Assembly (NCBI GenBank): GCA_007117455.1
Contig: SKGM01000023.1
Span: 1-51,067, forward strand
DNA length: 51,067 nucleotides
Reading direction: 5' to 3'
Source: Candidatus Methanomethylophilaceae archaeon
Lineage (GTDB): Archaea; Thermoplasmatota; Thermoplasmata; Methanomassiliicoccales; Methanomethylophilaceae
The translations under genes and the position numbers were made by a program. Below the pieces are notes generated by a model. The model did not search any database. It was not told where the DNA came from and saw nothing but the letters and a program-made list of their open reading frames with translations. Numbering within the stretch: position 1 is the first letter of the stretch; every line of letters starts with the position of its first letter. Shown here in pieces: positions 1-51,067 of this stretch.

Positions 1-374
1 CAGGTTTCACCTTGGTTGTGTCCCGTCTTACGACGACACATTGTTATGGTACATCATCGAACGTCAGAAACAAGAGGGCACGCCTTGATGAGGCGGAGAT
101 CTTGCTTCTCCATATCTTCCGCGTCCAGATGTCTGCAATTCCCCGGTAATCCGGGGCGCCTCACACTTGACGCAATCCTCCGAACATTGATGTTATACTT
201 AAATGTTTCGGGGGTGCTCCTCCCTTATCAGCAAGAGCCTCACTATGTGCCCTTGTCGATATTTAAACGTTTGTGGTTTGACCGGAAATATGTAGGTTTC
301 AAACCGATAGAGGCCGAGGTCGTTTACCAAATGGCTCAAGGTTGCTTACCCGGGGATCCAACTGGTTAGGTGTA

Positions 375-388
375 CAAAGATTTAATTA
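375..388 (+). promoter_or_regulatory. candidate archaeal BRE/TATA promoter for tRNA-Ser
   Basis: TTTAATTA at 381-388, preceded by purine-rich CAAAGA. The box ends 25 nt before the tRNA 5' end, which matches archaeal TATA-to-start spacing. Confidence 0.45.
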
Positions 389-412
389 CAGTATCCCTTT
401 TCCACAAACACT

Positions 413-499
413 GCGGAGATAGCCCAGCCTGGTAAGGCGATAGACTGCTAATCTATTGTCCGCAAGGACTCGGGGGTTCAAATCCCCCTCTCCGCGCCA
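413..499 (+). tRNA. tRNA-Ser (anticodon GCT), CCA encoded
   Basis: Cloverleaf folded by eye. Acceptor GCGGAGA (413-419) pairs with TCTCCGC (489-495). 3-bp D stem GCC/GGC. Anticodon stem ATAGA/TCTAT with loop CTGCTAA (GCT at 447-449). Long variable arm with GTCC/GGAC stem (class II tRNA). T arm GGGGG-TTCAAAT-CCCCC. Discriminator G496, CCA at 497-499. Confidence 0.9.
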
Positions 500-1362
500 C
501 ACAAATTCTTCTTGGCACCCCCGGATTACAATAATCCAGGGTCCGACCTCACAATTCCATAACCATTCTCAGACTGTAGCCGGGACTTTGGAACAGACCG
601 GTCATTTTCTGAATCAAGATCTTCCTTTCTCCATGTGTAATGCTCTGAGATTCACTTTTTTCAATCCTTTTCTGTAAAGCTGTCTGTGAAGCCTCGTTGC
701 TCATTCGACCTTCTGATCCACACCCATGGTCATCATTAATGCCCCGACCCTAGCAGGCTTTCTATGACCGCACTCTGCATATACAAATAATTATCACGCA
801 CACGGTTGCCAAAACATTGGTGGCGTTCTCTCATAGTTCATTTTTCATAGGTGAAGTGATTCTCTGCTTCCAGAATATATTGAATTCAATTGGTAAGCGG
901 CACATAGGTCCATTCTCTTTTGCCTGAAGGGGGTGTCACAACGATGACCAACATCTTCCTGGGATTATTCCATAATTGACATATCAAGGAGCCTAACAAA
1001 CGGAAACTATGCGGGATCGTCCGGAAACTAAAAGGAAGCAATAGATCCTAAAGGTTCAAGAGATGACAAGTCACTGGAATATCGAATCCCAACGTACCCT
1101 GCATCTCCAGTGGCTTGAGGGCATCTTTATGGCTTCGAAGCAAACGATATTGAATGTCTCATCCAATATCAGAAATTATCACCTCATAAACAGCTCTTGA
1201 AGCATCGTTTCACCTCCACCTTCGGCTAATCTATACGGCTGATTGTTCATCATGCCCTGGTTTGAATCTAAGGTGCTGTTACCGTCCCCTTAGTATCTGG
1301 TCACCGTGCTGATTGGAGGATATGAAAGATTAATGTATTAACAACTGATATGCGACCTTGCC

Positions 1363-2004
1363 ATGAGATTCCTAGTCATCTCTGACGTACATGCTAAGAA
1401 GGACGCCATAGAGGCGACGAAAGAAAGGATTGAGCGTTACGAGGCCGAAGCGGTCCTGGTGCTCGGTGACATAACCCATTTCGGACCTGCCACCTGGGCG
1501 GCCGACTTCATCGGAGCCCTCGATGTCGATGTCTATGCCATTCCGGGCAACTGTGACCCGCCTGAGATACTCGAGGCCATAGCTGAATCAGGCATATCCA
1601 TGCACGGTGAGGTCCGGGAGATAGGGGGAGTGGTCTTCGCAGGCCTAGGAGGGTCGAATCCCACCATCTTCGAGACCCCGTTCGAGTTGGATGAGGAGGA
1701 TATTAAGACCATCCTCGACCCGATCGCCGAAGATGCAATGGTATTGATGCTCCACACCCCGCCCTACGGCAGGAATGATGAGATCCCCTCTGGCATCAGC
1801 GTGGGCAGTCATTCCATCCGTGAGATAGTAGACAAGCACCGCCCTCTTCTGGTTTTGGCGGGTCATGTGCATGAGGCACGCGGCGTCACCGAGGAGGATG
1901 GGATAATATTCATGAATCCGGGTCCAGCACGTGACGGTTATGCGGCTATCCTGGATATCGATGAGGATGATATTTCGATAAAGCTCCTCGGCCCACAGGA
2001 CTGA
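1363..2004 (+). CDS. metallophosphoesterase (calcineurin-like, YfcE/MJ0936-type)
   Basis: 213 aa. Ordered phosphoesterase motifs ISDVHA, GDITHFG, GNCD, HTPPYG, GHVHE. Confidence 0.85.
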   Translation: MRFLVISDVHAKKDAIEATKERIERYEAEAVLVLGDITHFGPATWAADFIGALDVDVYAIPGNCDPPEILEAIAESGISMHGEVREIGGVVFAGLGGSNPTIFETPFELDEEDIKTILDPIAEDAMVLMLHTPPYGRNDEIPSGISVGSHSIREIVDKHRPLLVLAGHVHEARGVTEEDGIIFMNPGPARDGYAAILDIDEDDISIKLLGPQD

Positions 2005-2013
2005 ATTCCAGGA

Positions 2014-2019
2014 TTTTTT
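2014..2019 (+). terminator. oligo-T tract, candidate archaeal terminator
   Basis: T6 run 10 nt after the TGA stop at 2002-2004. Confidence 0.35.
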
Positions 2020-2073
2020 GTTCGAAAGATGAGTAAATGTCTCTGGACTGTCATATCTGAGAGGTGGAAAGGG

Positions 2074-2089
2074 GAAAAACGTTTTATAC
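2074..2089 (+). promoter_or_regulatory. candidate BRE/TATA promoter of the S8e-SRP19 unit
   Basis: GAAAAAC followed by TTTTATAC (2082-2089), about 31-38 nt upstream of the ATG at 2120. GGAG at 2111-2114 could serve as a Shine-Dalgarno. Confidence 0.45.
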
Positions 2090-2119
2090 ACCCCTTTGAT
2101 TAGCACCACAGGAGTAGAC

Positions 2120-2500
2120 ATGGCACTTTGGCAGGGTAAGTCTAAGAGGAAGCCGTCCGGCGGACGTTTGAAACTCAGCCGTGGCAAGAGAAAGTTCGAG
2201 ATCGGAAGAGAGAAACAGTTCACCAAGGTCGGCCCCTTGACCCTTAAGAAATATAGGACCAAAGGCGCCAACACCAAGATGAGGATGCTCTCGGCGGACT
2301 ATGCCAACGTTATGGACCGTAAGACCAATCAGGTCACCAAGGCCAAGATCATCAACGTTAAGAGCAACCCCGCCAACCCCAACTACGTCCAGCGCAACAT
2401 CATCAACAAGGGAACCACCATCGAGACCGATATCGGTGAAGCGGTGGTGACCTCCAGGCCCGGTCAGAGCGGGGCTGTCGATGCTGTGCTGGTAGAGTGA
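2120..2500 (+). CDS. rps8e: 30S ribosomal protein S8e
   Basis: MALWQGKSKRKPSGGR... N-terminus and length typical of eS8. I chose the ATG at 2120 inside the longer ORF 2096-2500. Confidence 0.93.
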   Translation: MALWQGKSKRKPSGGRLKLSRGKRKFEIGREKQFTKVGPLTLKKYRTKGANTKMRMLSADYANVMDRKTNQVTKAKIINVKSNPANPNYVQRNIINKGTTIETDIGEAVVTSRPGQSGAVDAVLVE

Positions 2501-2534
2501 AGCGCAGCGATAGCAGCGCTCTATCCATCGTTCC

Positions 2535-2825
2535 ATGACCTACGACGAAGACACCGCCTGGGTCCTGTGGCCGGAATATTTCGATAAGAACAGGTCCAGG
2601 GCCCAGGGGCGGAAGGTCAATCGTCGGATTGCGGTCCATGATCCCGATCTCGACATGCTCGAGCATGCGGTCGGTGAACTCGGGCTTGAATACAGGGTGG
2701 AGAAGGAAAAACTCTATCCTGGCAATTGGCATTCCTCAAAGGGCAGGATAAGGGTGGAAAGGGTTTCATCAAAAACCGAACTGCTGGAGAAGGTCGCCAG
2801 ATTATTGCGTTCTCAGCGGTCCTGA
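2535..2825 (+). CDS. srp19: signal recognition particle protein SRP19
   Basis: 96 aa. The WPEYFD...R..GR.V signature and size match archaeal SRP19. Confidence 0.88.
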   Translation: MTYDEDTAWVLWPEYFDKNRSRAQGRKVNRRIAVHDPDLDMLEHAVGELGLEYRVEKEKLYPGNWHSSKGRIRVERVSSKTELLEKVARLLRSQRS

Positions 2826-3103
2826 GGCGTCTCAACCTCTTCTACGAGCAACTTACCGGATGATACCGAATCGATTGAGTGCACCACAGCCCCGGTCTGG
2901 GCTATGGCGTCGGTGACCGATTCGTAATCTATTCCGTTACCCTCGATCGTGATCTTGATTTTCTGAGTCTCCTGGTCAACCTCCCACACCGTGCAGTTGA
3001 CGCCCATCACCCCTTTCGCCACCGAAAGCTTGTCAGCCATCTCGATGATCGAAGGGTGATGTGGTTTCAGGACATCCAGTACGAGTCTTCTTATCTCATT
3101 CAA
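2813..3103 (-). CDS. DUF211 family protein
   Basis: 96 aa. LDVLKPHHPS ... ITIEG..IDYESV...I...GAVVHSIDSV pattern of the archaeal DUF211 (MTH889-like) family. Confidence 0.75.
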   Translation of the reverse strand: MNEIRRLVLDVLKPHHPSIIEMADKLSVAKGVMGVNCTVWEVDQETQKIKITIEGNGIDYESVTDAIAQTGAVVHSIDSVSSGKLLVEEVETPQDR

Positions 3104-3198
3104 TCAGATTCCTCATCATTTCTAATGCTGTTGGAGGTATATAGAATTGTCCAGCTGATGCGAAAAGGCTTATCTTTACTCCCATCCATGGAAGAGGC

Positions 3199-4638
3199 AT
3201 GCTACCCGTCTCCGAGTTCCGCATACTCGACATCAACTCCGCTTACTGGGGCGTTTCAACTGACGCGCTCATGGAACAAGCAGGTTGCGCCGTGGCGGAC
3301 CTGGTGATGGACAGGTATCCGACGGATGGCAGGGTGGCGGTCGTCTGCGGATCGGGCAACAATGGCGGGGACGGATTCGTTGCCGCGAGGCATCTCATCC
3401 CCTACAAAGATGTCGATGTCGTCCTAGTGAAGCCGGCCCAGACCATCCGTACAGAGGCTGCCCGCCGGAACTACTCCCTTGTGGAGGATAATTCCATCCT
3501 GATTGATGACACCTCCCTTGATGAGTACTCGTTGGTGATAGATTCCGTACTCGGACTGGGCGTCAGTGGCAGATTGAGGGAACCGTTCCTATCCACCGTT
3601 GAGGCCATCTCTTCTTTCGTTGGCCCGATAGTCTCTGTCGATTGTCCCTCCGGCATGGGGGCGGATGTCGCCGTGTTCCCTGATCTGACGATAACATTCC
3701 ATGATGTGAAAGAGGGGATGGGCGAGCACAACTGCGGCGAGATCGTAGTGGCCGACATCGGGATACCGTATGAGGCGGGGGCATTCACCGGACCTGGAGA
3801 GGCGCAGCTCTATCCCATTCCTGGAATCGACTCCCATAAGGGGCAGAACGGCAGGGTCCTGATCGTCGGAGGAGGTCCATATACTGGAGCCCCAGCATTG
3901 GCTGGCTTGGCATCCTATCGGACCGGGTGCGACCTGGTCCACATATCCACTCCAAGGTCCAGTTGCCCTGCGGTCTCATCTTATTCCCCGATGCTGCTGA
4001 CCCATTGCCTGGAAGGGGATATCCTGGATGGGACGCATACCCGACACATATTGGACATAGTCCCCGACGTCGATACCGTCCTTATAGGTCCGGGCCTGGG
4101 CCGAGCCGAGGTGACTCTGGAGGCCATCGGCGATATCCTCAAGCTTATCGATATCCCCGTGGTATTGGATGCGGACGGTATAACCGCTTACGGCCTGTTA
4201 GACGAACCTCCGACCCTGGACAATCTCGTGCTCACACCGCATGCCCGTGAGATGGAGAGCCTTACTGGAGAGGCCTGTCCATCCGATTTGGATGAACGTG
4301 CCCAACAGGTGCTCAGGACCGCCGCCAGCTTGGATGCCACCATACTGCTCAAGGGCACGGTGGATATGATCAGTGATGGTCGCAGATTGAAGATGAATCG
4401 GAGCGGCAACAGCGCCATGACCGTGGGCGGTACCGGCGATGTGTTGGCCGGAGCCGTTGCAGGGTTGATGTCCAAAGGCCTGAGTCCCTTTGACTCCGCC
4501 CGTCTGGCTTCGTATCTGAACGGAAGCGCGGGAGAGATGGCTTTCTTGGAACAAGGTTACGGAATGATGGCGACTGACATACTGGACCGCCTCGGTCCAT
4601 CTTTGATGTCCGCCCTTGAATACGGCAGGGGAATATGA
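3199..4638 (+). CDS. nnr: bifunctional NAD(P)H-hydrate repair enzyme Nnr (epimerase/ADP-dependent dehydratase)
   Basis: 479 aa. N-terminal YjeF_N motif GSGNNGGDG. C-terminal carbohydrate-kinase part with GGTGDVLAG. Confidence 0.9.
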   Translation: MLPVSEFRILDINSAYWGVSTDALMEQAGCAVADLVMDRYPTDGRVAVVCGSGNNGGDGFVAARHLIPYKDVDVVLVKPAQTIRTEAARRNYSLVEDNSILIDDTSLDEYSLVIDSVLGLGVSGRLREPFLSTVEAISSFVGPIVSVDCPSGMGADVAVFPDLTITFHDVKEGMGEHNCGEIVVADIGIPYEAGAFTGPGEAQLYPIPGIDSHKGQNGRVLIVGGGPYTGAPALAGLASYRTGCDLVHISTPRSSCPAVSSYSPMLLTHCLEGDILDGTHTRHILDIVPDVDTVLIGPGLGRAEVTLEAIGDILKLIDIPVVLDADGITAYGLLDEPPTLDNLVLTPHAREMESLTGEACPSDLDERAQQVLRTAASLDATILLKGTVDMISDGRRLKMNRSGNSAMTVGGTGDVLAGAVAGLMSKGLSPFDSARLASYLNGSAGEMAFLEQGYGMMATDILDRLGPSLMSALEYGRGI

Positions 4639-5396
4639 GGATCCTACCTCTGCACGGCCGTCCGATGCTCCACCTATCCGGTGCTGAGGAAGTTCTCGTG
4701 GTGGCGGATCTGCACATCGGCCTCGAGGCCCACCTCTCATGGAAAGGATTCCATATGCCGTCACAGACCAACCGGATGAGGTCCGATATCATCAAGGCCG
4801 CCGAGGGTATGGATGCGCTCATAGTGCTGGGCGATGTGAAACATCGTGTTCCAGGTAGTACCCGGCAGGAACACCGGGAGATCCCTCCGTTCTTCGAAGC
4901 CCTTCTCGACGCCTTCGGACGGGTGGAGGTCGTCCGGGGCAACCATGATGTCAGCCTGGAGGAGTTCCTCCCTGACGAAGTGGTCATCCATCCGGCCAGC
5001 GGCCTCCTCATGGACGGAATCGGTCTGATGCATGGCCACACCATCCCTTCACCGAGACTTTCTTCCTGCCGGACGTGGATTTGTGCTCACAACCATTCCC
5101 GGATATCGTTCCCAGGCCCCCAGGGTTCGGGCCCGACCGAGCCTTGTTGGATGAGGATCCCCTTCAGAAAGCCGGAGGAGCGTCCTGAGGAACTGGTGGT
5201 CATGCCGGCTTTCAACCCTAATCTAGGCGGTTCCCCGGTGAACATAGAGGGCGAGGGTCTGCTCGGCCCGGTCCTCAACAGTCCGCTTCTGGATGTCGAT
5301 AGATGCCGCATACACCTGCTGGACGGTGCGGATATGGGCCTGTTGAGGGATCTGATGGTGCCAGGCAGGATATATAGAAAAAGAAAGTTGTTGTGA
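4635..5396 (+). CDS. metallophosphoesterase (MJ0037/ICC-like, TIGR00024-type)
   Basis: 253 aa. Motifs ADLHIG, GDVKH, GNHD, MHGH. ATGA overlap with the nnr stop. Confidence 0.75.
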   Translation: MRILPLHGRPMLHLSGAEEVLVVADLHIGLEAHLSWKGFHMPSQTNRMRSDIIKAAEGMDALIVLGDVKHRVPGSTRQEHREIPPFFEALLDAFGRVEVVRGNHDVSLEEFLPDEVVIHPASGLLMDGIGLMHGHTIPSPRLSSCRTWICAHNHSRISFPGPQGSGPTEPCWMRIPFRKPEERPEELVVMPAFNPNLGGSPVNIEGEGLLGPVLNSPLLDVDRCRIHLLDGADMGLLRDLMVPGRIYRKRKLL

Positions 5397-5414
5397 AAGG
5401 GTTTGGTTTCAGGC

Positions 5415-6932
5415 TCAGTTGCGGGAGATGGTCTTGTAGATATCTCCGTCAGCATCCCTGATGACCGCCTTGAGGGGCATCTGACCCGGCAGACTGTGCG
5501 TGGCACAGGAGTTGCAGGGGTCGTAGCACCGGAAGGCCATCTCCACCATGTTCAACAGACCAGGTGACACCATTCCGTCCTTGATCAAGGCCTTGGCGGC
5601 CTTGGCGACGCTGATGTTCATCGGACCGTTGTTGTTGGTGGTACCGACAACGAGGTTGCAGTCGGTCACTATGCCGTTCTCGTCGCTGACATAGTGGTGG
5701 GTCAGGGTACCGCGTGGGGCCTCGACACAGCCGATACCGACGCCTCCAGGGGAGATGTCGCGCTGCTTGATGTCGCCAGTGGTCAGGTCGGGGTTGGAGG
5801 CCACCTCGAGACAGAGCTCGGCGGCATACAGCAACTCGATGACCCTTGCCCAATGGGTTGCCAAGGTGAAGTTCACCGGGCCCTCGACACCGAGGCTCTT
5901 GAAGAGTCCGAAGAACTTCTCGTACTCCTCCTGGGCCAGTGGCGTCTTCATGCCATCGGCGGCGTTCAACCTGCTGAGGGGAGTGGCATGGTACATGCCG
6001 CTCTCCGGACCATCGGTCATACCCTTGTATCCGACGTTCTTCAGGTAGGGGAACTTCTGGTAGGACCAGGGCTCCACGGCCTCGGCGATGTTGTCGAGAT
6101 AGTCGACAGGGTCGTACTTGGCGAATTCCTTCCTCTGCTGGTCGACGACCCTGACCGGGCCGTCATGGAACTCCACCTTGTTGTCCTTGTTGACCATGCC
6201 CATGTAGTAGGTCTCGGAGTAGAAGATGTCCGGGTTGGCGATGATGTCCACGTAATCCTTGTTTTCCAGGACGACATCGTTGAACACCTTCAGAGTGGTC
6301 TGACCGAAGTTGACCAGGTATTCGGACATCTCGATGATCTCCTTCTGCTCCTCCTTGCTGATGGGCTTGGAGACGCCACCGGGCACACCCATCACGGGGT
6401 GTGTTGCCTTACCGCCTATGATGGCCTGGATCCTCTGGGCGAGGGCCCTTGCCTTGATCACAGCGGAACCGAGCTCCAGACCGACCGCTCCCACCACGCC
6501 CAGGACATTCCTGGTGGCGGCAGGGGAGGATGGTCCGAGAACGAAGTCTGCGGATGCCAGCGCATAGAAGTGCGCTATGTGGCTGTGCACGAAGTGGGCA
6601 CCGTAGAACAGGTCCCTTATCATGAACGCGGTGTCGGTCGGCTTGGTGTTGTAACACATGTCGATGGCCTTGGTGGAGGCCATGTGGTGCGCACCGGGAC
6701 AGACTCCGCACAGTCTTGCGGTCAGCTGGTTCATCTCCGTGACGCGGCGACCGATGCAGAATCTCTCGAAACCACGCAGCTCGGGCGTCTGGAAGTAGGC
6801 GTTCTTGACGTTTCCGTCATCGTCCAGGAAGATCTCTATCTGTCCGTGACCCTCGAGACGGGTTATCGGGTCGATGGTGATCCTGTTGGACTCGCTCTTT
6901 GTAGGTTCATCCCATATGATTGGGCCTGCCAT
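5415..6932 (-). CDS. mvhA: F420-non-reducing [NiFe] hydrogenase large subunit MvhA
   Basis: 505 aa. N-terminal ITRLEGHG and RLCGVCP Ni-binding motif. C-terminal DPCNSCATH followed by a cleavable tail. Confidence 0.93.
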   Translation of the reverse strand: MAGPIIWDEPTKSESNRITIDPITRLEGHGQIEIFLDDDGNVKNAYFQTPELRGFERFCIGRRVTEMNQLTARLCGVCPGAHHMASTKAIDMCYNTKPTDTAFMIRDLFYGAHFVHSHIAHFYALASADFVLGPSSPAATRNVLGVVGAVGLELGSAVIKARALAQRIQAIIGGKATHPVMGVPGGVSKPISKEEQKEIIEMSEYLVNFGQTTLKVFNDVVLENKDYVDIIANPDIFYSETYYMGMVNKDNKVEFHDGPVRVVDQQRKEFAKYDPVDYLDNIAEAVEPWSYQKFPYLKNVGYKGMTDGPESGMYHATPLSRLNAADGMKTPLAQEEYEKFFGLFKSLGVEGPVNFTLATHWARVIELLYAAELCLEVASNPDLTTGDIKQRDISPGGVGIGCVEAPRGTLTHHYVSDENGIVTDCNLVVGTTNNNGPMNISVAKAAKALIKDGMVSPGLLNMVEMAFRCYDPCNSCATHSLPGQMPLKAVIRDADGDIYKTISRN

Positions 6933-6933
6933 A

Positions 6934-8190
6934 TTACTTACCCCCCTTCTCCTTAACGGCCCTCTTGATCAAGGACTTCGCCAGAGTGAACTGGTAGAAG
7001 TATCCCAGGGGATCCTTGACCTGGCTCATTATGTCGATGATAACATCCTCGTCGATCAGCGCATCGTTGTCGAGCACTGGGAAGAGTGATGCGACCGCAG
7101 TCAGCATGCTAGCGCCCTGCTCAGAGACGGCTCCGGTCGGACCGTAGCAGCCACGACAGGGTTGTCCTCCCATCGTACAGGGGGAGCCACATCCGGCGCG
7201 GGTGGCCGGTCCCATGCAGAGTATGCCCTGGTCCATGAGGCAGAGGTCGGGGTCGACATCTATCTCGTGGGGCTCCACGACCTTGGTTATCCTGCGGTTC
7301 TCCTTCTTGCGCGGACACTCCTCGCACAGGGTCTTCTCGGATGCACCGATTATCGTACCCTTGGGCGGAAGGTCAGCACCGTTGTACACATGCCCCACCA
7401 GAGCACCGAGGAGGACCTCGATGCTGGTCTGTTGTGGCGGGCAACCGGGGACGTAGTAATCTACATCGACCACATCATCTGCCGCGACCACGGTATCGTA
7501 GAGCACGGGTATGTGCAGTTCACCCTCAGGCGCCTGGTACTTCTCCTGCGGTATGACCGGGGAAGGCTGGGTGTCCTGGAACGCCTTCATGGTCGGCGTC
7601 TCGGTGTACACATACTTCTTGATCTCCTCGGTGTTGTGCAGGTTCGCGAGACCGGGCATGCCGCCCCACATGGCGCAGGCGCCATAGGACACCAGAAGGG
7701 TTGACTTCTGGCGGAGGAGCTTCAGCATATGTTCGTTCTCAGAGTTCCTGACAGCACCGTTGAACAGGGTCACGGTTATCTCCCCGTCATCAAGGGCCTC
7801 GAGGTCCTTGACCTTGCCGTCCATGGCTATGGGCCAGAAGACGATCTCGGCCATGTCGTTGACGGTGAGTATCTTCTCGCGGATGTCGAGAAGGGACACA
7901 TCGCAACCGCCGCAGCCAGCTCCCCAGTAGTGGGCGAACTTTATCTTGCCGCCCGGAGGCGGTCCAGGCAGGATCGCCTTCAGCTCAGGCGGGAAGAGGG
8001 CTTTGTCGGAGACCAACTGAGGTACAGGTGAGTCGACGATCGCCGGGGCAGCTCCCGCATCCGCTTCAGGGGCGGGTGCGGCCTCGGCGGCCGCTGGTGC
8101 TGCCGCCTCTTCGGGCTTTATGGCAGCATCTTCAATCTTGTCACCGACCTTCTTGAAGAACTTCTCTTTCAACTTACTGATGAAGGACAT
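6934..8190 (-). CDS. mvhG: [NiFe] hydrogenase small subunit MvhG with ~85-aa N-terminal extension
   Basis: 418 aa. The core from ...KIKFAHYWGAGCGGCDVSLLDI to the end aligns with MvhG, including GCPP and CRGCYGP. Its ATG at 8190 directly abuts the mvhD stop at 8191-8193. Confidence 0.88.
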   Translation of the reverse strand: MSFISKLKEKFFKKVGDKIEDAAIKPEEAAAPAAAEAAPAPEADAGAAPAIVDSPVPQLVSDKALFPPELKAILPGPPPGGKIKFAHYWGAGCGGCDVSLLDIREKILTVNDMAEIVFWPIAMDGKVKDLEALDDGEITVTLFNGAVRNSENEHMLKLLRQKSTLLVSYGACAMWGGMPGLANLHNTEEIKKYVYTETPTMKAFQDTQPSPVIPQEKYQAPEGELHIPVLYDTVVAADDVVDVDYYVPGCPPQQTSIEVLLGALVGHVYNGADLPPKGTIIGASEKTLCEECPRKKENRRITKVVEPHEIDVDPDLCLMDQGILCMGPATRAGCGSPCTMGGQPCRGCYGPTGAVSEQGASMLTAVASLFPVLDNDALIDEDVIIDIMSQVKDPLGYFYQFTLAKSLIKRAVKEKGGK

Positions 8191-8607
8191 TCACGCACCC
8201 TCCTTGATGGGGTTGGGGCCCAGACCCTTGATGTCGTCTATGAACTCCGTCATGGTCTTCTGGAACTTCTCCCCCTCGGAAGCGGAGACCCATTCCAGCT
8301 TCAACCTCTTGGGGTCGAAACCGTACTCCTCCAGCACGAAGCGGAGAAGGGCCATCCTCCTCCTGGCGCGGTAGTTGCCGCCGATGTAGTGGCAGTCCGC
8401 GGGGTGGCAGCCCAGCACTATCACGCCATCCGCTCCTTTTGCGAGAGAGCGGAGGATGTGCTCAGGGTCTACCCTTGCGGAGCACATCGTGCGGATGATG
8501 CGGAAGTTCGTTGGCATCTGCAGCCTGGCGACACCGGCGCCGTCAGCACCGGCGTAAGAGCACCAGTTGCAGCAGAAGGCTATGATTTTCGGATCGAATT
8601 CGCTCAT
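8191..8607 (-). CDS. mvhD: methyl-viologen-reducing hydrogenase delta subunit MvhD
   Basis: IAFCCNWCSYAGAD ... RVDP ... GADGVIVLGCHPADCHY motifs. ATG at 8607 with GGAGGA about 10 nt upstream. The ORF track starts at GTG 8616. Confidence 0.9.
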   Translation of the reverse strand: MSEFDPKIIAFCCNWCSYAGADGAGVARLQMPTNFRIIRTMCSARVDPEHILRSLAKGADGVIVLGCHPADCHYIGGNYRARRRMALLRFVLEEYGFDPKRLKLEWVSASEGEKFQKTMTEFIDDIKGLGPNPIKEGA

Positions 8608-8612
8608 GGATA

Positions 8613-11612
8613 TCACTCCTCCAAGGCGGCATCGATCTCCGCCTCAATCTGGATGTTCTTGAAGCCCTTCTGCTCCATGGCACCTGAGGGGCATGAAGCC
8701 ACACAGCAACCACAGGCCTTGCAGAGACCGTCATTGACCTGGCTGCGGAGGCGTCCGTCGCCGATGTCTACGATCTCTATGGCATTGTACTCACAACATC
8801 CCTCACAAACGCCGCAGCCATCGCAGATGGCGTCGTTGACGCTGGCGATTATACCCTCGGATATCAGCTCCGACTTGGAGATGACGGTAAGGGCGCGGGA
8901 GGCGGCACCTGATGCCTGAGCTATACACTCGTCTATGTGCTTTGGCCAGTGAGCCAGACCGGCAACGTAGACCGCCTCGGTGGCGAAGTCCACGGGGCGG
9001 AGCTTCTGGTGAGCCTCGAAATAGAACCCATCCTTGCTGATGGGGACCTTGAGCATCTTCGCAAGCTCCTCCTTCTCTGCACGGTCAGGTGTGATACCCA
9101 CACTCAGGACGAGGCAGTCCACCGGTACGGACACATCCATGTTCAGGATGGTGTCGTAGGCGGTGACGTTCGATCCATCGTACTCCGGCATCTTGTCCTC
9201 GGGGAACCTGAGGAACATGACACCGACCTCAGAGGCCCGGCGGTAGAGCTCCTCGCGGTAGCCGTAGGTCCTGATGTCCTTGTGGAACACAGAAACATTG
9301 GCACTGGGGTCAGCCTCCTTTATGGCGATGGCGTTCCTCAGAGCGGTGGTACAGCAGACACGGGAACAGTACTTGACCTCATCGTTCCTGGAACCGATGC
9401 ACTGGATGAAGGCCACGTTCTTGGCGTTGAACTTACCCTCGCTGAGCATCTTCTCGACCTCGAGCGCGGTTGCGACCTTCTCATCCTTACCGTAGTTGTA
9501 CTCCTTGGGCTGGTATGGGCTCGCTCCGACAGCGAGTACGACCGCTCCGACCGGGATCTCATCGGACCCGATCTTGAGCTTGAAGTTACCGATATAGCCT
9601 GGGATGTCATCGACCACGGTGTTCAGATGGACCTCTATCAAGGGGTTGGCGTCGATCTTGGCGATCATCTCAGCGAGGTGGTCGCTGACCATCTTGCCAT
9701 CCTCTGCATGATACAGGTTCTTGGCGTTACCGCCGAGACTGTCGGTCTTCTCCACGAGATGGACCTTGAATCCCTGAGCTGCCAGATCCAGAGCGGTCGA
9801 CATACCGGTGACGCCGCCACCGATCACAGCGGCGGAGTTGGTCACAGGTATCTTGGACCCCTGCAGAGGCTCCAGGAGCAGGGACTTGGCGACGGCCATC
9901 CGGACCAGGTCCTTGGCCTTCAAAGTCGCCTTCTCCGGCTCATGCATGTGAATCCAAGAGCACTGGTCACGGATGTTGGCCATGTTGCAGAGGTACTGGT
10001 TGAGTCCTCCCTCACGGCAGGCGTTCCGGAACAGGGGCTCGTGGGTACGGGGAGTGCACGAAGCGACGACCACACGGTTCAGGTTCTTCTCCTTGATGGT
10101 CGCGGTTATGTCCTCCAGACAGTCCTGGGCACAGGCGTACATGCTCTCAGAGGAATGTACGACGCCGGGTAGGCCGGAGGCGTACTCAGCGACCGTGGGC
10201 ACATTGACAGTGGCACCGATGTTGATACCGCACTCGCACACCCACACACCGACACGGGGCTCCTCCTCGGAGATATCGCGCTCAGCGGGGAACTCCTTGG
10301 GCTCGCAGGGCTCGAAGTTCTCATCGACTATGTAAGAACCAGCCTTTGCGGATGCACCCGAGGCTTCCGCCACTGAGGTCGGGATGTCCTTGGGAGCTGC
10401 GAAGGCCCCGGTGACATAGACACCATCCCTGGTGGTTGACAGGGGGTCGAATACCTGGGTCTTGCAGAAACCGTACTCGTTGAGCTCGATGCCAAGGGTC
10501 TTGGCGAACTCGGCTGCGTCCGAGGGCGGATTCAGACCGACCGAGAGGACGACCAGGTCATACTCTGTCGCCTGAGGGTTGCCCTCTGCGTCAGTGAATT
10601 TGATGGTGAGCTTCTTGGTCTCAGGGTCCTCGTCTATCGCTGCGACACGTGAGGACCTGTGCATCTTGATGCCATACTGGTCCTCTGCGCGGTGGATATA
10701 GTCCTCGAACTCCTTTCCATAGGAACGGATGTCCATGAAGAATATCTCCTCATCGACCTCAGCGTGCTCCTTGGTGATGATGGCCTGCTTGGTGGCGTAC
10801 ATACAGCACACGGAAGAGCAGTATTTCTGCCATCCCTTCTTCTCACTGCGTGAGCCGCAGCACTGTATGAAGGCTATCTTCTTGGGGTCCTCACCGGACG
10901 AGGGCATCCTGATGTGCCCATGGTCGGGACCGGATGCGCACATCATCCTCTCGAACTCCATGGCCGTCACAACATTCGCGAAGCGACCATATCCGTATTC
11001 GGTGGACACACTTGCATCCCAGACCTCGAAACCTGTGGCACATATGACCGATCCGATGTCGAGGACTATCTCCTCATCCTTCTGATCATAGTCAACCGCA
11101 CCTCTGGTACAGACCTTCTTGCACACGCCACACTTATCCTCGAGCAGCTTCTTGCAGTGCTCGGGATCGATGATCGCGACGCGGGGGACGGCCTGAGCAT
11201 GGGGTATGTAAATAGCCCTTCGGTTCTTGAGACCGTACTCATACTGGTCGGGAATATTCTTCTGAGGGCACTTCTGAAGGCAGTCGCCACAGCCGGTACA
11301 CTTGTTCTCATCAACGTACCTGGCCTTCTTGACCACTTTTACCTTGAAATCCCCTGGCTTGCCGTCGACTGCCTTGACTTCTGAGAAGCTCAAGACGTCG
11401 ATGTTCGGGTGACCGAAACAGTCAGCCATTTTGGGCGACAGGATACAGGCGGAACAGTCGTTCGTTGGGAACGTCTTATCGAGCCGGCACATCACACCGC
11501 CTATGGTAGCATCTTTCTCTACCAAATAGACGTGGATGTCACGGTCCGCAAGGTCCAACGACGCTTGTATGCCCGCAATCCCTCCACCGATAACTAATGC
11601 CGATTTTGTCAA
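8613..11612 (-). CDS. hdrA: heterodisulfide reductase subunit A-like flavoprotein, tandem double-HdrA fusion
   Basis: 999 aa. Two FAD dinucleotide folds (VIGGGIAGIQASLDLA near residue 7, VIGGGVTGMSTALDLA near residue 590). Two HdrA CxGSR...YCS.VCC motifs. An inserted 2x[4Fe-4S] ferredoxin in the first half. The canonical HdrA N-domain (VWVCECGINIG...ASCTPRTHE) sits in the middle, and a C-terminal 2x[4Fe-4S] ferredoxin ends the protein. TTG start preceded by GGAGG. Confidence 0.88.
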   Translation of the reverse strand: MTKSALVIGGGIAGIQASLDLADRDIHVYLVEKDATIGGVMCRLDKTFPTNDCSACILSPKMADCFGHPNIDVLSFSEVKAVDGKPGDFKVKVVKKARYVDENKCTGCGDCLQKCPQKNIPDQYEYGLKNRRAIYIPHAQAVPRVAIIDPEHCKKLLEDKCGVCKKVCTRGAVDYDQKDEEIVLDIGSVICATGFEVWDASVSTEYGYGRFANVVTAMEFERMMCASGPDHGHIRMPSSGEDPKKIAFIQCCGSRSEKKGWQKYCSSVCCMYATKQAIITKEHAEVDEEIFFMDIRSYGKEFEDYIHRAEDQYGIKMHRSSRVAAIDEDPETKKLTIKFTDAEGNPQATEYDLVVLSVGLNPPSDAAEFAKTLGIELNEYGFCKTQVFDPLSTTRDGVYVTGAFAAPKDIPTSVAEASGASAKAGSYIVDENFEPCEPKEFPAERDISEEEPRVGVWVCECGINIGATVNVPTVAEYASGLPGVVHSSESMYACAQDCLEDITATIKEKNLNRVVVASCTPRTHEPLFRNACREGGLNQYLCNMANIRDQCSWIHMHEPEKATLKAKDLVRMAVAKSLLLEPLQGSKIPVTNSAAVIGGGVTGMSTALDLAAQGFKVHLVEKTDSLGGNAKNLYHAEDGKMVSDHLAEMIAKIDANPLIEVHLNTVVDDIPGYIGNFKLKIGSDEIPVGAVVLAVGASPYQPKEYNYGKDEKVATALEVEKMLSEGKFNAKNVAFIQCIGSRNDEVKYCSRVCCTTALRNAIAIKEADPSANVSVFHKDIRTYGYREELYRRASEVGVMFLRFPEDKMPEYDGSNVTAYDTILNMDVSVPVDCLVLSVGITPDRAEKEELAKMLKVPISKDGFYFEAHQKLRPVDFATEAVYVAGLAHWPKHIDECIAQASGAASRALTVISKSELISEGIIASVNDAICDGCGVCEGCCEYNAIEIVDIGDGRLRSQVNDGLCKACGCCVASCPSGAMEQKGFKNIQIEAEIDAALEE

Positions 11613-11887
11613 ATCAATGCCTCCGTTATTTCGACAGTGTTTGGATTAAGAACGTGAATAACCTATCAGTTCTTTAATGCTTTCTCCAAAACATTCATAA
11701 TAAATGATGTATCTATGTAAAGGCCTAGTGGACTCAGGGAGAACACGAACTCCGTTAACACCCTTGCCCCATCGCCCCGCCATGTAAATATCCAGACATT
11801 GCGGAACTCCATGGTTTTCCACCGGAAATATAGGGGTGTTTCAACACTTTCCGGGATTTTTGTTAAGGACTGTTTAAATCGATATCC

Positions 11888-11903
11888 TTCGTATAGATAC
11901 GAA
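11888..11903. promoter_or_regulatory. 7-bp inverted repeat (TTCGTAT-AG-ATACGAA), candidate operator
   Basis: Perfect palindromic arms in the divergent hdrA / RING-protein intergenic region. Confidence 0.25.
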
Positions 11904-12008
11904 ATAAATCCTCCTTGACATCAACTCTTAAAACATAGAACCGTAAAAACCTTTTCAAACATCTGCCCGGGACCGGGAACATTATTTACGAATGATTGGC
12001 ATAGATGG

Positions 12009-12719
12009 GTGGAGCCGATGATCAGCAGTCCTTTCCTCATTGCTGTATCCGTGACCGCCTTGGTTATGATCCTGGCCTTGGTCCTAGGGAGGAGGCCTCC
12101 AGAGGAGGTCTCGACCATGGGCCCACAGTCCTCCGAGGTGGAGGTGGAAGGGGCAAGACAAGGCCCTCTGAGCATCCGCACACCCAAAGAGAGGTCCGTC
12201 CAATGTCGTATATGCATGGGAAGGATCAAGCTGGGGCAGGGTTATGCGGTATGCCCGTGTGGACAGGACTTCCATCGAACCTGCGTGGAGAGGACGGGTT
12301 ACTGCCCATACTGTAAAAAGGAATATTCCCGTCAGGAGTTCAAACGACGATATAACATACCAGAGGACACGAATATAACCCTGAGACGTTGTCCGGTTTG
12401 TGGGGATTTCATTCCTCGTGAGGCACGGATATGCGACTGCGGTGCGGTTTTCCTAGGGGCCGATGGATCATTCTCATGCCCCTCTTGCAAGGTCGAGGTG
12501 GCCGGGGGCGACCTAAGGTGCGGGGATTGCGGGGTGAGGTTCAAAGAGTACAATGCCATCCATTGCAAACACTGCGGACTATTGATTCCAGAGGGCGAGA
12601 ACGTCTGCGAATGCGGAACGCTCCTGGATGACAACTGTCCGGACTGCGGATGGAGGCTTGGCAAGGATGATGAACGTTGTCCCATCTGCGGCCTGGTCTT
12701 TGAGTTCGTGAGGGACTGA
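12009..12719 (+). CDS. membrane-anchored RING-like (C4HC3-type) plus four zinc-ribbon protein
   Basis: 236 aa. N-terminal hydrophobic helix (residues ~8-26). C66-x2-C-x12-C-x-C-x4-H-x2-C-x6-C-x2-C with an FH..C signature. Then four CxxC-x(9-13)-CxC/CxxC ribbons. GTG start at 12009, alternative ATG at 12018. Confidence 0.7.
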   Translation: MEPMISSPFLIAVSVTALVMILALVLGRRPPEEVSTMGPQSSEVEVEGARQGPLSIRTPKERSVQCRICMGRIKLGQGYAVCPCGQDFHRTCVERTGYCPYCKKEYSRQEFKRRYNIPEDTNITLRRCPVCGDFIPREARICDCGAVFLGADGSFSCPSCKVEVAGGDLRCGDCGVRFKEYNAIHCKHCGLLIPEGENVCECGTLLDDNCPDCGWRLGKDDERCPICGLVFEFVRD

Positions 12720-12722
12720 CGG

Positions 12723-13013
12723 ATGGTTGTAAAAGAGAGAAGAGGGCGCCGGAGATACGTAGTCATAGCTTGTGATCCAGCATATGAGGGCAGGGACGAG
12801 GCGGTGAAGGAGCTTAATGCCTTGTTCCGGAGCCTGGGAATGCAGCCACCGCATGTGATAGACACCGGCGATTGGCATCTCATCATCCGTTGCTCGCCCT
12901 CGGAGAGGGACGGTGTGCTCTCAGCCCTCGGCGACCTCGACCGGTCCCTCACGCCGCTACGCACATCGGGAACATTGAAAAAACTCCGCGCCAGATATGG
13001 ACTGCCGAGATGA
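12723..13013 (+). CDS. rnp2: RNase P protein component 2 (Pop5/Rpp14 homologue)
   Basis: 96 aa. RRRYVVI, IIRC and SGTLKKLRARY match archaeal Pop5. It holds the conserved position upstream of psmA. Confidence 0.75.
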   Translation: MVVKERRGRRRYVVIACDPAYEGRDEAVKELNALFRSLGMQPPHVIDTGDWHLIIRCSPSERDGVLSALGDLDRSLTPLRTSGTLKKLRARYGLPR

Positions 13014-13114
13014 TTCAGGCCTATGCTGGCACCACTTATCGGCTGACAGGTTCCAGGTAAATTGATATATATGTGCTTTCAATAACAAGGAGAGAATCGA
13101 GAAGAGGAATTTTT

Positions 13115-13828
13115 ATGCAACCAGGACAGATGGCTTATGATAGAGGAATCACGGTTTTCTCCCCTGACGGTAGGCTTTTCCAGGTAGAGTATGCCCGGGA
13201 GGCGGTGAAAAGGGGGACCACCACGATCGGTCTGAAGTACAAGGACGGAGTCATCCTGATCGTGGACAAGCGGATTTCCAGCAGGCTCATGGAGCCTAAA
13301 TCAATCGAGAAGATCTTCCATATCGACGAGCACGTGGGATGCGCCACCTCCGGACTGGTGGCGGACGCCCGTATTCTGGTCGACCAGGCCAGGCACCTCG
13401 CCCAGGTCCACAAGGTGACCTACGACGAGAAGATAGGTGTCGAGGGGCTTGTTAAACGCATATGCGATTACAAGCAGAACTTCACCCAGTACGGTGGACT
13501 CCGCCCCTTCGGGACCGCTCTGCTCGTCGCTGGTGTGGATGAGATGGGTTGTCATCTCTATGAGACCGACCCCAGCGGCGCCCTTGTCTCCTACAAGGCA
13601 GGCAGCATTGGCTCTGGAAGGACCGCCGTCAACGAGGTCTTCGAGGCCGATTACCAGGAGGGCATGAAGTACGATGACGCCCTCCAACTCGGACTGAAGG
13701 CCCTTGCCTCCGCAACCGAGGAGGGACTCAAAGCACAGGCCCTGGAGGTCGGAGTGGTCAAGAAGGGTCAGGATTTCCAGAAGATCTCCGAGAAGGAGCT
13801 GGAGAAGTTCATCAAGAAGCTGGAGTAA
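13115..13828 (+). CDS. psmA: proteasome subunit alpha
   Basis: MQPGQMAYDRGITVFSPDGRLFQVEYA N-terminus. I chose the ATG at 13115 inside ORF 13073-13828. Confidence 0.95.
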   Translation: MQPGQMAYDRGITVFSPDGRLFQVEYAREAVKRGTTTIGLKYKDGVILIVDKRISSRLMEPKSIEKIFHIDEHVGCATSGLVADARILVDQARHLAQVHKVTYDEKIGVEGLVKRICDYKQNFTQYGGLRPFGTALLVAGVDEMGCHLYETDPSGALVSYKAGSIGSGRTAVNEVFEADYQEGMKYDDALQLGLKALASATEEGLKAQALEVGVVKKGQDFQKISEKELEKFIKKLE

Positions 13829-13844
13829 GGCCACGGTGGTCGAC

Positions 13845-14537
13845 ATGGTCAGTTTGGAGGACGCGATCGTAGCCAGACTCGAATCCCACGGGGAGACGTT
13901 CGAGATACTCATCGACCCAGACGTCGCAAAGGATGTCAGGGATGGTAAGGACGTCGAGCTCGAGGACCGGATGGTTGTCGATGAGGTCTTCAATGACGCC
14001 CGGAAAGGGACCCGCCCCACCGAGGAGAAGATATTGGAGGTGTTCGGAACCGACGAGTTGGCCGAGATCGCCCGTATCATCATACTCAAGGGCGAGATCC
14101 AACTCACCACCGAGCAGAGGCGGGAGATCCTTGAGTCCAAGAGGAAGAGGATAGTAGCCGAGATAGCCCGCAACGCCATCAACCCGCAGACCAACTCCCC
14201 CCACCCGCCTGCCCGCATCGAACTGGCTTTGGAGGAGGCGCGTTTCCACGCCGACCCCTTCAAACCATTGGACCAGCAGATCAAGAGGGCCATGGACCTC
14301 CTGAGGCCGATGATCCCCATCAAGTTCGCCCGCAGCCGGGTCGCCGTCCGCCTCAAGGGCGATGATTACGGCCGGTGTTATGATGACATCCGCTCCATGG
14401 GGGACATCGTGGAGGAGGAATGGCAGGCTGATGGCCATTGGATCGGCATCATCGACATACCTGCCGGGGTGAAGGACGAACTGACCTCCAGGATCAAGGG
14501 CAAGACCAAAGGAGAAGGGGAGATAAAACCCCTATGA
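13845..14537 (+). CDS. sdo1: ribosome maturation protein Sdo1 (SBDS family)
   Basis: 230 aa starting at the ATG at 13845 (MVSLEDAIVARLESHGETFEILIDPD...). Conserved superoperon position. Confidence 0.88.
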   Translation: MVSLEDAIVARLESHGETFEILIDPDVAKDVRDGKDVELEDRMVVDEVFNDARKGTRPTEEKILEVFGTDELAEIARIIILKGEIQLTTEQRREILESKRKRIVAEIARNAINPQTNSPHPPARIELALEEARFHADPFKPLDQQIKRAMDLLRPMIPIKFARSRVAVRLKGDDYGRCYDDIRSMGDIVEEEWQADGHWIGIIDIPAGVKDELTSRIKGKTKGEGEIKPL

Positions 14538-14572
14538 CCTTTTCTCAAAAATTACATTCGTGAAGTGATACT

Positions 14573-15280
14573 ATGGAAAATATGAACGCTAGGCCCAAGA
14601 GGGAGGTCGTTGTACCGGGTGACCTCCTCGATGACAAGGGGCTTCGCCCGGGAAGCGGCACCTATGTGCTGGACGGTAAGGTTTACTCCTCCTTGTTGGG
14701 CGTGAAGAACATCAGATCGAACTACGTCAACGTCATCCCCTTATCAGGCAGATACCTGCCCCAGACCGCCGACACGGTGGTGGGGAAGATCATAGACATC
14801 GGCCCATCCAACTGGCTGGTGGATATAAACGCCCCTTATCCGGCGCCTCTGCATGTCAACGAGGTGCCCTGGAGGGTGGAGTTCGGCGATACCGCCCGAT
14901 TCCTGAGGGTCGGGGACGTCATCATGGCGAAGATCCTGATGATGGATGAGACCAACAAGATACAGGTCACAATGAACGATTCGGGCATGCGCAAGCTGCA
15001 GGGCGGCCATGTCATTGAGATATCCTATTCCAAGGTCCCCCGGGTCATCGGAAAGGGTGGATCCATGATACAGATGATCAAGAGCATGACCGACTGCCGC
15101 ATATTCGTGGGACAGAACGGCGTGATCTGGATCGAGGGCGAGTTGGAGAACGTCCTGGTGGCCGCCAAGGCCATTCAGATGATAGATGAGGAGGCCCAGT
15201 CCTCCAATCTCACAGAGAGGGTCAAGGAGTACATGGAGAAGGCCCTCCCCGCCTCAGAGCAGGCGGACATCCAGGAGTGA
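14573..15280 (+). CDS. rrp4: exosome complex RNA-binding protein Rrp4 (S1 + KH)
   Basis: 235 aa. VVPGD...GTYV.DGKVYSS N-terminal region, an S1 domain and a KH domain (VIGKGGSMI). Confidence 0.92.
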
Positions 15281-15285
15281 TTGTA

Positions 15286-16026
15286 ATGGATTCAGACATC
15301 GTAATGGTAGATGATAAAGGCAAGAGGCTCGACGGCAGGACCGCTGACGAGCTGCGCCCTATGAAGATCGAGGCAGGCGTGCTGTCAAATGCGGACGGTT
15401 CCGCATACCTCGAGATAGGTAAGAACAAGGTCCTCGCGGCTGTTTACGGCCCGCGTGAGTGCCACCCCCGTCACCTGCAGAACCCCACAAGGGCCATCGT
15501 GCAGTGCAAGTACAACATGCAGTCCTACTCGGTGGGCGACCGTAAGAGACCTGGACCCGACCGCCGTTCCGTGGAGATATCCAAGATAATCTCCGAGGCT
15601 CTGGAGGCCGTCATTCAGGTCGAGCTCTTCCCCCGGGCATCGATAGATGTGTACATCGAGATCCTGCAGGCCAACGCTGGTACCCGCTGCGCAGGCCTGA
15701 CGGCAGCATCGGTGGCCCTGGCTGACGCCGGCATACCTATGCGCGACCTCGTTCCCTCAGTTGCCGTGGGCAAGGCCAACGGGCATCTGCTCCTCGACCT
15801 GAACAAGGAGGAGGACAACTACGGTGAAGCGGATCTGCCTCTGGCCATAGTGCCCAAGACCAATGAGGTGGTCCTACTCCAGATGGACGGACATATGACC
15901 CGTGAGGAGTTCGGTACCGCCATGGAGATGGGCGTGAAGGCCTGTCATGAGATCTATGAGATGCAGAAGGACGCCCTCCGCAGGAGGTATTCCACGGAGG
16001 CGGATGAACAGGAGGTGGAGGAATGA
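15286..16026 (+). CDS. rrp41: exosome complex exonuclease Rrp41 (RNase PH)
   Basis: R.DGR...ELRP motif and RNase PH fold. ATG at 15286; the ORF track has an alternative GTG at 15277 that overlaps the rrp4 stop. Confidence 0.93.
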
Positions 16027-16796
16027 GCCGGTCGGTCGTATCTGAGATAAGGAGGAACCATATCTACGAACTCCTGCGCAAGGGCCGCAGGATGGACGGT
16101 CGCGAGCCCCTCGACCTGAGGGAGATAAGCGTTGAGACCGGTGTCATCGACACCGCAGAGGGGTCCGCCCGCGTCCGGTACGGCGAGACCGAGGTCATCG
16201 CTGGACTTAAGATGGCCATAGGCACACCGTTCCCGGACACCCCGAACAAGGGCGTTCTGACCACCAGTATGGAACTGATCCCCATGGCCCATCCTGATTT
16301 CGAATCGGGACCTCCGGGCGGGGACGCCATCGAGCTCGCACGTGTCGTGGACCGCGGAATACGCGAGAGCGGCATGGTGGATGTCGAGAAACTGTGCATC
16401 ACTCCGGGCGAGGAGGTCTGGATGTGTTTCATAGACATCTACTCAATCAACTACGACGGCAACCTGTTCGATGCGGCAGCCCTGGCAGTGGTGGCGGCCT
16501 TGAAGAGCGCCATCGTGCCGGCATCCAACCACGACAAGGGTGAGGATTTCCCCCTGCCAGTGACCTGCGTGCCCATAACTGCGACCATGGCCAAGATAGA
16601 AAATACTTTAATAGTTGACCCAACTTTCGACGAGGAGATGGTCTCCTCAGCGAGGCTCACTGTGACCTCTGACGGCAACGGCGATGTCCGGGCCATGCAG
16701 AAGGGCAAGAGTGGGGCTTTCACCGTCGAAGAGGTCAACTACATCGTCGACGTCGCCCGGGAGAAGGGAGACGAGATAAGGAAAATCATTGGGTGA
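16023..16796 (+). CDS. rrp42: exosome complex component Rrp42
   Basis: 257 aa RNase PH-like protein. R.DGR motif. ATGA overlap with rrp41. Confidence 0.92.
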
Positions 16797-16801
16797 TCAA
16801 A

Positions 16802-17053
16802 ATGGCCAAGAGGACAGTCAAGGCGGGAAGCTCGGGCAGATTCGGCCCCCGTTACGGGGTCAGGGTCCGAAAGAGAGTCAAGGACATCGAGAAGACTCAG
16901 AAGAAGAAGCACGAATGCCCGTCCTGCCACCATGAGAGTGTGAAACGCGAGGGCTCCGGCATATGGCTGTGCAGGCGCTGCGACACCAAGTTCGCCGCTT
17001 CCGCCTACACCCCTGTGCCCAGGAAACTCATTTCCCGGGTGTCCGAGAAATGA
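16802..17053 (+). CDS. rpl37ae: 50S ribosomal protein L37Ae (eL43)
   Basis: MAKRTVKAGSSGRFGPRYG... with a CPSC...CRRC zinc ribbon. Confidence 0.93.
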   Translation: MAKRTVKAGSSGRFGPRYGVRVRKRVKDIEKTQKKKHECPSCHHESVKREGSGIWLCRRCDTKFAASAYTPVPRKLISRVSEK

Positions 17054-17073
17054 ACCCCTTCGAGGTGATGTGA

Positions 17074-17205
17074 TTGTACAGATGCGGTAAATGCAACGAA
17101 CCCATAAGGAACGTCAACGCCCTGGGCCTCCAGTGCGAGAAGTGCGGATCGAAGATCTTCTACAAGGACCGGCCTAATGTCAAGAAGGTGTTGAGGGGCC
17201 GCTAG
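17074..17205 (+). CDS. rpoP: DNA-directed RNA polymerase subunit P (Rpo12/RpoP)
   Basis: 43-aa ORF absent from the supplied track. (TTG)-YRCGKCNEPIRNVNALGLQCEKCGSKIFYKDRPNVKKVLRGR-TAG. CxxC...CxxC zinc ribbon. Conserved position between L37Ae and Pcc1. An in-frame TGA immediately upstream forces the TTG start. Confidence 0.75.
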   Translation: MYRCGKCNEPIRNVNALGLQCEKCGSKIFYKDRPNVKKVLRGR

Positions 17206-17212
17206 TGCGATC

Positions 17213-17446
17213 ATGTTGAAGGCCACCCTCAGGATGGACTCTGACGACGCATCCGCCGTCCTGGCCTCACTCTCCCCCGAGATGGGGAGGGAGGTCCCTC
17301 GCAGCCGTGTAGAAGGCCGCGTTGAGGATGGGGTGCTGGTGCTGGAGTTCGAGGCGGAGGACGTCTCCTCCTTGAGGGCGGCCCTCAACTCCTACCTTGG
17401 ATGGATAAGGATTACAGAGGATATCAGCGGTTTGACAGGTGAATGA
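17213..17446 (+). CDS. pcc1: KEOPS complex subunit Pcc1
   Basis: 77 aa. ...A..V..SLSPE...L.LEFEAEDVSSLRAALNSYLGWI pattern of the Pcc1/CTAG family. Confidence 0.8.
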   Translation: MLKATLRMDSDDASAVLASLSPEMGREVPRSRVEGRVEDGVLVLEFEAEDVSSLRAALNSYLGWIRITEDISGLTGE

Positions 17447-17447
17447 A

Positions 17448-17804
17448 ATGAAAGATATTAGCCCCCAGCTCCAGAACCAGATTACCCAGTTCCAGCAGGT
17501 GCAGCAACAGCTCCAATCGGTAAGCGCCCAAAAGTTCCAGATGGACGCCCAGATGAAGGAGATGGACAGGACCCTAGAGGAACTGGCCTCCACGCCGGAG
17601 GAATCGGACGTCTATCGAAGTGTCGGCTCACTACTGATCAAGGTCCAGGACAAGACCAAGGTGAAGAACGACCTGGAGGAGAGCAAGGAGACCCTCGAGA
17701 TACGCGTCAAGGCATTGGAGCGTCAGGAGAAGACCCTCCGTGAGAAGTTCCAGAGCCTCCAGGAGAGCATCAACAAGGCTCTCGGCAGCGGACAAGGCAA
17801 CTGA
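17448..17804 (+). CDS. pfdB: prefoldin subunit beta
   Basis: 118 aa coiled-coil protein (QNQITQFQQVQQQLQ...). ATG at 17448 follows the pcc1 stop. Confidence 0.88.
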   Translation: MKDISPQLQNQITQFQQVQQQLQSVSAQKFQMDAQMKEMDRTLEELASTPEESDVYRSVGSLLIKVQDKTKVKNDLEESKETLEIRVKALERQEKTLREKFQSLQESINKALGSGQGN

Positions 17805-17904
17805 GGGAAACCACTTCCGAAAAATCCTTTCCCATCATTCTATTCTGGTGAAAGATAAATACCCAATCGCGTCTATCCTTTTGAATCCTTCAGAAGGTGG
17901 CAGA

Positions 17905-18624
17905 ATGGACGCACTAATGGTCAAGGACTTCACGAAGTCCTATGGGAAGCATGTCGGTGTGGACGGCATAAGCTTCAATGTCAAACATGGAGAGATATTC
18001 GGCCTCATAGGTCCCAACGGGGCGGGTAAGACTACCACTCTGAGGGTCCTCTCCACCCTCCTCTCTGTCACATCCGGTGAGATGTACGTTTACGGCAAGA
18101 GTGTTGTGGATGAGCCCAACGAGGTCAGGAGGATCATCAGTTACCTGCCTGAGGACGCCGGAGCCTACAAGCACTTGACTGGCAGGCAGTACCTGGATTT
18201 CATCTCCACCTTCTTCGCTTCCGGAGAGGAGAGGAAAAGGATGGTCTCCAGAGGCATGGAGATAACCGGCCTCGGAGATAGGATAAACAGCAAGGTCGAC
18301 ACCTACTCCAAAGGCATGATGAGGAGGCTCCTGATAGCCAGGGCCATCATGACCCGTCCCAAGTTCGCAATCCTTGATGAGGTGACCTCGGGACTCGATG
18401 TCGTCAATGCCACGGAGATAAGGCAGATCATAAAGGACCTCTCGAGCGAGGGAGTGACCATACTCCTTTCGTCCCACAACATGTTCGAGGTGGAGTATCT
18501 CTGCGACCGTGTGGCGCTCATCGACAAAGGTAAGATAGTCGCAGAAGGGGCGCCTGGTGAGTTGAAGAGGAAGTATCAAGCCGAAAACCTGGAGGAGGTT
18601 TTCACCAAGGTGGTGAGGGGTTGA
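17905..18624 (+). CDS. ABC transporter ATP-binding protein (ABC-2/NatA-like)
   Basis: 239 aa from the ATG at 17905. Walker A GPNGAGKTT, signature YSKGMMRR, Walker B AILDEVTSGLD. Confidence 0.9.
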   Translation: MDALMVKDFTKSYGKHVGVDGISFNVKHGEIFGLIGPNGAGKTTTLRVLSTLLSVTSGEMYVYGKSVVDEPNEVRRIISYLPEDAGAYKHLTGRQYLDFISTFFASGEERKRMVSRGMEITGLGDRINSKVDTYSKGMMRRLLIARAIMTRPKFAILDEVTSGLDVVNATEIRQIIKDLSSEGVTILLSSHNMFEVEYLCDRVALIDKGKIVAEGAPGELKRKYQAENLEEVFTKVVRG

Positions 18625-19901
18625 GGCATCTCCTGAGTCTTCTGAAGAAGGAGGTCCGTGAGCTCCTGACCCCTGCCACCGTGCTCCCCATCGTGATACT
18701 CGCAGTACTGTTCGCATCATTCGGCGGCTTCACGGGCGGTGTCGTCGAGGAGGCCCTTGGATCACCACCCACGGTGGCCATTGTCGATCTGGATGAGGGG
18801 AAATACTCGGCCCTGTACTTCGACGCCTTGATTTCCAGGAACGCCACCATAGTCTATAACGGCAGCAACGTCGATGATGCGATATCAGCTATGAAGGAAT
18901 CGGGGGCGATGGCCACACTGGTGATAGGCCAGGACTATTCATCCCTGATAGAGTCCGGTGAGCGGGCCAACATCACCGTGTACTGGAACCTCAAAGGCAC
19001 CGGCCTCTTCAGCTCGATGTCCACAGCTCCGGTCGATATGGTGATCAGCGAGGTCAGGACCAAGACCTCCAAGCTTCTCATCGAGGATGGGATGGCTGGA
19101 GACCCGGACATCATAATGTCGCCCATCGGCTATCAGTCCACAACATTCCTCGGTGACAACAGATTGGACGGTGTGAGTCCGGCAGAGGTTTCTGCATTCA
19201 TGCAGACGCAGTCTTTCATGATGCCCCTGCTGATAATGATCGTGATCGTCATGCTGGGCGGGATAATCATCTCATCCATGGGCCAGGAGAAGGAGAACAA
19301 GACCTTGGAGACCCTGTTGACCCTCCCTGTCAATCGAACGACGATCGTAAGCGGGAAGCTTCTGGGATCCGCATTCGTAGGTCTGCTTTTCGCGGGGATC
19401 TACATGATAGGCCTGAACTTCTACATGGAGGGCCTGATGGACACCGCCGCTTCAATGGAACTGTCCCAGTTGGAGCTTGGCACCACGGACACCGCCATCG
19501 TGGGCATAATGGTCGCACTGGCGATACTCTGCGCCCTCGGGCTCTGTATGATACTGGGTGCTTTCGCAAAGAACTACAAGGCCGCTCAGAGCCTGACCAT
19601 ACCCATAAGCTTCCTGGCGGTCATTCCGTTCTTCGTCGTTCTTTTCGCAGACTTCAGCAGCCTGCCCTTGCCGGCCCAGGCCATATTGTTCGTGATCCCG
19701 TTCACCCATCCCATGATCGCCATGAACAACATGATCATGGGAGACTACATGTTGGTCTATTACGGCATCGCCTACCTGGTGGCATTCACCCTGGCAACGG
19801 TCATCATAACCGTCAGGTTGTACAAGTCCGACATACTGCTCACCGGATTGGGAACGACCATCGCCAGCGGCCCGTTGGGCAAGCTCTTCGGCAAGAAGTG
19901 A
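18621..19901 (+). CDS. ABC-2 family transporter permease (NatB-like)
   Basis: 426 aa. One N-terminal TM helix, a large extracytoplasmic domain and a C-terminal bundle of hydrophobic helices. TTG start overlaps the ATPase stop. Confidence 0.8.
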   Translation: MRHLLSLLKKEVRELLTPATVLPIVILAVLFASFGGFTGGVVEEALGSPPTVAIVDLDEGKYSALYFDALISRNATIVYNGSNVDDAISAMKESGAMATLVIGQDYSSLIESGERANITVYWNLKGTGLFSSMSTAPVDMVISEVRTKTSKLLIEDGMAGDPDIIMSPIGYQSTTFLGDNRLDGVSPAEVSAFMQTQSFMMPLLIMIVIVMLGGIIISSMGQEKENKTLETLLTLPVNRTTIVSGKLLGSAFVGLLFAGIYMIGLNFYMEGLMDTAASMELSQLELGTTDTAIVGIMVALAILCALGLCMILGAFAKNYKAAQSLTIPISFLAVIPFFVVLFADFSSLPLPAQAILFVIPFTHPMIAMNNMIMGDYMLVYYGIAYLVAFTLATVIITVRLYKSDILLTGLGTTIASGPLGKLFGKK

Positions 19902-19964
19902 TGACCAAACCATTTCCCCATTGACTTGCAAAACAACAAAATACCCAATGGACATCAGAATAGC

Positions 19965-20921
19965 ATGCGTGAGCTCATAGATATCCTCCAGGTCGGCCGC
20001 AAAGCCATACTGGTGCACAGCAATGCCGACCCTGACGCATTGGGATCCGCCTATGCCTTGGCCACCACCTTCCCGGAAGCGGACATATATGCGCCAGGAG
20101 GCCTAGACAGATCGGGGAAGGCATTGCAGGCCTTCTTGGGGATCGAGGTCCTGGAGAATTACGAACCTGATGCCTACGAGCTCACCGTGGTCGTTGACAC
20201 CTCTTCCCCGGAACAACTTCATCCCGCCAAAGTGCCCCCAGGTTCAGTGGTCATCGACCACCACCGTCCCAACGGCAAATGGGAGGGTATGATGTACCAT
20301 TGCGATGACACCCGCTCCTCATGTGCTGAGATCGTCCTCGACATCATCGAGGCCGCCGGCCGCCGTATCGACAGGGAAGTTGCCATGGCATTGATGGTCG
20401 GCATGTTAACCGACAGCGGGCATTTCCAGTATGGGAACGCCGCCCTCATGCATCGTTTCGCCTCCCTCATGGAGGCCCATGGTATCGCGGCTGACGAGGT
20501 CATGGGAGTGACCAGGGCACAGACTGGCATGTCCGAGAAGGCTGCAATCCTCAAAGGGGTCTCCCGGTCACGGTTCGATAGGTTGGGCAGATACATAGTA
20601 GCCGTATCCTACGGAAGCTCCTACGAATCATCCATATGCCGGGCATTGTTGAATTGCGGCGCCGATGTCGCTTATGTCGGCTCCCAGCGTGACGAACGAT
20701 TCCGTATCAGCGCCCGATGCAGCCAGGACATCGTCAGAGAAGGGCTTCACCTCGGTCAGATACTTGACGAGTTGGGAGGGGAGACCAGCACCGAGGGCGG
20801 AGGTCACGGGGGGGCGGCCGGTATGACCGGAACGGGGGATGTGGAGGCCATGCTCCATATGTGCATGAAGAAGACCATGTCCCGTTTCCGGGAGTTCCGG
20901 GACCGTTCAGCGCCCCAATGA
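19965..20921 (+). CDS. DHH/DHHA1 family phosphoesterase (NrnA-like)
   Basis: Motifs HSNADPDALGS, VVVDTS, VIDHH and GGGHGGAAG. ATG at 19965 within ORF 19926-20921. Confidence 0.82.
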   Translation: MRELIDILQVGRKAILVHSNADPDALGSAYALATTFPEADIYAPGGLDRSGKALQAFLGIEVLENYEPDAYELTVVVDTSSPEQLHPAKVPPGSVVIDHHRPNGKWEGMMYHCDDTRSSCAEIVLDIIEAAGRRIDREVAMALMVGMLTDSGHFQYGNAALMHRFASLMEAHGIAADEVMGVTRAQTGMSEKAAILKGVSRSRFDRLGRYIVAVSYGSSYESSICRALLNCGADVAYVGSQRDERFRISARCSQDIVREGLHLGQILDELGGETSTEGGGHGGAAGMTGTGDVEAMLHMCMKKTMSRFREFRDRSAPQ

Positions 20922-21968
20922 TTTCAGGACCTTCCGGATGCCCTCATAGTTATCCGGCCGGGAGTGGAAATATTCGGACACTGGCTCCAATATCTCCCAA
21001 AGGGCAGATGCGGCCCCCTTCTTGAGGTCCATGGGATGGAGCGATCCTGAGAAGTAATCATCGCGTAGCGATTGGTAGTCCCCATATGACACAGGACCGC
21101 CGAACTTCTCCGGCCTGTCAACGTCTATCCTGCCCAAACGGGGGAACAGGACCAATCGGCAAAGCATGAGCACCGGGTTCCGATCCTCCTCCTCAGCCTC
21201 AGGCGGACAGTAGGCCTTCTTGAGCTTCCTCTGCACATCTTCCAGACTGTCGTGTATCATGATGCCGCTGTCCGGGTCGCTCTTGGACATCTTGGCGGCG
21301 GCGGGGTCCATCCTCTCGCCCCCCTTGAGCCCTGGAAGAAGGGGGGTATGCATCGCGATGGGTTTCTTCCAATCCAGTTTCTCCGCCGCATCCCGGGCCA
21401 GCATATGGGCGCGCCTCTGGTCCATCCCCGAGTAAGCGAGGTCTATGTCCATAGCGAACATGTCAGTCGCCTGGAGTATGGGATAGAAAAGCTTGGATGA
21501 GTCCAGCTCAGCATCGTCCTCCCCCCGCCCCATGATGGTCATGGCCCTCTTGACGCGGGACAGGGAGGTGGCCTTGGCCACCTTTATGACCCTCTCCCAG
21601 TAATCCATGTCATCCAGTATATCACTGGCATAGCGGTAATCCACCTTCTCCCGAGGCACGCCGAGGGACTCGAAGCAGTCCTCCATGTAGCGGGCGCAGA
21701 CCCGGATGTTGTCTATGTCGCCACCGAGTTTATCGTTGATGTATGCGTGCCAATCGGCCCAGAATACAGTTACATCGAAACCGGCGTCCACCAGGTCCCG
21801 TATCTTGGAGGCGCAGATCAGCCAGCCGATGTGGACAAGTCCCGAGGGTTCGAAACCGATATAGGCCCGGGGCTTCCTGCCGCTAGCCAACAGTTCCTTC
21901 AACTCCTCCTCGGTGACCAGTTCCTCCACATTCCTGGTCAATAGATGCAGCCTCTGCTCCAGGTCCAT
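20907..21968 (-). CDS. tyrS: tyrosine--tRNA ligase (archaeal type)
   Basis: Aligns by eye with M. jannaschii TyrRS: AYIGFEPSG.VHIG, ADWHAYIN, MDQRRAHMLARD, KMSKS, LHPMDLK. I chose the ATG at 21968 (MDLEQRL) because a TATA box sits about 30 nt upstream. Confidence 0.9.
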   Translation of the reverse strand: MDLEQRLHLLTRNVEELVTEEELKELLASGRKPRAYIGFEPSGLVHIGWLICASKIRDLVDAGFDVTVFWADWHAYINDKLGGDIDNIRVCARYMEDCFESLGVPREKVDYRYASDILDDMDYWERVIKVAKATSLSRVKRAMTIMGRGEDDAELDSSKLFYPILQATDMFAMDIDLAYSGMDQRRAHMLARDAAEKLDWKKPIAMHTPLLPGLKGGERMDPAAAKMSKSDPDSGIMIHDSLEDVQRKLKKAYCPPEAEEEDRNPVLMLCRLVLFPRLGRIDVDRPEKFGGPVSYGDYQSLRDDYFSGSLHPMDLKKGAASALWEILEPVSEYFHSRPDNYEGIRKVLKSLGR

Positions 21969-21996
21969 TTGAATCACCCTCTCAATCCCTAGACCC

Positions 21997-22004
21997 TTAT
22001 AAAA
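21997..22004 (-). promoter_or_regulatory. candidate TATA box of tyrS
   Basis: The minus strand reads TTTTATAAG, centred about 32 nt upstream of the ATG at 21968. It lies between the acetyltransferase stop and tyrS. Confidence 0.45.
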
Positions 22005-22018
22005 TGATATTGAATAGG

Positions 22019-22708
22019 TCACATCCAATGCCAGTTCGTGTCCTCTTGTATAGTTCGGGCGGGGTTGCCTGCCACCACGCTGCCATCGGGGACATCACGT
22101 GTGACAACGCTGCTTGCCCCGATAACCGCGTCATCGCCTATACTCACTCCTTTGAGGATCGTCGCATTCGAACCTATCCATACATGGTCGCCTATCCTCA
22201 CCGGAGAACTCTCATTGCACCTTTCGCCTTCCTTCACCAGAACGTGGAAGTCGGTATCCATTATTCTCACTCCCCAGGATATGGCACAGTCATCCCCTAT
22301 ACTGATGCTTGACCGGCTGTAGACCGTACAATTCTCATTCAACAGGCAACGACTCCCGATGGATACCGAGGCATCCGGACCGAGGTTGAATCTGGACCCC
22401 GGACCCACTACCGTGCCGTTTCCAATCCGCAATCGGGAACCGTCCATCATGGTTATGACCGTCCTGTCCCCCGACAACCTTGCGGAGTACGCCTCCACCA
22501 TCTCAGGCAGAGCTATGAAAGACGCCTGGCCATCGATCTCGAAGGTGGCCCTGCCGCCTTTGTGGATCCTAAGCGGGTAGTTGCACACCAAGGGGAACCT
22601 CCAGAAGTCCCGCGGGAACCAGCGCAAACTGTATATCAGACTCCTTGGACCCGGTGTAGCCCTGAATGCCGGCATGGCGTGTTCTTCCATGGACATGCCA
22701 CCGAGCAT
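22019..22708 (-). CDS. left-handed beta-helix (hexapeptide-repeat) acetyltransferase
   Basis: 229 aa. C-terminal IGDHVWIGSNATILKGVSIGDDAVIGASSVVTRDVPDGSVVAGNPAR is typical of LacA/NodL/WcaF-type O-acetyltransferases. Confidence 0.8.
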   Translation of the reverse strand: MLGGMSMEEHAMPAFRATPGPRSLIYSLRWFPRDFWRFPLVCNYPLRIHKGGRATFEIDGQASFIALPEMVEAYSARLSGDRTVITMMDGSRLRIGNGTVVGPGSRFNLGPDASVSIGSRCLLNENCTVYSRSSISIGDDCAISWGVRIMDTDFHVLVKEGERCNESSPVRIGDHVWIGSNATILKGVSIGDDAVIGASSVVTRDVPDGSVVAGNPARTIQEDTNWHWM

Positions 22709-22745
22709 CTTACGACCCTACTAAAAATCTATCCACTGCATGGCA

Positions 22746-22982
22746 TCAACCCTCGTCCTTGTAGAGTACCTCGCCTTCATAGGTTATCAGGCGGATTCGG
22801 TGATACGGTATCATGGACCCCCTCACTCTGAAGAATGACCTGCCCAGTTCGATTATCTCATCCCCTCTAACAGACCTGCTGTCATTCTCAGCACCCCGAT
22901 GGAGATAGGTCACCGTGCAGCGTGAGATGTCCATCGTATCACGCCATTTCACAGCATTCAGAACCTCACGTGGGAATACCAT
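22746..22982 (-). CDS. DUF504 (UPF0248) family protein
   Basis: 78 aa with the characteristic IPYHRI motif. Confidence 0.7.
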   Translation of the reverse strand: MVFPREVLNAVKWRDTMDISRCTVTYLHRGAENDSRSVRGDEIIELGRSFFRVRGSMIPYHRIRLITYEGEVLYKDEG

Positions 22983-23034
22983 TGTTTCAGTCTTCCTGAT
23001 GAATTATTTATCCTAACACCATGTTCATAAGCAT

Positions 23035-24666
23035 ATGGTAGGCCTTACATTGGAGGGTAATCTTGTCGACTTGGTTGGTGACAGGGTCTATCCTGCAAGG
23101 ATAACCATAGAGGACGGTCGCGTATCTGACATAATTGAAGTCGATGGAGATTTCGACCGTTACATACTGCCGGGACTGATCGACTCCCATGTACACATCG
23201 AGTCCTCTCTCATGGTCCCCTCACGCTTCGCCGAGGCGGCCGTTCCGCGTGGAGTGACCGCGGTGGTCACTGACCCCCATGAGATAGCGAACGTTCTGGG
23301 CATGGAGGGCGTGGAGTTCATGATGGCCGATGGGGAGCGGGTTCCAATGCGTTTCCATTTCACCGCACCCTCCTGCGTCCCTGCAACCCCCTGGGAGAGT
23401 TCCGGCGCGGTCATGGGTCCCGGTGATGTCGAAAACCTCTTGGAGCGCGATGAAGTGGTCGCCCTGGCCGAGATGATGAACTTCCCGGGGGTCCTGAACG
23501 AGGACCCGGATGTGATGGCGAAGATAGATGCCGCCCTATCCCGTGGGAAACCGGTGGACGGACATGCCCCCGGACTGAGCGGAGATGCGTTGGAGCGTTA
23601 CATATCCGCAGGCATAAGGACCGACCATGAATGCACCTCTTTGGCGGAGGCGGAGGAGAAGGCCTCCATGGGGATGTTGGTTCAGATCAGGGAGGGGAGC
23701 GCCAGTAGGAACATGGAGGACCTGATAGGGATGGCGGATGACTATGAGTTCCTACTGGCCACGGATGACATGCACGCCGGGGACATATTGCAGGGGTATA
23801 TGGACCGTCTGCTGAGCCGCATGGTTTCTTTGGGACTCGATCCGCTGCGGGCCATAAAAGCCGCCAGCCTTTGGCCTTCCCGGCACTACAGACTGCCAGG
23901 AGGCTACATTGACCTGGACATGCCCGCGGACCTGGTTGTGGTCTCAGACCTGAGGACCTTCCGCATCGAGGAGGTGTACATCGGAGGGGAGCTCGTCGCA
24001 AAGGATGGTCAGGCTCTTTTCAAGGCGGAACCAGGAAGCGCCCCTACGAGGATCGTGAGACGGGAATGGTCGGCTGATGATTTCCTCATCCCCGCCCAGG
24101 AGGGAAGGTCACGCGTCCGTGTTATAAGGGCATACCCCGACCAGATAATCAGTGGCTCAGAGGTGATGGACATCGATGTCCGTGATGGTCGTCTGTCGAC
24201 CGGCGTCGACCAGGACATATCCTTGATCGCCGTCGTCAACCGTTACGAGGAGGCTCCGCCGGCGCTAGGCCTGATAACAGGTTTCGGACTGCGGCGGGGA
24301 GGCATGGCCTCAACCGTCGCACACGACTCGCATAACATAATCGCCATCGCCAACCAGCCTGAGACGTTGGCCAGATTGGTCAATGGTGTGTCGGAACAGG
24401 GAGGATACTTCGCCACGGATGGCGAGATGGATGTTTCCCTCCCCCTTCCCGTGGCAGGTCTTATGAGCACCTTATCCGCCGAAGATGTAGCCAGGAAGGA
24501 GAAGGAGGTCACTGGATTCGTAAGAGGATTGGGTTGCGAGATGCATGCTCCCTTCATGACCATGGGATTCCAGAGCCTATTGGTACTCCCCAGCCTCAAG
24601 ATTGGTGACAGGGGTCTATTCGATTCCGAGAACTTCGAGTTCGTGGGGTTGGTCGTCGGTCAATGA
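23035..24666 (+). CDS. ade: adenine deaminase
   Basis: 543 aa amidohydrolase. LPGLIDSHVHIESS and VTDPHEIANV motifs of adenine deaminase. Confidence 0.9.
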   Translation: MVGLTLEGNLVDLVGDRVYPARITIEDGRVSDIIEVDGDFDRYILPGLIDSHVHIESSLMVPSRFAEAAVPRGVTAVVTDPHEIANVLGMEGVEFMMADGERVPMRFHFTAPSCVPATPWESSGAVMGPGDVENLLERDEVVALAEMMNFPGVLNEDPDVMAKIDAALSRGKPVDGHAPGLSGDALERYISAGIRTDHECTSLAEAEEKASMGMLVQIREGSASRNMEDLIGMADDYEFLLATDDMHAGDILQGYMDRLLSRMVSLGLDPLRAIKAASLWPSRHYRLPGGYIDLDMPADLVVVSDLRTFRIEEVYIGGELVAKDGQALFKAEPGSAPTRIVRREWSADDFLIPAQEGRSRVRVIRAYPDQIISGSEVMDIDVRDGRLSTGVDQDISLIAVVNRYEEAPPALGLITGFGLRRGGMASTVAHDSHNIIAIANQPETLARLVNGVSEQGGYFATDGEMDVSLPLPVAGLMSTLSAEDVARKEKEVTGFVRGLGCEMHAPFMTMGFQSLLVLPSLKIGDRGLFDSENFEFVGLVVGQ

Positions 24667-24694
24667 AATCTTTTAATCCCCGCATCCCCTTGAC

Positions 24695-25261
24695 TTGCAT
24701 ATGCTGGATAGGCTGAAGCGGAGCGTCGAGGAATGTCCTGTGGTCCGTATCGGGGATTACCATTATTTCGTACACCCCATAACCGATGGCATCCCACACA
24801 TGGATCCCGCGCTCTTGCAGGAGGTGGTCGATGCGATGCTGGCTATCGGAGACTTCCAATGCGACCGTATCCTGGCCCCTGAGGCCATGGGCATCCATCT
24901 AGCCGTCCCCATATCGATGAGGACCGGCGTGCCTTACAGCGTTGTCCGGAAAAGAGGATACGGCCTCGAGGGGGAGACCAACATCGCCCAATCCACTGGC
25001 TATTCTCGTTCTGACATGTACATAAACGGCCTTAAAAAGGGGGACCGGGTCACCATCGTCGACGACGTCCTGAGCACAGGAGGCACCCTGAAGGCTTTGG
25101 TCTCTGCGCTCAAGGAACGCATGGGCGTGGAGGTGGTGGACATCATCATGGTCTTCGAGAAGACCGAAAGGAAGAAGGAGATGGAGGAGGAGATGGGGAT
25201 TCCAGTGAAGACCCTCCTCAAGGTCGATGTCGTTGACGGACGTACCGTGTACTACGAATGA
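24695..25261 (+). CDS. hpt: hypoxanthine/guanine phosphoribosyltransferase (archaeal Hpt)
   Basis: 188 aa. PRPP-binding loop VTIVDDVLSTGGT. N-terminal L..S....P......Y.YFVHPITDG pattern of archaeal Hpt. Confidence 0.85.
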   Translation: MHMLDRLKRSVEECPVVRIGDYHYFVHPITDGIPHMDPALLQEVVDAMLAIGDFQCDRILAPEAMGIHLAVPISMRTGVPYSVVRKRGYGLEGETNIAQSTGYSRSDMYINGLKKGDRVTIVDDVLSTGGTLKALVSALKERMGVEVVDIIMVFEKTERKKEMEEEMGIPVKTLLKVDVVDGRTVYYE

Positions 25262-25282
25262 AAGCCTAGATGCAGGACTCCC

Positions 25283-25288
25283 TTTTTT
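25283..25288 (+). terminator. oligo-T tract, candidate terminator after hpt
   Basis: T6 run 22 nt after the hpt TGA. Confidence 0.3.
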
Positions 25289-25312
25289 CCCATCCACCGA
25301 TGCTCCAGGGAT

Positions 25313-26602
25313 GTGGATGCGGAGACGCTCCTGTTCCTGGCCTACATGGTATTGATCGGTTCTGCCATAGGCAGCTTCAGTGGCCTCATACCGGGCATAC
25401 ATGTCAACACATTGGCGGTGTTGATGCTGGCCTCTTATCCTCTCCTGGCGGTGCTGTTATCAGGGCTCATCTGCCCCTCCCTGCTACCGTTGATGGTGGC
25501 CGCGGCGGTGGTGTCGGCGGCGGTGGTCCATTCATTCATGGACTTCGTACCGTCTGTCTTCCTGGGCTCACCGGGGGAGGAGGACGTTCTGAGCGTGCTG
25601 CCGGGGCACAGGATGCTCATGGATGGGAGAGGTGCGGAGGCGGTGGCCTGCTCCGCCCAGGGGAGTATGGTAGGGGCAATGGCCGCTGTGGCCCTCGCCC
25701 TCCCCGTGCACTTGGTGATGGAATCAGGCGGATGGTCGGTGCTCCAGACCCATGTCCCCTTCATCCTACCGGTCTGCCTCTTCCTGATGGTGATGTCCGA
25801 AAGAGGAAGGGGTGCCAGGAGGAAGAGGGCCTGGGCCTGCCTGCTCTGCCTGGGATCATCCTTGCTGGGATTGGTGACCATGTTCGGAAGCCTCCCGGCA
25901 ACCGCAGGCATGGAGGGCATGATGCTCCCTCTGCTGGCAGGCCTCTTCGGAATGCCGGCACTCCTCATCTCCCTGGGAGGAGGGGGTGTGCCGGTGCAGA
26001 CCGGGGCGGCGAGGGCTTCCATCGACAGCGGTCCGGCGCTACGGGGATTGTTGGCCGGCCTGGCGGTGGGATGGCTCCCGGGCATAACCGCAACCGCCGG
26101 GACGGTGGTGGCCTCGATCAGCTCTCCGGAGAGGACGCCTGAGAGGTTCATAGCCATGGTGTCATCGGTGGGGACCGCGGCAACCGTCTTCGCCCTGGTG
26201 ACCCTTTCTGTGTCCGGGAGGGGGAGGACCGGGACGATGCTGGTGGTCATTGATGTGATGGGCGGGGACCTGGGAGTCCAGGGTTTCGCGGTTCTTCTGA
26301 TGGCCGTCTGCGCATCGGCGGCCATAGCCTACATCCTGACGGTGAGAGCGGGGGCCCTGTTCGCCCGGATACTCCAGGGAAGGGACCTTTCGCGCATCAA
26401 CGTGGCGATAGCCGCGTTCCTATGCCTGCTCACCTTGGTAATGTGCGGGCCGGGCGGACTCCTGATGTTGACGGCGGCGACGTTCCTCGGCCTGCTGCCT
26501 TCAGCGGTGGGCGTCGGGAGGGTGCATCTGACCTCATCCCTCCTGGTGCCAGTCATAATATCGTACTCTGGATACCAGTGGATGCTTTCCGGCATCCTAT
26601 GA
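25313..26602 (+). CDS. TctA-family / DUF112 integral membrane protein
   Basis: 429 aa, highly hydrophobic, with a GLIPGIHVNTLAVLM-type motif near the N-terminus. GTG start. I recognise the family only by pattern. Confidence 0.55.
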   Translation: MDAETLLFLAYMVLIGSAIGSFSGLIPGIHVNTLAVLMLASYPLLAVLLSGLICPSLLPLMVAAAVVSAAVVHSFMDFVPSVFLGSPGEEDVLSVLPGHRMLMDGRGAEAVACSAQGSMVGAMAAVALALPVHLVMESGGWSVLQTHVPFILPVCLFLMVMSERGRGARRKRAWACLLCLGSSLLGLVTMFGSLPATAGMEGMMLPLLAGLFGMPALLISLGGGGVPVQTGAARASIDSGPALRGLLAGLAVGWLPGITATAGTVVASISSPERTPERFIAMVSSVGTAATVFALVTLSVSGRGRTGTMLVVIDVMGGDLGVQGFAVLLMAVCASAAIAYILTVRAGALFARILQGRDLSRINVAIAAFLCLLTLVMCGPGGLLMLTAATFLGLLPSAVGVGRVHLTSSLLVPVIISYSGYQWMLSGIL

Positions 26603-28736
26603 AATCCCCGATTCGGACCCTGTCCCAACCGAAGGGGATCAGTATCTCCTCCGCCGACCTGACCAGCATGTCCGTGTACCTCCCGCGGTCATAGACCCCG
26701 TCCCAGAACTCCGGGATGGCCACCTTTCCTGCGGCGTTCTTTGAAGATGAGTCGCGCAGGATGTAGGCGAGGGATTGGCCGGGTTGGGGTTCCTGGCCGT
26801 ATGCTGCCATAAGTTCCGCTGCCGCCCGGCCGTCGTTGAACTGCCGGTACTCCCCGATGCTCCGAGAGGCCCTTCTCACAAGGGTCAGATGTTCGGCCGA
26901 CACCTCTCCATCCCTGATACGGTCCGTCCAGTGGCGGAGGTTCTCCAGGACGACAGGGACCATCGAATCCAGGTCCTCACGGCTGACCGCCTGCGACATG
27001 GACTGCAGAGACCTTGTCTGGAAATCCCTGACACACCCCACGCAGTCCCTCTTCCTCGCTGCTATGCCCCTTATCTTAAGTTCCCCGTCCTCGAAAAGCC
27101 CGAAATAACGGTTAAGGGCGCCAGCGCCGTTATGGAGGTTGGGGAGGAATGCTATCCAGAGGTAACGCCCCTCCTCCTCAAGAGGTATCCCGTGCATCCG
27201 ATGAACCTCCTGGGCGAGGGCATCCGCATCACCGCCCCCCTGCATCCATAGGGAGTCCACTATACCATGTATGACCCGGAAACCCATGGACTCGGCCATC
27301 TCAGCGGTGCTGAGCATTATCTCCCGGCCATAGGCGGTTATCGCCTCGTGGCATTCTATGCGACCGAAACGGGCGTTCCGGTAACCGGTGTAGCCGAAGC
27401 ATGTGACCAGTATCCACTTCAGAAGTTTTGACCTCTGGCCATGTATCTCGGCTCGGGCAGGGTCCCTGCGGGCCATGGCTTTGAAGGCCCGGCGGCGCTG
27501 CACCACTGGACCCAACACCGCGGGCAGAAGCCCTTCCTTCAGACCGCATATCCGATAACCTAATCCAGGTACGGTACTGGCGGACTGGGGGCAGCAACCG
27601 CATTCCAAGGTCTCCGGGGATATGTTGTAGCGGGCTATGATGGATGGATACATGGACGAGAAATCCATCTCCAGCACGTCCTCGTGTATTCCCGGCCTCG
27701 GTTGGTGGATGAAGCCGCCACGGTCGCAGGCCATGAGACGGGACACGCTCTTGAAGTCCTCAGGCAGGTTCTTCTTCCAACGGAGTAGATGTCCGGTCCG
27801 TAGGGCCCGGTCCGACTGCATGGCACTTATGGCTGTTCCCGGGGATAGCCTTGCAAGGTCCTGCAACGGGAGCCCGCTCAGACGGGATAGTTCCACCAGC
27901 CCGGCGATGCCTCCCTCCGAGTACATGAAGGATGCGGTGTCCAGATGAATCCGGCCCTTGAGTTTCAAAGAGGGCGGTTTGTACACCGTCCTACCATAGC
28001 TGTGATAGCTCTTGCCCGTTCCGGAACGGACCCCTTCCTCCCTGCCGAGGTTTAGGTCCACGCCCAAGGCCCGGGAGCGTTCCAGGACATGGGCGGTGCG
28101 ACCCTTGTCCCCTCTTTTGACCATTATGATGTCAGGATCGCGCTCCTCCACCACCTCGCCCAGGGATCTGAGCATCCCCTCCTCATCCCCCTCGAGGGGG
28201 ATCCCGTCCACATCGATTCCAACCAGCTCGTCATCTGGACGGGGATCGAACGGACGCGATATACGGGGGTTCAACTCCATTGTGCGCAAAGGCGGGAGGG
28301 GATAGTTCAGACGCAGCGGGGAGTCCAGACTCCTTAGTCCATCATCGATCTCCACCAGGCCGAAGGGGAAGAGTCGCGATGCTGTGAGAAATCGCTGGGA
28401 GGGAGTGAGGTCCACATTGTAGAGCGAGTAGTCCCGGTAGGATCCCCAACGGTCCACCGTCCTTGCGAGGCGGTTCATCTGCTGGAACCCGTCCACACTA
28501 ACCTTGAGCACGTCCTCTTCCGGACCCCCTAGCACAGTCCTTGCCCTGTCCATTCTCGGGAATGCGCCGTATGCCCGGACATCCCCCTCCAAAGAATCCA
28601 AATCCTTTCCTGAGACATAGAAGGAGGGCCTCAGCGGCCTCTGAAGACGGACTGTCCCGTCAGCTGTGCGGACCCATGTGACAACCCCTTGATCGTCGTC
28701 TGATGCATGGCAGTCGATTATCCACCCTCTCATCAC
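26553..28736 (-). CDS. family-B DNA polymerase paralogue with degenerate exonuclease and altered polymerase motifs
   Basis: 727 aa. Motif A DFSSMYPSII is intact. Motif B reads KWILVTCFGYTGY, motif C reads HGIVDS (canonical YGDTDS), and the KxY region reads NRY. The ExoI/II/III acidic residues are not recognisable. Confidence 0.85.
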   Translation of the reverse strand: MMRGWIIDCHASDDDQGVVTWVRTADGTVRLQRPLRPSFYVSGKDLDSLEGDVRAYGAFPRMDRARTVLGGPEEDVLKVSVDGFQQMNRLARTVDRWGSYRDYSLYNVDLTPSQRFLTASRLFPFGLVEIDDGLRSLDSPLRLNYPLPPLRTMELNPRISRPFDPRPDDELVGIDVDGIPLEGDEEGMLRSLGEVVEERDPDIIMVKRGDKGRTAHVLERSRALGVDLNLGREEGVRSGTGKSYHSYGRTVYKPPSLKLKGRIHLDTASFMYSEGGIAGLVELSRLSGLPLQDLARLSPGTAISAMQSDRALRTGHLLRWKKNLPEDFKSVSRLMACDRGGFIHQPRPGIHEDVLEMDFSSMYPSIIARYNISPETLECGCCPQSASTVPGLGYRICGLKEGLLPAVLGPVVQRRRAFKAMARRDPARAEIHGQRSKLLKWILVTCFGYTGYRNARFGRIECHEAITAYGREIMLSTAEMAESMGFRVIHGIVDSLWMQGGGDADALAQEVHRMHGIPLEEEGRYLWIAFLPNLHNGAGALNRYFGLFEDGELKIRGIAARKRDCVGCVRDFQTRSLQSMSQAVSREDLDSMVPVVLENLRHWTDRIRDGEVSAEHLTLVRRASRSIGEYRQFNDGRAAAELMAAYGQEPQPGQSLAYILRDSSSKNAAGKVAIPEFWDGVYDRGRYTDMLVRSAEEILIPFGWDRVRIGDFIGCRKASTGIQSTIL

Positions 28737-28972
28737 TCACCCCGCCTGAGCCTGCGGATCTCCTTCTCATGCTCCAAGAGCATGGAGAGAATCATCCCCT
28801 CCACAGGATCGGGGGAGTCGCAGTTGCTTCCAGCTGCGGCATGGTCGCGCACATGTTCCATGAGCAGGTCGAATGCTTCTCGGTCCTCGGGACGCAACGC
28901 CCTGCGGAAACCTTTCCACTCATCGATTATCCTCTCTGACGCCCGGCGGTATGTGGGGGCGGTCCTCCCCAT
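28733..28972 (-). CDS. hypothetical small helical protein, translationally coupled to the PolB paralogue
   Basis: 79 aa. ATGA overlap with the polB start; its own ATG directly abuts the upstream gene's stop. I recognise no family. Confidence 0.55.
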   Translation of the reverse strand: MGRTAPTYRRASERIIDEWKGFRRALRPEDREAFDLLMEHVRDHAAAGSNCDSPDPVEGMILSMLLEHEKEIRRLRRGE

Positions 28973-29551
28973 TCAGGCACCTCCGGGTTGCTTGACTGAC
29001 AGTCCATGGGCGGAACCCCTGACCCTAAGCACCCTCGGACAGGTTAGAGGGCAGCCAGATACCAATACCGGTGACTCTTCGGACCTTGAGATGTCCTGCA
29101 GCACGTCCAAGGCCCGGGAGAGGAGTTCCCTCGACTCCCTGCGGTCGACATCGGGATCTTGGAACAGCTCCCCCAGAGAACTCACTATCACCAGGGAGGG
29201 CGACTCCTCCACCGTCCGGTCCCGGAGCCGGCCCTCTATTATGGCGCTCATCTGATAAGCGGTGAAGGCACGCGCCAGGATTATCCGGTCCAAGGCCCCC
29301 CTGGGACTCTGCCTCCCCGACCTGAGAAGCCTCAGAAGGAGCAGGGGGTCTATGACGTTACCCCCGTCCACCCATATCACCTTCCCTTCACCCTTCAGTT
29401 TCTCAGCACAGAATGAGTGGGTGACGAGAGAGACCGCCTCCCTTTCCCCTTCCAATGACACTACCTCCCCCGGCCACAGGGAGGGGAGTCGCTCCGCTAT
29501 TCCGGTCAACATCTCGATGCGGGTCTGTCGTGAGGGTGCTTTGGCTCTCAT
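28973..29551 (-). CDS. RadB/RecA-fold protein lacking Walker A and Walker B residues
   Basis: 192 aa from the ATG at 29551 (alternative ATG at 29512). Collinear by eye with archaeal RadB, but it has GEREAVSL in place of G-x4-GKT and LVIVSS in place of hhhhD. The longer track ORF (to 29914) overlaps a plausible plus-strand membrane gene, and its extra N-terminus is Pro/Arg/Ser-rich. Confidence 0.6.
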   Translation of the reverse strand: MRAKAPSRQTRIEMLTGIAERLPSLWPGEVVSLEGEREAVSLVTHSFCAEKLKGEGKVIWVDGGNVIDPLLLLRLLRSGRQSPRGALDRIILARAFTAYQMSAIIEGRLRDRTVEESPSLVIVSSLGELFQDPDVDRRESRELLSRALDVLQDISRSEESPVLVSGCPLTCPRVLRVRGSAHGLSVKQPGGA

Positions 29552-29579
29552 GCTCGGACAGGTGGAGTCTTTCTGCAGG

Positions 29580-29587
29580 GTATTATA
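29580..29587 (-). promoter_or_regulatory. candidate TATA box for the RadB-like/PolB operon
   Basis: The minus strand reads TATAATAC about 30 nt upstream of the ATG at 29551. Confidence 0.35.
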
Positions 29588-29625
29588 CCGGTAACGAGGG
29601 AGGGAGTTCCGAAAGTGGGCGGCAG

Positions 29626-29636
29626 AAATATTAAAT
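29626..29636 (+). promoter_or_regulatory. candidate TATA box for the 150-aa membrane protein gene
   Basis: AAATATTAAAT centred about 31 nt upstream of the ATG at 29662 (near-leaderless arrangement). Confidence 0.35.
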
Positions 29637-29661
29637 CGAAATGACGGGATGATATGACGGG

Positions 29662-30114
29662 ATGCATGTGGAAAAGTCTCCTTTGGCTGGAGTGAGGGCT
29701 TCGATCCCCTCGTTGGAGAAATGGCTGGGAATGGCGTTCTCGATAGTGATGTCCGGAGTGTTCTCAAGGATGATAAGGGACCCTGCCGGAGAACGCTACC
29801 ATGATACCCTGGCGATAATGGGGACATCGGAGTTCGCTTTGGTGATGTTGGCCATAACCTTCGTGGTGATCCTCGTCTACTACTACGGAGACCGTCTGGG
29901 GATATGGGTCCCACAGGCCCATCAGTACTATGCTACCATAATCATCTGCCTGGTCGCCCTGTACATGGCGGGATACGTGGCGGTCGACAACCCCCTGGTC
30001 GCAGGCAGCGTGCTGCTGTTCTCAGGCGGCCTACTGACGGTATTGGCGGTAAAGAAGGATTCCTGGGGAATAGCAGATGTGGGAATCCTCAGAAGGCTCA
30101 TCGGCCCTGGATGA
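29662..30114 (+). CDS. hypothetical membrane protein (about 4 TM helices)
   Basis: 150 aa with four hydrophobic stretches. No recognisable family. Confidence 0.55.
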   Translation: MHVEKSPLAGVRASIPSLEKWLGMAFSIVMSGVFSRMIRDPAGERYHDTLAIMGTSEFALVMLAITFVVILVYYYGDRLGIWVPQAHQYYATIIICLVALYMAGYVAVDNPLVAGSVLLFSGGLLTVLAVKKDSWGIADVGILRRLIGPG

Positions 30115-31201
30115 CTTCCGGGAGGTCCTCCATGGAGTATGAGCGCTTCGGTGTACCCGGTACGGGAGCCCCCCCCTCCTCACGGCGGACGACCTCCGCC
30201 AGGACCGGGCGCGGACGGTATATCCTCCACTTGGCCACTATGTCGTCTATGAGGTCCCTTTCGTAGAGGGCGAAGTATATCACCGTCGTTGTGGCCATTA
30301 TGATTATGTTGAAGAGTATGGACATCCCTATGAATCCACCGACCTCCGCCAGGCTAAGCCTCCTCACCGCACCTATGGTGTAAAGGGCGATGGGGATTAT
30401 GGGGATCGCTATCTTCTTCAGGGTCGTCACGGCACCCTTGTAGAGTCTGAGATCGTGATAGGGGCCCTTAATCCTCACATCGAGGGAACGGAATATGGAC
30501 CAGGGGAGTACCAGGAAAGGAAGGTACAAGGTCAGCAGGAACATCACCAGCAGTATGTACTCCAGAGAGTAGGCTGTCAGAAGTGAGGGGTTGAGGCTTA
30601 TGTATATCCATAGGAACACGCCGATGAGGAATCCCATGCCCATGGTCCGAAGGGTGTCCTCCAAAGGTATGTTCTCGCGGCGCATGTTGTGGTCCATCAT
30701 CAGGTCGTTGGTATTGATGTCATCTGGTATGTTGAAGAAGAACACCAGGATCTTGTCCTTGAGCTCCAGATCCTTGCGCAGACTCATCCCTTCGATCCTC
30801 GCCAATGTACGATAGAAAAGCTTCCTCTGCAGTGTGACGATGACCGCCACCACGCCGAACCCCCCCAGGACCGCGTACACCAGGAAAAGGAGTATTATGG
30901 TCTCTACCCCGTAAGAGTACAGTAAGGCCACCAGGGCCAGGAGTATCAGGGTGTAGTACCAACGGAACCTGCCCGCAAATGAGACCAGACCGACGATGAC
31001 CAATGAGAAGGAGAAGACCGGGATGGCCTCTATGATGGAGTCCACGACACCCATTGCCACCACCGCAACGGTTGCCACGGTGCAGGCCAATAGGGCTAGC
31101 AGGAAAAGTCGCAGCAGGGCTATGTCATAATTGCTGCTGAGGTCCAGCTTCCGTCGTCTTCTCTTACTGGCCAACTTCTCCAATCTCATTATGCCGGGCA
31201 T
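30098..31201 (-). CDS. hypothetical polytopic membrane protein
   Basis: 367 aa. Basic N-terminus (KRRRRK), about 4 N-terminal TM helices, a polar central loop and about 4-5 C-terminal TM helices. No family recognised. Confidence 0.6.
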   Translation of the reverse strand: MPGIMRLEKLASKRRRRKLDLSSNYDIALLRLFLLALLACTVATVAVVAMGVVDSIIEAIPVFSFSLVIVGLVSFAGRFRWYYTLILLALVALLYSYGVETIILLFLVYAVLGGFGVVAVIVTLQRKLFYRTLARIEGMSLRKDLELKDKILVFFFNIPDDINTNDLMMDHNMRRENIPLEDTLRTMGMGFLIGVFLWIYISLNPSLLTAYSLEYILLVMFLLTLYLPFLVLPWSIFRSLDVRIKGPYHDLRLYKGAVTTLKKIAIPIIPIALYTIGAVRRLSLAEVGGFIGMSILFNIIIMATTTVIYFALYERDLIDDIVAKWRIYRPRPVLAEVVRREEGGAPVPGTPKRSYSMEDLPEVIQGR

Positions 31202-31232
31202 ATTGATTAACGACGTATAGAATGTTTTTCGG

Positions 31233-31565
31233 TCATTCGACCCATGCTTCCAGTTCTACATCGGCCTTGTCGCCCCGGTATACGCCCAACATGATTACGG
31301 CTGTGCCCTTATCCTCGAAAGGGAAGGGCCCTAGTGTTCCAGACCTCATCCCCTCCTCGAATTTGAGGACCGCCCCTCCGGCATCTGACAGGGCTACATC
31401 GACGGGTGAATCGGACTCCACCCTGACCAGAAGCGATCTGCCTTTCTTGACCTGTATAGGGATCGACCTAACATTGTCATATCCGCCGGGGATGCTGGGG
31501 TCGAAATCACCTATCCTCAGACGCTGCACCGGCATGACCTGCGATCTTCTCCGTAACAGGGCCAT
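31233..31565 (-). CDS. hypothetical small soluble protein
   Basis: 110 aa with beta-strand-like alternating pattern. It lies between the flavoprotein and the membrane protein on the same strand. Confidence 0.5.
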   Translation of the reverse strand: MALLRRRSQVMPVQRLRIGDFDPSIPGGYDNVRSIPIQVKKGRSLLVRVESDSPVDVALSDAGGAVLKFEEGMRSGTLGPFPFEDKGTAVIMLGVYRGDKADVELEAWVE

Positions 31566-31603
31566 GACGGGTGATGGGCGGTCAAGTATTAGGAACTTTC
31601 AAA

Positions 31604-32662
31604 TCACCAGCTCTCCCGGAATGCCAGTCCATACGCTATGTACATATGAAAATCCCGAGGGGACGTCATTGCCCTTCTCAGTAAGGGCCTCAACCTCGCC
31701 CGTCCTTGGAATGGGGCCGCTGCCCGCTCCATGTCGCCATCGCTCCATCCCGCCAGGGTTTCATGGGCCTTCATGTACCACGGCGAGGAAAGTCGCGAGC
31801 GCTCCCACCACCTACGATACCTCTCTGGCTTTCCGGCGATGACTGCTTTTGCTGCCCTCTTACCGGCCACCATGGACGTCCTGATCCCTCCGAAGCTCAC
31901 GGGATTGGCCTGACCCGCGGCATCCCCGACCAGCAGGACGTTGCCATCGGTGACCTGAGGGACGCCGCCGAAGGGAAGGAATCTGCATGCCTTGTCCACA
32001 TATTCATCCAATCGGCTTGTTCCTGCAGGGAATCCAGTGTTGACCAGTCCACCACAGGGGAACTCCCACCGATAACCGCCTCCGTAAGACTCCCCCATAT
32101 GGAACGTAAGAGTTTCCGGGAGGGTCTCGGCCTCCACAAGATACCTCTCCACTGCCAACATCCTCAAGGGCCTGGTTCCGAAGATCTGCTTTCTAACGGT
32201 GGAGAATGCTCCGTCCGCTCCGATCACGTATCTCGACCTCAGTTCGGTGCCGTCATATAGCACGGCCGTGTAGAAGCCTTCTTCCTGCTTCAGTGAGATG
32301 AGTGATCCTACGGCGGAGTGGCCGCCCTCCTCCCTGTACATCCCCTCCAGTCTGTCCAGGAAAGCAGGCCGGTCTATGATGACCCCGTCAAGCCTTTGGG
32401 TTGTCCGCACGCCTCCTGGCCAGTTTATTACTGCCTTATCGACACGGTCCTTGACCGCCCAAGGCCTTATGGGGGTAAGCTCTGAGAACGCCCCCACGCT
32501 GATACCCTCGCCGCAGATGCTGTGGTAGCGTGAGCGTCTCCTGCCTTCCATCCTATCCAGGGTGAGGACTTCGAGGTCATCGCCCATATGACGGAGGAAG
32601 AATGCCGAGGACAGACCTGCAGGGCCTGCGCCGACGACCAGTACATCGATTATCTCCGTCAC
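31604..32662 (-). CDS. FAD-dependent oxidoreductase, geranylgeranyl reductase family
   Basis: 352 aa. N-terminal DVLVVGAGPAGLSSA dinucleotide fold. GADGAFS and GDAAGQANPVSFGGI motifs. Confidence 0.82.
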   Translation of the reverse strand: MTEIIDVLVVGAGPAGLSSAFFLRHMGDDLEVLTLDRMEGRRRSRYHSICGEGISVGAFSELTPIRPWAVKDRVDKAVINWPGGVRTTQRLDGVIIDRPAFLDRLEGMYREEGGHSAVGSLISLKQEEGFYTAVLYDGTELRSRYVIGADGAFSTVRKQIFGTRPLRMLAVERYLVEAETLPETLTFHMGESYGGGYRWEFPCGGLVNTGFPAGTSRLDEYVDKACRFLPFGGVPQVTDGNVLLVGDAAGQANPVSFGGIRTSMVAGKRAAKAVIAGKPERYRRWWERSRLSSPWYMKAHETLAGWSDGDMERAAAPFQGRARLRPLLRRAMTSPRDFHMYIAYGLAFRESW

Positions 32663-32688
32663 TCTGGATGTATCATATGGCGCCTATT

Positions 32689-33036
32689 TCATTGTTGTCT
32701 GTCCTTTTCGGATAACCTGAGGAGTAGCTTTAGCGCATCGTCCCAGGAAGCCACGTTGGTTATCTTTGGCCCCAGGCCTGGCACCTCCTGGACCTCATAG
32801 TCATCCCCGTCGAATGCCAGGAACATTAGCTGATATCCCTCTGTGACGAATCCCTCGATGCGGGGATTTGAGACCACTGAGGCCCCATAGTCGTTCTCGA
32901 AGCGGTATATCTTATGGAATCTTCCTCCGTCCATGCAGCCGCATACGCATCGGGCGTTGAGGTCGATCTCGAACTGCTCAATGTCCATGTCCCATTCTCC
33001 TGTGGTTCTTGAACCTCCTTTTGAAAGGAGTGTCAC
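32689..33036 (-). CDS. hypothetical protein
   Basis: 115 aa (possible start at the ATG at 32988, MDIEQFEIDL). No recognisable family. First gene of the minus-strand 4-gene unit. Confidence 0.45.
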   Translation of the reverse strand: MTLLSKGGSRTTGEWDMDIEQFEIDLNARCVCGCMDGGRFHKIYRFENDYGASVVSNPRIEGFVTEGYQLMFLAFDGDDYEVQEVPGLGPKITNVASWDDALKLLLRLSEKDRQQ

Positions 33037-33152
33037 TATTCGTACTAGGGAGGGTGTGTTATTAATATGAGCGTCTTTTCTTTTAATACGCTAATCTGTA
33101 TTAAATTATATACCAAGGGTTTTGTTATTAACGGGCTATAGATTGGAAGGAA

Positions 33153-33186
33153 TAGTTAACTATTGTTTGCGAATTAGTAAACTATT
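33153..33186. repeat. two 12-bp direct repeats (TAGTTAACTATT / TAGTAAACTATT) 22 bp apart, candidate regulator binding sites
   Basis: 11 of 12 positions identical. Start-to-start spacing is 22 bp (two helical turns). The first copy contains the 8-bp palindrome AGTTAACT. Located in the AT-rich divergent control region. Confidence 0.4.
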
Positions 33187-33407
33187 TATATTATGTGTAT
33201 ATGCGTTTTTCTTTTCTTGGCCTATTGGCTACTAATATTTTGGTTATTGTGGTCATTTTTTGCATTAGTATATAAAAGAAAAAACCATTTTACTTGTATA
33301 TCTTATAGGTTTATCTGGATATTACATCCATCCATACTGTATTCTTTTAATATTGAAAATAGGGTGTTCAATCTAGAGGCGGTAGGAGATCCGTCATAAG
33401 GAGGAAA

Positions 33408-34052
33408 ATGATGAGCAAAGAGGATATATTGAACGGTTTGAGCGAGGCGGTGGTATTGGGCAAACCTGACCAATCCAAGATGTTCGCTCAGAGGGCGATT
33501 GACGAGAATGTCAATCCTCTGGAGGCCATCAACAACGGCCTGGTGAAGGGGATGTCCATGGTGGGTGACAGGTATGCTGCAAGAGAGGTTTACCTCCCTC
33601 AGGTCCTGATGTCCGCCAACACCATGTACGCAGGACTGGACTTGCTTCTGCCGATGATACCTAGCGAGGATCTATCGGACAAGAAGAGAGTTATCATCGG
33701 TGTTGTCGAGGGCGATGTCCACGACATAGGCAAGAACATTGTCAAGACCATGATGACCGCCGGCGGTTTCGAGGTCAATGACCTTGGAAAGGACGTGCCC
33801 ACAGAGACATTCATAAGCACCGCAGAGTCCTATAAGACCGATGTGGTCGCGATGAGCACGCTGATGACCCCGACCATGGACGGCATGAAGGATGTCGTGG
33901 ACGGTTTGGTGGAGAGCGGTTACCGCGCCAACACCAAGGTCGTCATCGGAGGACCGCCGACATCCCCGGACTTCGCTGAGGAGATCAAAGCGGACCACCG
34001 GGATGCCAACGCCCAAGATTCGGTGGCATGGCTCAAGGAGGCGCTGTTTTGA
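33408..34052 (+). CDS. methyltransferase cognate corrinoid protein (MtaC/MtbC/MtsB family)
   Basis: 214 aa. B12-binding motifs DVHDIGKNIV (DxHxxG), MSTLMT (SxL) and VVIGGPP. Strong AGGAGG Shine-Dalgarno upstream. Confidence 0.9.
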   Translation: MMSKEDILNGLSEAVVLGKPDQSKMFAQRAIDENVNPLEAINNGLVKGMSMVGDRYAAREVYLPQVLMSANTMYAGLDLLLPMIPSEDLSDKKRVIIGVVEGDVHDIGKNIVKTMMTAGGFEVNDLGKDVPTETFISTAESYKTDVVAMSTLMTPTMDGMKDVVDGLVESGYRANTKVVIGGPPTSPDFAEEIKADHRDANAQDSVAWLKEALF

Positions 34053-35134
34053 ACCACATCGAGAGGGCTATGGCGGCACTCACCGACGGAGAGGCTGACC
34101 GCCTTACGACGTACCCGATTGCCTGTGGCGTCAACCGCAAGCTCCTCGGTGACAACGTTACCTACGCCGAATGGTGCCGGGACCCCAAACTTTTCGCGGA
34201 CGCCTTCGTCGCCGGACAGAAGTACTTCGACTTCGATTTCGCAATAGGCCTTATGGACCTTTCGGTCATGGCTGGCGACCTCGGAGCGCACGTCCGGATG
34301 GATGATGAGAACACACCTTTTGTGGACAAATACATCGTCAACGATCTGGAGGACTACGAGAAGCTCGAGGTTCCAGATATAAAGGCTGGTCGGACTGGCG
34401 TCCTTATCGAGGGTACCCGTCTGTTCACCGAGAAGCTCAAGGACGAGGTCATCTGCGCCGCATTCCTGGAGGGGCCACTGCTGGCCCTCACCCAGTCCGC
34501 GGGAGCGGAGAGGGTGTTCATGGACATGTTCACCAACCCCTCAGCCGTACACGCTGGGTTGGAAACCATGACCGAGTTCGACGTGCAGATGGTGGAAGCA
34601 TTCAGTGAGACGGGCGCACCTGGGCTGGTCTGGGACTACCTGTGGGGCAACTACTCCTGTCTGGGAGACAAGGAGTATGATGAGTTTGAGGGTGGATCCA
34701 AGTACGCCGGTAAGCTGAACAAGCTGGCGGTGGACCTTGGATTCGCCAACTGCGTCCACAACTGTGCTGACCTTCCTCATCTGGACACCCAGATCAAGAA
34801 GTTCAAGCCCGCCATCTACAGCATGGCCTACTACCCTCTGATACCTGACTCGCCCAGCGCGGGTGAGACCATAGAGAAGGGCTATGCAGATGAATGTCTC
34901 TTGGCTGGGAACATCGACCCCCAGTTCTTCATCCGCGCTAGCGAGGAGAAGATATCCAAGGTCACAGCGGACCTTTGCCAAGAGGTCAAGACCGCACTCT
35001 GCAAGAAGGGACTTAACTCCCGCTACTGCATTGCCAGCGGTTGTGAGGTCCCACCGGACCGCGTCACAAAGCTGGAGAACATCAAGGCGGTTGTGGACGT
35101 TACCAAGGAAGAGGGCGTCCTCGGGGACTGCTGA
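34028..35134 (+). CDS. URO-D family methylcobamide methyltransferase (MtaA/MtbA/MtsA-like)
   Basis: 368 aa. Zinc ligand motif VHNCAD (H-x-C) and a downstream SGCEV cysteine, as in MtaA-type enzymes. The start is uncertain (ATG 34028, TTG 34049 or ATG 34070). Confidence 0.85.
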   Translation: MAQGGAVLNHIERAMAALTDGEADRLTTYPIACGVNRKLLGDNVTYAEWCRDPKLFADAFVAGQKYFDFDFAIGLMDLSVMAGDLGAHVRMDDENTPFVDKYIVNDLEDYEKLEVPDIKAGRTGVLIEGTRLFTEKLKDEVICAAFLEGPLLALTQSAGAERVFMDMFTNPSAVHAGLETMTEFDVQMVEAFSETGAPGLVWDYLWGNYSCLGDKEYDEFEGGSKYAGKLNKLAVDLGFANCVHNCADLPHLDTQIKKFKPAIYSMAYYPLIPDSPSAGETIEKGYADECLLAGNIDPQFFIRASEEKISKVTADLCQEVKTALCKKGLNSRYCIASGCEVPPDRVTKLENIKAVVDVTKEEGVLGDC

Positions 35135-35194
35135 CCGGAAACCATTTCTTTTCTCAAACCTCTTCCAAACCCCTTAAAAAAGAATGTGATAATC

Positions 35195-35866
35195 ATGAAG
35201 GTCTCGCAGATAGCAGGATTCCTGGGGAGCGGAAAGACTACCGCCCTTATGAAGATCGGAGAAGGGTTGGTGAAAAAGGGTTGCCGCATCGCCATAGTCG
35301 TTAACGATGTGGGGGAGATCAGTATAGACTCCAAGTTCGTGGAGGCCAATGGCCTTGAGGCGAGGGAGATAGCCGGAGGCTGCATCTGCTGTCAGATAGC
35401 CGGTTCCTTCGCTGAGACCCTGGTCAAGCTGCACGAGGGGTTCAACCCTGAGATCGTTATCGTGGAACCGTCCGGCGTCGCCATACCTTGGGGGCTTAAG
35501 AGGGCGGCAGAGTACTCGGAGGCCAAATCCGACATGTCCATAGAACACGCCCCAGTGATCACATTGGTGGACGCCACCCGTATAGACATGCTGATGAAGG
35601 CCGTCAGGCGTCTGGTCGAGACCCAGATACGCGAGGCCGATGTTTGTTTCGTCAACAAGGTCGATGCGGCCAAGGCCGAGGATATCGCCAAGACGGAGGA
35701 GCTTATCCGCAACATAAACCCAAGGGCGGAGATAGCCCACCTCTCCTCTGTGACTATGGAGGGGATGGACCTGATATATGACATAATTGTGAATAGGATA
35801 TCACCGCGTTACGACGATGCGGTGGAAGAGGAGCTCCTGCGTAAGGAGTACGACAAGAGGGGATGA
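35195..35866 (+). CDS. COG0523-type G3E GTPase (CobW/ZigA-like metallochaperone), GTPase domain only
   Basis: Walker A GFLGSGKTT, metal-binding GCICC (CxCC) motif, VEPSG, NKVD. No CobW C-terminal domain in this ORF. Confidence 0.85.
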   Translation: MKVSQIAGFLGSGKTTALMKIGEGLVKKGCRIAIVVNDVGEISIDSKFVEANGLEAREIAGGCICCQIAGSFAETLVKLHEGFNPEIVIVEPSGVAIPWGLKRAAEYSEAKSDMSIEHAPVITLVDATRIDMLMKAVRRLVETQIREADVCFVNKVDAAKAEDIAKTEELIRNINPRAEIAHLSSVTMEGMDLIYDIIVNRISPRYDDAVEEELLRKEYDKRG

Positions 35867-36330
35867 GAATGTCCGACGACCACGACCAACTTCACCTGGA
35901 CCTCCATAGGGCCGTGGATGAACTGGGTAAATACGCCATTGTTCTCCATGTCTCATCAGAGGAGGATGTTCCGAAGAGTGAGATATACAGATTCATCAAC
36001 CACATCATGAAACGCTCTGTCCAGGAGTGTATGGCGAACGGGGCGGACATCGTCGGGCATGTCAAGTCGTTCCTGGAGTGCCCTGAGGGCAACATCATGG
36101 GCAGCATAGTCGAGGCCGACCAGGAGGAAGTGGCGATGAAGGACTCCCTGAAAGCGGACCATCTGCGTAACTTCGAGTTCACGATGCATGTTATCGTCCA
36201 TGGCATTTGGGACGACGTGGTCCGGGACCTCACACGTTCCATACTGGACGAGGTGTTTGACGACTATTCTATGGATTTCGAGATATTGGATGACCATTAC
36301 GAGCTGGAAAAGGGAATGGACCATCACTGA
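35863..36330 (+). CDS. hypothetical His-rich protein, possibly a detached CobW C-terminal-like domain
   Basis: 155 aa. ATGA overlap with the GTPase gene. His/Asp-rich termini (DDHDQLHLDLH ... DDHYELEKGMDHH). The CobW_C resemblance is only a by-eye pattern. Confidence 0.5.
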   Translation: MRMSDDHDQLHLDLHRAVDELGKYAIVLHVSSEEDVPKSEIYRFINHIMKRSVQECMANGADIVGHVKSFLECPEGNIMGSIVEADQEEVAMKDSLKADHLRNFEFTMHVIVHGIWDDVVRDLTRSILDEVFDDYSMDFEILDDHYELEKGMDHH

Positions 36331-36339
36331 GGTATTGAA

Positions 36340-36660
36340 ATGATAGGGACTGAGGGATTCTATGATGCGATGATGAGTAAGGGGTTCTCGCCTGCGACAA
36401 TCCGCTCACTTAGGAAGTTCACATGCCCCGACTGCGGGTTCGAGTTCTCGATGATATATGCCAGGACCATAGCCTGCCAAGGCTGCTCCGAGGCCATGAA
36501 GGACTGTCCCAAGGTCAGATGCGCCAAATGCGACCTGGAGATCTGGATAAGGGACACTCCTGAGGTCTTCGGAAAGAACCATGAGAGACTTATGGCCGAT
36601 CACATTTCCAAGGTTGTCACGAAGTACAACCGGGACATGGGATGGAGCGGCAGGAGGTGA
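36340..36660 (+). CDS. hypothetical Cys-rich (zinc-ribbon-like) protein
   Basis: 106 aa with C-x2-C-x14-C-x2-C-x6-C-x4-C-x2-C. Confidence 0.55.
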   Translation: MIGTEGFYDAMMSKGFSPATIRSLRKFTCPDCGFEFSMIYARTIACQGCSEAMKDCPKVRCAKCDLEIWIRDTPEVFGKNHERLMADHISKVVTKYNRDMGWSGRR

Positions 36661-36664
36661 GTTC

Positions 36665-38680
36665 TTGTCACTGGGTCTAGGCATAGATACGGGAGGGACA
36701 TACACCGATGCGGCCCTCTTTGATTTCACATGTAACGAGGTGATAGCCAAGGCCAAGTCCCTGACCACCCGGGATGACCTCTCAATAGGGATCTCCAAAG
36801 CAATCCTCAACATGTCCAGCGACCGTCTCCCAGAGGTGGAACTGGTATCAGTGTCATCCACACTCGCAACCAACTCCATAGTCGAGGGGAAGGGTTGCAG
36901 GGTTGCCCTCCTGGTCATAGGGAGGGACTACGACCGTTCGATACCTGTGGATGTGGTTACCAAGATAGCTGGAGGTCACAACCTTGCAGGTAACGAGGCT
37001 GAGCCTCTGGACGCTGAATCGGCAGCCCGTTTCATACAGGATCATGCGGATAAGGTGGACGCCTTCGCGATCTCCTCATATCTGAGCGTTAGGAATCCTG
37101 AGCATGAGGACCGGGTCAAGGAGATGGTGAAGAAGATTTGCTCCAAGCCAGTGGTCTGCGGGCACGAGCTCTCATCCAGCCTAGGCTTCAATGAACGCAC
37201 ACTGACCTCAGTCATGAATGCCCGTCTGATACCCATAATCGCCGAACTGATGGATTCTGTCAAGAAAGTGATAGGCGACCTGGGGATAGATGCCCCGATG
37301 ATGATAGTGAAGGGTGACGGCTCCATGATGGGGGAGAAAGTGGCAATAACCAGACCGGTGGAGACCATATTGTCCGGACCAGCATCCAGTCTTACGGGAG
37401 CGAGGATGCTGACCGGCGAGGATGACGGAATCGTGATGGACATGGGCGGGACCACCACCGATATCGGTATCCTGCGTGGCGGACATCCTCGTCTTGATCC
37501 CGAAGGGGCTTTGATAGGAGGAAGGCGCACAAGGGTGCTGGCAGCCGACATATCCACCTCCGGTATAGGGGGGGACAGTCGCTTCGTTGTCAACGGCCGT
37601 AAGCTCATGATCACCTCTCTGAGGGTGATACCCCTATGCATCGGTGCAACCCAGATGCCTGACCTGATCGACAGGCTCAAACTGGCCGCCGATAGGGCAT
37701 CCAGATTCACTCCGGAGAGCTTCGATATCGACAACATTATCCAGGATGTGGAGTTCTTCGTGCTTCTCAAGGACAGGAGGGACCCCAACCTCTCCGACAA
37801 CGACCGTGCATTCCTCGAACTCCTCCATGAGGGTCCGCACTCCCTCTTGGAGGCCAACGAGAAACTGGGGATGCATCAGTTCTCATTCAATGTGAAGAGG
37901 ATGGAGGAGATGGGACTCATCACCCGTATGGGACTCACCCCCACGGACCTTCTGCATGCTGAGGGCTCCTATGTGGAGTATTCCGCGGAGGCCTCAAGGA
38001 TCGCGATAGAGCAACAGGCCAGACGTCTGGGGGTCGAACCTGGGGAGTTCATCGCCCTGGCGAAGAAGATGGTGATCGAGAAGCTGTCCATGGAACTGCT
38101 CCTCAAGTTGATGCAGGAGGAGACCGGCAAGGATGCCGAGGGAGTGGTGGCCTTGGACCTGTTACGGAAGTCGATAACCGGAACCGAGGGTAAGGACTTC
38201 GGTTGCCGTATCTCCTTGAACAAGCCGATCATCGGGATAGGGGCTCCTGTGGGAGCTTACTTCCCCACCATAGCGGAACGTTTCGACACCCGCCTCTTAC
38301 TGCCGGAGCATGCTGAGGTCGGCAACGCTGTTGGTGCCATAACCGGTAGCGTGGTGGAGAAGATGGATATCCTCATCAAGCCCAAGGCTGGTATGGGCAC
38401 CTCCGTGGACCCCCCTTGCACCCTTTTCTCCACCCTGGAGAAGCGGGAGTTCGATTCGGTCAGTGAGGCAGCTCGTTATGCGGTGGAGACCGGTAGCCGT
38501 CACGTGGACAATCTGGCCCGGGTGGCCGGCGCCGACTCCGTGGAGATAAAGGTGGAGAACCATGACAGCAAGTTCGGGTTCGGCCAGGATTATGACGGAG
38601 AGGTCCTTCTGGAGAAGCATATCCTGATCACCGCGGTCGGTAAGCCTCGGCAATTCTATGCTGGGGGAAGTTGCCGATGA
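36665..38680 (+). CDS. hydantoinase/oxoprolinase-family (ASKHA-fold) ATPase
   Basis: About 671 aa from TTG 36665, with GGAGGTGA 5 nt upstream. N-terminal GIDTGGTYTDAALFD phosphate-1 motif, plus a second ASKHA-like segment IGIGAPVGAYFP...GNAVGA. Confidence 0.8.
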   Translation: MSLGLGIDTGGTYTDAALFDFTCNEVIAKAKSLTTRDDLSIGISKAILNMSSDRLPEVELVSVSSTLATNSIVEGKGCRVALLVIGRDYDRSIPVDVVTKIAGGHNLAGNEAEPLDAESAARFIQDHADKVDAFAISSYLSVRNPEHEDRVKEMVKKICSKPVVCGHELSSSLGFNERTLTSVMNARLIPIIAELMDSVKKVIGDLGIDAPMMIVKGDGSMMGEKVAITRPVETILSGPASSLTGARMLTGEDDGIVMDMGGTTTDIGILRGGHPRLDPEGALIGGRRTRVLAADISTSGIGGDSRFVVNGRKLMITSLRVIPLCIGATQMPDLIDRLKLAADRASRFTPESFDIDNIIQDVEFFVLLKDRRDPNLSDNDRAFLELLHEGPHSLLEANEKLGMHQFSFNVKRMEEMGLITRMGLTPTDLLHAEGSYVEYSAEASRIAIEQQARRLGVEPGEFIALAKKMVIEKLSMELLLKLMQEETGKDAEGVVALDLLRKSITGTEGKDFGCRISLNKPIIGIGAPVGAYFPTIAERFDTRLLLPEHAEVGNAVGAITGSVVEKMDILIKPKAGMGTSVDPPCTLFSTLEKREFDSVSEAARYAVETGSRHVDNLARVAGADSVEIKVENHDSKFGFGQDYDGEVLLEKHILITAVGKPRQFYAGGSCR

Positions 38681-39300
38681 GGATCGCGGTCATCGCCTGT
38701 GACATATTCAAAGAAGAAGTAGAGGCACTGGTGGAGGGGGATGAGGATGTCGTCCACCTCGAGTTCCTCGAGTTCGGGCTGCACATCGAACCAGAGAGGC
38801 TAAGGGATGCGGTTGTGGAGAAGGCCAATGCCGTGGCTGACAAGGTCGACGCCATCATGCTCGGGTACTGTTACTGCCAGAGCCTCATGGGAGTCCTGAA
38901 GGACATAAAGGCCCCGGCGGAGATGGTCCACACCGACGACTGCATCGGAGTCTTCCTCACCCCTTCAGGGTATGCGGATGAGAGGCGGAAATGTGCAGGC
39001 ACCTGGTACAATTCTCCGGGATGGACCAACCTGGGCATCGAAGGTTCGATAAAGGAGTTGCGACTGGACACCGTTGCGGACGAGATAGACCCATTGGACC
39101 TGTTGCGCATGATGTTCCAGAGTTACTCAAGATGCTTGTTCATCGACACGGGAGTGGGGGACCTGGATAACCTGAAGGTCAAGTCGCAGGAGTTCGCAGA
39201 CATCATGGGACTCGAACACGAGGAGACGGTGGGCGGTTACGGGCTCCTTGCCGATGCGTTGCAAAGGACCAAGGACCTGGTGAAGAGCAGGGACTCCTAG
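38677..39300 (+). CDS. DUF1638 family protein
   Basis: 207 aa. MRIAVIACDIF...LEFGLH..PE.L...GYCYC...DDCIG pattern of DUF1638, a family typically found next to corrinoid methyltransferase genes. ATGA overlap with the upstream gene. TAG stop. Confidence 0.75.
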   Translation: MRIAVIACDIFKEEVEALVEGDEDVVHLEFLEFGLHIEPERLRDAVVEKANAVADKVDAIMLGYCYCQSLMGVLKDIKAPAEMVHTDDCIGVFLTPSGYADERRKCAGTWYNSPGWTNLGIEGSIKELRLDTVADEIDPLDLLRMMFQSYSRCLFIDTGVGDLDNLKVKSQEFADIMGLEHEETVGGYGLLADALQRTKDLVKSRDS

Positions 39301-41219
39301 GATCTGAGCCTATAGTGGGTATTGGGCACCATCAGCTCATAGCGGGTGCCCTCGCCGTGTTTACCGTTCTCGATGATGTTTATCCTGGTCACGTCCAATA
39401 TCTCTTTGACAAGGTACATGCCATCCGCCCCCAGGGAGGATGCCACGTCAAAGATGCTTTCCTTGATGTTGTCTGGCACCCCTTTACCATCATCCTCGTA
39501 CACCACCCGCATCCTTCCATCGGTTATGTTGAAACCGACCTTGATACTCTCTACGTTGTCATCATTCATGCTGAGAGCAATGATTTTCTCGAATGCTTTC
39601 GGCAGCTCGGGGTCAGCGAGTATCTCCAGGTTTCCTGTGTTGACCTCTAACATCTCCTCAGGGAGGGATAGGGTCAGGGAGGCCTGTTTGACAACATCGG
39701 AGATGCTCTGCCATTCCGGGTTCATGATTCCGACGTTCCGGAAATCCCGGGCGAATCGCATCCTCTCCTGGATACGGTTGGATGAGTCTATGATGCGGTC
39801 AAGATGATCCAGTAGTGCGGGCTCTTCCGCCATGGCTTTGAGGAAATTGACGTATCCCTTGATTATCTGAACCTGATTGGAGACCTCGAGGAACGTCATG
39901 CGCTCGACCACGTTCAGATGGAACGATGCCCTCTCGAGTTTCTCGAGTGAGCTCTCTATGTCGCTCATGTCCTCCAAGGTTATTATCGCCCCTTTGACCT
40001 CGTCCTTGCCGTTGATACGCGGTTGTATGGACACCTGGAGCGATACTGTCAGGTCGGTGGATTTGAAGCGTAGCTTATGGTGGGCGGCGACGCGGCTCCT
40101 GATTGACTCCATCACCGCCGAATACAGCTGGACGGTGAAGTCGCTCTTGTACTCAATGAGTCCTTTACCCACATGACCATCGTCAGATAGATGGTCCAGG
40201 AGTTTACGGGCCTTCAGGTTGCATTCCACTATCGCCCCTTGGCAGTCCACCACCATGATACCGACCGGTGCGAACTGGAGCATCTCCTCATATCTTCTCT
40301 CGGTCTCATACCTGGCCTCTCCGGACATCCTGCCCATGTATATCGAGGCCATGCCATCCATGAGGAGATTGAACTGGTTCAGGTCGGTGTTGTCATAATG
40401 ATCGGCCTTGTTGGCCACTCCGGCGGTACCGATGACCTTTCCTTCGTGCATAAGCGGGATCATCAGCAACCTCTTGAGACCGACGTGACCCTTGGGTATC
40501 CCTTTGATCAGGGGGTTGGGGGAGGCGTAGTCGTTTACGATTATGGCCCTCTTCTGGCGAACAGGTTCACCCCATATCCCGACCTTGTCCATCGGGTATT
40601 CGATGGGCTTCTCCTCGATACGGCACTCCCTCATGCCGGCCTGGGACCAGGAGTACATGGTCAACATATCCCTCTTCTCATCATAAAGAGCGAAATAGCC
40701 CATGCCGCTACGGGTCAGCTTCACGCTCTCTTCCAACACGAAATGCGCAACTTCCGAGAATCCGTAACGATGCATCTTGGCCAATCTTACCAGTGCCTTC
40801 AGACGGCGTTCGTTCAATGACCGCTCCTCATCTATACGGCGCTTCTCCACGGCAAGGACTATCTTGTCGGCCAGATCCGTGAAGAGTTCCCGCGGCGGGC
40901 GTTCCTTTATCATGTAGAAGTCCACGCCGAGGTTCATCGCCTCAACAGCGACCTCCTCGGAACCATTTCCCACCAGAGGTATGAAGGGGAAGTTGGTGCT
41001 CCTTCTAAGAAGACTACGGAACAGCGCCAGTCCATCAACGCCCGATGGAGGATTGTGGTCTGAGACGATGATGTCAGGGTTGAACCTCTCTATCATCTTG
41101 TCGACCTCCTCCGGGTCGAGACAGGGTACTACCCTGATGTCCCGATTGATCCTCGTTAGGAACGTCACGGCCATGTCCGAGAACGTCTGATCCTTCTCGA
41201 CTAGAAGCACCCTATACAT
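39297..41219 (-). CDS. REC-GAF-PAS protein with degenerate histidine-kinase core (apparent pseudokinase)
   Basis: 640 aa, paralogous and collinear with the next gene. Receiver Asp present (IIVSDHNPP). GAF present (GIWGEPVRQKRAIIVNDY). At the H-box position it has FLEVSNQ where the paralogue has RHDVMNQ. N-box Asn is replaced (ALSMNDD versus ENTLRHG). The G2 box is weakened. Confidence 0.8.
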   Translation of the reverse strand: MYRVLLVEKDQTFSDMAVTFLTRINRDIRVVPCLDPEEVDKMIERFNPDIIVSDHNPPSGVDGLALFRSLLRRSTNFPFIPLVGNGSEEVAVEAMNLGVDFYMIKERPPRELFTDLADKIVLAVEKRRIDEERSLNERRLKALVRLAKMHRYGFSEVAHFVLEESVKLTRSGMGYFALYDEKRDMLTMYSWSQAGMRECRIEEKPIEYPMDKVGIWGEPVRQKRAIIVNDYASPNPLIKGIPKGHVGLKRLLMIPLMHEGKVIGTAGVANKADHYDNTDLNQFNLLMDGMASIYMGRMSGEARYETERRYEEMLQFAPVGIMVVDCQGAIVECNLKARKLLDHLSDDGHVGKGLIEYKSDFTVQLYSAVMESIRSRVAAHHKLRFKSTDLTVSLQVSIQPRINGKDEVKGAIITLEDMSDIESSLEKLERASFHLNVVERMTFLEVSNQVQIIKGYVNFLKAMAEEPALLDHLDRIIDSSNRIQERMRFARDFRNVGIMNPEWQSISDVVKQASLTLSLPEEMLEVNTGNLEILADPELPKAFEKIIALSMNDDNVESIKVGFNITDGRMRVVYEDDGKGVPDNIKESIFDVASSLGADGMYLVKEILDVTRINIIENGKHGEGTRYELMVPNTHYRLRS

Positions 41220-41273
41220 CTGGACATGATATCGTTCAGTGAGTATAAAGTCATACTGGGAAGAGGACTGGCC

Positions 41274-43184
41274 TTAAGTCTGCCTGTGTATTCCCGGGGG
41301 GAATGATAACTTGAAACAAACCCCTTCGCCCTCTATGCCGGTCTCCTCGATGCGGACATCCGTCATCGAGAGTATCTCCCGAACCAGGAACATCCCAAGT
41401 CCGGTGTTCCTCCCCACCCCCTTTTGGAATATGTTCTGCTTCTGATGCAGGGGGACCCCTTTTCCATCATCCCGGTATATTATGGTCAATGAACCGTCCT
41501 CCTCAAGCTCACCGCCGATCCAAACCTGACTCACATCGCCTCCATGCCGCAGGGTGTTCTCGAAGAGATTGTAGAATACCTTGTTGAGGGCCGAGTCTGC
41601 CAGTACCTCTAAACCATCCAGGTCCACCTGGAGGTCTATGCCATGACTGTCAGATATTCCCGCGCGGACCTCATTGTGCAGGTTCAACCATAACGGCCGG
41701 TGTACCCCAAGGGACTGATAGGTTCGGGAGAAGTTCATCTGATCGGATATGATATCGAGTATGTGCTCCATACGGGACAAAAGTCTCTCTGACATCCCCG
41801 GATCTTGGACCTCCTTCATGATGCCAATATAACCATAGAGTGCCTGGAGCTGGTTCATCACGTCATGGCGGGTTATCTGATCCACGGTCTTTAGCTGATG
41901 GGCGGTCCTCTCCAGGGTCTTGTTGGCTTCGTACTCTGAACTTATATCATCCATGACGAGGATGGCTCCATTGAATCTGTTAGATTTATCCAGCAACGGA
42001 GAGGCGGTGCTGCGGATGTGGATATGTTCATCCCCTCGCATATGATGGAGTATCCTTTTGGACCCTGCAGGAAGCTCTCGGCATTCCTTGTACAGCTCCA
42101 TTATACCATTCGTGAGTTCATCGTCACAGACAAGGGCCGCGTTCCTTTGAATCCCGTTCCCCACCATGTTCATGAACAGGTCATTGGCGTCGACCAGTAC
42201 ACCTTCAGCATCCAGTAGGGCGACGGCCACGGGTATTTTCCTCATTATGGCCTCATACCTCTTCTCCGCCTCATGGAGCACCACATCACGGTTCGCCACA
42301 TCATAGAGGTCGCCCATGGAGTTCATGAGTAGTTGTAGATGGCGCAGGTCCCTCTCAGTGTAATCCTCATCTTTGTTGGCCACACCGCATGTGGCAACGA
42401 TCTTGCCTCTGTTGAATATGGGAATGGCCATCACTCGGTGGAGAGGTACGTGCCCTTCTGGAACCCCTTTTCTATACTGGCCATCTTTGGCATAATCGTT
42501 CACCATTATCGGCCTTCCTTGTCTGACAGGTTCGCCCCAGAGCCCAGTCTCATCCAGATTGTATAGTATAGGACGGTTCGAGGTACGACACTCCTTCATG
42601 CCCCCTTGTGACCAAGCGAACATGTTCAATGTCCTACCTTCAAGGTCAACCGTTGCGATGTAGCCAATTGTACTGGAGCTTATCTCCACCATCCTCTCCA
42701 ATACGAAGTGGGCCATCTCATGGAAGGGGGACTGACGCTTATCAGCAATCTGGACCATGGTCTGGAGCCGATAATCCGCCATCCTGGCCTCCCGGCGATC
42801 CCTCACCATTCTCGCAAGGCGCTCGATCTGACTTCCCAACAATAGGTGCAACTTTTCATGGTCAAGGTCCCTATTTGCATGACAATCGACACCCTGGCAG
42901 AGGGCCTCGGTCGAGAGGGTTCCATCATCGGATGGGGTCAGTATGATGACTGGAAAATCAGGATCCTGCTCCCGTACCTTTTTTATGACCTCTAGGGCAT
43001 CGGAAGCAGGAGGGTCGTGGTCAATCAGAAGGATGTCGGCTTTTGCTTTCATAAGGTCGGCCAAGGTACCAACATGGTCTATCAGCAGGGTCCCTATGTC
43101 GTTGTAAGATGAAGCCAAGGCTGTTTCCAGTCTCGAGAGCAGAACAGGATCGTTCCCTGCCAGGGCAACTCTGACCTTCCCCAT
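41274..43184 (-). CDS. REC-like-GAF-PAS sensor histidine kinase
   Basis: 636 aa. H-box ITRHDVMNQLQ, N-box FYNLFENTLRHG, G1 DDGKGV, G2 GLGMFLV. GAF with GLWGEPVRQGRPIMVNDY. The receiver-like N-terminus keeps its Asp (LLIDHDPP). Confidence 0.85.
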   Translation of the reverse strand: MGKVRVALAGNDPVLLSRLETALASSYNDIGTLLIDHVGTLADLMKAKADILLIDHDPPASDALEVIKKVREQDPDFPVIILTPSDDGTLSTEALCQGVDCHANRDLDHEKLHLLLGSQIERLARMVRDRREARMADYRLQTMVQIADKRQSPFHEMAHFVLERMVEISSSTIGYIATVDLEGRTLNMFAWSQGGMKECRTSNRPILYNLDETGLWGEPVRQGRPIMVNDYAKDGQYRKGVPEGHVPLHRVMAIPIFNRGKIVATCGVANKDEDYTERDLRHLQLLMNSMGDLYDVANRDVVLHEAEKRYEAIMRKIPVAVALLDAEGVLVDANDLFMNMVGNGIQRNAALVCDDELTNGIMELYKECRELPAGSKRILHHMRGDEHIHIRSTASPLLDKSNRFNGAILVMDDISSEYEANKTLERTAHQLKTVDQITRHDVMNQLQALYGYIGIMKEVQDPGMSERLLSRMEHILDIISDQMNFSRTYQSLGVHRPLWLNLHNEVRAGISDSHGIDLQVDLDGLEVLADSALNKVFYNLFENTLRHGGDVSQVWIGGELEEDGSLTIIYRDDGKGVPLHQKQNIFQKGVGRNTGLGMFLVREILSMTDVRIEETGIEGEGVCFKLSFPPGIHRQT

Positions 43185-43233
43185 GACTGGAATGAATCAC
43201 AGAATGTGCTATAAAACGATTGGGTTTTATCCC

Positions 43234-44208
43234 TCAGCCCCTTTGAAGGTCCGTGGAGAATGTCCACATGCGTGGATATGTGCCCCTTTCCATGAAGACC
43301 CTCTCGGTTCTGACGGCGATGCCCCGCTTGGCCTCCTTGAGCCTCTCACCGGATATCGCGGCCTTGCCCACGGCGACCAGTTCCCCCCGGGAGGTGAGCA
43401 TTGCTACGTTCCCGCCCTTACGGATGCTCTCATCGTATTGAGCCAAGCCGGGAACAGCAAGGTCGGCGCCATGGCAGACGGCGTCCACGGAGGCGGTCTT
43501 CAGCACCACGCGGGGCAGATGGGATATCAGGTCCTCGACCGGCCTGACGATATCGTAGAGGGGTTCGGGACGCCCTCTCTCCTGCCAGAGCTCATAGGCA
43601 TCCTTCAACTGCTGGAGGGTCACAGCCTCCATCTCGGACATGGATCCGGACCGGGTCCTTCTGAGCTCCAGCATGTTCGCCCCCACCCCCAGCGCTTCAC
43701 CTATGTCGATGCAGAGTGTCCGTATATAGGTGCCCGCATCACAGGATACGCGGAATAGGACGTCCCTACCATCGATGTCCAGGAGATCAAGGGAGTGTAT
43801 GGTGCGTATTCGTAACTGACGTTTGACAGCTGAACGGAGGGGAGGGAACTGATAGATCCTTCCCACGAATTCAGAAAGCATCCTCCGCACCTCATCCTCC
43901 GACCGGTCCCGGTGAAGACGCATGAGGCAGACGTACTCCTTGTCAGCACTGAGCATCAGGTCGGTGAGCCGGACCGCCTTCCCCACGAATATCGGGAGTA
44001 CGCCGCTGACGTTGGGGTCCAAGGTCCCGCCGTGCGCGATGCGCTCGATCTTCATCACATCGCGCGCCCAGGAGGCCACCTGATGGGATGTCGGACCGCA
44101 GGGTTTGTCTAGGACTATGGCACCGTTGCGCAACAGTTCGCCCAATGTCCTGTCGGAGGGCCTCTTGCCATATCTATTGGGAACTGGGTCATCTGATTTC
44201 TGAATCAT
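43234..44208 (-). CDS. cbf5: H/ACA RNP pseudouridine synthase Cbf5 (TruB family) with PUA domain
   Basis: 324 aa. HGGTLDPNVSGVLPIFVG catalytic motif. Conserved position after cmk. Confidence 0.92.
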   Translation of the reverse strand: MIQKSDDPVPNRYGKRPSDRTLGELLRNGAIVLDKPCGPTSHQVASWARDVMKIERIAHGGTLDPNVSGVLPIFVGKAVRLTDLMLSADKEYVCLMRLHRDRSEDEVRRMLSEFVGRIYQFPPLRSAVKRQLRIRTIHSLDLLDIDGRDVLFRVSCDAGTYIRTLCIDIGEALGVGANMLELRRTRSGSMSEMEAVTLQQLKDAYELWQERGRPEPLYDIVRPVEDLISHLPRVVLKTASVDAVCHGADLAVPGLAQYDESIRKGGNVAMLTSRGELVAVGKAAISGERLKEAKRGIAVRTERVFMERGTYPRMWTFSTDLQRG

Positions 44209-44738
44209 GGCTGGACCCCTATCCTATCGACGATCTCATCAACGATTTGATCCGGCGTCTTATCAGCGGTGTCCACGACCATGTCGTAAACGCTAAGGTC
44301 ATAGAGGTCGATGCCATAGTACTGCAGATATCTCTTAGCCTCGGAAGCCTGACGTCGTACGATCGCCTCGGCCGCCTGTTGCAGGTCCTCATCCTCGCGA
44401 CGTCCCACCCTGGCCGCCCGAACCAATGGGTCGGCATCGAGATATACCTTGAATGCAGGGATCCCATGGCGTACCAGCATCTGCGCTGAGAGCCGTGATT
44501 CGAGTATTATGGAATCGGTGTCGCGGGCGATGTCCAGGATCCGCCTGTCGATGGTCTCGTCGATGGAGGGGTCCTGCTCAGCCAGGGAGCCGAAGTCCGC
44601 CAAGGTCATACCTTTCTCCTCGGCCATCTCACGGAATAGACGTCCGAAGACCACCGCGGGCAGGTCCAGTCGTTCAGCGAGAAGACCGCAAACGGTTGTC
44701 TTTCCTGAGCCCGGGGGCCCGCTTATGGTTATCCTCAT
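44205..44738 (-). CDS. cmk: cytidylate kinase (archaeal type)
   Basis: 177 aa. MRITISGPPGSGKTT P-loop. Collinear with archaeal COG1102 CMP kinases. Confidence 0.85.
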   Translation of the reverse strand: MRITISGPPGSGKTTVCGLLAERLDLPAVVFGRLFREMAEEKGMTLADFGSLAEQDPSIDETIDRRILDIARDTDSIILESRLSAQMLVRHGIPAFKVYLDADPLVRAARVGRREDEDLQQAAEAIVRRQASEAKRYLQYYGIDLYDLSVYDMVVDTADKTPDQIVDEIVDRIGVQP

Positions 44739-45406
44739 AATGCTTCGTTCCCCGCCGTCTCCGAATAATCCCTCAACTTCCTCTTGAACTGGAAGAAGCG
44801 TATGGTTCGGGTCAGGAGATGGCCGAAAGGTATGCTCACAAGGGTGTACACCAATATCCAGTTGGGGAGGACGTTGGTGTTGTTCAGGTCCACCATGGGT
44901 TGCCAGGGGACGGCTATGTATGAATCGGGCAGATTGAGTACGAAGACCGAGACCCAGGCGAATATCGGTATGATGAAGAGAAGCGTCAGCGGCAGAAGTT
45001 TCAGCTGCTGTGTGCTCATCTCCATCGATTTGGACATGATCTCCTGCTGGTGCTCGGTGAGCTTCTTGATCTTGTACAGGTTGTTGTCCAAACGGGCCTG
45101 TCTAAGTTCCTGGTTGAAAGCGCTCATAACCTTCTGGGACCGGGCCATGGCCACATAGTCGGTGAAGAACGAGCGGACGATTATGCTGAATGAGACCATC
45201 GTCAGACCGGCGAAGAGAAGGGTGAGCAAGGGGTACTGGTAATCGAACCCTATCAAGGGCTCGAAAGCCAGACCGACAAGGTTCCCAGTCATTGTCCTCA
45301 GGTTCTGGTCGAACATGATGAACATCGCCAGCACGAATATCATCAGGGTGGTTATCTTGGGCGAGGCCATCGGCTGTTGTGGTCCGGCACCTTGTGTCAT
45401 ATTCAA
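44735..45406 (-). CDS. DUF106 family membrane protein (archaeal YidC/Oxa1-like)
   Basis: 223 aa. TM helices flank a charged coiled-coil loop. Conserved position between secY and cmk. Confidence 0.75.
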   Translation of the reverse strand: MNMTQGAGPQQPMASPKITTLMIFVLAMFIMFDQNLRTMTGNLVGLAFEPLIGFDYQYPLLTLLFAGLTMVSFSIIVRSFFTDYVAMARSQKVMSAFNQELRQARLDNNLYKIKKLTEHQQEIMSKSMEMSTQQLKLLPLTLLFIIPIFAWVSVFVLNLPDSYIAVPWQPMVDLNNTNVLPNWILVYTLVSIPFGHLLTRTIRFFQFKRKLRDYSETAGNEAL

Positions 45407-46944
45407 TCACCTCCGAAGAACCCACGCAGCACCGGGTGCATCTCCATCATCTGCTCACGGCCCATGGCCTCATAGAACTGGATGAGTATGCCCACTGCCA
45501 GTAGCACTCCCGTGCCGGTGGCATTGCCTGTGGTCCCTATCAGATCGGCGCCGGCGGCAAGGCTGCCCACCAATGCCCCCGATATGACCGTCACCACCGG
45601 TATGTACCTCTCCAGGACCCTCTTGAGGACCCGGGGGTCCCGCCGGAATCCGGGTATCTGCATACCACTGCTCTGGATCTGCCTCGCCACCGCCTCGGGA
45701 CCGAGGTTGGTGGTGTTGACCCAGAATTTTGCGAAAAGGATCGACCCCAGTACCATGAATGAGAAGTATATCAGCACCCTCATTACGTTCTGCAATGTTG
45801 TCCGGTCGTTACCGTAGTTACCTGGGTCGAGTATGGGAAGTAACCAATCGTTGAGACCCATGGGTGCCGAGAGGTACCACGCCAGCCCTCCTGATGCTGA
45901 TGTCATGCCCGGCTCGAAGTACCCCAGGGCGGGGTTGCCGCCCAATATCGGCACCTGACTCAGCGTCTCACTGGTGTAGAACAGCAGGGCGAACATGCTG
46001 ATGTTTGCCAGGAGGGCGGCGATTAGGATGACGGGTATCACGCTGGCGTAGATGAGTTTCAATGGATACCTACCACGGGCCCCCCTGGCTGAGCCATGGG
46101 CCAAGGGAAGCTCTATGCGGGAGGATTCGACGTAAGCCACGAAGAAGAAGATCACTATGGTCCCCACCAAAGCGATCAACGGATTTGGCTCCTGCAGTAT
46201 TATCTGTTCGTAACCACCTTGGGACATCTCGGCCAGTGATTGCGAGCTGATCAAGTAGAGGGTCTTGGGTATGGTACCGGCGGGAGGATTGGAAGCACTC
46301 ACCGCGGCGGCGGAATCTATCGGGTACCAATTAAGGGTACCAGTGAACAGAGCCTCGGACACACCAGCGGCTATGAACAACGATACGCCGCTTCCTATAC
46401 CCCATTTCGAGACCACCTCGTCCATGAGGAATACCAGATAGGCGCCGAGACATAGCTGCAACACTATGATGAAGCGCGCCATGGACGTCCCGACGGCGGC
46501 TATGAATTCTTGTGAAGGGACTAGGAAGCCGAACACCTGGGGGACCGCCGTGAATATTATCATGACGATGACCAGGAGCTTCTGGGTCGACTGGAAGACC
46601 GCCTTGTCGCTGCTCTTGGTGAGGTCGAGGTTGATTATCTTCGCACCCACGAAGAGCTGCAGTATGATAGAGGCGGTGACGATCGGTCCGATCCCCAGCT
46701 GCATCAGGGTTCCTGAGGCGCCAGCCATGATGGTGCGGTACTGGGCGAACATGTCCAACGTCTCATCGGTGTCCAGACCGTAGAGATAGACGTTGGTCAT
46801 GACGAAGTACAGCACCAGGATGACCGCTACCCAGATAAGCTTGGTCCGGAAGTGCACATGGCCCTCCGGACGGGTGACCGCCGGTAGACGGTCGGCGTAA
46901 GGCTTTATCTTGTAGAGTGCGCTCTGCTGCTCGGACATTCCCAT
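45403..46944 (-). CDS. secY: preprotein translocase subunit SecY
   Basis: 513 aa, 10-TM pattern, follows L15 in the conserved operon. Confidence 0.95.
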   Translation of the reverse strand: MGMSEQQSALYKIKPYADRLPAVTRPEGHVHFRTKLIWVAVILVLYFVMTNVYLYGLDTDETLDMFAQYRTIMAGASGTLMQLGIGPIVTASIILQLFVGAKIINLDLTKSSDKAVFQSTQKLLVIVMIIFTAVPQVFGFLVPSQEFIAAVGTSMARFIIVLQLCLGAYLVFLMDEVVSKWGIGSGVSLFIAAGVSEALFTGTLNWYPIDSAAAVSASNPPAGTIPKTLYLISSQSLAEMSQGGYEQIILQEPNPLIALVGTIVIFFFVAYVESSRIELPLAHGSARGARGRYPLKLIYASVIPVILIAALLANISMFALLFYTSETLSQVPILGGNPALGYFEPGMTSASGGLAWYLSAPMGLNDWLLPILDPGNYGNDRTTLQNVMRVLIYFSFMVLGSILFAKFWVNTTNLGPEAVARQIQSSGMQIPGFRRDPRVLKRVLERYIPVVTVISGALVGSLAAGADLIGTTGNATGTGVLLAVGILIQFYEAMGREQMMEMHPVLRGFFGGD

Positions 46945-46960
46945 CCCTTGTTTTTCTAGA

Positions 46961-47386
46961 TCATTCCGCTACAACGGTACCGCCCAGGGACTCGATCTTC
47001 TCCTTGGCGATGGCCGAGGCCTGGGGAACGGTGACGTCCATGGGGACGTTCACGTTTCCCTCGCCCAGGAGCTTGTCGATGCCCATCTCTTTGAGGTCGA
47101 CCACATAGCGGTCCCCCTCCTGGCGGGCGAAGCCGCCGTCCAGCAGTCGCGACAGGCCCTCCTGGAGCTCGCCTACGTTCATGGTGGTGTTGGCACCGAC
47201 CATGCTCTGGGGCCTCTTGAAGCCCCTCCTGCCGAAATGGTCGCGGTCGTATTTCAACATGCGCAGCCTCTTGTGTTTCAGGAGACCGGCGTTGCCGTGA
47301 CCGCCGATGAGACCCGCACCCCTACCGGCCTTCTTACCGCGGCCGTGGGTCCTGGAGCCTCTTAGTTTCTTGGTCCTGCTTGGCAT
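46961..47386 (-). CDS. rpl15: 50S ribosomal protein L15 (uL15)
   Basis: MPSRTKKLRGSRTHGRG... Gly/Arg-rich N-terminus. Confidence 0.95.
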   Translation of the reverse strand: MPSRTKKLRGSRTHGRGKKAGRGAGLIGGHGNAGLLKHKRLRMLKYDRDHFGRRGFKRPQSMVGANTTMNVGELQEGLSRLLDGGFARQEGDRYVVDLKEMGIDKLLGEGNVNVPMDVTVPQASAIAKEKIESLGGTVVAE

Positions 47387-47396
47387 TTGTTCACCT

Positions 47397-47861
47397 CTAA
47401 AGCATCCTCATGATGAGGTCGTTGATCGCTTCCCCGCGGTAGCCGAGGGCGCCACCCGAGCGGTAGGCGCGCTTGATGCCCTCATAGCCCTTGACAGGAG
47501 GAGCCAGGCGGAAGACGGGTTTGGCACCCAGCCTGTTCATCTTGGCCTTACCCTCTGCGAGGGCCGAGGCCATCTCCTCCACGGAGGAGTATCCGGACTC
47601 CTTAAGGAAGACGTCGTCTATCTCCTTGTCACCGGCCAGACGGCCACGGCTGCGGATCATCTCCGCAACCGTCTCCGGACTGACCTCGCCCCATGTTATG
47701 TAGTCCTTGGACTTCTGGAGCATACCTATGGTCACATCGTCCTCGGGGACGATGACGCAGTGGTTGACACGGGTCAGGTTGAGCAGCTCCATGGTGCGGG
47801 AGATCTCGTGCCTGACATCCGCCTGTCCACGGACCCTTATCACAGCGAAGGCCATGCTCAC
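47397..47861 (-). CDS. rpl30: 50S ribosomal protein L30 (uL30)
   Basis: AVIRVRG....R.EI..TMELLNL.R.NH pattern. Confidence 0.95.
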   Translation of the reverse strand: MSMAFAVIRVRGQADVRHEISRTMELLNLTRVNHCVIVPEDDVTIGMLQKSKDYITWGEVSPETVAEMIRSRGRLAGDKEIDDVFLKESGYSSVEEMASALAEGKAKMNRLGAKPVFRLAPPVKGYEGIKRAYRSGGALGYRGEAINDLIMRML

Positions 47862-48535
47862 TCCTCCATGATGTCCACATCGGTCTCATGCACGTGCACG
47901 GTCACCGGACCGGAGCTTATGCGGAGCCTCTGCTGCTGCTCCTCGGTGATCCTCATCTCGGAGGTTAGGCGGAGCGCCTCGAATGTGGCCAGGGCGTAGT
48001 TGACCTTGGTCTTGGTGTGACCCTTGGCGAATCCCCAGGCATCCTTCACCCCTGCCAGTGTGAGCAGGCTCTTGGCCACGTCACCGGTCGCCAGGGATAT
48101 GCCGCGGGGGGCGGGCTTCAGACTCACACGGACGGAGCCGGAGTCGCCCTTCACCTCGAACGGGAGGGTATGGGGGTTGGCGCATCCGCACTCCCAGGAG
48201 CCGCAGCCCCTCTTGATCTCGATGATGTTCAGCTTGGCGTTGTCGATGGCCTTCCTGATGGAGGGGCCGACCTCCTTGCCCTTGGCCCTGCCGATGCCGA
48301 CGAAACCGTCACCGTTTCCGACGGCGCAGGTCACACCGAACCTGACCCTCCTTCCGGAGTCAGTCATCCTCTGAACCATGTTGAGGTCGATGACCTCGTC
48401 CTGCAGCTCAGGCAGGAGGATGTCCACGATCTCCGGCTCCCGGAGGGGGAGCTTGGTGGCCAGGGCGGCGGACATGGTGGTTATCTCGCCGTCGTAAACC
48501 ATCCTTCCCAGTCTGGTCTTGGGAACCCAATCCAT
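47858..48535 (-). CDS. rps5: 30S ribosomal protein S5 (uS5)
   Basis: WVPKTRLGR... and VGNGDGFVGIGRAKG motifs. Confidence 0.95.
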   Translation of the reverse strand: MDWVPKTRLGRMVYDGEITTMSAALATKLPLREPEIVDILLPELQDEVIDLNMVQRMTDSGRRVRFGVTCAVGNGDGFVGIGRAKGKEVGPSIRKAIDNAKLNIIEIKRGCGSWECGCANPHTLPFEVKGDSGSVRVSLKPAPRGISLATGDVAKSLLTLAGVKDAWGFAKGHTKTKVNYALATFEALRLTSEMRITEEQQQRLRISSGPVTVHVHETDVDIMEE

Positions 48536-48536
48536 T

Positions 48537-49037
48537 TCAATCAGCCTCCATCTTCTCGATCAGTGCGTCGAAGGCGGCTTCCATGCCTTCGTCGATGTGC
48601 TGTCCGCGGATGCGTTCCTCGGCGGGCCTGACATCCTCACCATGAGGTATGTCCATGCCCGCATCGACCAGCCCAGCGAGGGCGGAGAAGCATGCCGACC
48701 CTTTTACCGGCTTCTGCCTCCCGATGTCGAGAACCGCGGACTCTATCCCCTCTGCCAGGGCCCTCTTTCCGGCCAGATAGCCGGTTAGGTAGGCGGCGGG
48801 GAGGTTCGAACCGGAGTACTCCCATCCCATCTTCCCCAAGTCCTTGGAGTGAGCGGATGTGAGTATCTGGTCTCCATTCATGTCGAATGCCACCAGCTGC
48901 ACGCTGGTGTGCTTCAGGGAACGACGGACGACGGCCCGGGGGAGGCCTCCTCTGAGGAGCCTCTGTCTTGAGCGGTAGTCCGTCCTGCCCTCCTTCCTGC
49001 GGCGGAAGGGGACCTTGTATCTAGGTCCTTTAGCCAT
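48537..49037 (-). CDS. rpl18: 50S ribosomal protein L18 (uL18)
   Basis: MAKGPRYKVPFRRRKEGRTDY N-terminus. Confidence 0.95.
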   Translation of the reverse strand: MAKGPRYKVPFRRRKEGRTDYRSRQRLLRGGLPRAVVRRSLKHTSVQLVAFDMNGDQILTSAHSKDLGKMGWEYSGSNLPAAYLTGYLAGKRALAEGIESAVLDIGRQKPVKGSACFSALAGLVDAGMDIPHGEDVRPAEERIRGQHIDEGMEAAFDALIEKMEAD

Positions 49038-49498
49038 CAGTTATCATCCTCCAGATGTCCTTCGGATACCAGGTGGGAGACCATGTTCCTCCTGCTCTTG
49101 TACATTCCGCCCTTGGCGCGCAGGTAGTACTTGCGGTAGACGGTCGATGTGATCCTGCCGTCATCGCGCAGGGTCTTGAGCTCATCACGCAGTGCGCGTA
49201 TGGTACCCATCCATATCCCTTTGTCGGACAGGCGGGCGTTGCTCGTACCCTTGCGGCTTCCATGGCCCTTGCGGCGTCCCTTGGCCTTCTGCTCCGCGGC
49301 ATGGCGGGCACGGCCCTTGGATATGCCCTTCTTGGGAAGGGCCTTTATGATTCCGGAGTCCACAGCGGTCCTGATGTCGGCGCGGGTTATGCAGTCCGCC
49401 ACCTCTTCGAGGCTGTTGGGGTCTATCCAGATACGGTTCTCACCGCATTTCAGGACATCCGCTGCCATCCTCCTCTGGTTTCTAAGGTCCATTTTCAT
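49037..49498 (-). CDS. rpl19e: 50S ribosomal protein L19e (eL19)
   Basis: DLRNQRRMAADVLKCGENRIWIDP N-terminus. Confidence 0.95.
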   Translation of the reverse strand: MKMDLRNQRRMAADVLKCGENRIWIDPNSLEEVADCITRADIRTAVDSGIIKALPKKGISKGRARHAAEQKAKGRRKGHGSRKGTSNARLSDKGIWMGTIRALRDELKTLRDDGRITSTVYRKYYLRAKGGMYKSRRNMVSHLVSEGHLEDDN

Positions 49499-50172
49499 CC
49501 CATCCTGTTGAGGACCCTGATACCGAGCTCCTCGGCCTTGTCCTCGATGTCGATCCTCTTCCTGGTCCCGACCTTACCGGAGACCCTCACGGCCTGGACC
49601 TTGGGGTCCACACCTTCAAGCTCGGCCACGTTGTGCACCAAGACCTCGGAGAATCCCGAGGGGTGAAGCCCGCGGACATCCTTGGGTCCACGGAATCCGA
49701 TCTTGACCAACGAGGGGCGGTGCTTGAATCCACGCCTGAGCTTGGAGTGTATACCCTTCGGCCTCCTCCACTTCTCGCCCAGCTTGCTGTAGCGGAACCA
49801 CTCCTGCCTCTTGAAGGCGGGGCGGCGGGAGGATATGGACCTCCTGACGGCCAATCCCTTGCGGGTGGCGTCATCGAGCTCAGGCTTGGCCTTGGCGACG
49901 TGGAAGCCTTCCTCGGCCTCCTCCTCATCCACGACCTCCACCTCATCTTCCTCCTCCACGACCTCCACCGACTCCACGTCGGCAAGGGCGTCCAACCATT
50001 TCTGGACCGTCTTGGGGCCTACCCCTTTCAGGGTGCTCGTTATGTCCTTGGTGGTGTCCTCGTCCTCCAAGGCCTCCTTGAGGTCCAGAGGGGACTCTAT
50101 GTTCATGTCCTCAAGGAGGGGTATGTACTCCTCTTTGAATCCTGGCAGCTCAGAGAGCTTCTTTATGCTCAT
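49495..50172 (-). CDS. rpl32e: 50S ribosomal protein L32e (eL32) with N-terminal HhH-like domain and acidic linker
   Basis: The C-terminal ~130 aa (RPAFKRQEWFRYSKLGEKWRRPKGIHSK...) is eL32. The N-terminal ~95 aa carries LSELPGF... and LKGVGPKTVQKWL helix-hairpin-helix-like motifs, followed by a Glu/Val-rich linker. Confidence 0.9.
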   Translation of the reverse strand: MSIKKLSELPGFKEEYIPLLEDMNIESPLDLKEALEDEDTTKDITSTLKGVGPKTVQKWLDALADVESVEVVEEEDEVEVVDEEEAEEGFHVAKAKPELDDATRKGLAVRRSISSRRPAFKRQEWFRYSKLGEKWRRPKGIHSKLRRGFKHRPSLVKIGFRGPKDVRGLHPSGFSEVLVHNVAELEGVDPKVQAVRVSGKVGTRKRIDIEDKAEELGIRVLNRMG

Positions 50173-50720
50173 TCGGAAACCCTCCTTCCCTTCTCAACGA
50201 TGTATATCCCATCCTGGAAGGTCCTGCGGTCGAATCCGCGACGTCGGGTGGCCTTCTCGATGTTGGCCGCGGTCTGGCCGCAGGCCTCACGGTCTATACC
50301 CTCCAACGTGACGTCGGCTCCTTTAACGTTCACCTTTACGCCCTTGGCGATCTTGGCGAAACGTCTGGCCTTACCACCCATGTAGTTGTCTATCATCACC
50401 TGGTCGTCCTTGACGGAGACCTTCATGGGGAAGTGAGAGTAGACGACCTTCATGTTGTAGGTGTATCCATGCTTCACGCCGTACATCATGTTGCGGATGT
50501 GTGACTCATAGGTGCCTATCATGGCCTTCTCCCTGACGCGGGGGAACTCCGAGCGGATGTTGACCTTGTCCTCGGAGACCTCTATGTCGATACGGGGGAA
50601 ACGGAAGGCCCTGGACATCTCTCCTTTGGGGCCCTTCACGGTGACCACGTAACCGTCCTTGGAGACGCTGACGCCTTCCAGTATCGGTATCTCGCTGTCT
50701 ATGATCCCGGTTATTGTCAT
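50169..50720 (-). CDS. rpl6: 50S ribosomal protein L6 (uL6)
   Basis: 183 aa. V.V.GPKGE..R.F pattern and operon position. Confidence 0.95.
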   Translation of the reverse strand: MTITGIIDSEIPILEGVSVSKDGYVVTVKGPKGEMSRAFRFPRIDIEVSEDKVNIRSEFPRVREKAMIGTYESHIRNMMYGVKHGYTYNMKVVYSHFPMKVSVKDDQVMIDNYMGGKARRFAKIAKGVKVNVKGADVTLEGIDREACGQTAANIEKATRRRGFDRRTFQDGIYIVEKGRRVSE

Positions 50721-50729
50721 CTCCTCACC

Positions 50730-51065
50730 TCAATACACATAGGCAAGCAACTTGCCTCCCAGTCCCAGGTCCTTGGCCTGGGCATGGGTTATGACGCCCT
50801 CAGTCGTCGTCAGAATGAGGACGCCGAAGTCCTGGGCCGGCAGATACCTGGCCTCGAACTTCTCCAATTCATTCCTCTTCACCGAGTAACGCGGTTTTAT
50901 GACGCCACAGTTGTTTATGGCGCCCTTCATCATCACCCGGAACTGGCCGGCCTTACCATCCTCGATGTACTCGAACTGGTTGATATAGCCGTGGTCCTGC
51001 ATGACCTTCAACACGCGGCCGATGAGCTTGGACGACGGCTTGATATAACATTCGTTCTTGCCCAC
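50730..51065 (-). CDS. rps8: 30S ribosomal protein S8 (uS8), N-terminally truncated by the window edge
   Basis: C-terminal ...[28 protein letters not shown]. The ORF runs off the right end of the window. Confidence 0.9.
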
Positions 51066-51067
51066 CG

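Follow-up and report, generated by a model that had tools for sequence, protein, structure and literature searches.

A probable PolB2 'mutasome' operon of class 1a gene order in a Methanomassiliicoccales-type archaeon

Introduction

Makarova, Krupovic & Koonin 2014 (PMC4104785) were the first to describe the operon that combines PolB2, arCOG07300, and an inactivated RadA, and in this older literature an inactivation of PolB2 was predicted. More recently, it was renamed the PolB2-PPB2-iRadA "mutasome" by Timinskas, Timinskas & Venclovas 2025 (PMC11791011), whose models of the complex include a Methanomassiliicoccus operon. The genes of such operons adjoin one another on a single strand with few interruptions, and the order iRadA-PPB2-PolB2 is among the published classes. 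The PolB2 table of that study, in which bacterial, haloarchaeal, and Thermoplasmata operons of class 1a are included, lists HGIVDSLW ('IVD') 128 times, and a motif for clamp binding, at the C-terminal end of either iRadA or PolB2, is reported for a fraction of the operons only and is not strictly defining (PMC11791011). An analogy to the architectures of the Pol V mutasome (UmuD'2C-RecA) and Pol zeta was also proposed there.

The only family member with both biochemistry and genetics is PolB2 (Dpo2) from Sulfolobus/Saccharolobus islandicus, which carries IID as its motif C and is a robust polymerase devoid of exonuclease; damage-induced mutagenesis depends on it, and Sulfolobus Dpo2 is a damage-inducible translesion extender (PMC8764526, PMC7390963). 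In Sulfolobales, the damage-responsive promoter element (DDRE) is 5'-ANTTTC-3', with the consensus AATAGTTTCRGWDTACTCWS, is needed for induction by damage, and is bound by Orc1-2, which in Sulfolobus is a damage-response transcription factor and not an initiator (PMC6061795). Here, we compare with these systems a locus found in a 51,067-nucleotide stretch of archaeal DNA (hereafter, the window).

Results and discussion

Layout and conservation of the operon

Three genes on the minus strand make up the locus, which is very probably a chromosomal archaeal PolB2 'mutasome' operon with the class 1a order iRadA-PPB2-PolB2 from a Methanomassiliicoccales-type archaeon:

28973-29551, minus strand: iRadA, 192 aa from the ATG at 29551
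28733-28972, minus strand: PPB2, 79 aa
26553-28733 (ATG) or 28736 (GTG), minus strand: PolB2, 726/727 aa

These coordinates agree with a preliminary description of the locus as three abutting or overlapping reading frames that form one coupled unit, and the three genes are indeed translationally coupled. At the first junction, the iRadA TGA (28975-28973) is followed at a gap of 0 nt by the PPB2 ATG at 28972. The second reads GAG TGA TGA on the minus strand, and so the ATGA overlap previously placed at 28733-28736 is actually a GTGA (4 nt, with the GTG start at 28736) or a TGATG (1 nt, with the ATG start at 28733). The ATG gives a PolB2 that begins MRGW, in agreement with every homologue in the alignment. 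As for iRadA, its ATG at 29551 is backed by a 65-nt distance to the promoter element, equal to that at locus L081, as well as by a conserved divergent intergenic region of 110 nt.

This arrangement is conserved in many lineages of Archaea. Among 65 informative GTDB loci, the three genes are contiguous in 47 and PPB2 and PolB2 are adjacent in 10 more, and the linkage is fixed across genomes. The same order is found in all four close relatives, and the closest ones display full synteny, a 4-nt PPB2/PolB2 overlap, and a 1-2-nt iRadA/PPB2 gap. The three products are members of the PolB2, PPB2, and iRadA families with the diagnostic sequence features. The locus likewise resembles the class 1a operons of Thermoplasmata and Methanomassiliicoccus in its gene order, three families, and tight coupling, in a PolB2 with VTCFGYTGYRNARFGRIECHE...HGI(V/I)DSLW and DRGG, in the MGRT arm of PPB2, and in an iRadA lacking both the P-loop and the N-terminal domain, but differs from them by a shorter and tail-less iRadA and by FKSV in place of FKTA in PolB2. 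Whether such a linkage had been described was earlier left undecided. The three-gene finding is real, yet the linkage is already known (published in 2013-2014 and structurally modelled in 2025), because the locus is a typical example of the published archaeal iRadA-PPB2-PolB2 operon.

iRadA, an inactivated RadA paralogue

Judging by its sequence, the first protein is a member of the published iRadA family, and the residues concerned are as follows:

29449-29429, minus strand: degenerate Walker A of iRadA, G35-S41 (profile alignment)
29182-29180, minus strand: iRadA Ser124 at the position of the Walker B Asp (profile alignment)

The family profile matches RadA from P. furiosus with an E-value of 1.3e-18 over the RadA ATPase core only, and the window protein has neither an N-terminal domain nor a P-loop, as is typical of the family. 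It had been called RadB-like, though the profile fits RadA better than RadB (1e-18 versus 1e-9), and archaeal RadB (NCBIfam TIGR02237) was rejected, as the protein scores 18.4 bits where the model's cut-off is 172.4 and its P-loop Lys is absent. In the profile alignment, GEFGSGKT of RadA pairs with G-E-R-E-A-V-(gap)-S of iRadA, and therefore the Walker A Lys is deleted. In Walker B, LLIVDS of RadA pairs with LVIVSS, whereby the Asp is replaced by Ser124. The AlphaFold model (pLDDT 88.8) finds its best Foldseek matches among RadA/RAD51/DMC1 cores (E-value ~1e-11, TM-score ~0.75). Thus, model, structural search, and profile alignment all bear out a RecA/Rad51 fold that is kept and ATPase residues that are lost.

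The C-terminal truncation noticed before is genuine as well, but it belongs to this lineage and not to the family, most members of which have the tail. Here, iRadA falls ~40-60 aa short of most family members and ends in GLSVKQPGGA; a pattern search detected no NQxTLDEF/QTSFxSF-type (Q/NxxLxxF-like) clamp motif at its C-terminus, where iRadA of most relatives carries a PCNA-binding-like motif. Loss of this tail in the window lineage seems to be a new point and, if true, would imply a complex that is clamp-independent or differently tethered.

PPB2, the 79-aa protein

Although the middle protein was initially not recognised as belonging to any family, it proved to be PPB2 (arCOG07300, Pfam PF26485, DUF8156), and all 22 of its homologues have PF26485.

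28972-28961, minus strand: N-terminal MGRT arm of PPB2, with Arg3 and Arg9, leading into three helices

According to the motif definition of PMC11791011, PPB2 is a helical protein of ~80-90 aa with MGRT and Arg 3/9, and the window protein conforms in size and in both sequence features. Its N-terminus reads MGRTAPTYR, in which G2, R3, and R9 are nearly invariant among the homologues; at residue 4, 14 of the 15 rows spanning this end have Thr. The predicted structure consists of an arm (residues 1-7) and helices at 8-25, 28-47, and 56-78.

PolB2 and its active-site motifs

The polymerase matches DNA_pol_B (E-value 2.6e-24) and NF004416 (460 bits), and is, as proposed, a PolB2-type paralogue with changed motifs and no exonuclease site. 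Four of its sites are located as follows:

27665-27663, minus strand: PolB2 motif A, Asp357 (profile alignment)
27263-27255, minus strand: PolB2 motif C, I491-V-D493 (profile alignment)
27755-27744, minus strand: PolB2 FxxA-like FKSV, residues 327-330 (sequence motif)
27725-27720, minus strand: PolB2 D(K/R) motif, DR 337-338, directly before GG

The profile alignment confirmed that motif A (DFSSMYPSII) is retained with D357, and that in motif C the reported GIVDS represents a change of DTD to IVD in which the second Asp (D493) is kept, with HGIVDSLW pairing with YIDTDGLY of the Thermococcales PolB. Motif B is altered, as had been said, but its earlier register was shifted by one residue; in the HMMER alignment, K-I-L-A-N-S-Y-Y-G of the Thermococcales PolB faces K439-W-I-L-V-T-C-F-G, so that the Lys and Gly are retained and the others change (N to V, S to T, and Y to F). 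The KxY motif is altered too (NRY in the preliminary description). Based on these sequences, the loss of the motif B Asn, Ser, and Tyr along with the altered KxY could possibly mean a lower activity.

As is characteristic of the operon, the exonuclease domain has no active site and has partly decayed. No D-x-E is present at either candidate for ExoI, and while TMEL had been assigned to this position, the profile favours SPLRL (~139-143) in an uncertain register. ExoII is also missing, with NGDNFD reading RGDKGR, and the ExoIII segment did not align to the profile, a hand count suggesting that ~50 aa are absent there. The Pfam domain DNA_pol_B_exo1 was not detected in the window PolB2. Another characteristic of the operon, a D(K/R) motif preceded by an FxxA-like loop that resembles the oligomerisation motif of RadA/Rad51, is likewise found. 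F-K-x-A...DRGG occurs in 61 and HG[IV][IV]DS in 76 of 80 related loci; relatives read FK(T/D/S)A, and the window has FKSV (Ala to Val) against the usual FKTA. A pattern search at the C-terminus (GIQSTIL) gave no canonical PIP box, only Qxx-I.

Could these changes mean that the polymerase is dead and, with an adaptor and an inactive RecA-fold protein, makes up a module whose role in DNA binding or scaffolding is structural only, as previously suggested? The change of DTD to IVD, the loss of the motif B Asn, Ser, and Tyr, the altered KxY, the missing exonuclease site, and the lost Walker A and B residues of iRadA all fit this idea, as does the inactivation predicted earlier (PMC4104785). However, Dpo2 from Sulfolobus with a like substitution (IID) is a robust polymerase in vitro, and targeted mutagenesis in vivo requires it. 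Moreover, the alignment shows that the first motif C Asp is gone but that both metal-binding Asp residues (D357 and D493) and K439 are present. Among 12 relatives, D357, K439, D493, and D337/R338 show little or no variation, and the steric-gate Tyr362 is invariant among relatives as well; with D357, D493, K439, and Tyr362 invariant, a pure scaffold is therefore unexpected. By analogy to Dpo2, the non-enzymatic view is outdated, and we consider it quite improbable.

Proposed function

Functional statements about the window operon are carried over from distant, smaller Sulfolobales enzymes or from in silico models. With Dpo2, the window PolB2 has in common a replaced first Asp of motif C (IID and IVD, respectively), a lack of exonuclease (by activity in Dpo2 and by site in the window), and the linkage to PPB2 and iRadA. 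In contrast, the Sulfolobales order is PPB2-PolB2-iRadA (class 3a), and motif C lies at 401-403 in the published Dpo2 numbering compared with 491-493 in the window, implying a shorter Dpo2. Analogy to this enzyme suggests that PolB2 is an active polymerase without proofreading, in which Asp357 (motif A) and Asp493 (motif C) would carry out catalysis, and that it may mainly serve translesion synthesis by extending primer ends that are mismatched or paired with a lesion. From the published AlphaFold models of 40 complexes, a 1:1:3 complex of PolB2:iRadA:PPB2 is predicted, wherein the FxxA-like loop of PolB2 (FKSV, then DR-GG) would dock on iRadA as RadA subunits do on each other, and the MGRT arm of one PPB2 subunit would insert between PolB2 and iRadA, near the DNA.

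Such an assembly would be reminiscent of Pol V from E. coli, in that a translesion polymerase binds a RecA/Rad51-family protein via an oligomerisation-like motif and a small subunit puts its N-terminal arm near the active site, and of Pol zeta, a B-family extender that also has no exonuclease. Yet Pol V has a Y-family catalytic subunit, an active RecA, and subunits not homologous to PPB2. The likeness to Pol V and Pol zeta is a functional resemblance only and not membership.

A conserved promoter element

Two promoter features lie upstream of iRadA:

29597-29620, minus strand: DDRE-like promoter element, core ACTTTC at 29616-29611, extended site GCCCACTTTCGGAACTCCCTCCCT
29581-29588, minus strand: TATA-like box GTATAATA, ~30 nt upstream of the ATG

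The TATA-like box, already noted in the first description, is seen directly in the sequence as TATAATA (29587-29581, minus strand), and relatives, as well as most related operons, likewise have a T/A-rich box at this position. Some 22-23 nt farther upstream is the ACTTTC core, and in an alignment with four relatives ACTTTCG is invariant. A PWM from which the window was left out gives this element 18.3 bits, its top match in the window. PWM matches number 83, versus 3 in shuffles. The consensus is ACTTTC-R-xx-C-R-CCTCCCC, and among 47 related operons, 37 have A[ACGT]TTTC at the corresponding site, where ~6 would be expected. In Thermoplasmatota, Methanoperedens, ANME, and other Halobacteriota, PolB2 operons are preceded by elements of the ACTTTC type. 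As a side observation, the same element is also situated ahead of genes for an XPB helicase and a DEDD exonuclease in neighbouring DNA.

Reminiscent of the Sulfolobales DDRE, the window element presents ACTTTCGG upstream of its TATA box, and several related operons read AATAGTTTCAC, a 9-mer identical to that of the Sulfolobus consensus. Unlike the DDRE, which is at -23 to -55 in Sulfolobus, the window element starts ~65 nt upstream of the ATG, and it is followed by a C-rich extension (CACCTCCCC). No description of such a PolB2-operon promoter element was found in the searchable literature, and a conserved ACTTTC element before PolB2 operons of Thermoplasmatota and Halobacteriota seems to be a new point. 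Through this ANTTTC-type site upstream of the TATA box, the operon is probably induced by DNA damage. Tentatively, and at somewhat less than even weight, the element may be a damage-response operator of an Orc1-2-type regulon that is centred on PolB2 and is ancient and widespread in Archaea. If true, an Orc1-2-type DNA-damage regulon would not be a speciality of Sulfolobales.

Genomic neighbourhood

The resemblance of this element to a site bound by an Orc1/Cdc6 paralogue, as well as the published enrichment for orc1/cdc6 genes in the neighbourhood, also accords with a proposal raised in 2014 from the arORC2 linkage, namely that the complex serves replication initiation or origin regulation and not lesion bypass. 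Against it, Orc1-2 from Sulfolobus acts as a transcription factor of the damage response and not as an initiator, Dpo2 genetics indicate damage tolerance, and there is no orc1/cdc6 gene in the window. We regard this role as very improbable and favour lesion bypass by a PolB2 'mutasome'. Speaking against this favoured reading are the tail-less iRadA, the lack of a canonical PIP box in PolB2, the FKSV variant, and the fact that orc1/cdc6, SRAP, and DUF72 genes are all missing nearby.

Casposon hosts include Methanomassiliicoccales. Still, an origin of the polymerase from a mobile element (casposon or protein-primed PolB element), with its neighbours as cargo, is practically untenable and was rejected, as no Cas1 or integrase is among the genes scanned and the locus is flanked by housekeeping genes (TctA transporter, phosphoribosyltransferase, adenine deaminase, Trp/Tyr-tRNA synthetase, and FAD reductase) that remain syntenic in relatives with only 54-67% PolB2 identity.

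Gene organization and family membership

The operon is a typical example of a conserved family that is already published, and the preliminary description of it was of something real and well read except for small register errors. An ORF check of the window found the three minus-strand genes as described there:

28973-29551 (-), iRadA, an inactivated paralogue of the RadA/Rad51 core, 192 aa counted from ATG
28733-28972 (-), PPB2, 79 aa
26553-28733 (-), PolB2, a family-B DNA polymerase, 726 aa from ATG or 727 aa from GTG at 28736

The linkage, thought perhaps undescribed, was already published in 2014, when PolB2 was found in the same operon with a helical protein of about 90 aa (arCOG07300) and inactivated RadA paralogues (arCOG07763, arCOG04294 and arCOG08101) (Makarova, Krupovic and Koonin, 2014; PMC4104785). 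The small and the RadA-like proteins are named and modelled partners, having been renamed PPB2 and iRadA in a later study that classified the operon orders (iRadA-PPB2-PolB2 being '1a') and modelled 1:1:3 heteropentamers for 40 operons, one of them from Methanomassiliicoccus (Timinskas et al., 2025; PMC11791011). Hallmarks set out there are an MGRT arm with Arg3 and Arg9 in PPB2, and in PolB2 a D(K/R) motif preceded by a loop mimicking the oligomerisation motif of RadA (PMC11791011). On each of these sequence-level criteria for the PolB2 mutasome the window reads as a member: PPB2 begins MGRTAPTYR, and PolB2 has DR at 337-338, directly before GG, with FKSV at 327-330 (relatives have FK(T/D/S)A...DRGG in 61 of 80 loci). 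The operon itself adds just one further Methanomassiliicoccales case to the family.

Here, the iRadA stop (TGA, 28975-28973) abuts the PPB2 ATG at 28972. At the PPB2/PolB2 junction the minus strand reads GAG-TGA-TGA, not the ATGA overlap previously given, so that the overlap is GTGA with the GTG start and TGATG with the ATG start. For PolB2, translation probably begins at the ATG at 28733, because all homologues in our PolB2 alignment begin with MxGW. Although the iRadA frame is open upstream as far as 29914, the ATG at 29551, predicted to be a near-leaderless start, is favoured by the conserved divergent gene beginning at 29662, by the 110-nt intergenic region (of equal length in the relative L081), and by the 65 nt separating a conserved promoter element from this ATG, a spacing identical in L081 and within 1 nt in several other related operons. 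At its 3' end, PolB2 overlaps a convergent TctA-family transporter gene (25313-26602, +) by 50 nt (26553-26602), and relatives keep such an overlap (likewise 50 nt in L081, but 31 nt in both L082 and L083).

The iRadA and PPB2 proteins

As a single sequence, iRadA matched Rad51 marginally (21.8 bits; gathering score 22). The 'RadB-like' label given to it earlier was rejected, as its score falls far under the RadB equivalog cut-off (the RadA cut-off is likewise missed) and the iRadA family profile fits the Pyrococcus furiosus RadA ATPase core (E 1.3e-18) better than RadB (1.3e-9). In the profile alignment, the RadA Walker A GEFGSGKT lies opposite G-E-R-E-A-V-(gap)-S, and the Walker B LLIVDS opposite LVIVSS. 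The AlphaFold model, predicted with confidence (pLDDT 88.8, pTM 0.86), has RadA/RAD51/DMC1 cores as its best structural matches (E about 1e-11, TM about 0.75), and the N-terminal helical domain is absent. The earlier reading of a RecA fold that has lost its ATPase residues is upheld by the profile match, the structural matches and the degenerate Walker motifs together. Most family members are 230-260 aa long and end in a PCNA-motif-like tail resembling NQxTLDEF or QTSFxSF; clamp-binding motifs are known from some iRadA or PolB2 C-termini (PMC11791011). Both this tail and about 15 aa of internal sequence are missing in the window protein and in its closest relatives, all 181-202 aa long, and this shortened, tail-less iRadA is one of only two novel points in the operon.

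The 79-aa protein, for which no family had been recognised, belongs with PF26485 (DUF8156), carried by all 22 of its database homologues; this newer family was seen only through precomputed Pfam annotations, and a scan with the local library gave a sub-threshold DUF6809 match only. In the PPB2 alignment, the N-terminal MGRTxPTYR is nearly invariant, including R3 and R9, and LLEHEK is invariant. The predicted model, in which three helices follow a free N-terminal arm, had no significant match in the PDB.

The PolB2 polymerase

PolB2 matches the Pfam family DNA_pol_B (E 2.6e-24) and, as its best NCBIfam entry, NF004416 (460 bits); no exonuclease domain was found by Pfam. Its motifs, as aligned residue by residue with Thermococcales PolB structures by HMMER, are as follows.

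Motif A: DFSSMYPSII vs DFRSLYPSII; Asp357 and the steric-gate Tyr retained
Motif B: K439-WILVTCFG vs K-ILANSYYG; Lys and Gly retained; Asn, Ser and Tyr gone (the preliminary register was shifted by one)
Motif C: HGIVDS vs YIDTDG; first Asp gone, Asp493 retained
KKKY of Thermococcales: paired with NRYF
ExoI: D-x-E absent in both plausible registers
ExoII: RGDKGR in place of NGDNFD
ExoIII: segment does not align; about 50 aa apparently missing (hand count)

The ExoI and ExoII readings and the Pfam result agree with the earlier view that PolB2 has no exonuclease site. In B-family polymerases, metal is bound by two carboxylates, those of the Asp in motif A and of the second Asp in motif C, and both positions are kept in the window. 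D337, D357, K439 and HGIVDSLW are invariant among 12 relatives. The PolB2 of Methanomassiliicoccus luminyensis shares 47% identity with that of the window. HGIVDSLW is also tabulated as the 'IVD' motif of many PolB2s (PMC11791011). At the C-terminus (26553-26620, -), the window's clade and its sister clade have in common only a short Qxx[I/M] (GIQSTIL, GFQSVIS, HQCRIA, RQVAIGSNPV).

Scaffold or probable translesion extender

The preliminary description likened the polymerase to inactivated PolB paralogues and suggested a non-enzymatic DNA-binding or scaffolding module, or else a damage-response or replication-accessory complex. Its dead, structural reading follows a pre-2020 prediction and is contradicted by experiments on characterised members of the family. 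Purified Dpo2 from Sulfolobus islandicus and S. solfataricus is a robust polymerase with no exonuclease activity; it inserts poorly opposite lesions, but termini that are mismatched or lesion-paired are extended efficiently (PMC8764526). In the cell, no other polymerase is damage-inducible, and targeted mutagenesis requires Dpo2 (PMC7390963). From these active enzymes and the two metal-binding Asp residues kept in the window, the operon would most likely encode a damage-inducible translesion 'extender' complex, a mechanism inferred for this lineage from the Sulfolobales enzymes. A dead enzyme does not follow from an 'eroded' PolB2 motif C, and the operon is of value as a correction, on this point and on the identity of the two partner proteins.

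Conservation of the locus

We scanned one genome per GTDB species and obtained 80 loci, whose six-frame ORFs were then searched with HMMs; 65 of the loci had enough upstream DNA. The lineages range over Methanomassiliicoccales, other Thermoplasmata, Methanoperedens, ANME-1/2 and other Halobacteriota. The three-gene neighbourhood, whose conservation the preliminary description had proposed to examine, is indeed conserved: iRadA-PPB2-PolB2 is contiguous in 47 of the 65, PPB2-PolB2 is adjacent with iRadA displaced or undetected in 10, two have another arrangement, and six have neither partner detected. Since the closest relatives (54-67% PolB2 identity) keep the entire neighbourhood, the locus is chromosomal and vertically inherited, and a mobile-element origin is rejected on the synteny of the flanks. 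These are, upstream and in order, an FAD reductase, a 110-aa ORF, a 365-aa membrane protein and a divergent 150-aa ORF, and downstream the convergent TctA gene, a phosphoribosyltransferase and an adenine deaminase. The orc1/cdc6, SRAP and DUF72 neighbours reported for other PolB2 operons were absent among the window genes scanned.

Three genes without a Pfam family adjoin the operon upstream, their order and orientation kept in relatives with only 54-67% PolB2 identity:

29662-30114 (+), 150-aa protein, divergent from the operon
30098-31201 (-), 367-aa membrane protein
31233-31565 (-), 110-aa protein

A DDRE-like promoter element

The second of the only two novel points is a possible damage-response promoter element. 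In the intergenic alignment of the window and four relatives, ACTTTCG is invariant about 22-23 nt upstream of the TATA-like box, within a consensus ACTTTC(R)xxC(R)CCTCCCC (window copy 29597-29620, -). The element stands upstream of iRadA, PPB2 or PolB2 across the related loci (L002-L084) from Thermoplasmatota, Methanoperedens, ANME and other Halobacteriota. Among the contiguous operons, A[ACGT]TTTC occurs in sense orientation at the equivalent place in 37 of 47, against an expected mean of 5.9 and maximum of 13 (2000 trials with random windows of the same loci), and ACTTTC is the most enriched de novo hexamer (28/47 vs 1.5 expected).

With the window left out of its construction, a 24-nt PWM gave 83 matches of at least 15 bits in 1.8 Mb vs 3 in shuffled loci. 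By hand classification, 71 of the 83 precede the first gene of a PolB2 operon by 40-90 nt, including variants with PolB2 alone or PPB2-PolB2 alone. The remainder include sites before genes for an XPB helicase (XPB_DRD and ResIII), an RNase_T-family DEDD exonuclease, a GyrI-like protein and TnpB; these genes are neighbours of PolB2 operons and lie at L071:1-975 (-), L051:~8740-9320 (+), L026:220-684 (+) and L074:3669-4952 (+). Such sites hint at a small damage regulon, and the element may possibly have been captured by IS200/IS605 elements. The window's own site scores 18.3 bits, slightly short of the 95th percentile (18.5) of the maxima from shuffles of the whole window, so its support is position and conservation, not score alone; the PWM found no further site above background in the window.

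In S. islandicus, the DNA-damage-responsive element (DDRE) has the consensus AATAGTTTCRGWDTACTCWS and is bound by Orc1-2 (PMC6061795). Some related-operon sites read AATAGTTTCAC, a 9-mer identical to that consensus, though the spacing differs from that in Sulfolobus. Within the searchable literature, 'ANTTTC' in a DNA-damage context appears in Sulfolobales studies only. We hypothesise that the PolB2-operon element is a candidate conserved damage-response promoter site. A conserved site that is easy to scan for would allow DNA-damage regulons to be predicted in uncultured Euryarchaeota and make pan-archaeal Orc1-2-type damage signalling directly testable, and the side observations could outweigh the operon itself in importance.

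Other features of the window

An Rfam scan of the window found only a tRNA-Ser. Further protein-coding features are:

5415-11612 (-) and 33408-35134 (+), NiFe-hydrogenase large and small subunits, a 999-aa HdrA-like flavoprotein, and a corrinoid-protein and URO-D-type methyltransferase pair
12009-12719 (+), 236-aa protein with a RING-finger-like domain (zf-RING_2 / Prok-RING_1) and a double zinc ribbon
13073-16026 (probably continuing through the following ORF, which ends at 16796), proteasome alpha-subunit and exosome genes, adjoining the RING-like gene
39297-41219 (-), 640 aa, and 41274-43184 (-), 636 aa, adjacent paralogous receiver-GAF-PAS-histidine kinase hybrids

The gene context fits the chromosome of a methyl-reducing methanogen, in agreement with the Methanomassiliicoccales best protein matches.

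Follow-up and report, generated by a model that had tools for sequence, protein, structure and literature searches.

A candidate Mts-type corrinoid methyltransferase locus with putative corrinoid-maintenance and metallochaperone genes in a Methanomethylophilaceae archaeon

The locus described here, from a Candidatus Methanomethylophilaceae archaeon, may encode an Mts-type two-component corrinoid methyltransferase, together with an ATP-dependent corrinoid-maintenance module and a metallochaperone pair, a reading to which we assign a probability of about one half. Seven genes lie in one direction within the window, that is, the whole 51,067-nucleotide stretch of DNA analysed. They encode, in order, a corrinoid protein, a URO-D methyltransferase, a COG0523 GTPase, a His-rich protein, a Cys-rich protein, a hydantoinase-A-like ATPase, hereafter named HYD, and a DUF1638 protein. 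The novelty lies in the accessory set, above all HYD and DUF1638, which is found alongside B12 methyltransferase systems of numerous bacteria and archaea.

Layout of the locus

The seven ORFs occupy positions 33408-39300 of the + strand, and all of them were confirmed by translation (Table 1). Since more than 100 conserved homologues were found for each cluster protein tested, sequence comparison puts the cluster far beyond what would be expected by chance. A GGAGGA ribosome-binding site precedes the corrinoid ATG (33408). The likely start of the URO-D gene is a TTG at 34049 with AAGGAGG ahead of it, which gives a protein of the same length as its closest homologues; this TTG overlaps the corrinoid stop codon (TTGA), which suggests translational coupling. 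ATGA overlaps join the GTPase gene to the His-rich gene and the HYD gene to that of DUF1638 (ATG 38677). Gaps of 9 and 4 nt separate the Cys-rich gene from the His-rich gene and from HYD, respectively, and a separate gene call (P0121) agrees on the TTG start of HYD at 36665. The seven genes, with their overlaps and gaps, are thus as an earlier note on this DNA had described them, and the T/C-rich spacer behind the URO-D gene measures 61 nt. The host is a gut-type methanogen.

Table 1. Coordinates of the cluster and its flanking features in the window
Feature	Position	Strand	Basis or remark
Small conserved protein C12, 115 aa	32689..33036	-	motif DLNAxCxCGC...RFH...GASV
AT-rich intergenic region, ~370 bp, upstream of corrinoid gene	33037..33407		sequence read
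Corrinoid (B12-binding) protein, MtsB-like, 214 aa	33408..34052	+	Pfam B12-binding_2 5e-19, B12-binding 8e-26
URO-D/MT2-family zinc methyltransferase, MtsA-like, 361 aa	34049..35134	+	PF01208, 144 bits, 8e-42
T/C-rich spacer, 61 nt	35135..35195		sequence read; carries A-rich TTAAAAAAG element
Short COG0523 (G3E) GTPase, 223 aa	35196..35866	+	cobW domain PF02492, 132 bits, 2e-38
His-rich orphan protein, 153-155 aa	35863..36330	+	ORF; without Pfam match
Cys-rich small protein, 106 aa	36340..36660	+	ORF; without Pfam match
HYD, hydantoinase-A-like ASKHA ATPase, 671 aa	36665..38680	+	Hydant_A_N, first half of Hydantoinase_A
DUF1638 protein, 207-209 aa	38677..39300	+	PF07796, 118.8 bits, 3e-34
Two receiver-GAF-PAS-histidine kinase sensor proteins, 640 and 636 aa	39297..43184	-	convergent with cluster

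The cluster and the gene for the small protein C12, which has no Pfam match, are divergently transcribed, and C12 constitutes an eighth linked gene, given that its homologues adjoin the cluster or CobW/His-rich/DUF1638 genes in seven other loci (L003, L004, L006, L008, L010, L013, L019). The AT-rich region between C12 and the corrinoid gene, where no Rfam family was matched, lies in a 2-kb bin whose GC content is down to 0.51, and is presumed to be the promoter region of the cluster. The spacer forms the insertion boundary of the mobile CobW/His-rich pair, and its sequence could serve as a terminator or as an internal promoter. On the other side, the first of the two sensor proteins was recognised by Pfam and the second by its membership of the same BLAST cluster (c7). 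A sensor homologue follows the cluster in four loci (L003, L014, L018, L086) and is found nearby in L017, and these proteins may be regulators of the cluster.

The corrinoid protein and its methyltransferase partner

The translated corrinoid protein shows DVHDIG (the His-on DxHxxG motif), STL (SxL) and IGG (GG), and scores 198 bits against NCBIfam TIGR02370, just below the cut-off of 215. In the URO-D protein, VHNCAD and ASGCEVPP form the H-x-C...C pattern, so that the motifs attributed earlier to both proteins can be read in the translations. When aligned with MtaA, HNCAD and SGCEVPP fall on HVCGN and PGCGIAP, residues that we take to be zinc ligands. A Pfam scan of the 30 larger ORFs of the window, with a few further ORFs of at least 120 aa outside the scan, found no MtaB-, MtmB-, MtbB- or MttB-like gene, in agreement with the earlier claim that the cluster has no MT1; nor was any such MT1 present at the annotated relative loci L001, L002, L083, L085 and L086.

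A plain MtaA or MtbA identity for the URO-D protein was rejected. It is 19% identical to a true MtaA, a comparator that scores 493 bits as MtaA, and its NCBIfam scores are 40 bits for MtaA_Meth (cut-off 400), 57 for MtbA (600) and 73 for TIGR01463 (235). Its relatives lie instead among the fused corrinoid-MT2 proteins of Methanosarcina, with whose MT2 domain it shares 37-39% identity and with which it forms one clade in a NJ tree, while the corrinoid protein is 46-47% identical to their N-terminal corrinoid domain. Because of these identities and scores, an Mts-like rather than a MtaA/MtbA-like pair is supported, and by sequence the pair appears to be the split counterpart of the fused proteins of Methanosarcinales. 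Msr/FilR1-type regulators, a true MtaA and RamA are encoded beside the fused genes, whose products are putative orthologues of MtsD/F/H. The URO-D clade comprises few proteins, namely 24 representatives at E <=1e-30 among 1.84 billion sequences, and the homologues of the protein within Methanomassiliicoccales show 65-90% identity.

The suggestion in the earlier note of an Mts/Mtp-like pair thus stands as regards its Mts character, and the URO-D protein does fall outside the plain MtaA/MtbA clade. The suggestion is not new, though: the pair is already annotated as mtsAB homologues in Methanomassiliicoccales (PMC4153887, PMC10673518, PMC10804542), where the Mts reading is routine. As in MtsA/MtsB of Methanosarcina barkeri and MtsD/MtsF(CmtA)/MtsH of M. 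acetivorans, a corrinoid protein is combined with a MT2/URO-D zinc enzyme, and a separate MT1 is lacking. The fused MtsD/F/H are one polypeptide, whereas the window pair is two; a HYD-family gene also adjoins the fused Methanosarcina genes. A role in methyl-H4SPT metabolism similar to that of CmtA is not expected, because the host belongs to a group of H2-dependent methyl reducers without H4MPT (PMC7374477).

The URO-D protein might also be an ordinary MT2 (methylcobamide:CoM) or a pure MT1 like MtpA, with its partners encoded elsewhere, in which case the cluster would be incomplete as a two-component system. MtpA is a MT2-family protein that acts as a dedicated MT1, and specificity in this family is relaxed (10.1101/548461). 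Moreover, the visible genome amounts to 51 kb, one URO-D homologue bears the source name 'MtbA', and the cultured relative M. alvi Mx-05 possesses 'mtsAB homologues' and does not use DMS (PMC10673518). This alternative is unlikely; what speaks against it is the distance from true MtaA (19%) and from the MtaA/MtbA models (40-57 bits, with cut-offs of 400-600), the apparent translational coupling of the URO-D gene to a corrinoid gene of its own, and the fusion of exactly these two domains in its nearest relatives.

Somewhat less probable is a housekeeping function in sulfur or methyl metabolism, in which the pair would exchange methyl groups between the corrinoid and homocysteine, methanethiol or another thiol, serving methionine-related metabolism or detoxification and not energy. 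The pair is very strongly conserved (65-90%) throughout the order whatever the substrate range, growth on DMS is absent (PMC10673518), and core methionine synthases take their methyl group from corrinoid proteins (PMC7857596). Two loci also have sulfur-metabolism neighbours, namely Cys_Met_Meta_PP, PALP and Rrf2 in L002, and PAPS reductase and rhodanese in L083; these neighbours, however, vary between loci and are not conserved. In addition, MesB has been reported as the methionine synthase of Methanomassiliicoccales (PMC7857596), and the pair is related most closely to the catabolic, fused mts-type proteins of Methanosarcinales, which again favours the Mts-type reading.

HYD, DUF1638 and the other accessory genes

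HYD matches Pfam Hydant_A_N and Hydantoinase_A, the latter over positions 1-140 of 291 only, and its C-terminal half has diverged too far for Pfam to recognise it. The AF2 model (pLDDT 84) aligns over its full length, with TM 0.56-0.60, to acetone carboxylase beta, N-methylhydantoinase, acetophenone carboxylase and caprolactamase alpha (5m45_B, 9h03_A, 5l9w, 6yra_A) in Foldseek, which also matched it weakly to the RACo complex 4c1n. The predicted structure thus indicates a full HyuA fold. HYD is matched best, both in NCBIfam and in the PDB, by A subunits of caprolactamase and oxoprolinase. Among 85 homologues, the ATP motifs DTGGT, DxGGTTTD and GGDS are invariant or near-invariant (>=78/85), and one Cys only is widely conserved. 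This Cys conservation reveals no Fe-S site, and therefore HYD cannot itself be the reductant.

Membership of the GlmL/MutL family was rejected, given that no full-length match exists and that the common part is the ASKHA phosphate-1 region only: the weak match to MutL (PF13941, 31.7 bits) covers residues 34-94, and GlmL scores 28.7 bits against a NCBIfam cut-off of 475. ASKHA ATPases are a known class of B12 reactivases, which comprises RACo/RamA, DdrA and GlmL, and the weak MutL/GlmL matches of HYD fit this class. A RamA/RACo identity was also discarded, since HYD matches Hydant_A_N/Hydantoinase_A and not RACo_C_ter (PF14574), and lacks a conserved Cys cluster. Like RamA/RACo (RACE), HYD is an ATPase of the ASKHA fold whose gene accompanies those of corrinoid methyltransferases, and the coupling of ATP to the restoration of active corrinoid protein is here proposed for HYD as well; it differs in belonging to the HyuA branch and in having no Fe-S domain. 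RamA genes co-occur with HYD in seven loci (L016, L053, L057, L061, L062, L069, L073), and therefore a partner or parallel function is indicated rather than orthology. RamA genes are also found elsewhere in the order, beside HYD paralogues (L016, L057), which leaves the description of the locus as a 'self-contained' module in doubt.

The DUF1638 protein exceeds the PF07796 cut-off of 27 bits by far, covers positions 1-160 of 161 of the profile and displays the conserved motifs AC, LH, Y..C, DCI and GT..GW. Its gene adjoins HYD in L003, L014, L027, L064, L077 and L086, and in three Armatimonadota loci (L035, L039, L070) DUF1638 is fused to the HYD N-terminus. Several studies indicate that DUF1638 is needed in vivo for corrinoid methyl transfer (PMC5764234; PMC12478193; PMC9768040). 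Genetic evidence from Phaeobacter connects it with B12 reactivation, its mutants require methionine, and it co-varies with a RamA-like protein (PMC5764234). Methylated amines induce DUF1638 and RamA (PMC12478193), and glycine betaine co-induces a N-methylhydantoinase A/oxoprolinase-family protein with a MttB/corrinoid/MTII cluster (PMC9768040). In both the split methionine synthase of Phaeobacter inhibens and the MecGH of the mec cassette, DUF1638 is encoded with a B12-binding protein, as it is here; its partner is RamA-like in Phaeobacter/mec, and a HyuA-like ATPase in our locus and, by fusion, in Armatimonadota.

HyuA-type proteins normally phosphorylate small substrates jointly with a HyuB partner. 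HYD, alone or with the Cys-rich and DUF1638 proteins, could accordingly act on a small molecule, in substrate activation or in the repair of damaged corrinoid, and not on the corrinoid protein. It shares full-length architecture and ATP-binding motifs with HyuA, OplA, AcxB and CapA, and the full-length HyuA fold (TM ~0.6), the invariant ATP motifs and the top matches to caprolactamase and oxoprolinase A subunits are all compatible with this idea. In the genomes, however, it is found with corrinoid proteins, DUF1638 and RamA in place of B subunits, and no HyuB-type (Hydantoinase_B) gene occurs in the window cluster or at the annotated loci L001, L002, L083, L085 and L086. The systems that HYD accompanies use unrelated methyl donors (MttB-type quaternary amine, URO-D-type, and an unknown B12-domain protein), so that their common element is the corrinoid protein. 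Considering also its fusion or adjacency to DUF1638, with the genetic tie of the latter to B12 reactivation (PMC5764234), action on a small molecule appears slightly less probable still than a housekeeping role of the pair.

Linkage across genomes also favours an action on the corrinoid protein. HYD and the Cys-rich gene are linked to the corrinoid/URO-D pair in 23 of the 27 Methanomassiliicoccales-type loci sampled via HYD, and in all five complete loci sampled via URO-D. Outside the order, 55 loci with full-length HYD relatives (35-43% identity) were inspected, and their neighbour families were checked by Pfam (MTTB, Pterin_bind, RACo, Met_synt_B12, BCCT). Genes of corrinoid methyltransferase systems are present in 21 of them, and in 18 of these 21 (18/55 overall) the nearest one lies <=500 bp from HYD, the neighbour types being MttB, corrinoid, pterin-MT2, RamA, DUF1638 and Met_synt_B12-like. 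Four further HYD loci have an adjacent gene for a 590-aa protein with a B12-binding domain, and about half of the loci outside Methanomassiliicoccales have no corrinoid gene detectable with the narrow HMMs. The linkage recurs in Firmicutes, Chloroflexota, Desulfobacterota, Proteobacteria and Methanosarcinales, where a HYD-family gene adjoins the fused mts-type genes of Methanosarcina and Methanolobus; some Methanosarcina HYD paralogues adjoin RuBisCO and Sua5 instead. The connection of the accessory genes with corrinoid genes in other genomes, which the earlier note had made a test of its proposal, is thus upheld within the order and beyond it.

The five accessory genes are present and tightly joined, as had been claimed, but they are separable into modules, and their neighbour C12 had been overlooked. 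The core consists of the Cys-rich gene and HYD, the CobW/His-rich pair is mobile, and DUF1638 or DGC is a variable partner. In Methanomassiliicoccales, the Cys-rich gene is always directly upstream of HYD. Its product, which has no Pfam match and was seen only in loci of this type, contains seven Cys (CPxCGF...ACxGC...CPKVRCxKCD), all conserved in >=90% of 21 aligned orthologues. The CobW/His-rich pair is absent in L002, L007, L018 and L085 and lies downstream of HYD in L006. Beside the cluster, relatives carry either CbiMNQO and Fur, or a BtuFCD-like transporter with DUF1638 and flavodoxin. It is very improbable that all this is mere lineage-specific synteny, functionally unconnected with the methyltransferase. 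Families do differ in gene order, HYD being on the opposite strand in L001, L010, L013 and L083, and the CobW/His-rich pair and DUF1638 are missing in some loci, yet the linkage outlasts these rearrangements throughout an entire order, recurs independently in the five groups named above together with gene fusion, and holds within <=500 bp in 18/21 positive outside loci.

The translated GTPase shows GSGKTT, CICC (CxCC), EPSG and NKVD, and among NCBIfam models it comes closest to 'CobW-related selenoprotein' (117 bits, cut-off 180). It has the P-loop, CxCC and NKxD of COG0523 proteins (CobW, ZigA/ZagA/Zng1, YjiA) and of the wider G3E family (MeaB, UreG, HypB) and, like COG0523 metallochaperones, is encoded beside a potential metalloenzyme client. 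Unlike its COG0523 kin, it has no CobW_C domain in Pfam, and its His-rich partner, always encoded directly after the GTPase in relatives that have one, comes from an orphan family with no Pfam or NCBIfam match. There are 123 homologues of this partner; most carry no source name, and all those that do are Methanomassiliicoccales or Thermoplasmata MAGs. Seven His are invariant in the family, and a variable N-terminal tail rich in His and Asp is present in many members. No CobW_C (PF07683) match was obtained in 38 members even at E <=10. The AF2 model (pLDDT 91) weakly matches YjiA (probability 0.97-0.99, TMq 0.34-0.36) and M20 dimerisation domains in Foldseek, a weak fold hint of kinship with CobW_C. 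From its sequence, the pair would be a separate, order-specific and metallochaperone-like unit.

Proposed function

From the observed gene content, motifs, folds, conservation, linkage and fusion, we infer the substrate class, the methyl acceptor and all the mechanisms ascribed to the accessory proteins in the following scheme. The separate corrinoid protein and the zinc MT2-family enzyme would act as a two-component methyltransferase, transferring a methyl group from a donor that is most likely a methylated thiol, through Co(I)/CH3-Co(III), to coenzyme M. Methyl-CoM would then feed H2-dependent methyl reduction. The short COG0523 GTPase and its His-rich partner could be a metallochaperone pair, which would either provide the URO-D enzyme with Zn or handle cobalt or corrinoid. 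UreG pairs in a similar way with UreE, and HypB with HypA.

HYD, DUF1638 and the order-specific Cys-rich protein would spend ATP in keeping the corrinoid protein catalytically competent, either by reactivation after oxidation to Co(II) or by loading or exchange of the cofactor. The Co(II) form of MtpC, a related corrinoid protein, is not reactivated by strong reductants alone (10.1101/548461). This module would work alongside RamA-type activators without being one of them. The case for a role of the accessory genes in maturation or activation draws on guilt by association, one fusion and the published DUF1638 genetics. Taken together, HYD and DUF1638 are probably helpers that keep the B12 protein working.

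Gene content of the cluster

Seven genes are carried on the forward strand at 33408-39300, preceded by an AT-rich intergenic region of 370 bp. The first two encode a corrinoid protein and a zinc methyltransferase of the URO-D/MT2 family, and the TTG start of the latter overlaps the stop codon of the former, with an AAGGAGG site in front; translation from this codon gives the same length as in the closest homologues. After the methyltransferase gene come a 61-nt T/C-rich spacer, an ATGA overlap, gaps of 9 and 4 nt and a second ATGA overlap, which join in order a short COG0523 (CobW) GTPase, a His-rich protein, a Cys-rich protein, HYD (a hydantoinase-A-like ATPase of the ASKHA type) and a DUF1638 protein. 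Reading the sequence of all junctions bore out their description in an earlier note, as well as its claim that a substrate-specific methyltransferase (MT1) is absent: in a Pfam scan of the 30 larger ORFs of the window, no gene of the MtaB, MtmB, MtbB or MttB type was found.

Features of the window and of the seven-gene cluster
Feature	Position	Strand	Properties
tRNA-Ser(GCT)	413-499	+	
MvhA/MvhG-like [NiFe]-hydrogenase and HdrA-like genes	5415-11612	-	
Proteasome alpha and exosome Rrp4/Rrp41/Rrp42 genes	13073-16796	+	
C12, small conserved protein	32689-33036	-	CxCGC, RFH and GASV motifs; no family assignment
Corrinoid protein	33408-34052	+	214 aa; B12-binding_2 and B12-binding; motifs DVHDIG, STL, GG
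URO-D-family protein	34049-35134	+	144 bits; HNC...C; 361 aa from TTG start
COG0523 GTPase	35196-35866	+	223 aa; GSGKTT, CICC, NKVD; without CobW_C domain
His-rich protein	35863-36330	+	153-155 aa; no Pfam or NCBIfam match
Cys-rich protein	36340-36660	+	106 aa; no Pfam or NCBIfam match
HYD	36665-38680	+	671 aa; Hydant_A_N, Hydantoinase_A (first half), weak MutL match
DUF1638 protein	38677-39300	+	last gene of cluster; DUF1638 family match
Two paralogous receiver-GAF-PAS-histidine kinases	39297-41219, 41274-43184	-	convergent to cluster, closing the locus downstream
TruB/Cbf5-like gene, cytidylate kinase, SecY, ribosomal proteins	43234-50720	-	

Rfam detected no riboswitch or RNA family inside or upstream of the cluster, the tRNA-Ser being its sole match in the whole window. 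A promoter and terminator scan gave no more matches than shuffled controls, with consensus patterns that are bacterial and not applicable to an archaeon. A kinase homologous to the two convergent ones follows the cluster in four relatives (L003, L014, L018, L086), and these kinases may be regulators of the cluster. In seven other Methanomassiliicoccales loci, C12 recurs beside the cluster or beside its CobW/His-rich/DUF1638 genes. Elsewhere in the window, the large and small hydrogenase subunits adjoin an HdrA-like flavoprotein of 999 aa that contains several ferredoxin motifs; this is the electron-bifurcating module expected in Methanomassiliicoccales. The tRNA-Ser, proteasome/exosome and SecY/ribosomal blocks are ordinary archaeal housekeeping genes.

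The corrinoid/MT2 methyltransferase pair

Against the MtaA, MtbA and MtaA/CmuA models the URO-D protein scores 40-73 bits, with cut-offs of 235-600, and a PDB sequence search gave no close solved structure (best match E ~1e-3). There are 316 homologues; the best 120 of these are 64-90% identical, and those with a named source are Methanomassiliicoccales MAGs. The nearest share 83-90% identity; the window itself is from an archaeon of the Methanomassiliicoccales whose closest kin are Methanomethylophilaceae MAGs. Only 24 members of a library of 1.84 billion representatives match at E <=1e-30, among them a few full-length relatives at 40-50% identity and one 636-aa fused form at 39%.

A Methanosarcina genome (L053) encodes two proteins in which an N-terminal corrinoid domain, 46-47% identical to the corrinoid protein of the window, is fused to a C-terminal MT2 domain, 37-39% identical to its URO-D protein. 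The fused genes are flanked by Msr/FilR1-type regulators, RamA and a bona fide MtaA (493 bits), which has only 19% identity with the URO-D protein of the window. In the alignment the zinc motif is kept in the latter, in the fused MT2 domains and in MtaA, and a neighbour-joining tree without support values groups the URO-D clade of the window with the fused proteins. Fused corrinoid/MT2 proteins of Methanosarcina form the MtsD/F/H (CmtA) family (PMC7374477; 10.1101/548461), of which the L053 genes appear to be orthologues.

Several authors have listed "mtsAB homologues" for Methanomassiliicoccales and predicted the use of DMS or methanethiol (PMC4153887, PMC7824343, PMC5011839, PMC10804542). 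DMS is not used by M. alvi Mx-05 (PMC10673518). MtpA is a pure MT1 enzyme, so MT2-family proteins can be such (10.1101/548461). The Mts reading of the earlier note is sound, given the identity to the fused proteins, the tree and the low MtaA/MtbA scores, but it is not new, as the mtsAB annotation had already been published; the methyltransferase pair belongs to a kind that is known and annotated already. Across Methanomassiliicoccales, an Mts-type corrinoid/MT2 pair lacking an MT1 is conserved, and we consider this reading of the pair probable. The pair could instead be a methyl-corrinoid:homocysteine methyltransferase, in the role of a methionine synthase; since Methanomassiliicoccales are reported to have MesB (PMC7857596) and sulfur-metabolism neighbours are not conserved, this is a minor rival.

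Distribution and features of the accessory genes

The HYD alignment was used to scan one genome per GTDB species, and HMMs made from recurrent neighbours served to annotate the 80 best loci, the families being checked in Pfam; key linkage cases were re-examined with tblastn and Pfam. Corrinoid or related genes are present in 23 of the 27 Methanomassiliicoccales-type HYD loci, and the full corrinoid, URO-D, Cys-rich and HYD set in about 19 of the 27, the exceptions being mostly contig ends or a second HYD paralogue. When loci were sampled via URO-D, the Cys-rich gene and HYD were found in all complete loci (5/5). Physical linkage of the pair to these two genes is conserved. The CobW and His-rich genes always occur together, between URO-D and the Cys-rich gene in some genomes and downstream of HYD in L006, and some genomes are without both; DUF1638 is adjacent, a few kb off or absent from the locus. 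Because these genes vary in position and presence, the proposed five-gene unit is really a core of Cys-rich gene and HYD, to which two movable add-ons are joined.

In Methanomassiliicoccus-like genomes HYD is inverted, and the genes after it encode one or two DGC-domain (PF08859) proteins and, often, a HAD-like protein of 373 aa (L001, L005, L010, L011, L013, L015, L029, L083); DUF6951 genes recur near the cluster in other genera. Methanomassiliicoccales MAGs have a second HYD paralogue (48% identity) ~1.1-1.3 kb downstream of RamA (L016:1185-6106, L057:6922-11995), and no corrinoid gene lies near the members of a third paralogue group (L021, L022, L024, L028). In one relative, a CbiMNQO cobalt transporter and a Fur-family regulator adjoin the cluster (L083:13493-16763), and in another a BtuFCD-like ABC transporter, DUF1638, DUF3793 and a flavodoxin do so (L085:11504-16564). 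In Methanogranum (L002:1-5900), genes of arsenic type, for an ArsP permease, an ArsR-methyltransferase fusion, an LMW phosphatase and a thioredoxin, are found a few kb from the cluster, with Cys/Met PLP enzymes and an Rrf2 regulator, an arrangement not conserved in other loci.

Outside Methanomassiliicoccales, 55 loci encode full-length relatives of HYD (residues 1 to ~661; 35-43% identity), in Sporomusa, Syntrophomonadaceae, Desulfosporosinus, Peptococcaceae, Anaerovoracaceae, Anaerolineae and other Chloroflexota, Armatimonadota, Desulfobacterales, Alpha- and Gammaproteobacteria, Methanosarcina and Methanolobus. HYD is associated across phyla with genes for corrinoid methyltransferases and corrinoid reactivation: 21 of the 55 loci carry genes of such systems (counted as MttB-family MT1, corrinoid protein, pterin-binding MT2, Met_synt_B12-like, DUF1638, RamA or fused URO-D), and in 18 of these 21 the nearest is within 500 bp of HYD, which argues against random scatter. 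In the Methanolobus locus L073:952-7283, the order is a fused corrinoid-MT2 protein of Mts type, HYD, a thermosome/Cpn60 subunit, an MT2-like URO-D protein and RamA; a chaperonin thus sits inside a cluster of corrinoid methyltransferase and activation genes. Three Armatimonadota MAG loci encode HYD with DUF1638 fused to its N-terminus (960-973 aa; L035:9059-11959, L039:3212-6325, L070:9017-11968), a fusion that mirrors the ATGA-overlapping pair of the window and points to physical interaction of the two proteins.

In four further loci, HYD adjoins a protein of ~590 aa in which only a C-terminal B12-binding domain is recognisable (L037:8173-9966; L032, L042, L074), an uncharacterised B12 enzyme context. 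These loci, from Anaerovoracaceae and Clostridia, also carry aminotransferase, SDR, aldehyde dehydrogenase and ABC transporter genes. With narrow HMMs, no corrinoid gene was seen in about half of the outside loci, and some Methanosarcina HYD paralogues adjoin RuBisCO III and Sua5; the HYD family is therefore not exclusively corrinoid-linked.

The AF2 model of HYD (pLDDT 84) has full-length fold matches (TM 0.56-0.60) to acetone carboxylase beta, N-methylhydantoinase, acetophenone carboxylase and caprolactamase alpha, and a weak match to RACo via the ASKHA core; no HyuB-type partner is encoded nearby. Across 85 homologues its phosphate motifs DTGGT, DxGGTTTD and GGDS show little or no variation and one Cys only is widely conserved, which suggests an ATP-using protein without an Fe-S centre. 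Membership of GlmL/MutL was rejected, as the first 60 residues alone match, and so was an Fe-S reductive activator, there being no conserved Cys cluster. In the Cys-rich protein, all seven Cys (CxxC, CxxC, Cx4CxxC) are kept at >=90% in 21 aligned orthologues. DUF1638 has three Cys and one His in conserved motifs, and its PDB sequence search returned nothing meaningful. The His-rich protein has seven invariant His, with His/Asp-rich N-terminal tails in many members, and 123 homologues, of which every source-named one is from a Methanomassiliicoccales or Thermoplasmata MAG. Its model (pLDDT 91) has weak fold matches to YjiA and M20 dimerisation domains, and no CobW_C signal was found by sequence; it might be a split CobW_C domain.

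Proposed function and significance

Published data agree with an association of HYD and DUF1638 with corrinoid systems. A nine-gene MttB/corrinoid/MTII cluster, all products of which are strongly induced on glycine betaine, includes an N-methylhydantoinase A/oxoprolinase-family protein, and "HydA" genes are drawn without comment in several bacterial glycine-betaine clusters (PMC9768040). DUF1638 mutants of Phaeobacter require methionine, and a RamA-like protein co-varies with DUF1638 (PMC5764234); methylated amines induce DUF1638 and RamA (PMC12478193). Hydantoinases MA4395 and MA4396 lie near mtsF (PMC11619418; 10.1101/2025.05.05.652248), with no match to the HYD family established. Strong reductants alone failed to reactivate Co(II) MtpC, a related protein (10.1101/548461), as would be expected if extra factors are needed.

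We propose that the pair transfers methyl groups from a thioether-type donor to CoM, in a ping-pong reaction on the corrinoid. HYD and DUF1638 would work beside RamA and spend ATP to load the corrinoid protein or to restore it, because the corrinoid protein and its reactivation genes are the only element common to all genomic partners of HYD, and because ASKHA ATPases are a recurrent class of B12 reactivases. The Cys-rich protein may be a metal or redox adaptor to HYD/DUF1638. The CobW/His-rich pair would deliver metal, zinc for the URO-D site being the simplest guess, or could alternatively handle cobalt or corrinoid. The probability of this functional statement as a whole is about 0.5. We lean towards an action of HYD/DUF1638 on the corrinoid protein, and have low confidence in any specific chemistry of the accessory proteins. 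More tentatively, and at somewhat short of even odds, HYD and DUF1638 could be a previously unrecognised, widespread ATP-dependent accessory system of corrinoid proteins, for reactivation or cofactor loading/exchange, distinct from RamA/RACo and reaching Firmicutes, Chloroflexota, Armatimonadota, Desulfobacterota, Proteobacteria, Methanosarcinales and Methanomassiliicoccales; in the last it would be extended by the Cys-rich protein and by a metallochaperone pair, CobW/His-rich, that serves a single methyltransferase.

No description of this accessory layer was found in the searchable literature. Co(I) oxidation stalls corrinoid methyltransferases and, to our knowledge, loading corrinoid proteins or keeping them active is known for RamA/RACo-type activators only; what DUF1638 does has been in question since 2018. 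A second ATPase family that accompanies corrinoid proteins, MttB- and URO-D-type methyltransferases, RamA and DUF1638, to which it is fused in places, is a testable candidate for the missing maintenance step; corrinoid enzymology would gain from it a concrete candidate for a step so far unexplained, and DUF1638 a partner. HYD/DUF1638 may also explain why chemical reactivation fails with some recombinant corrinoid proteins, MtpC among them. Methanomassiliicoccales rank among the major methyl-reducing methanogens in the guts of humans and ruminants, and as far as we know "mtsAB" genes are routinely used to predict methane from methylated sulfur compounds, while we know of no substrate shown for those of this order. 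If true, the proposal would bear on in vitro reconstitution, on how pathways of quaternary-amine and methyl-sulfide demethylation are annotated and, possibly, on targets for methane mitigation.
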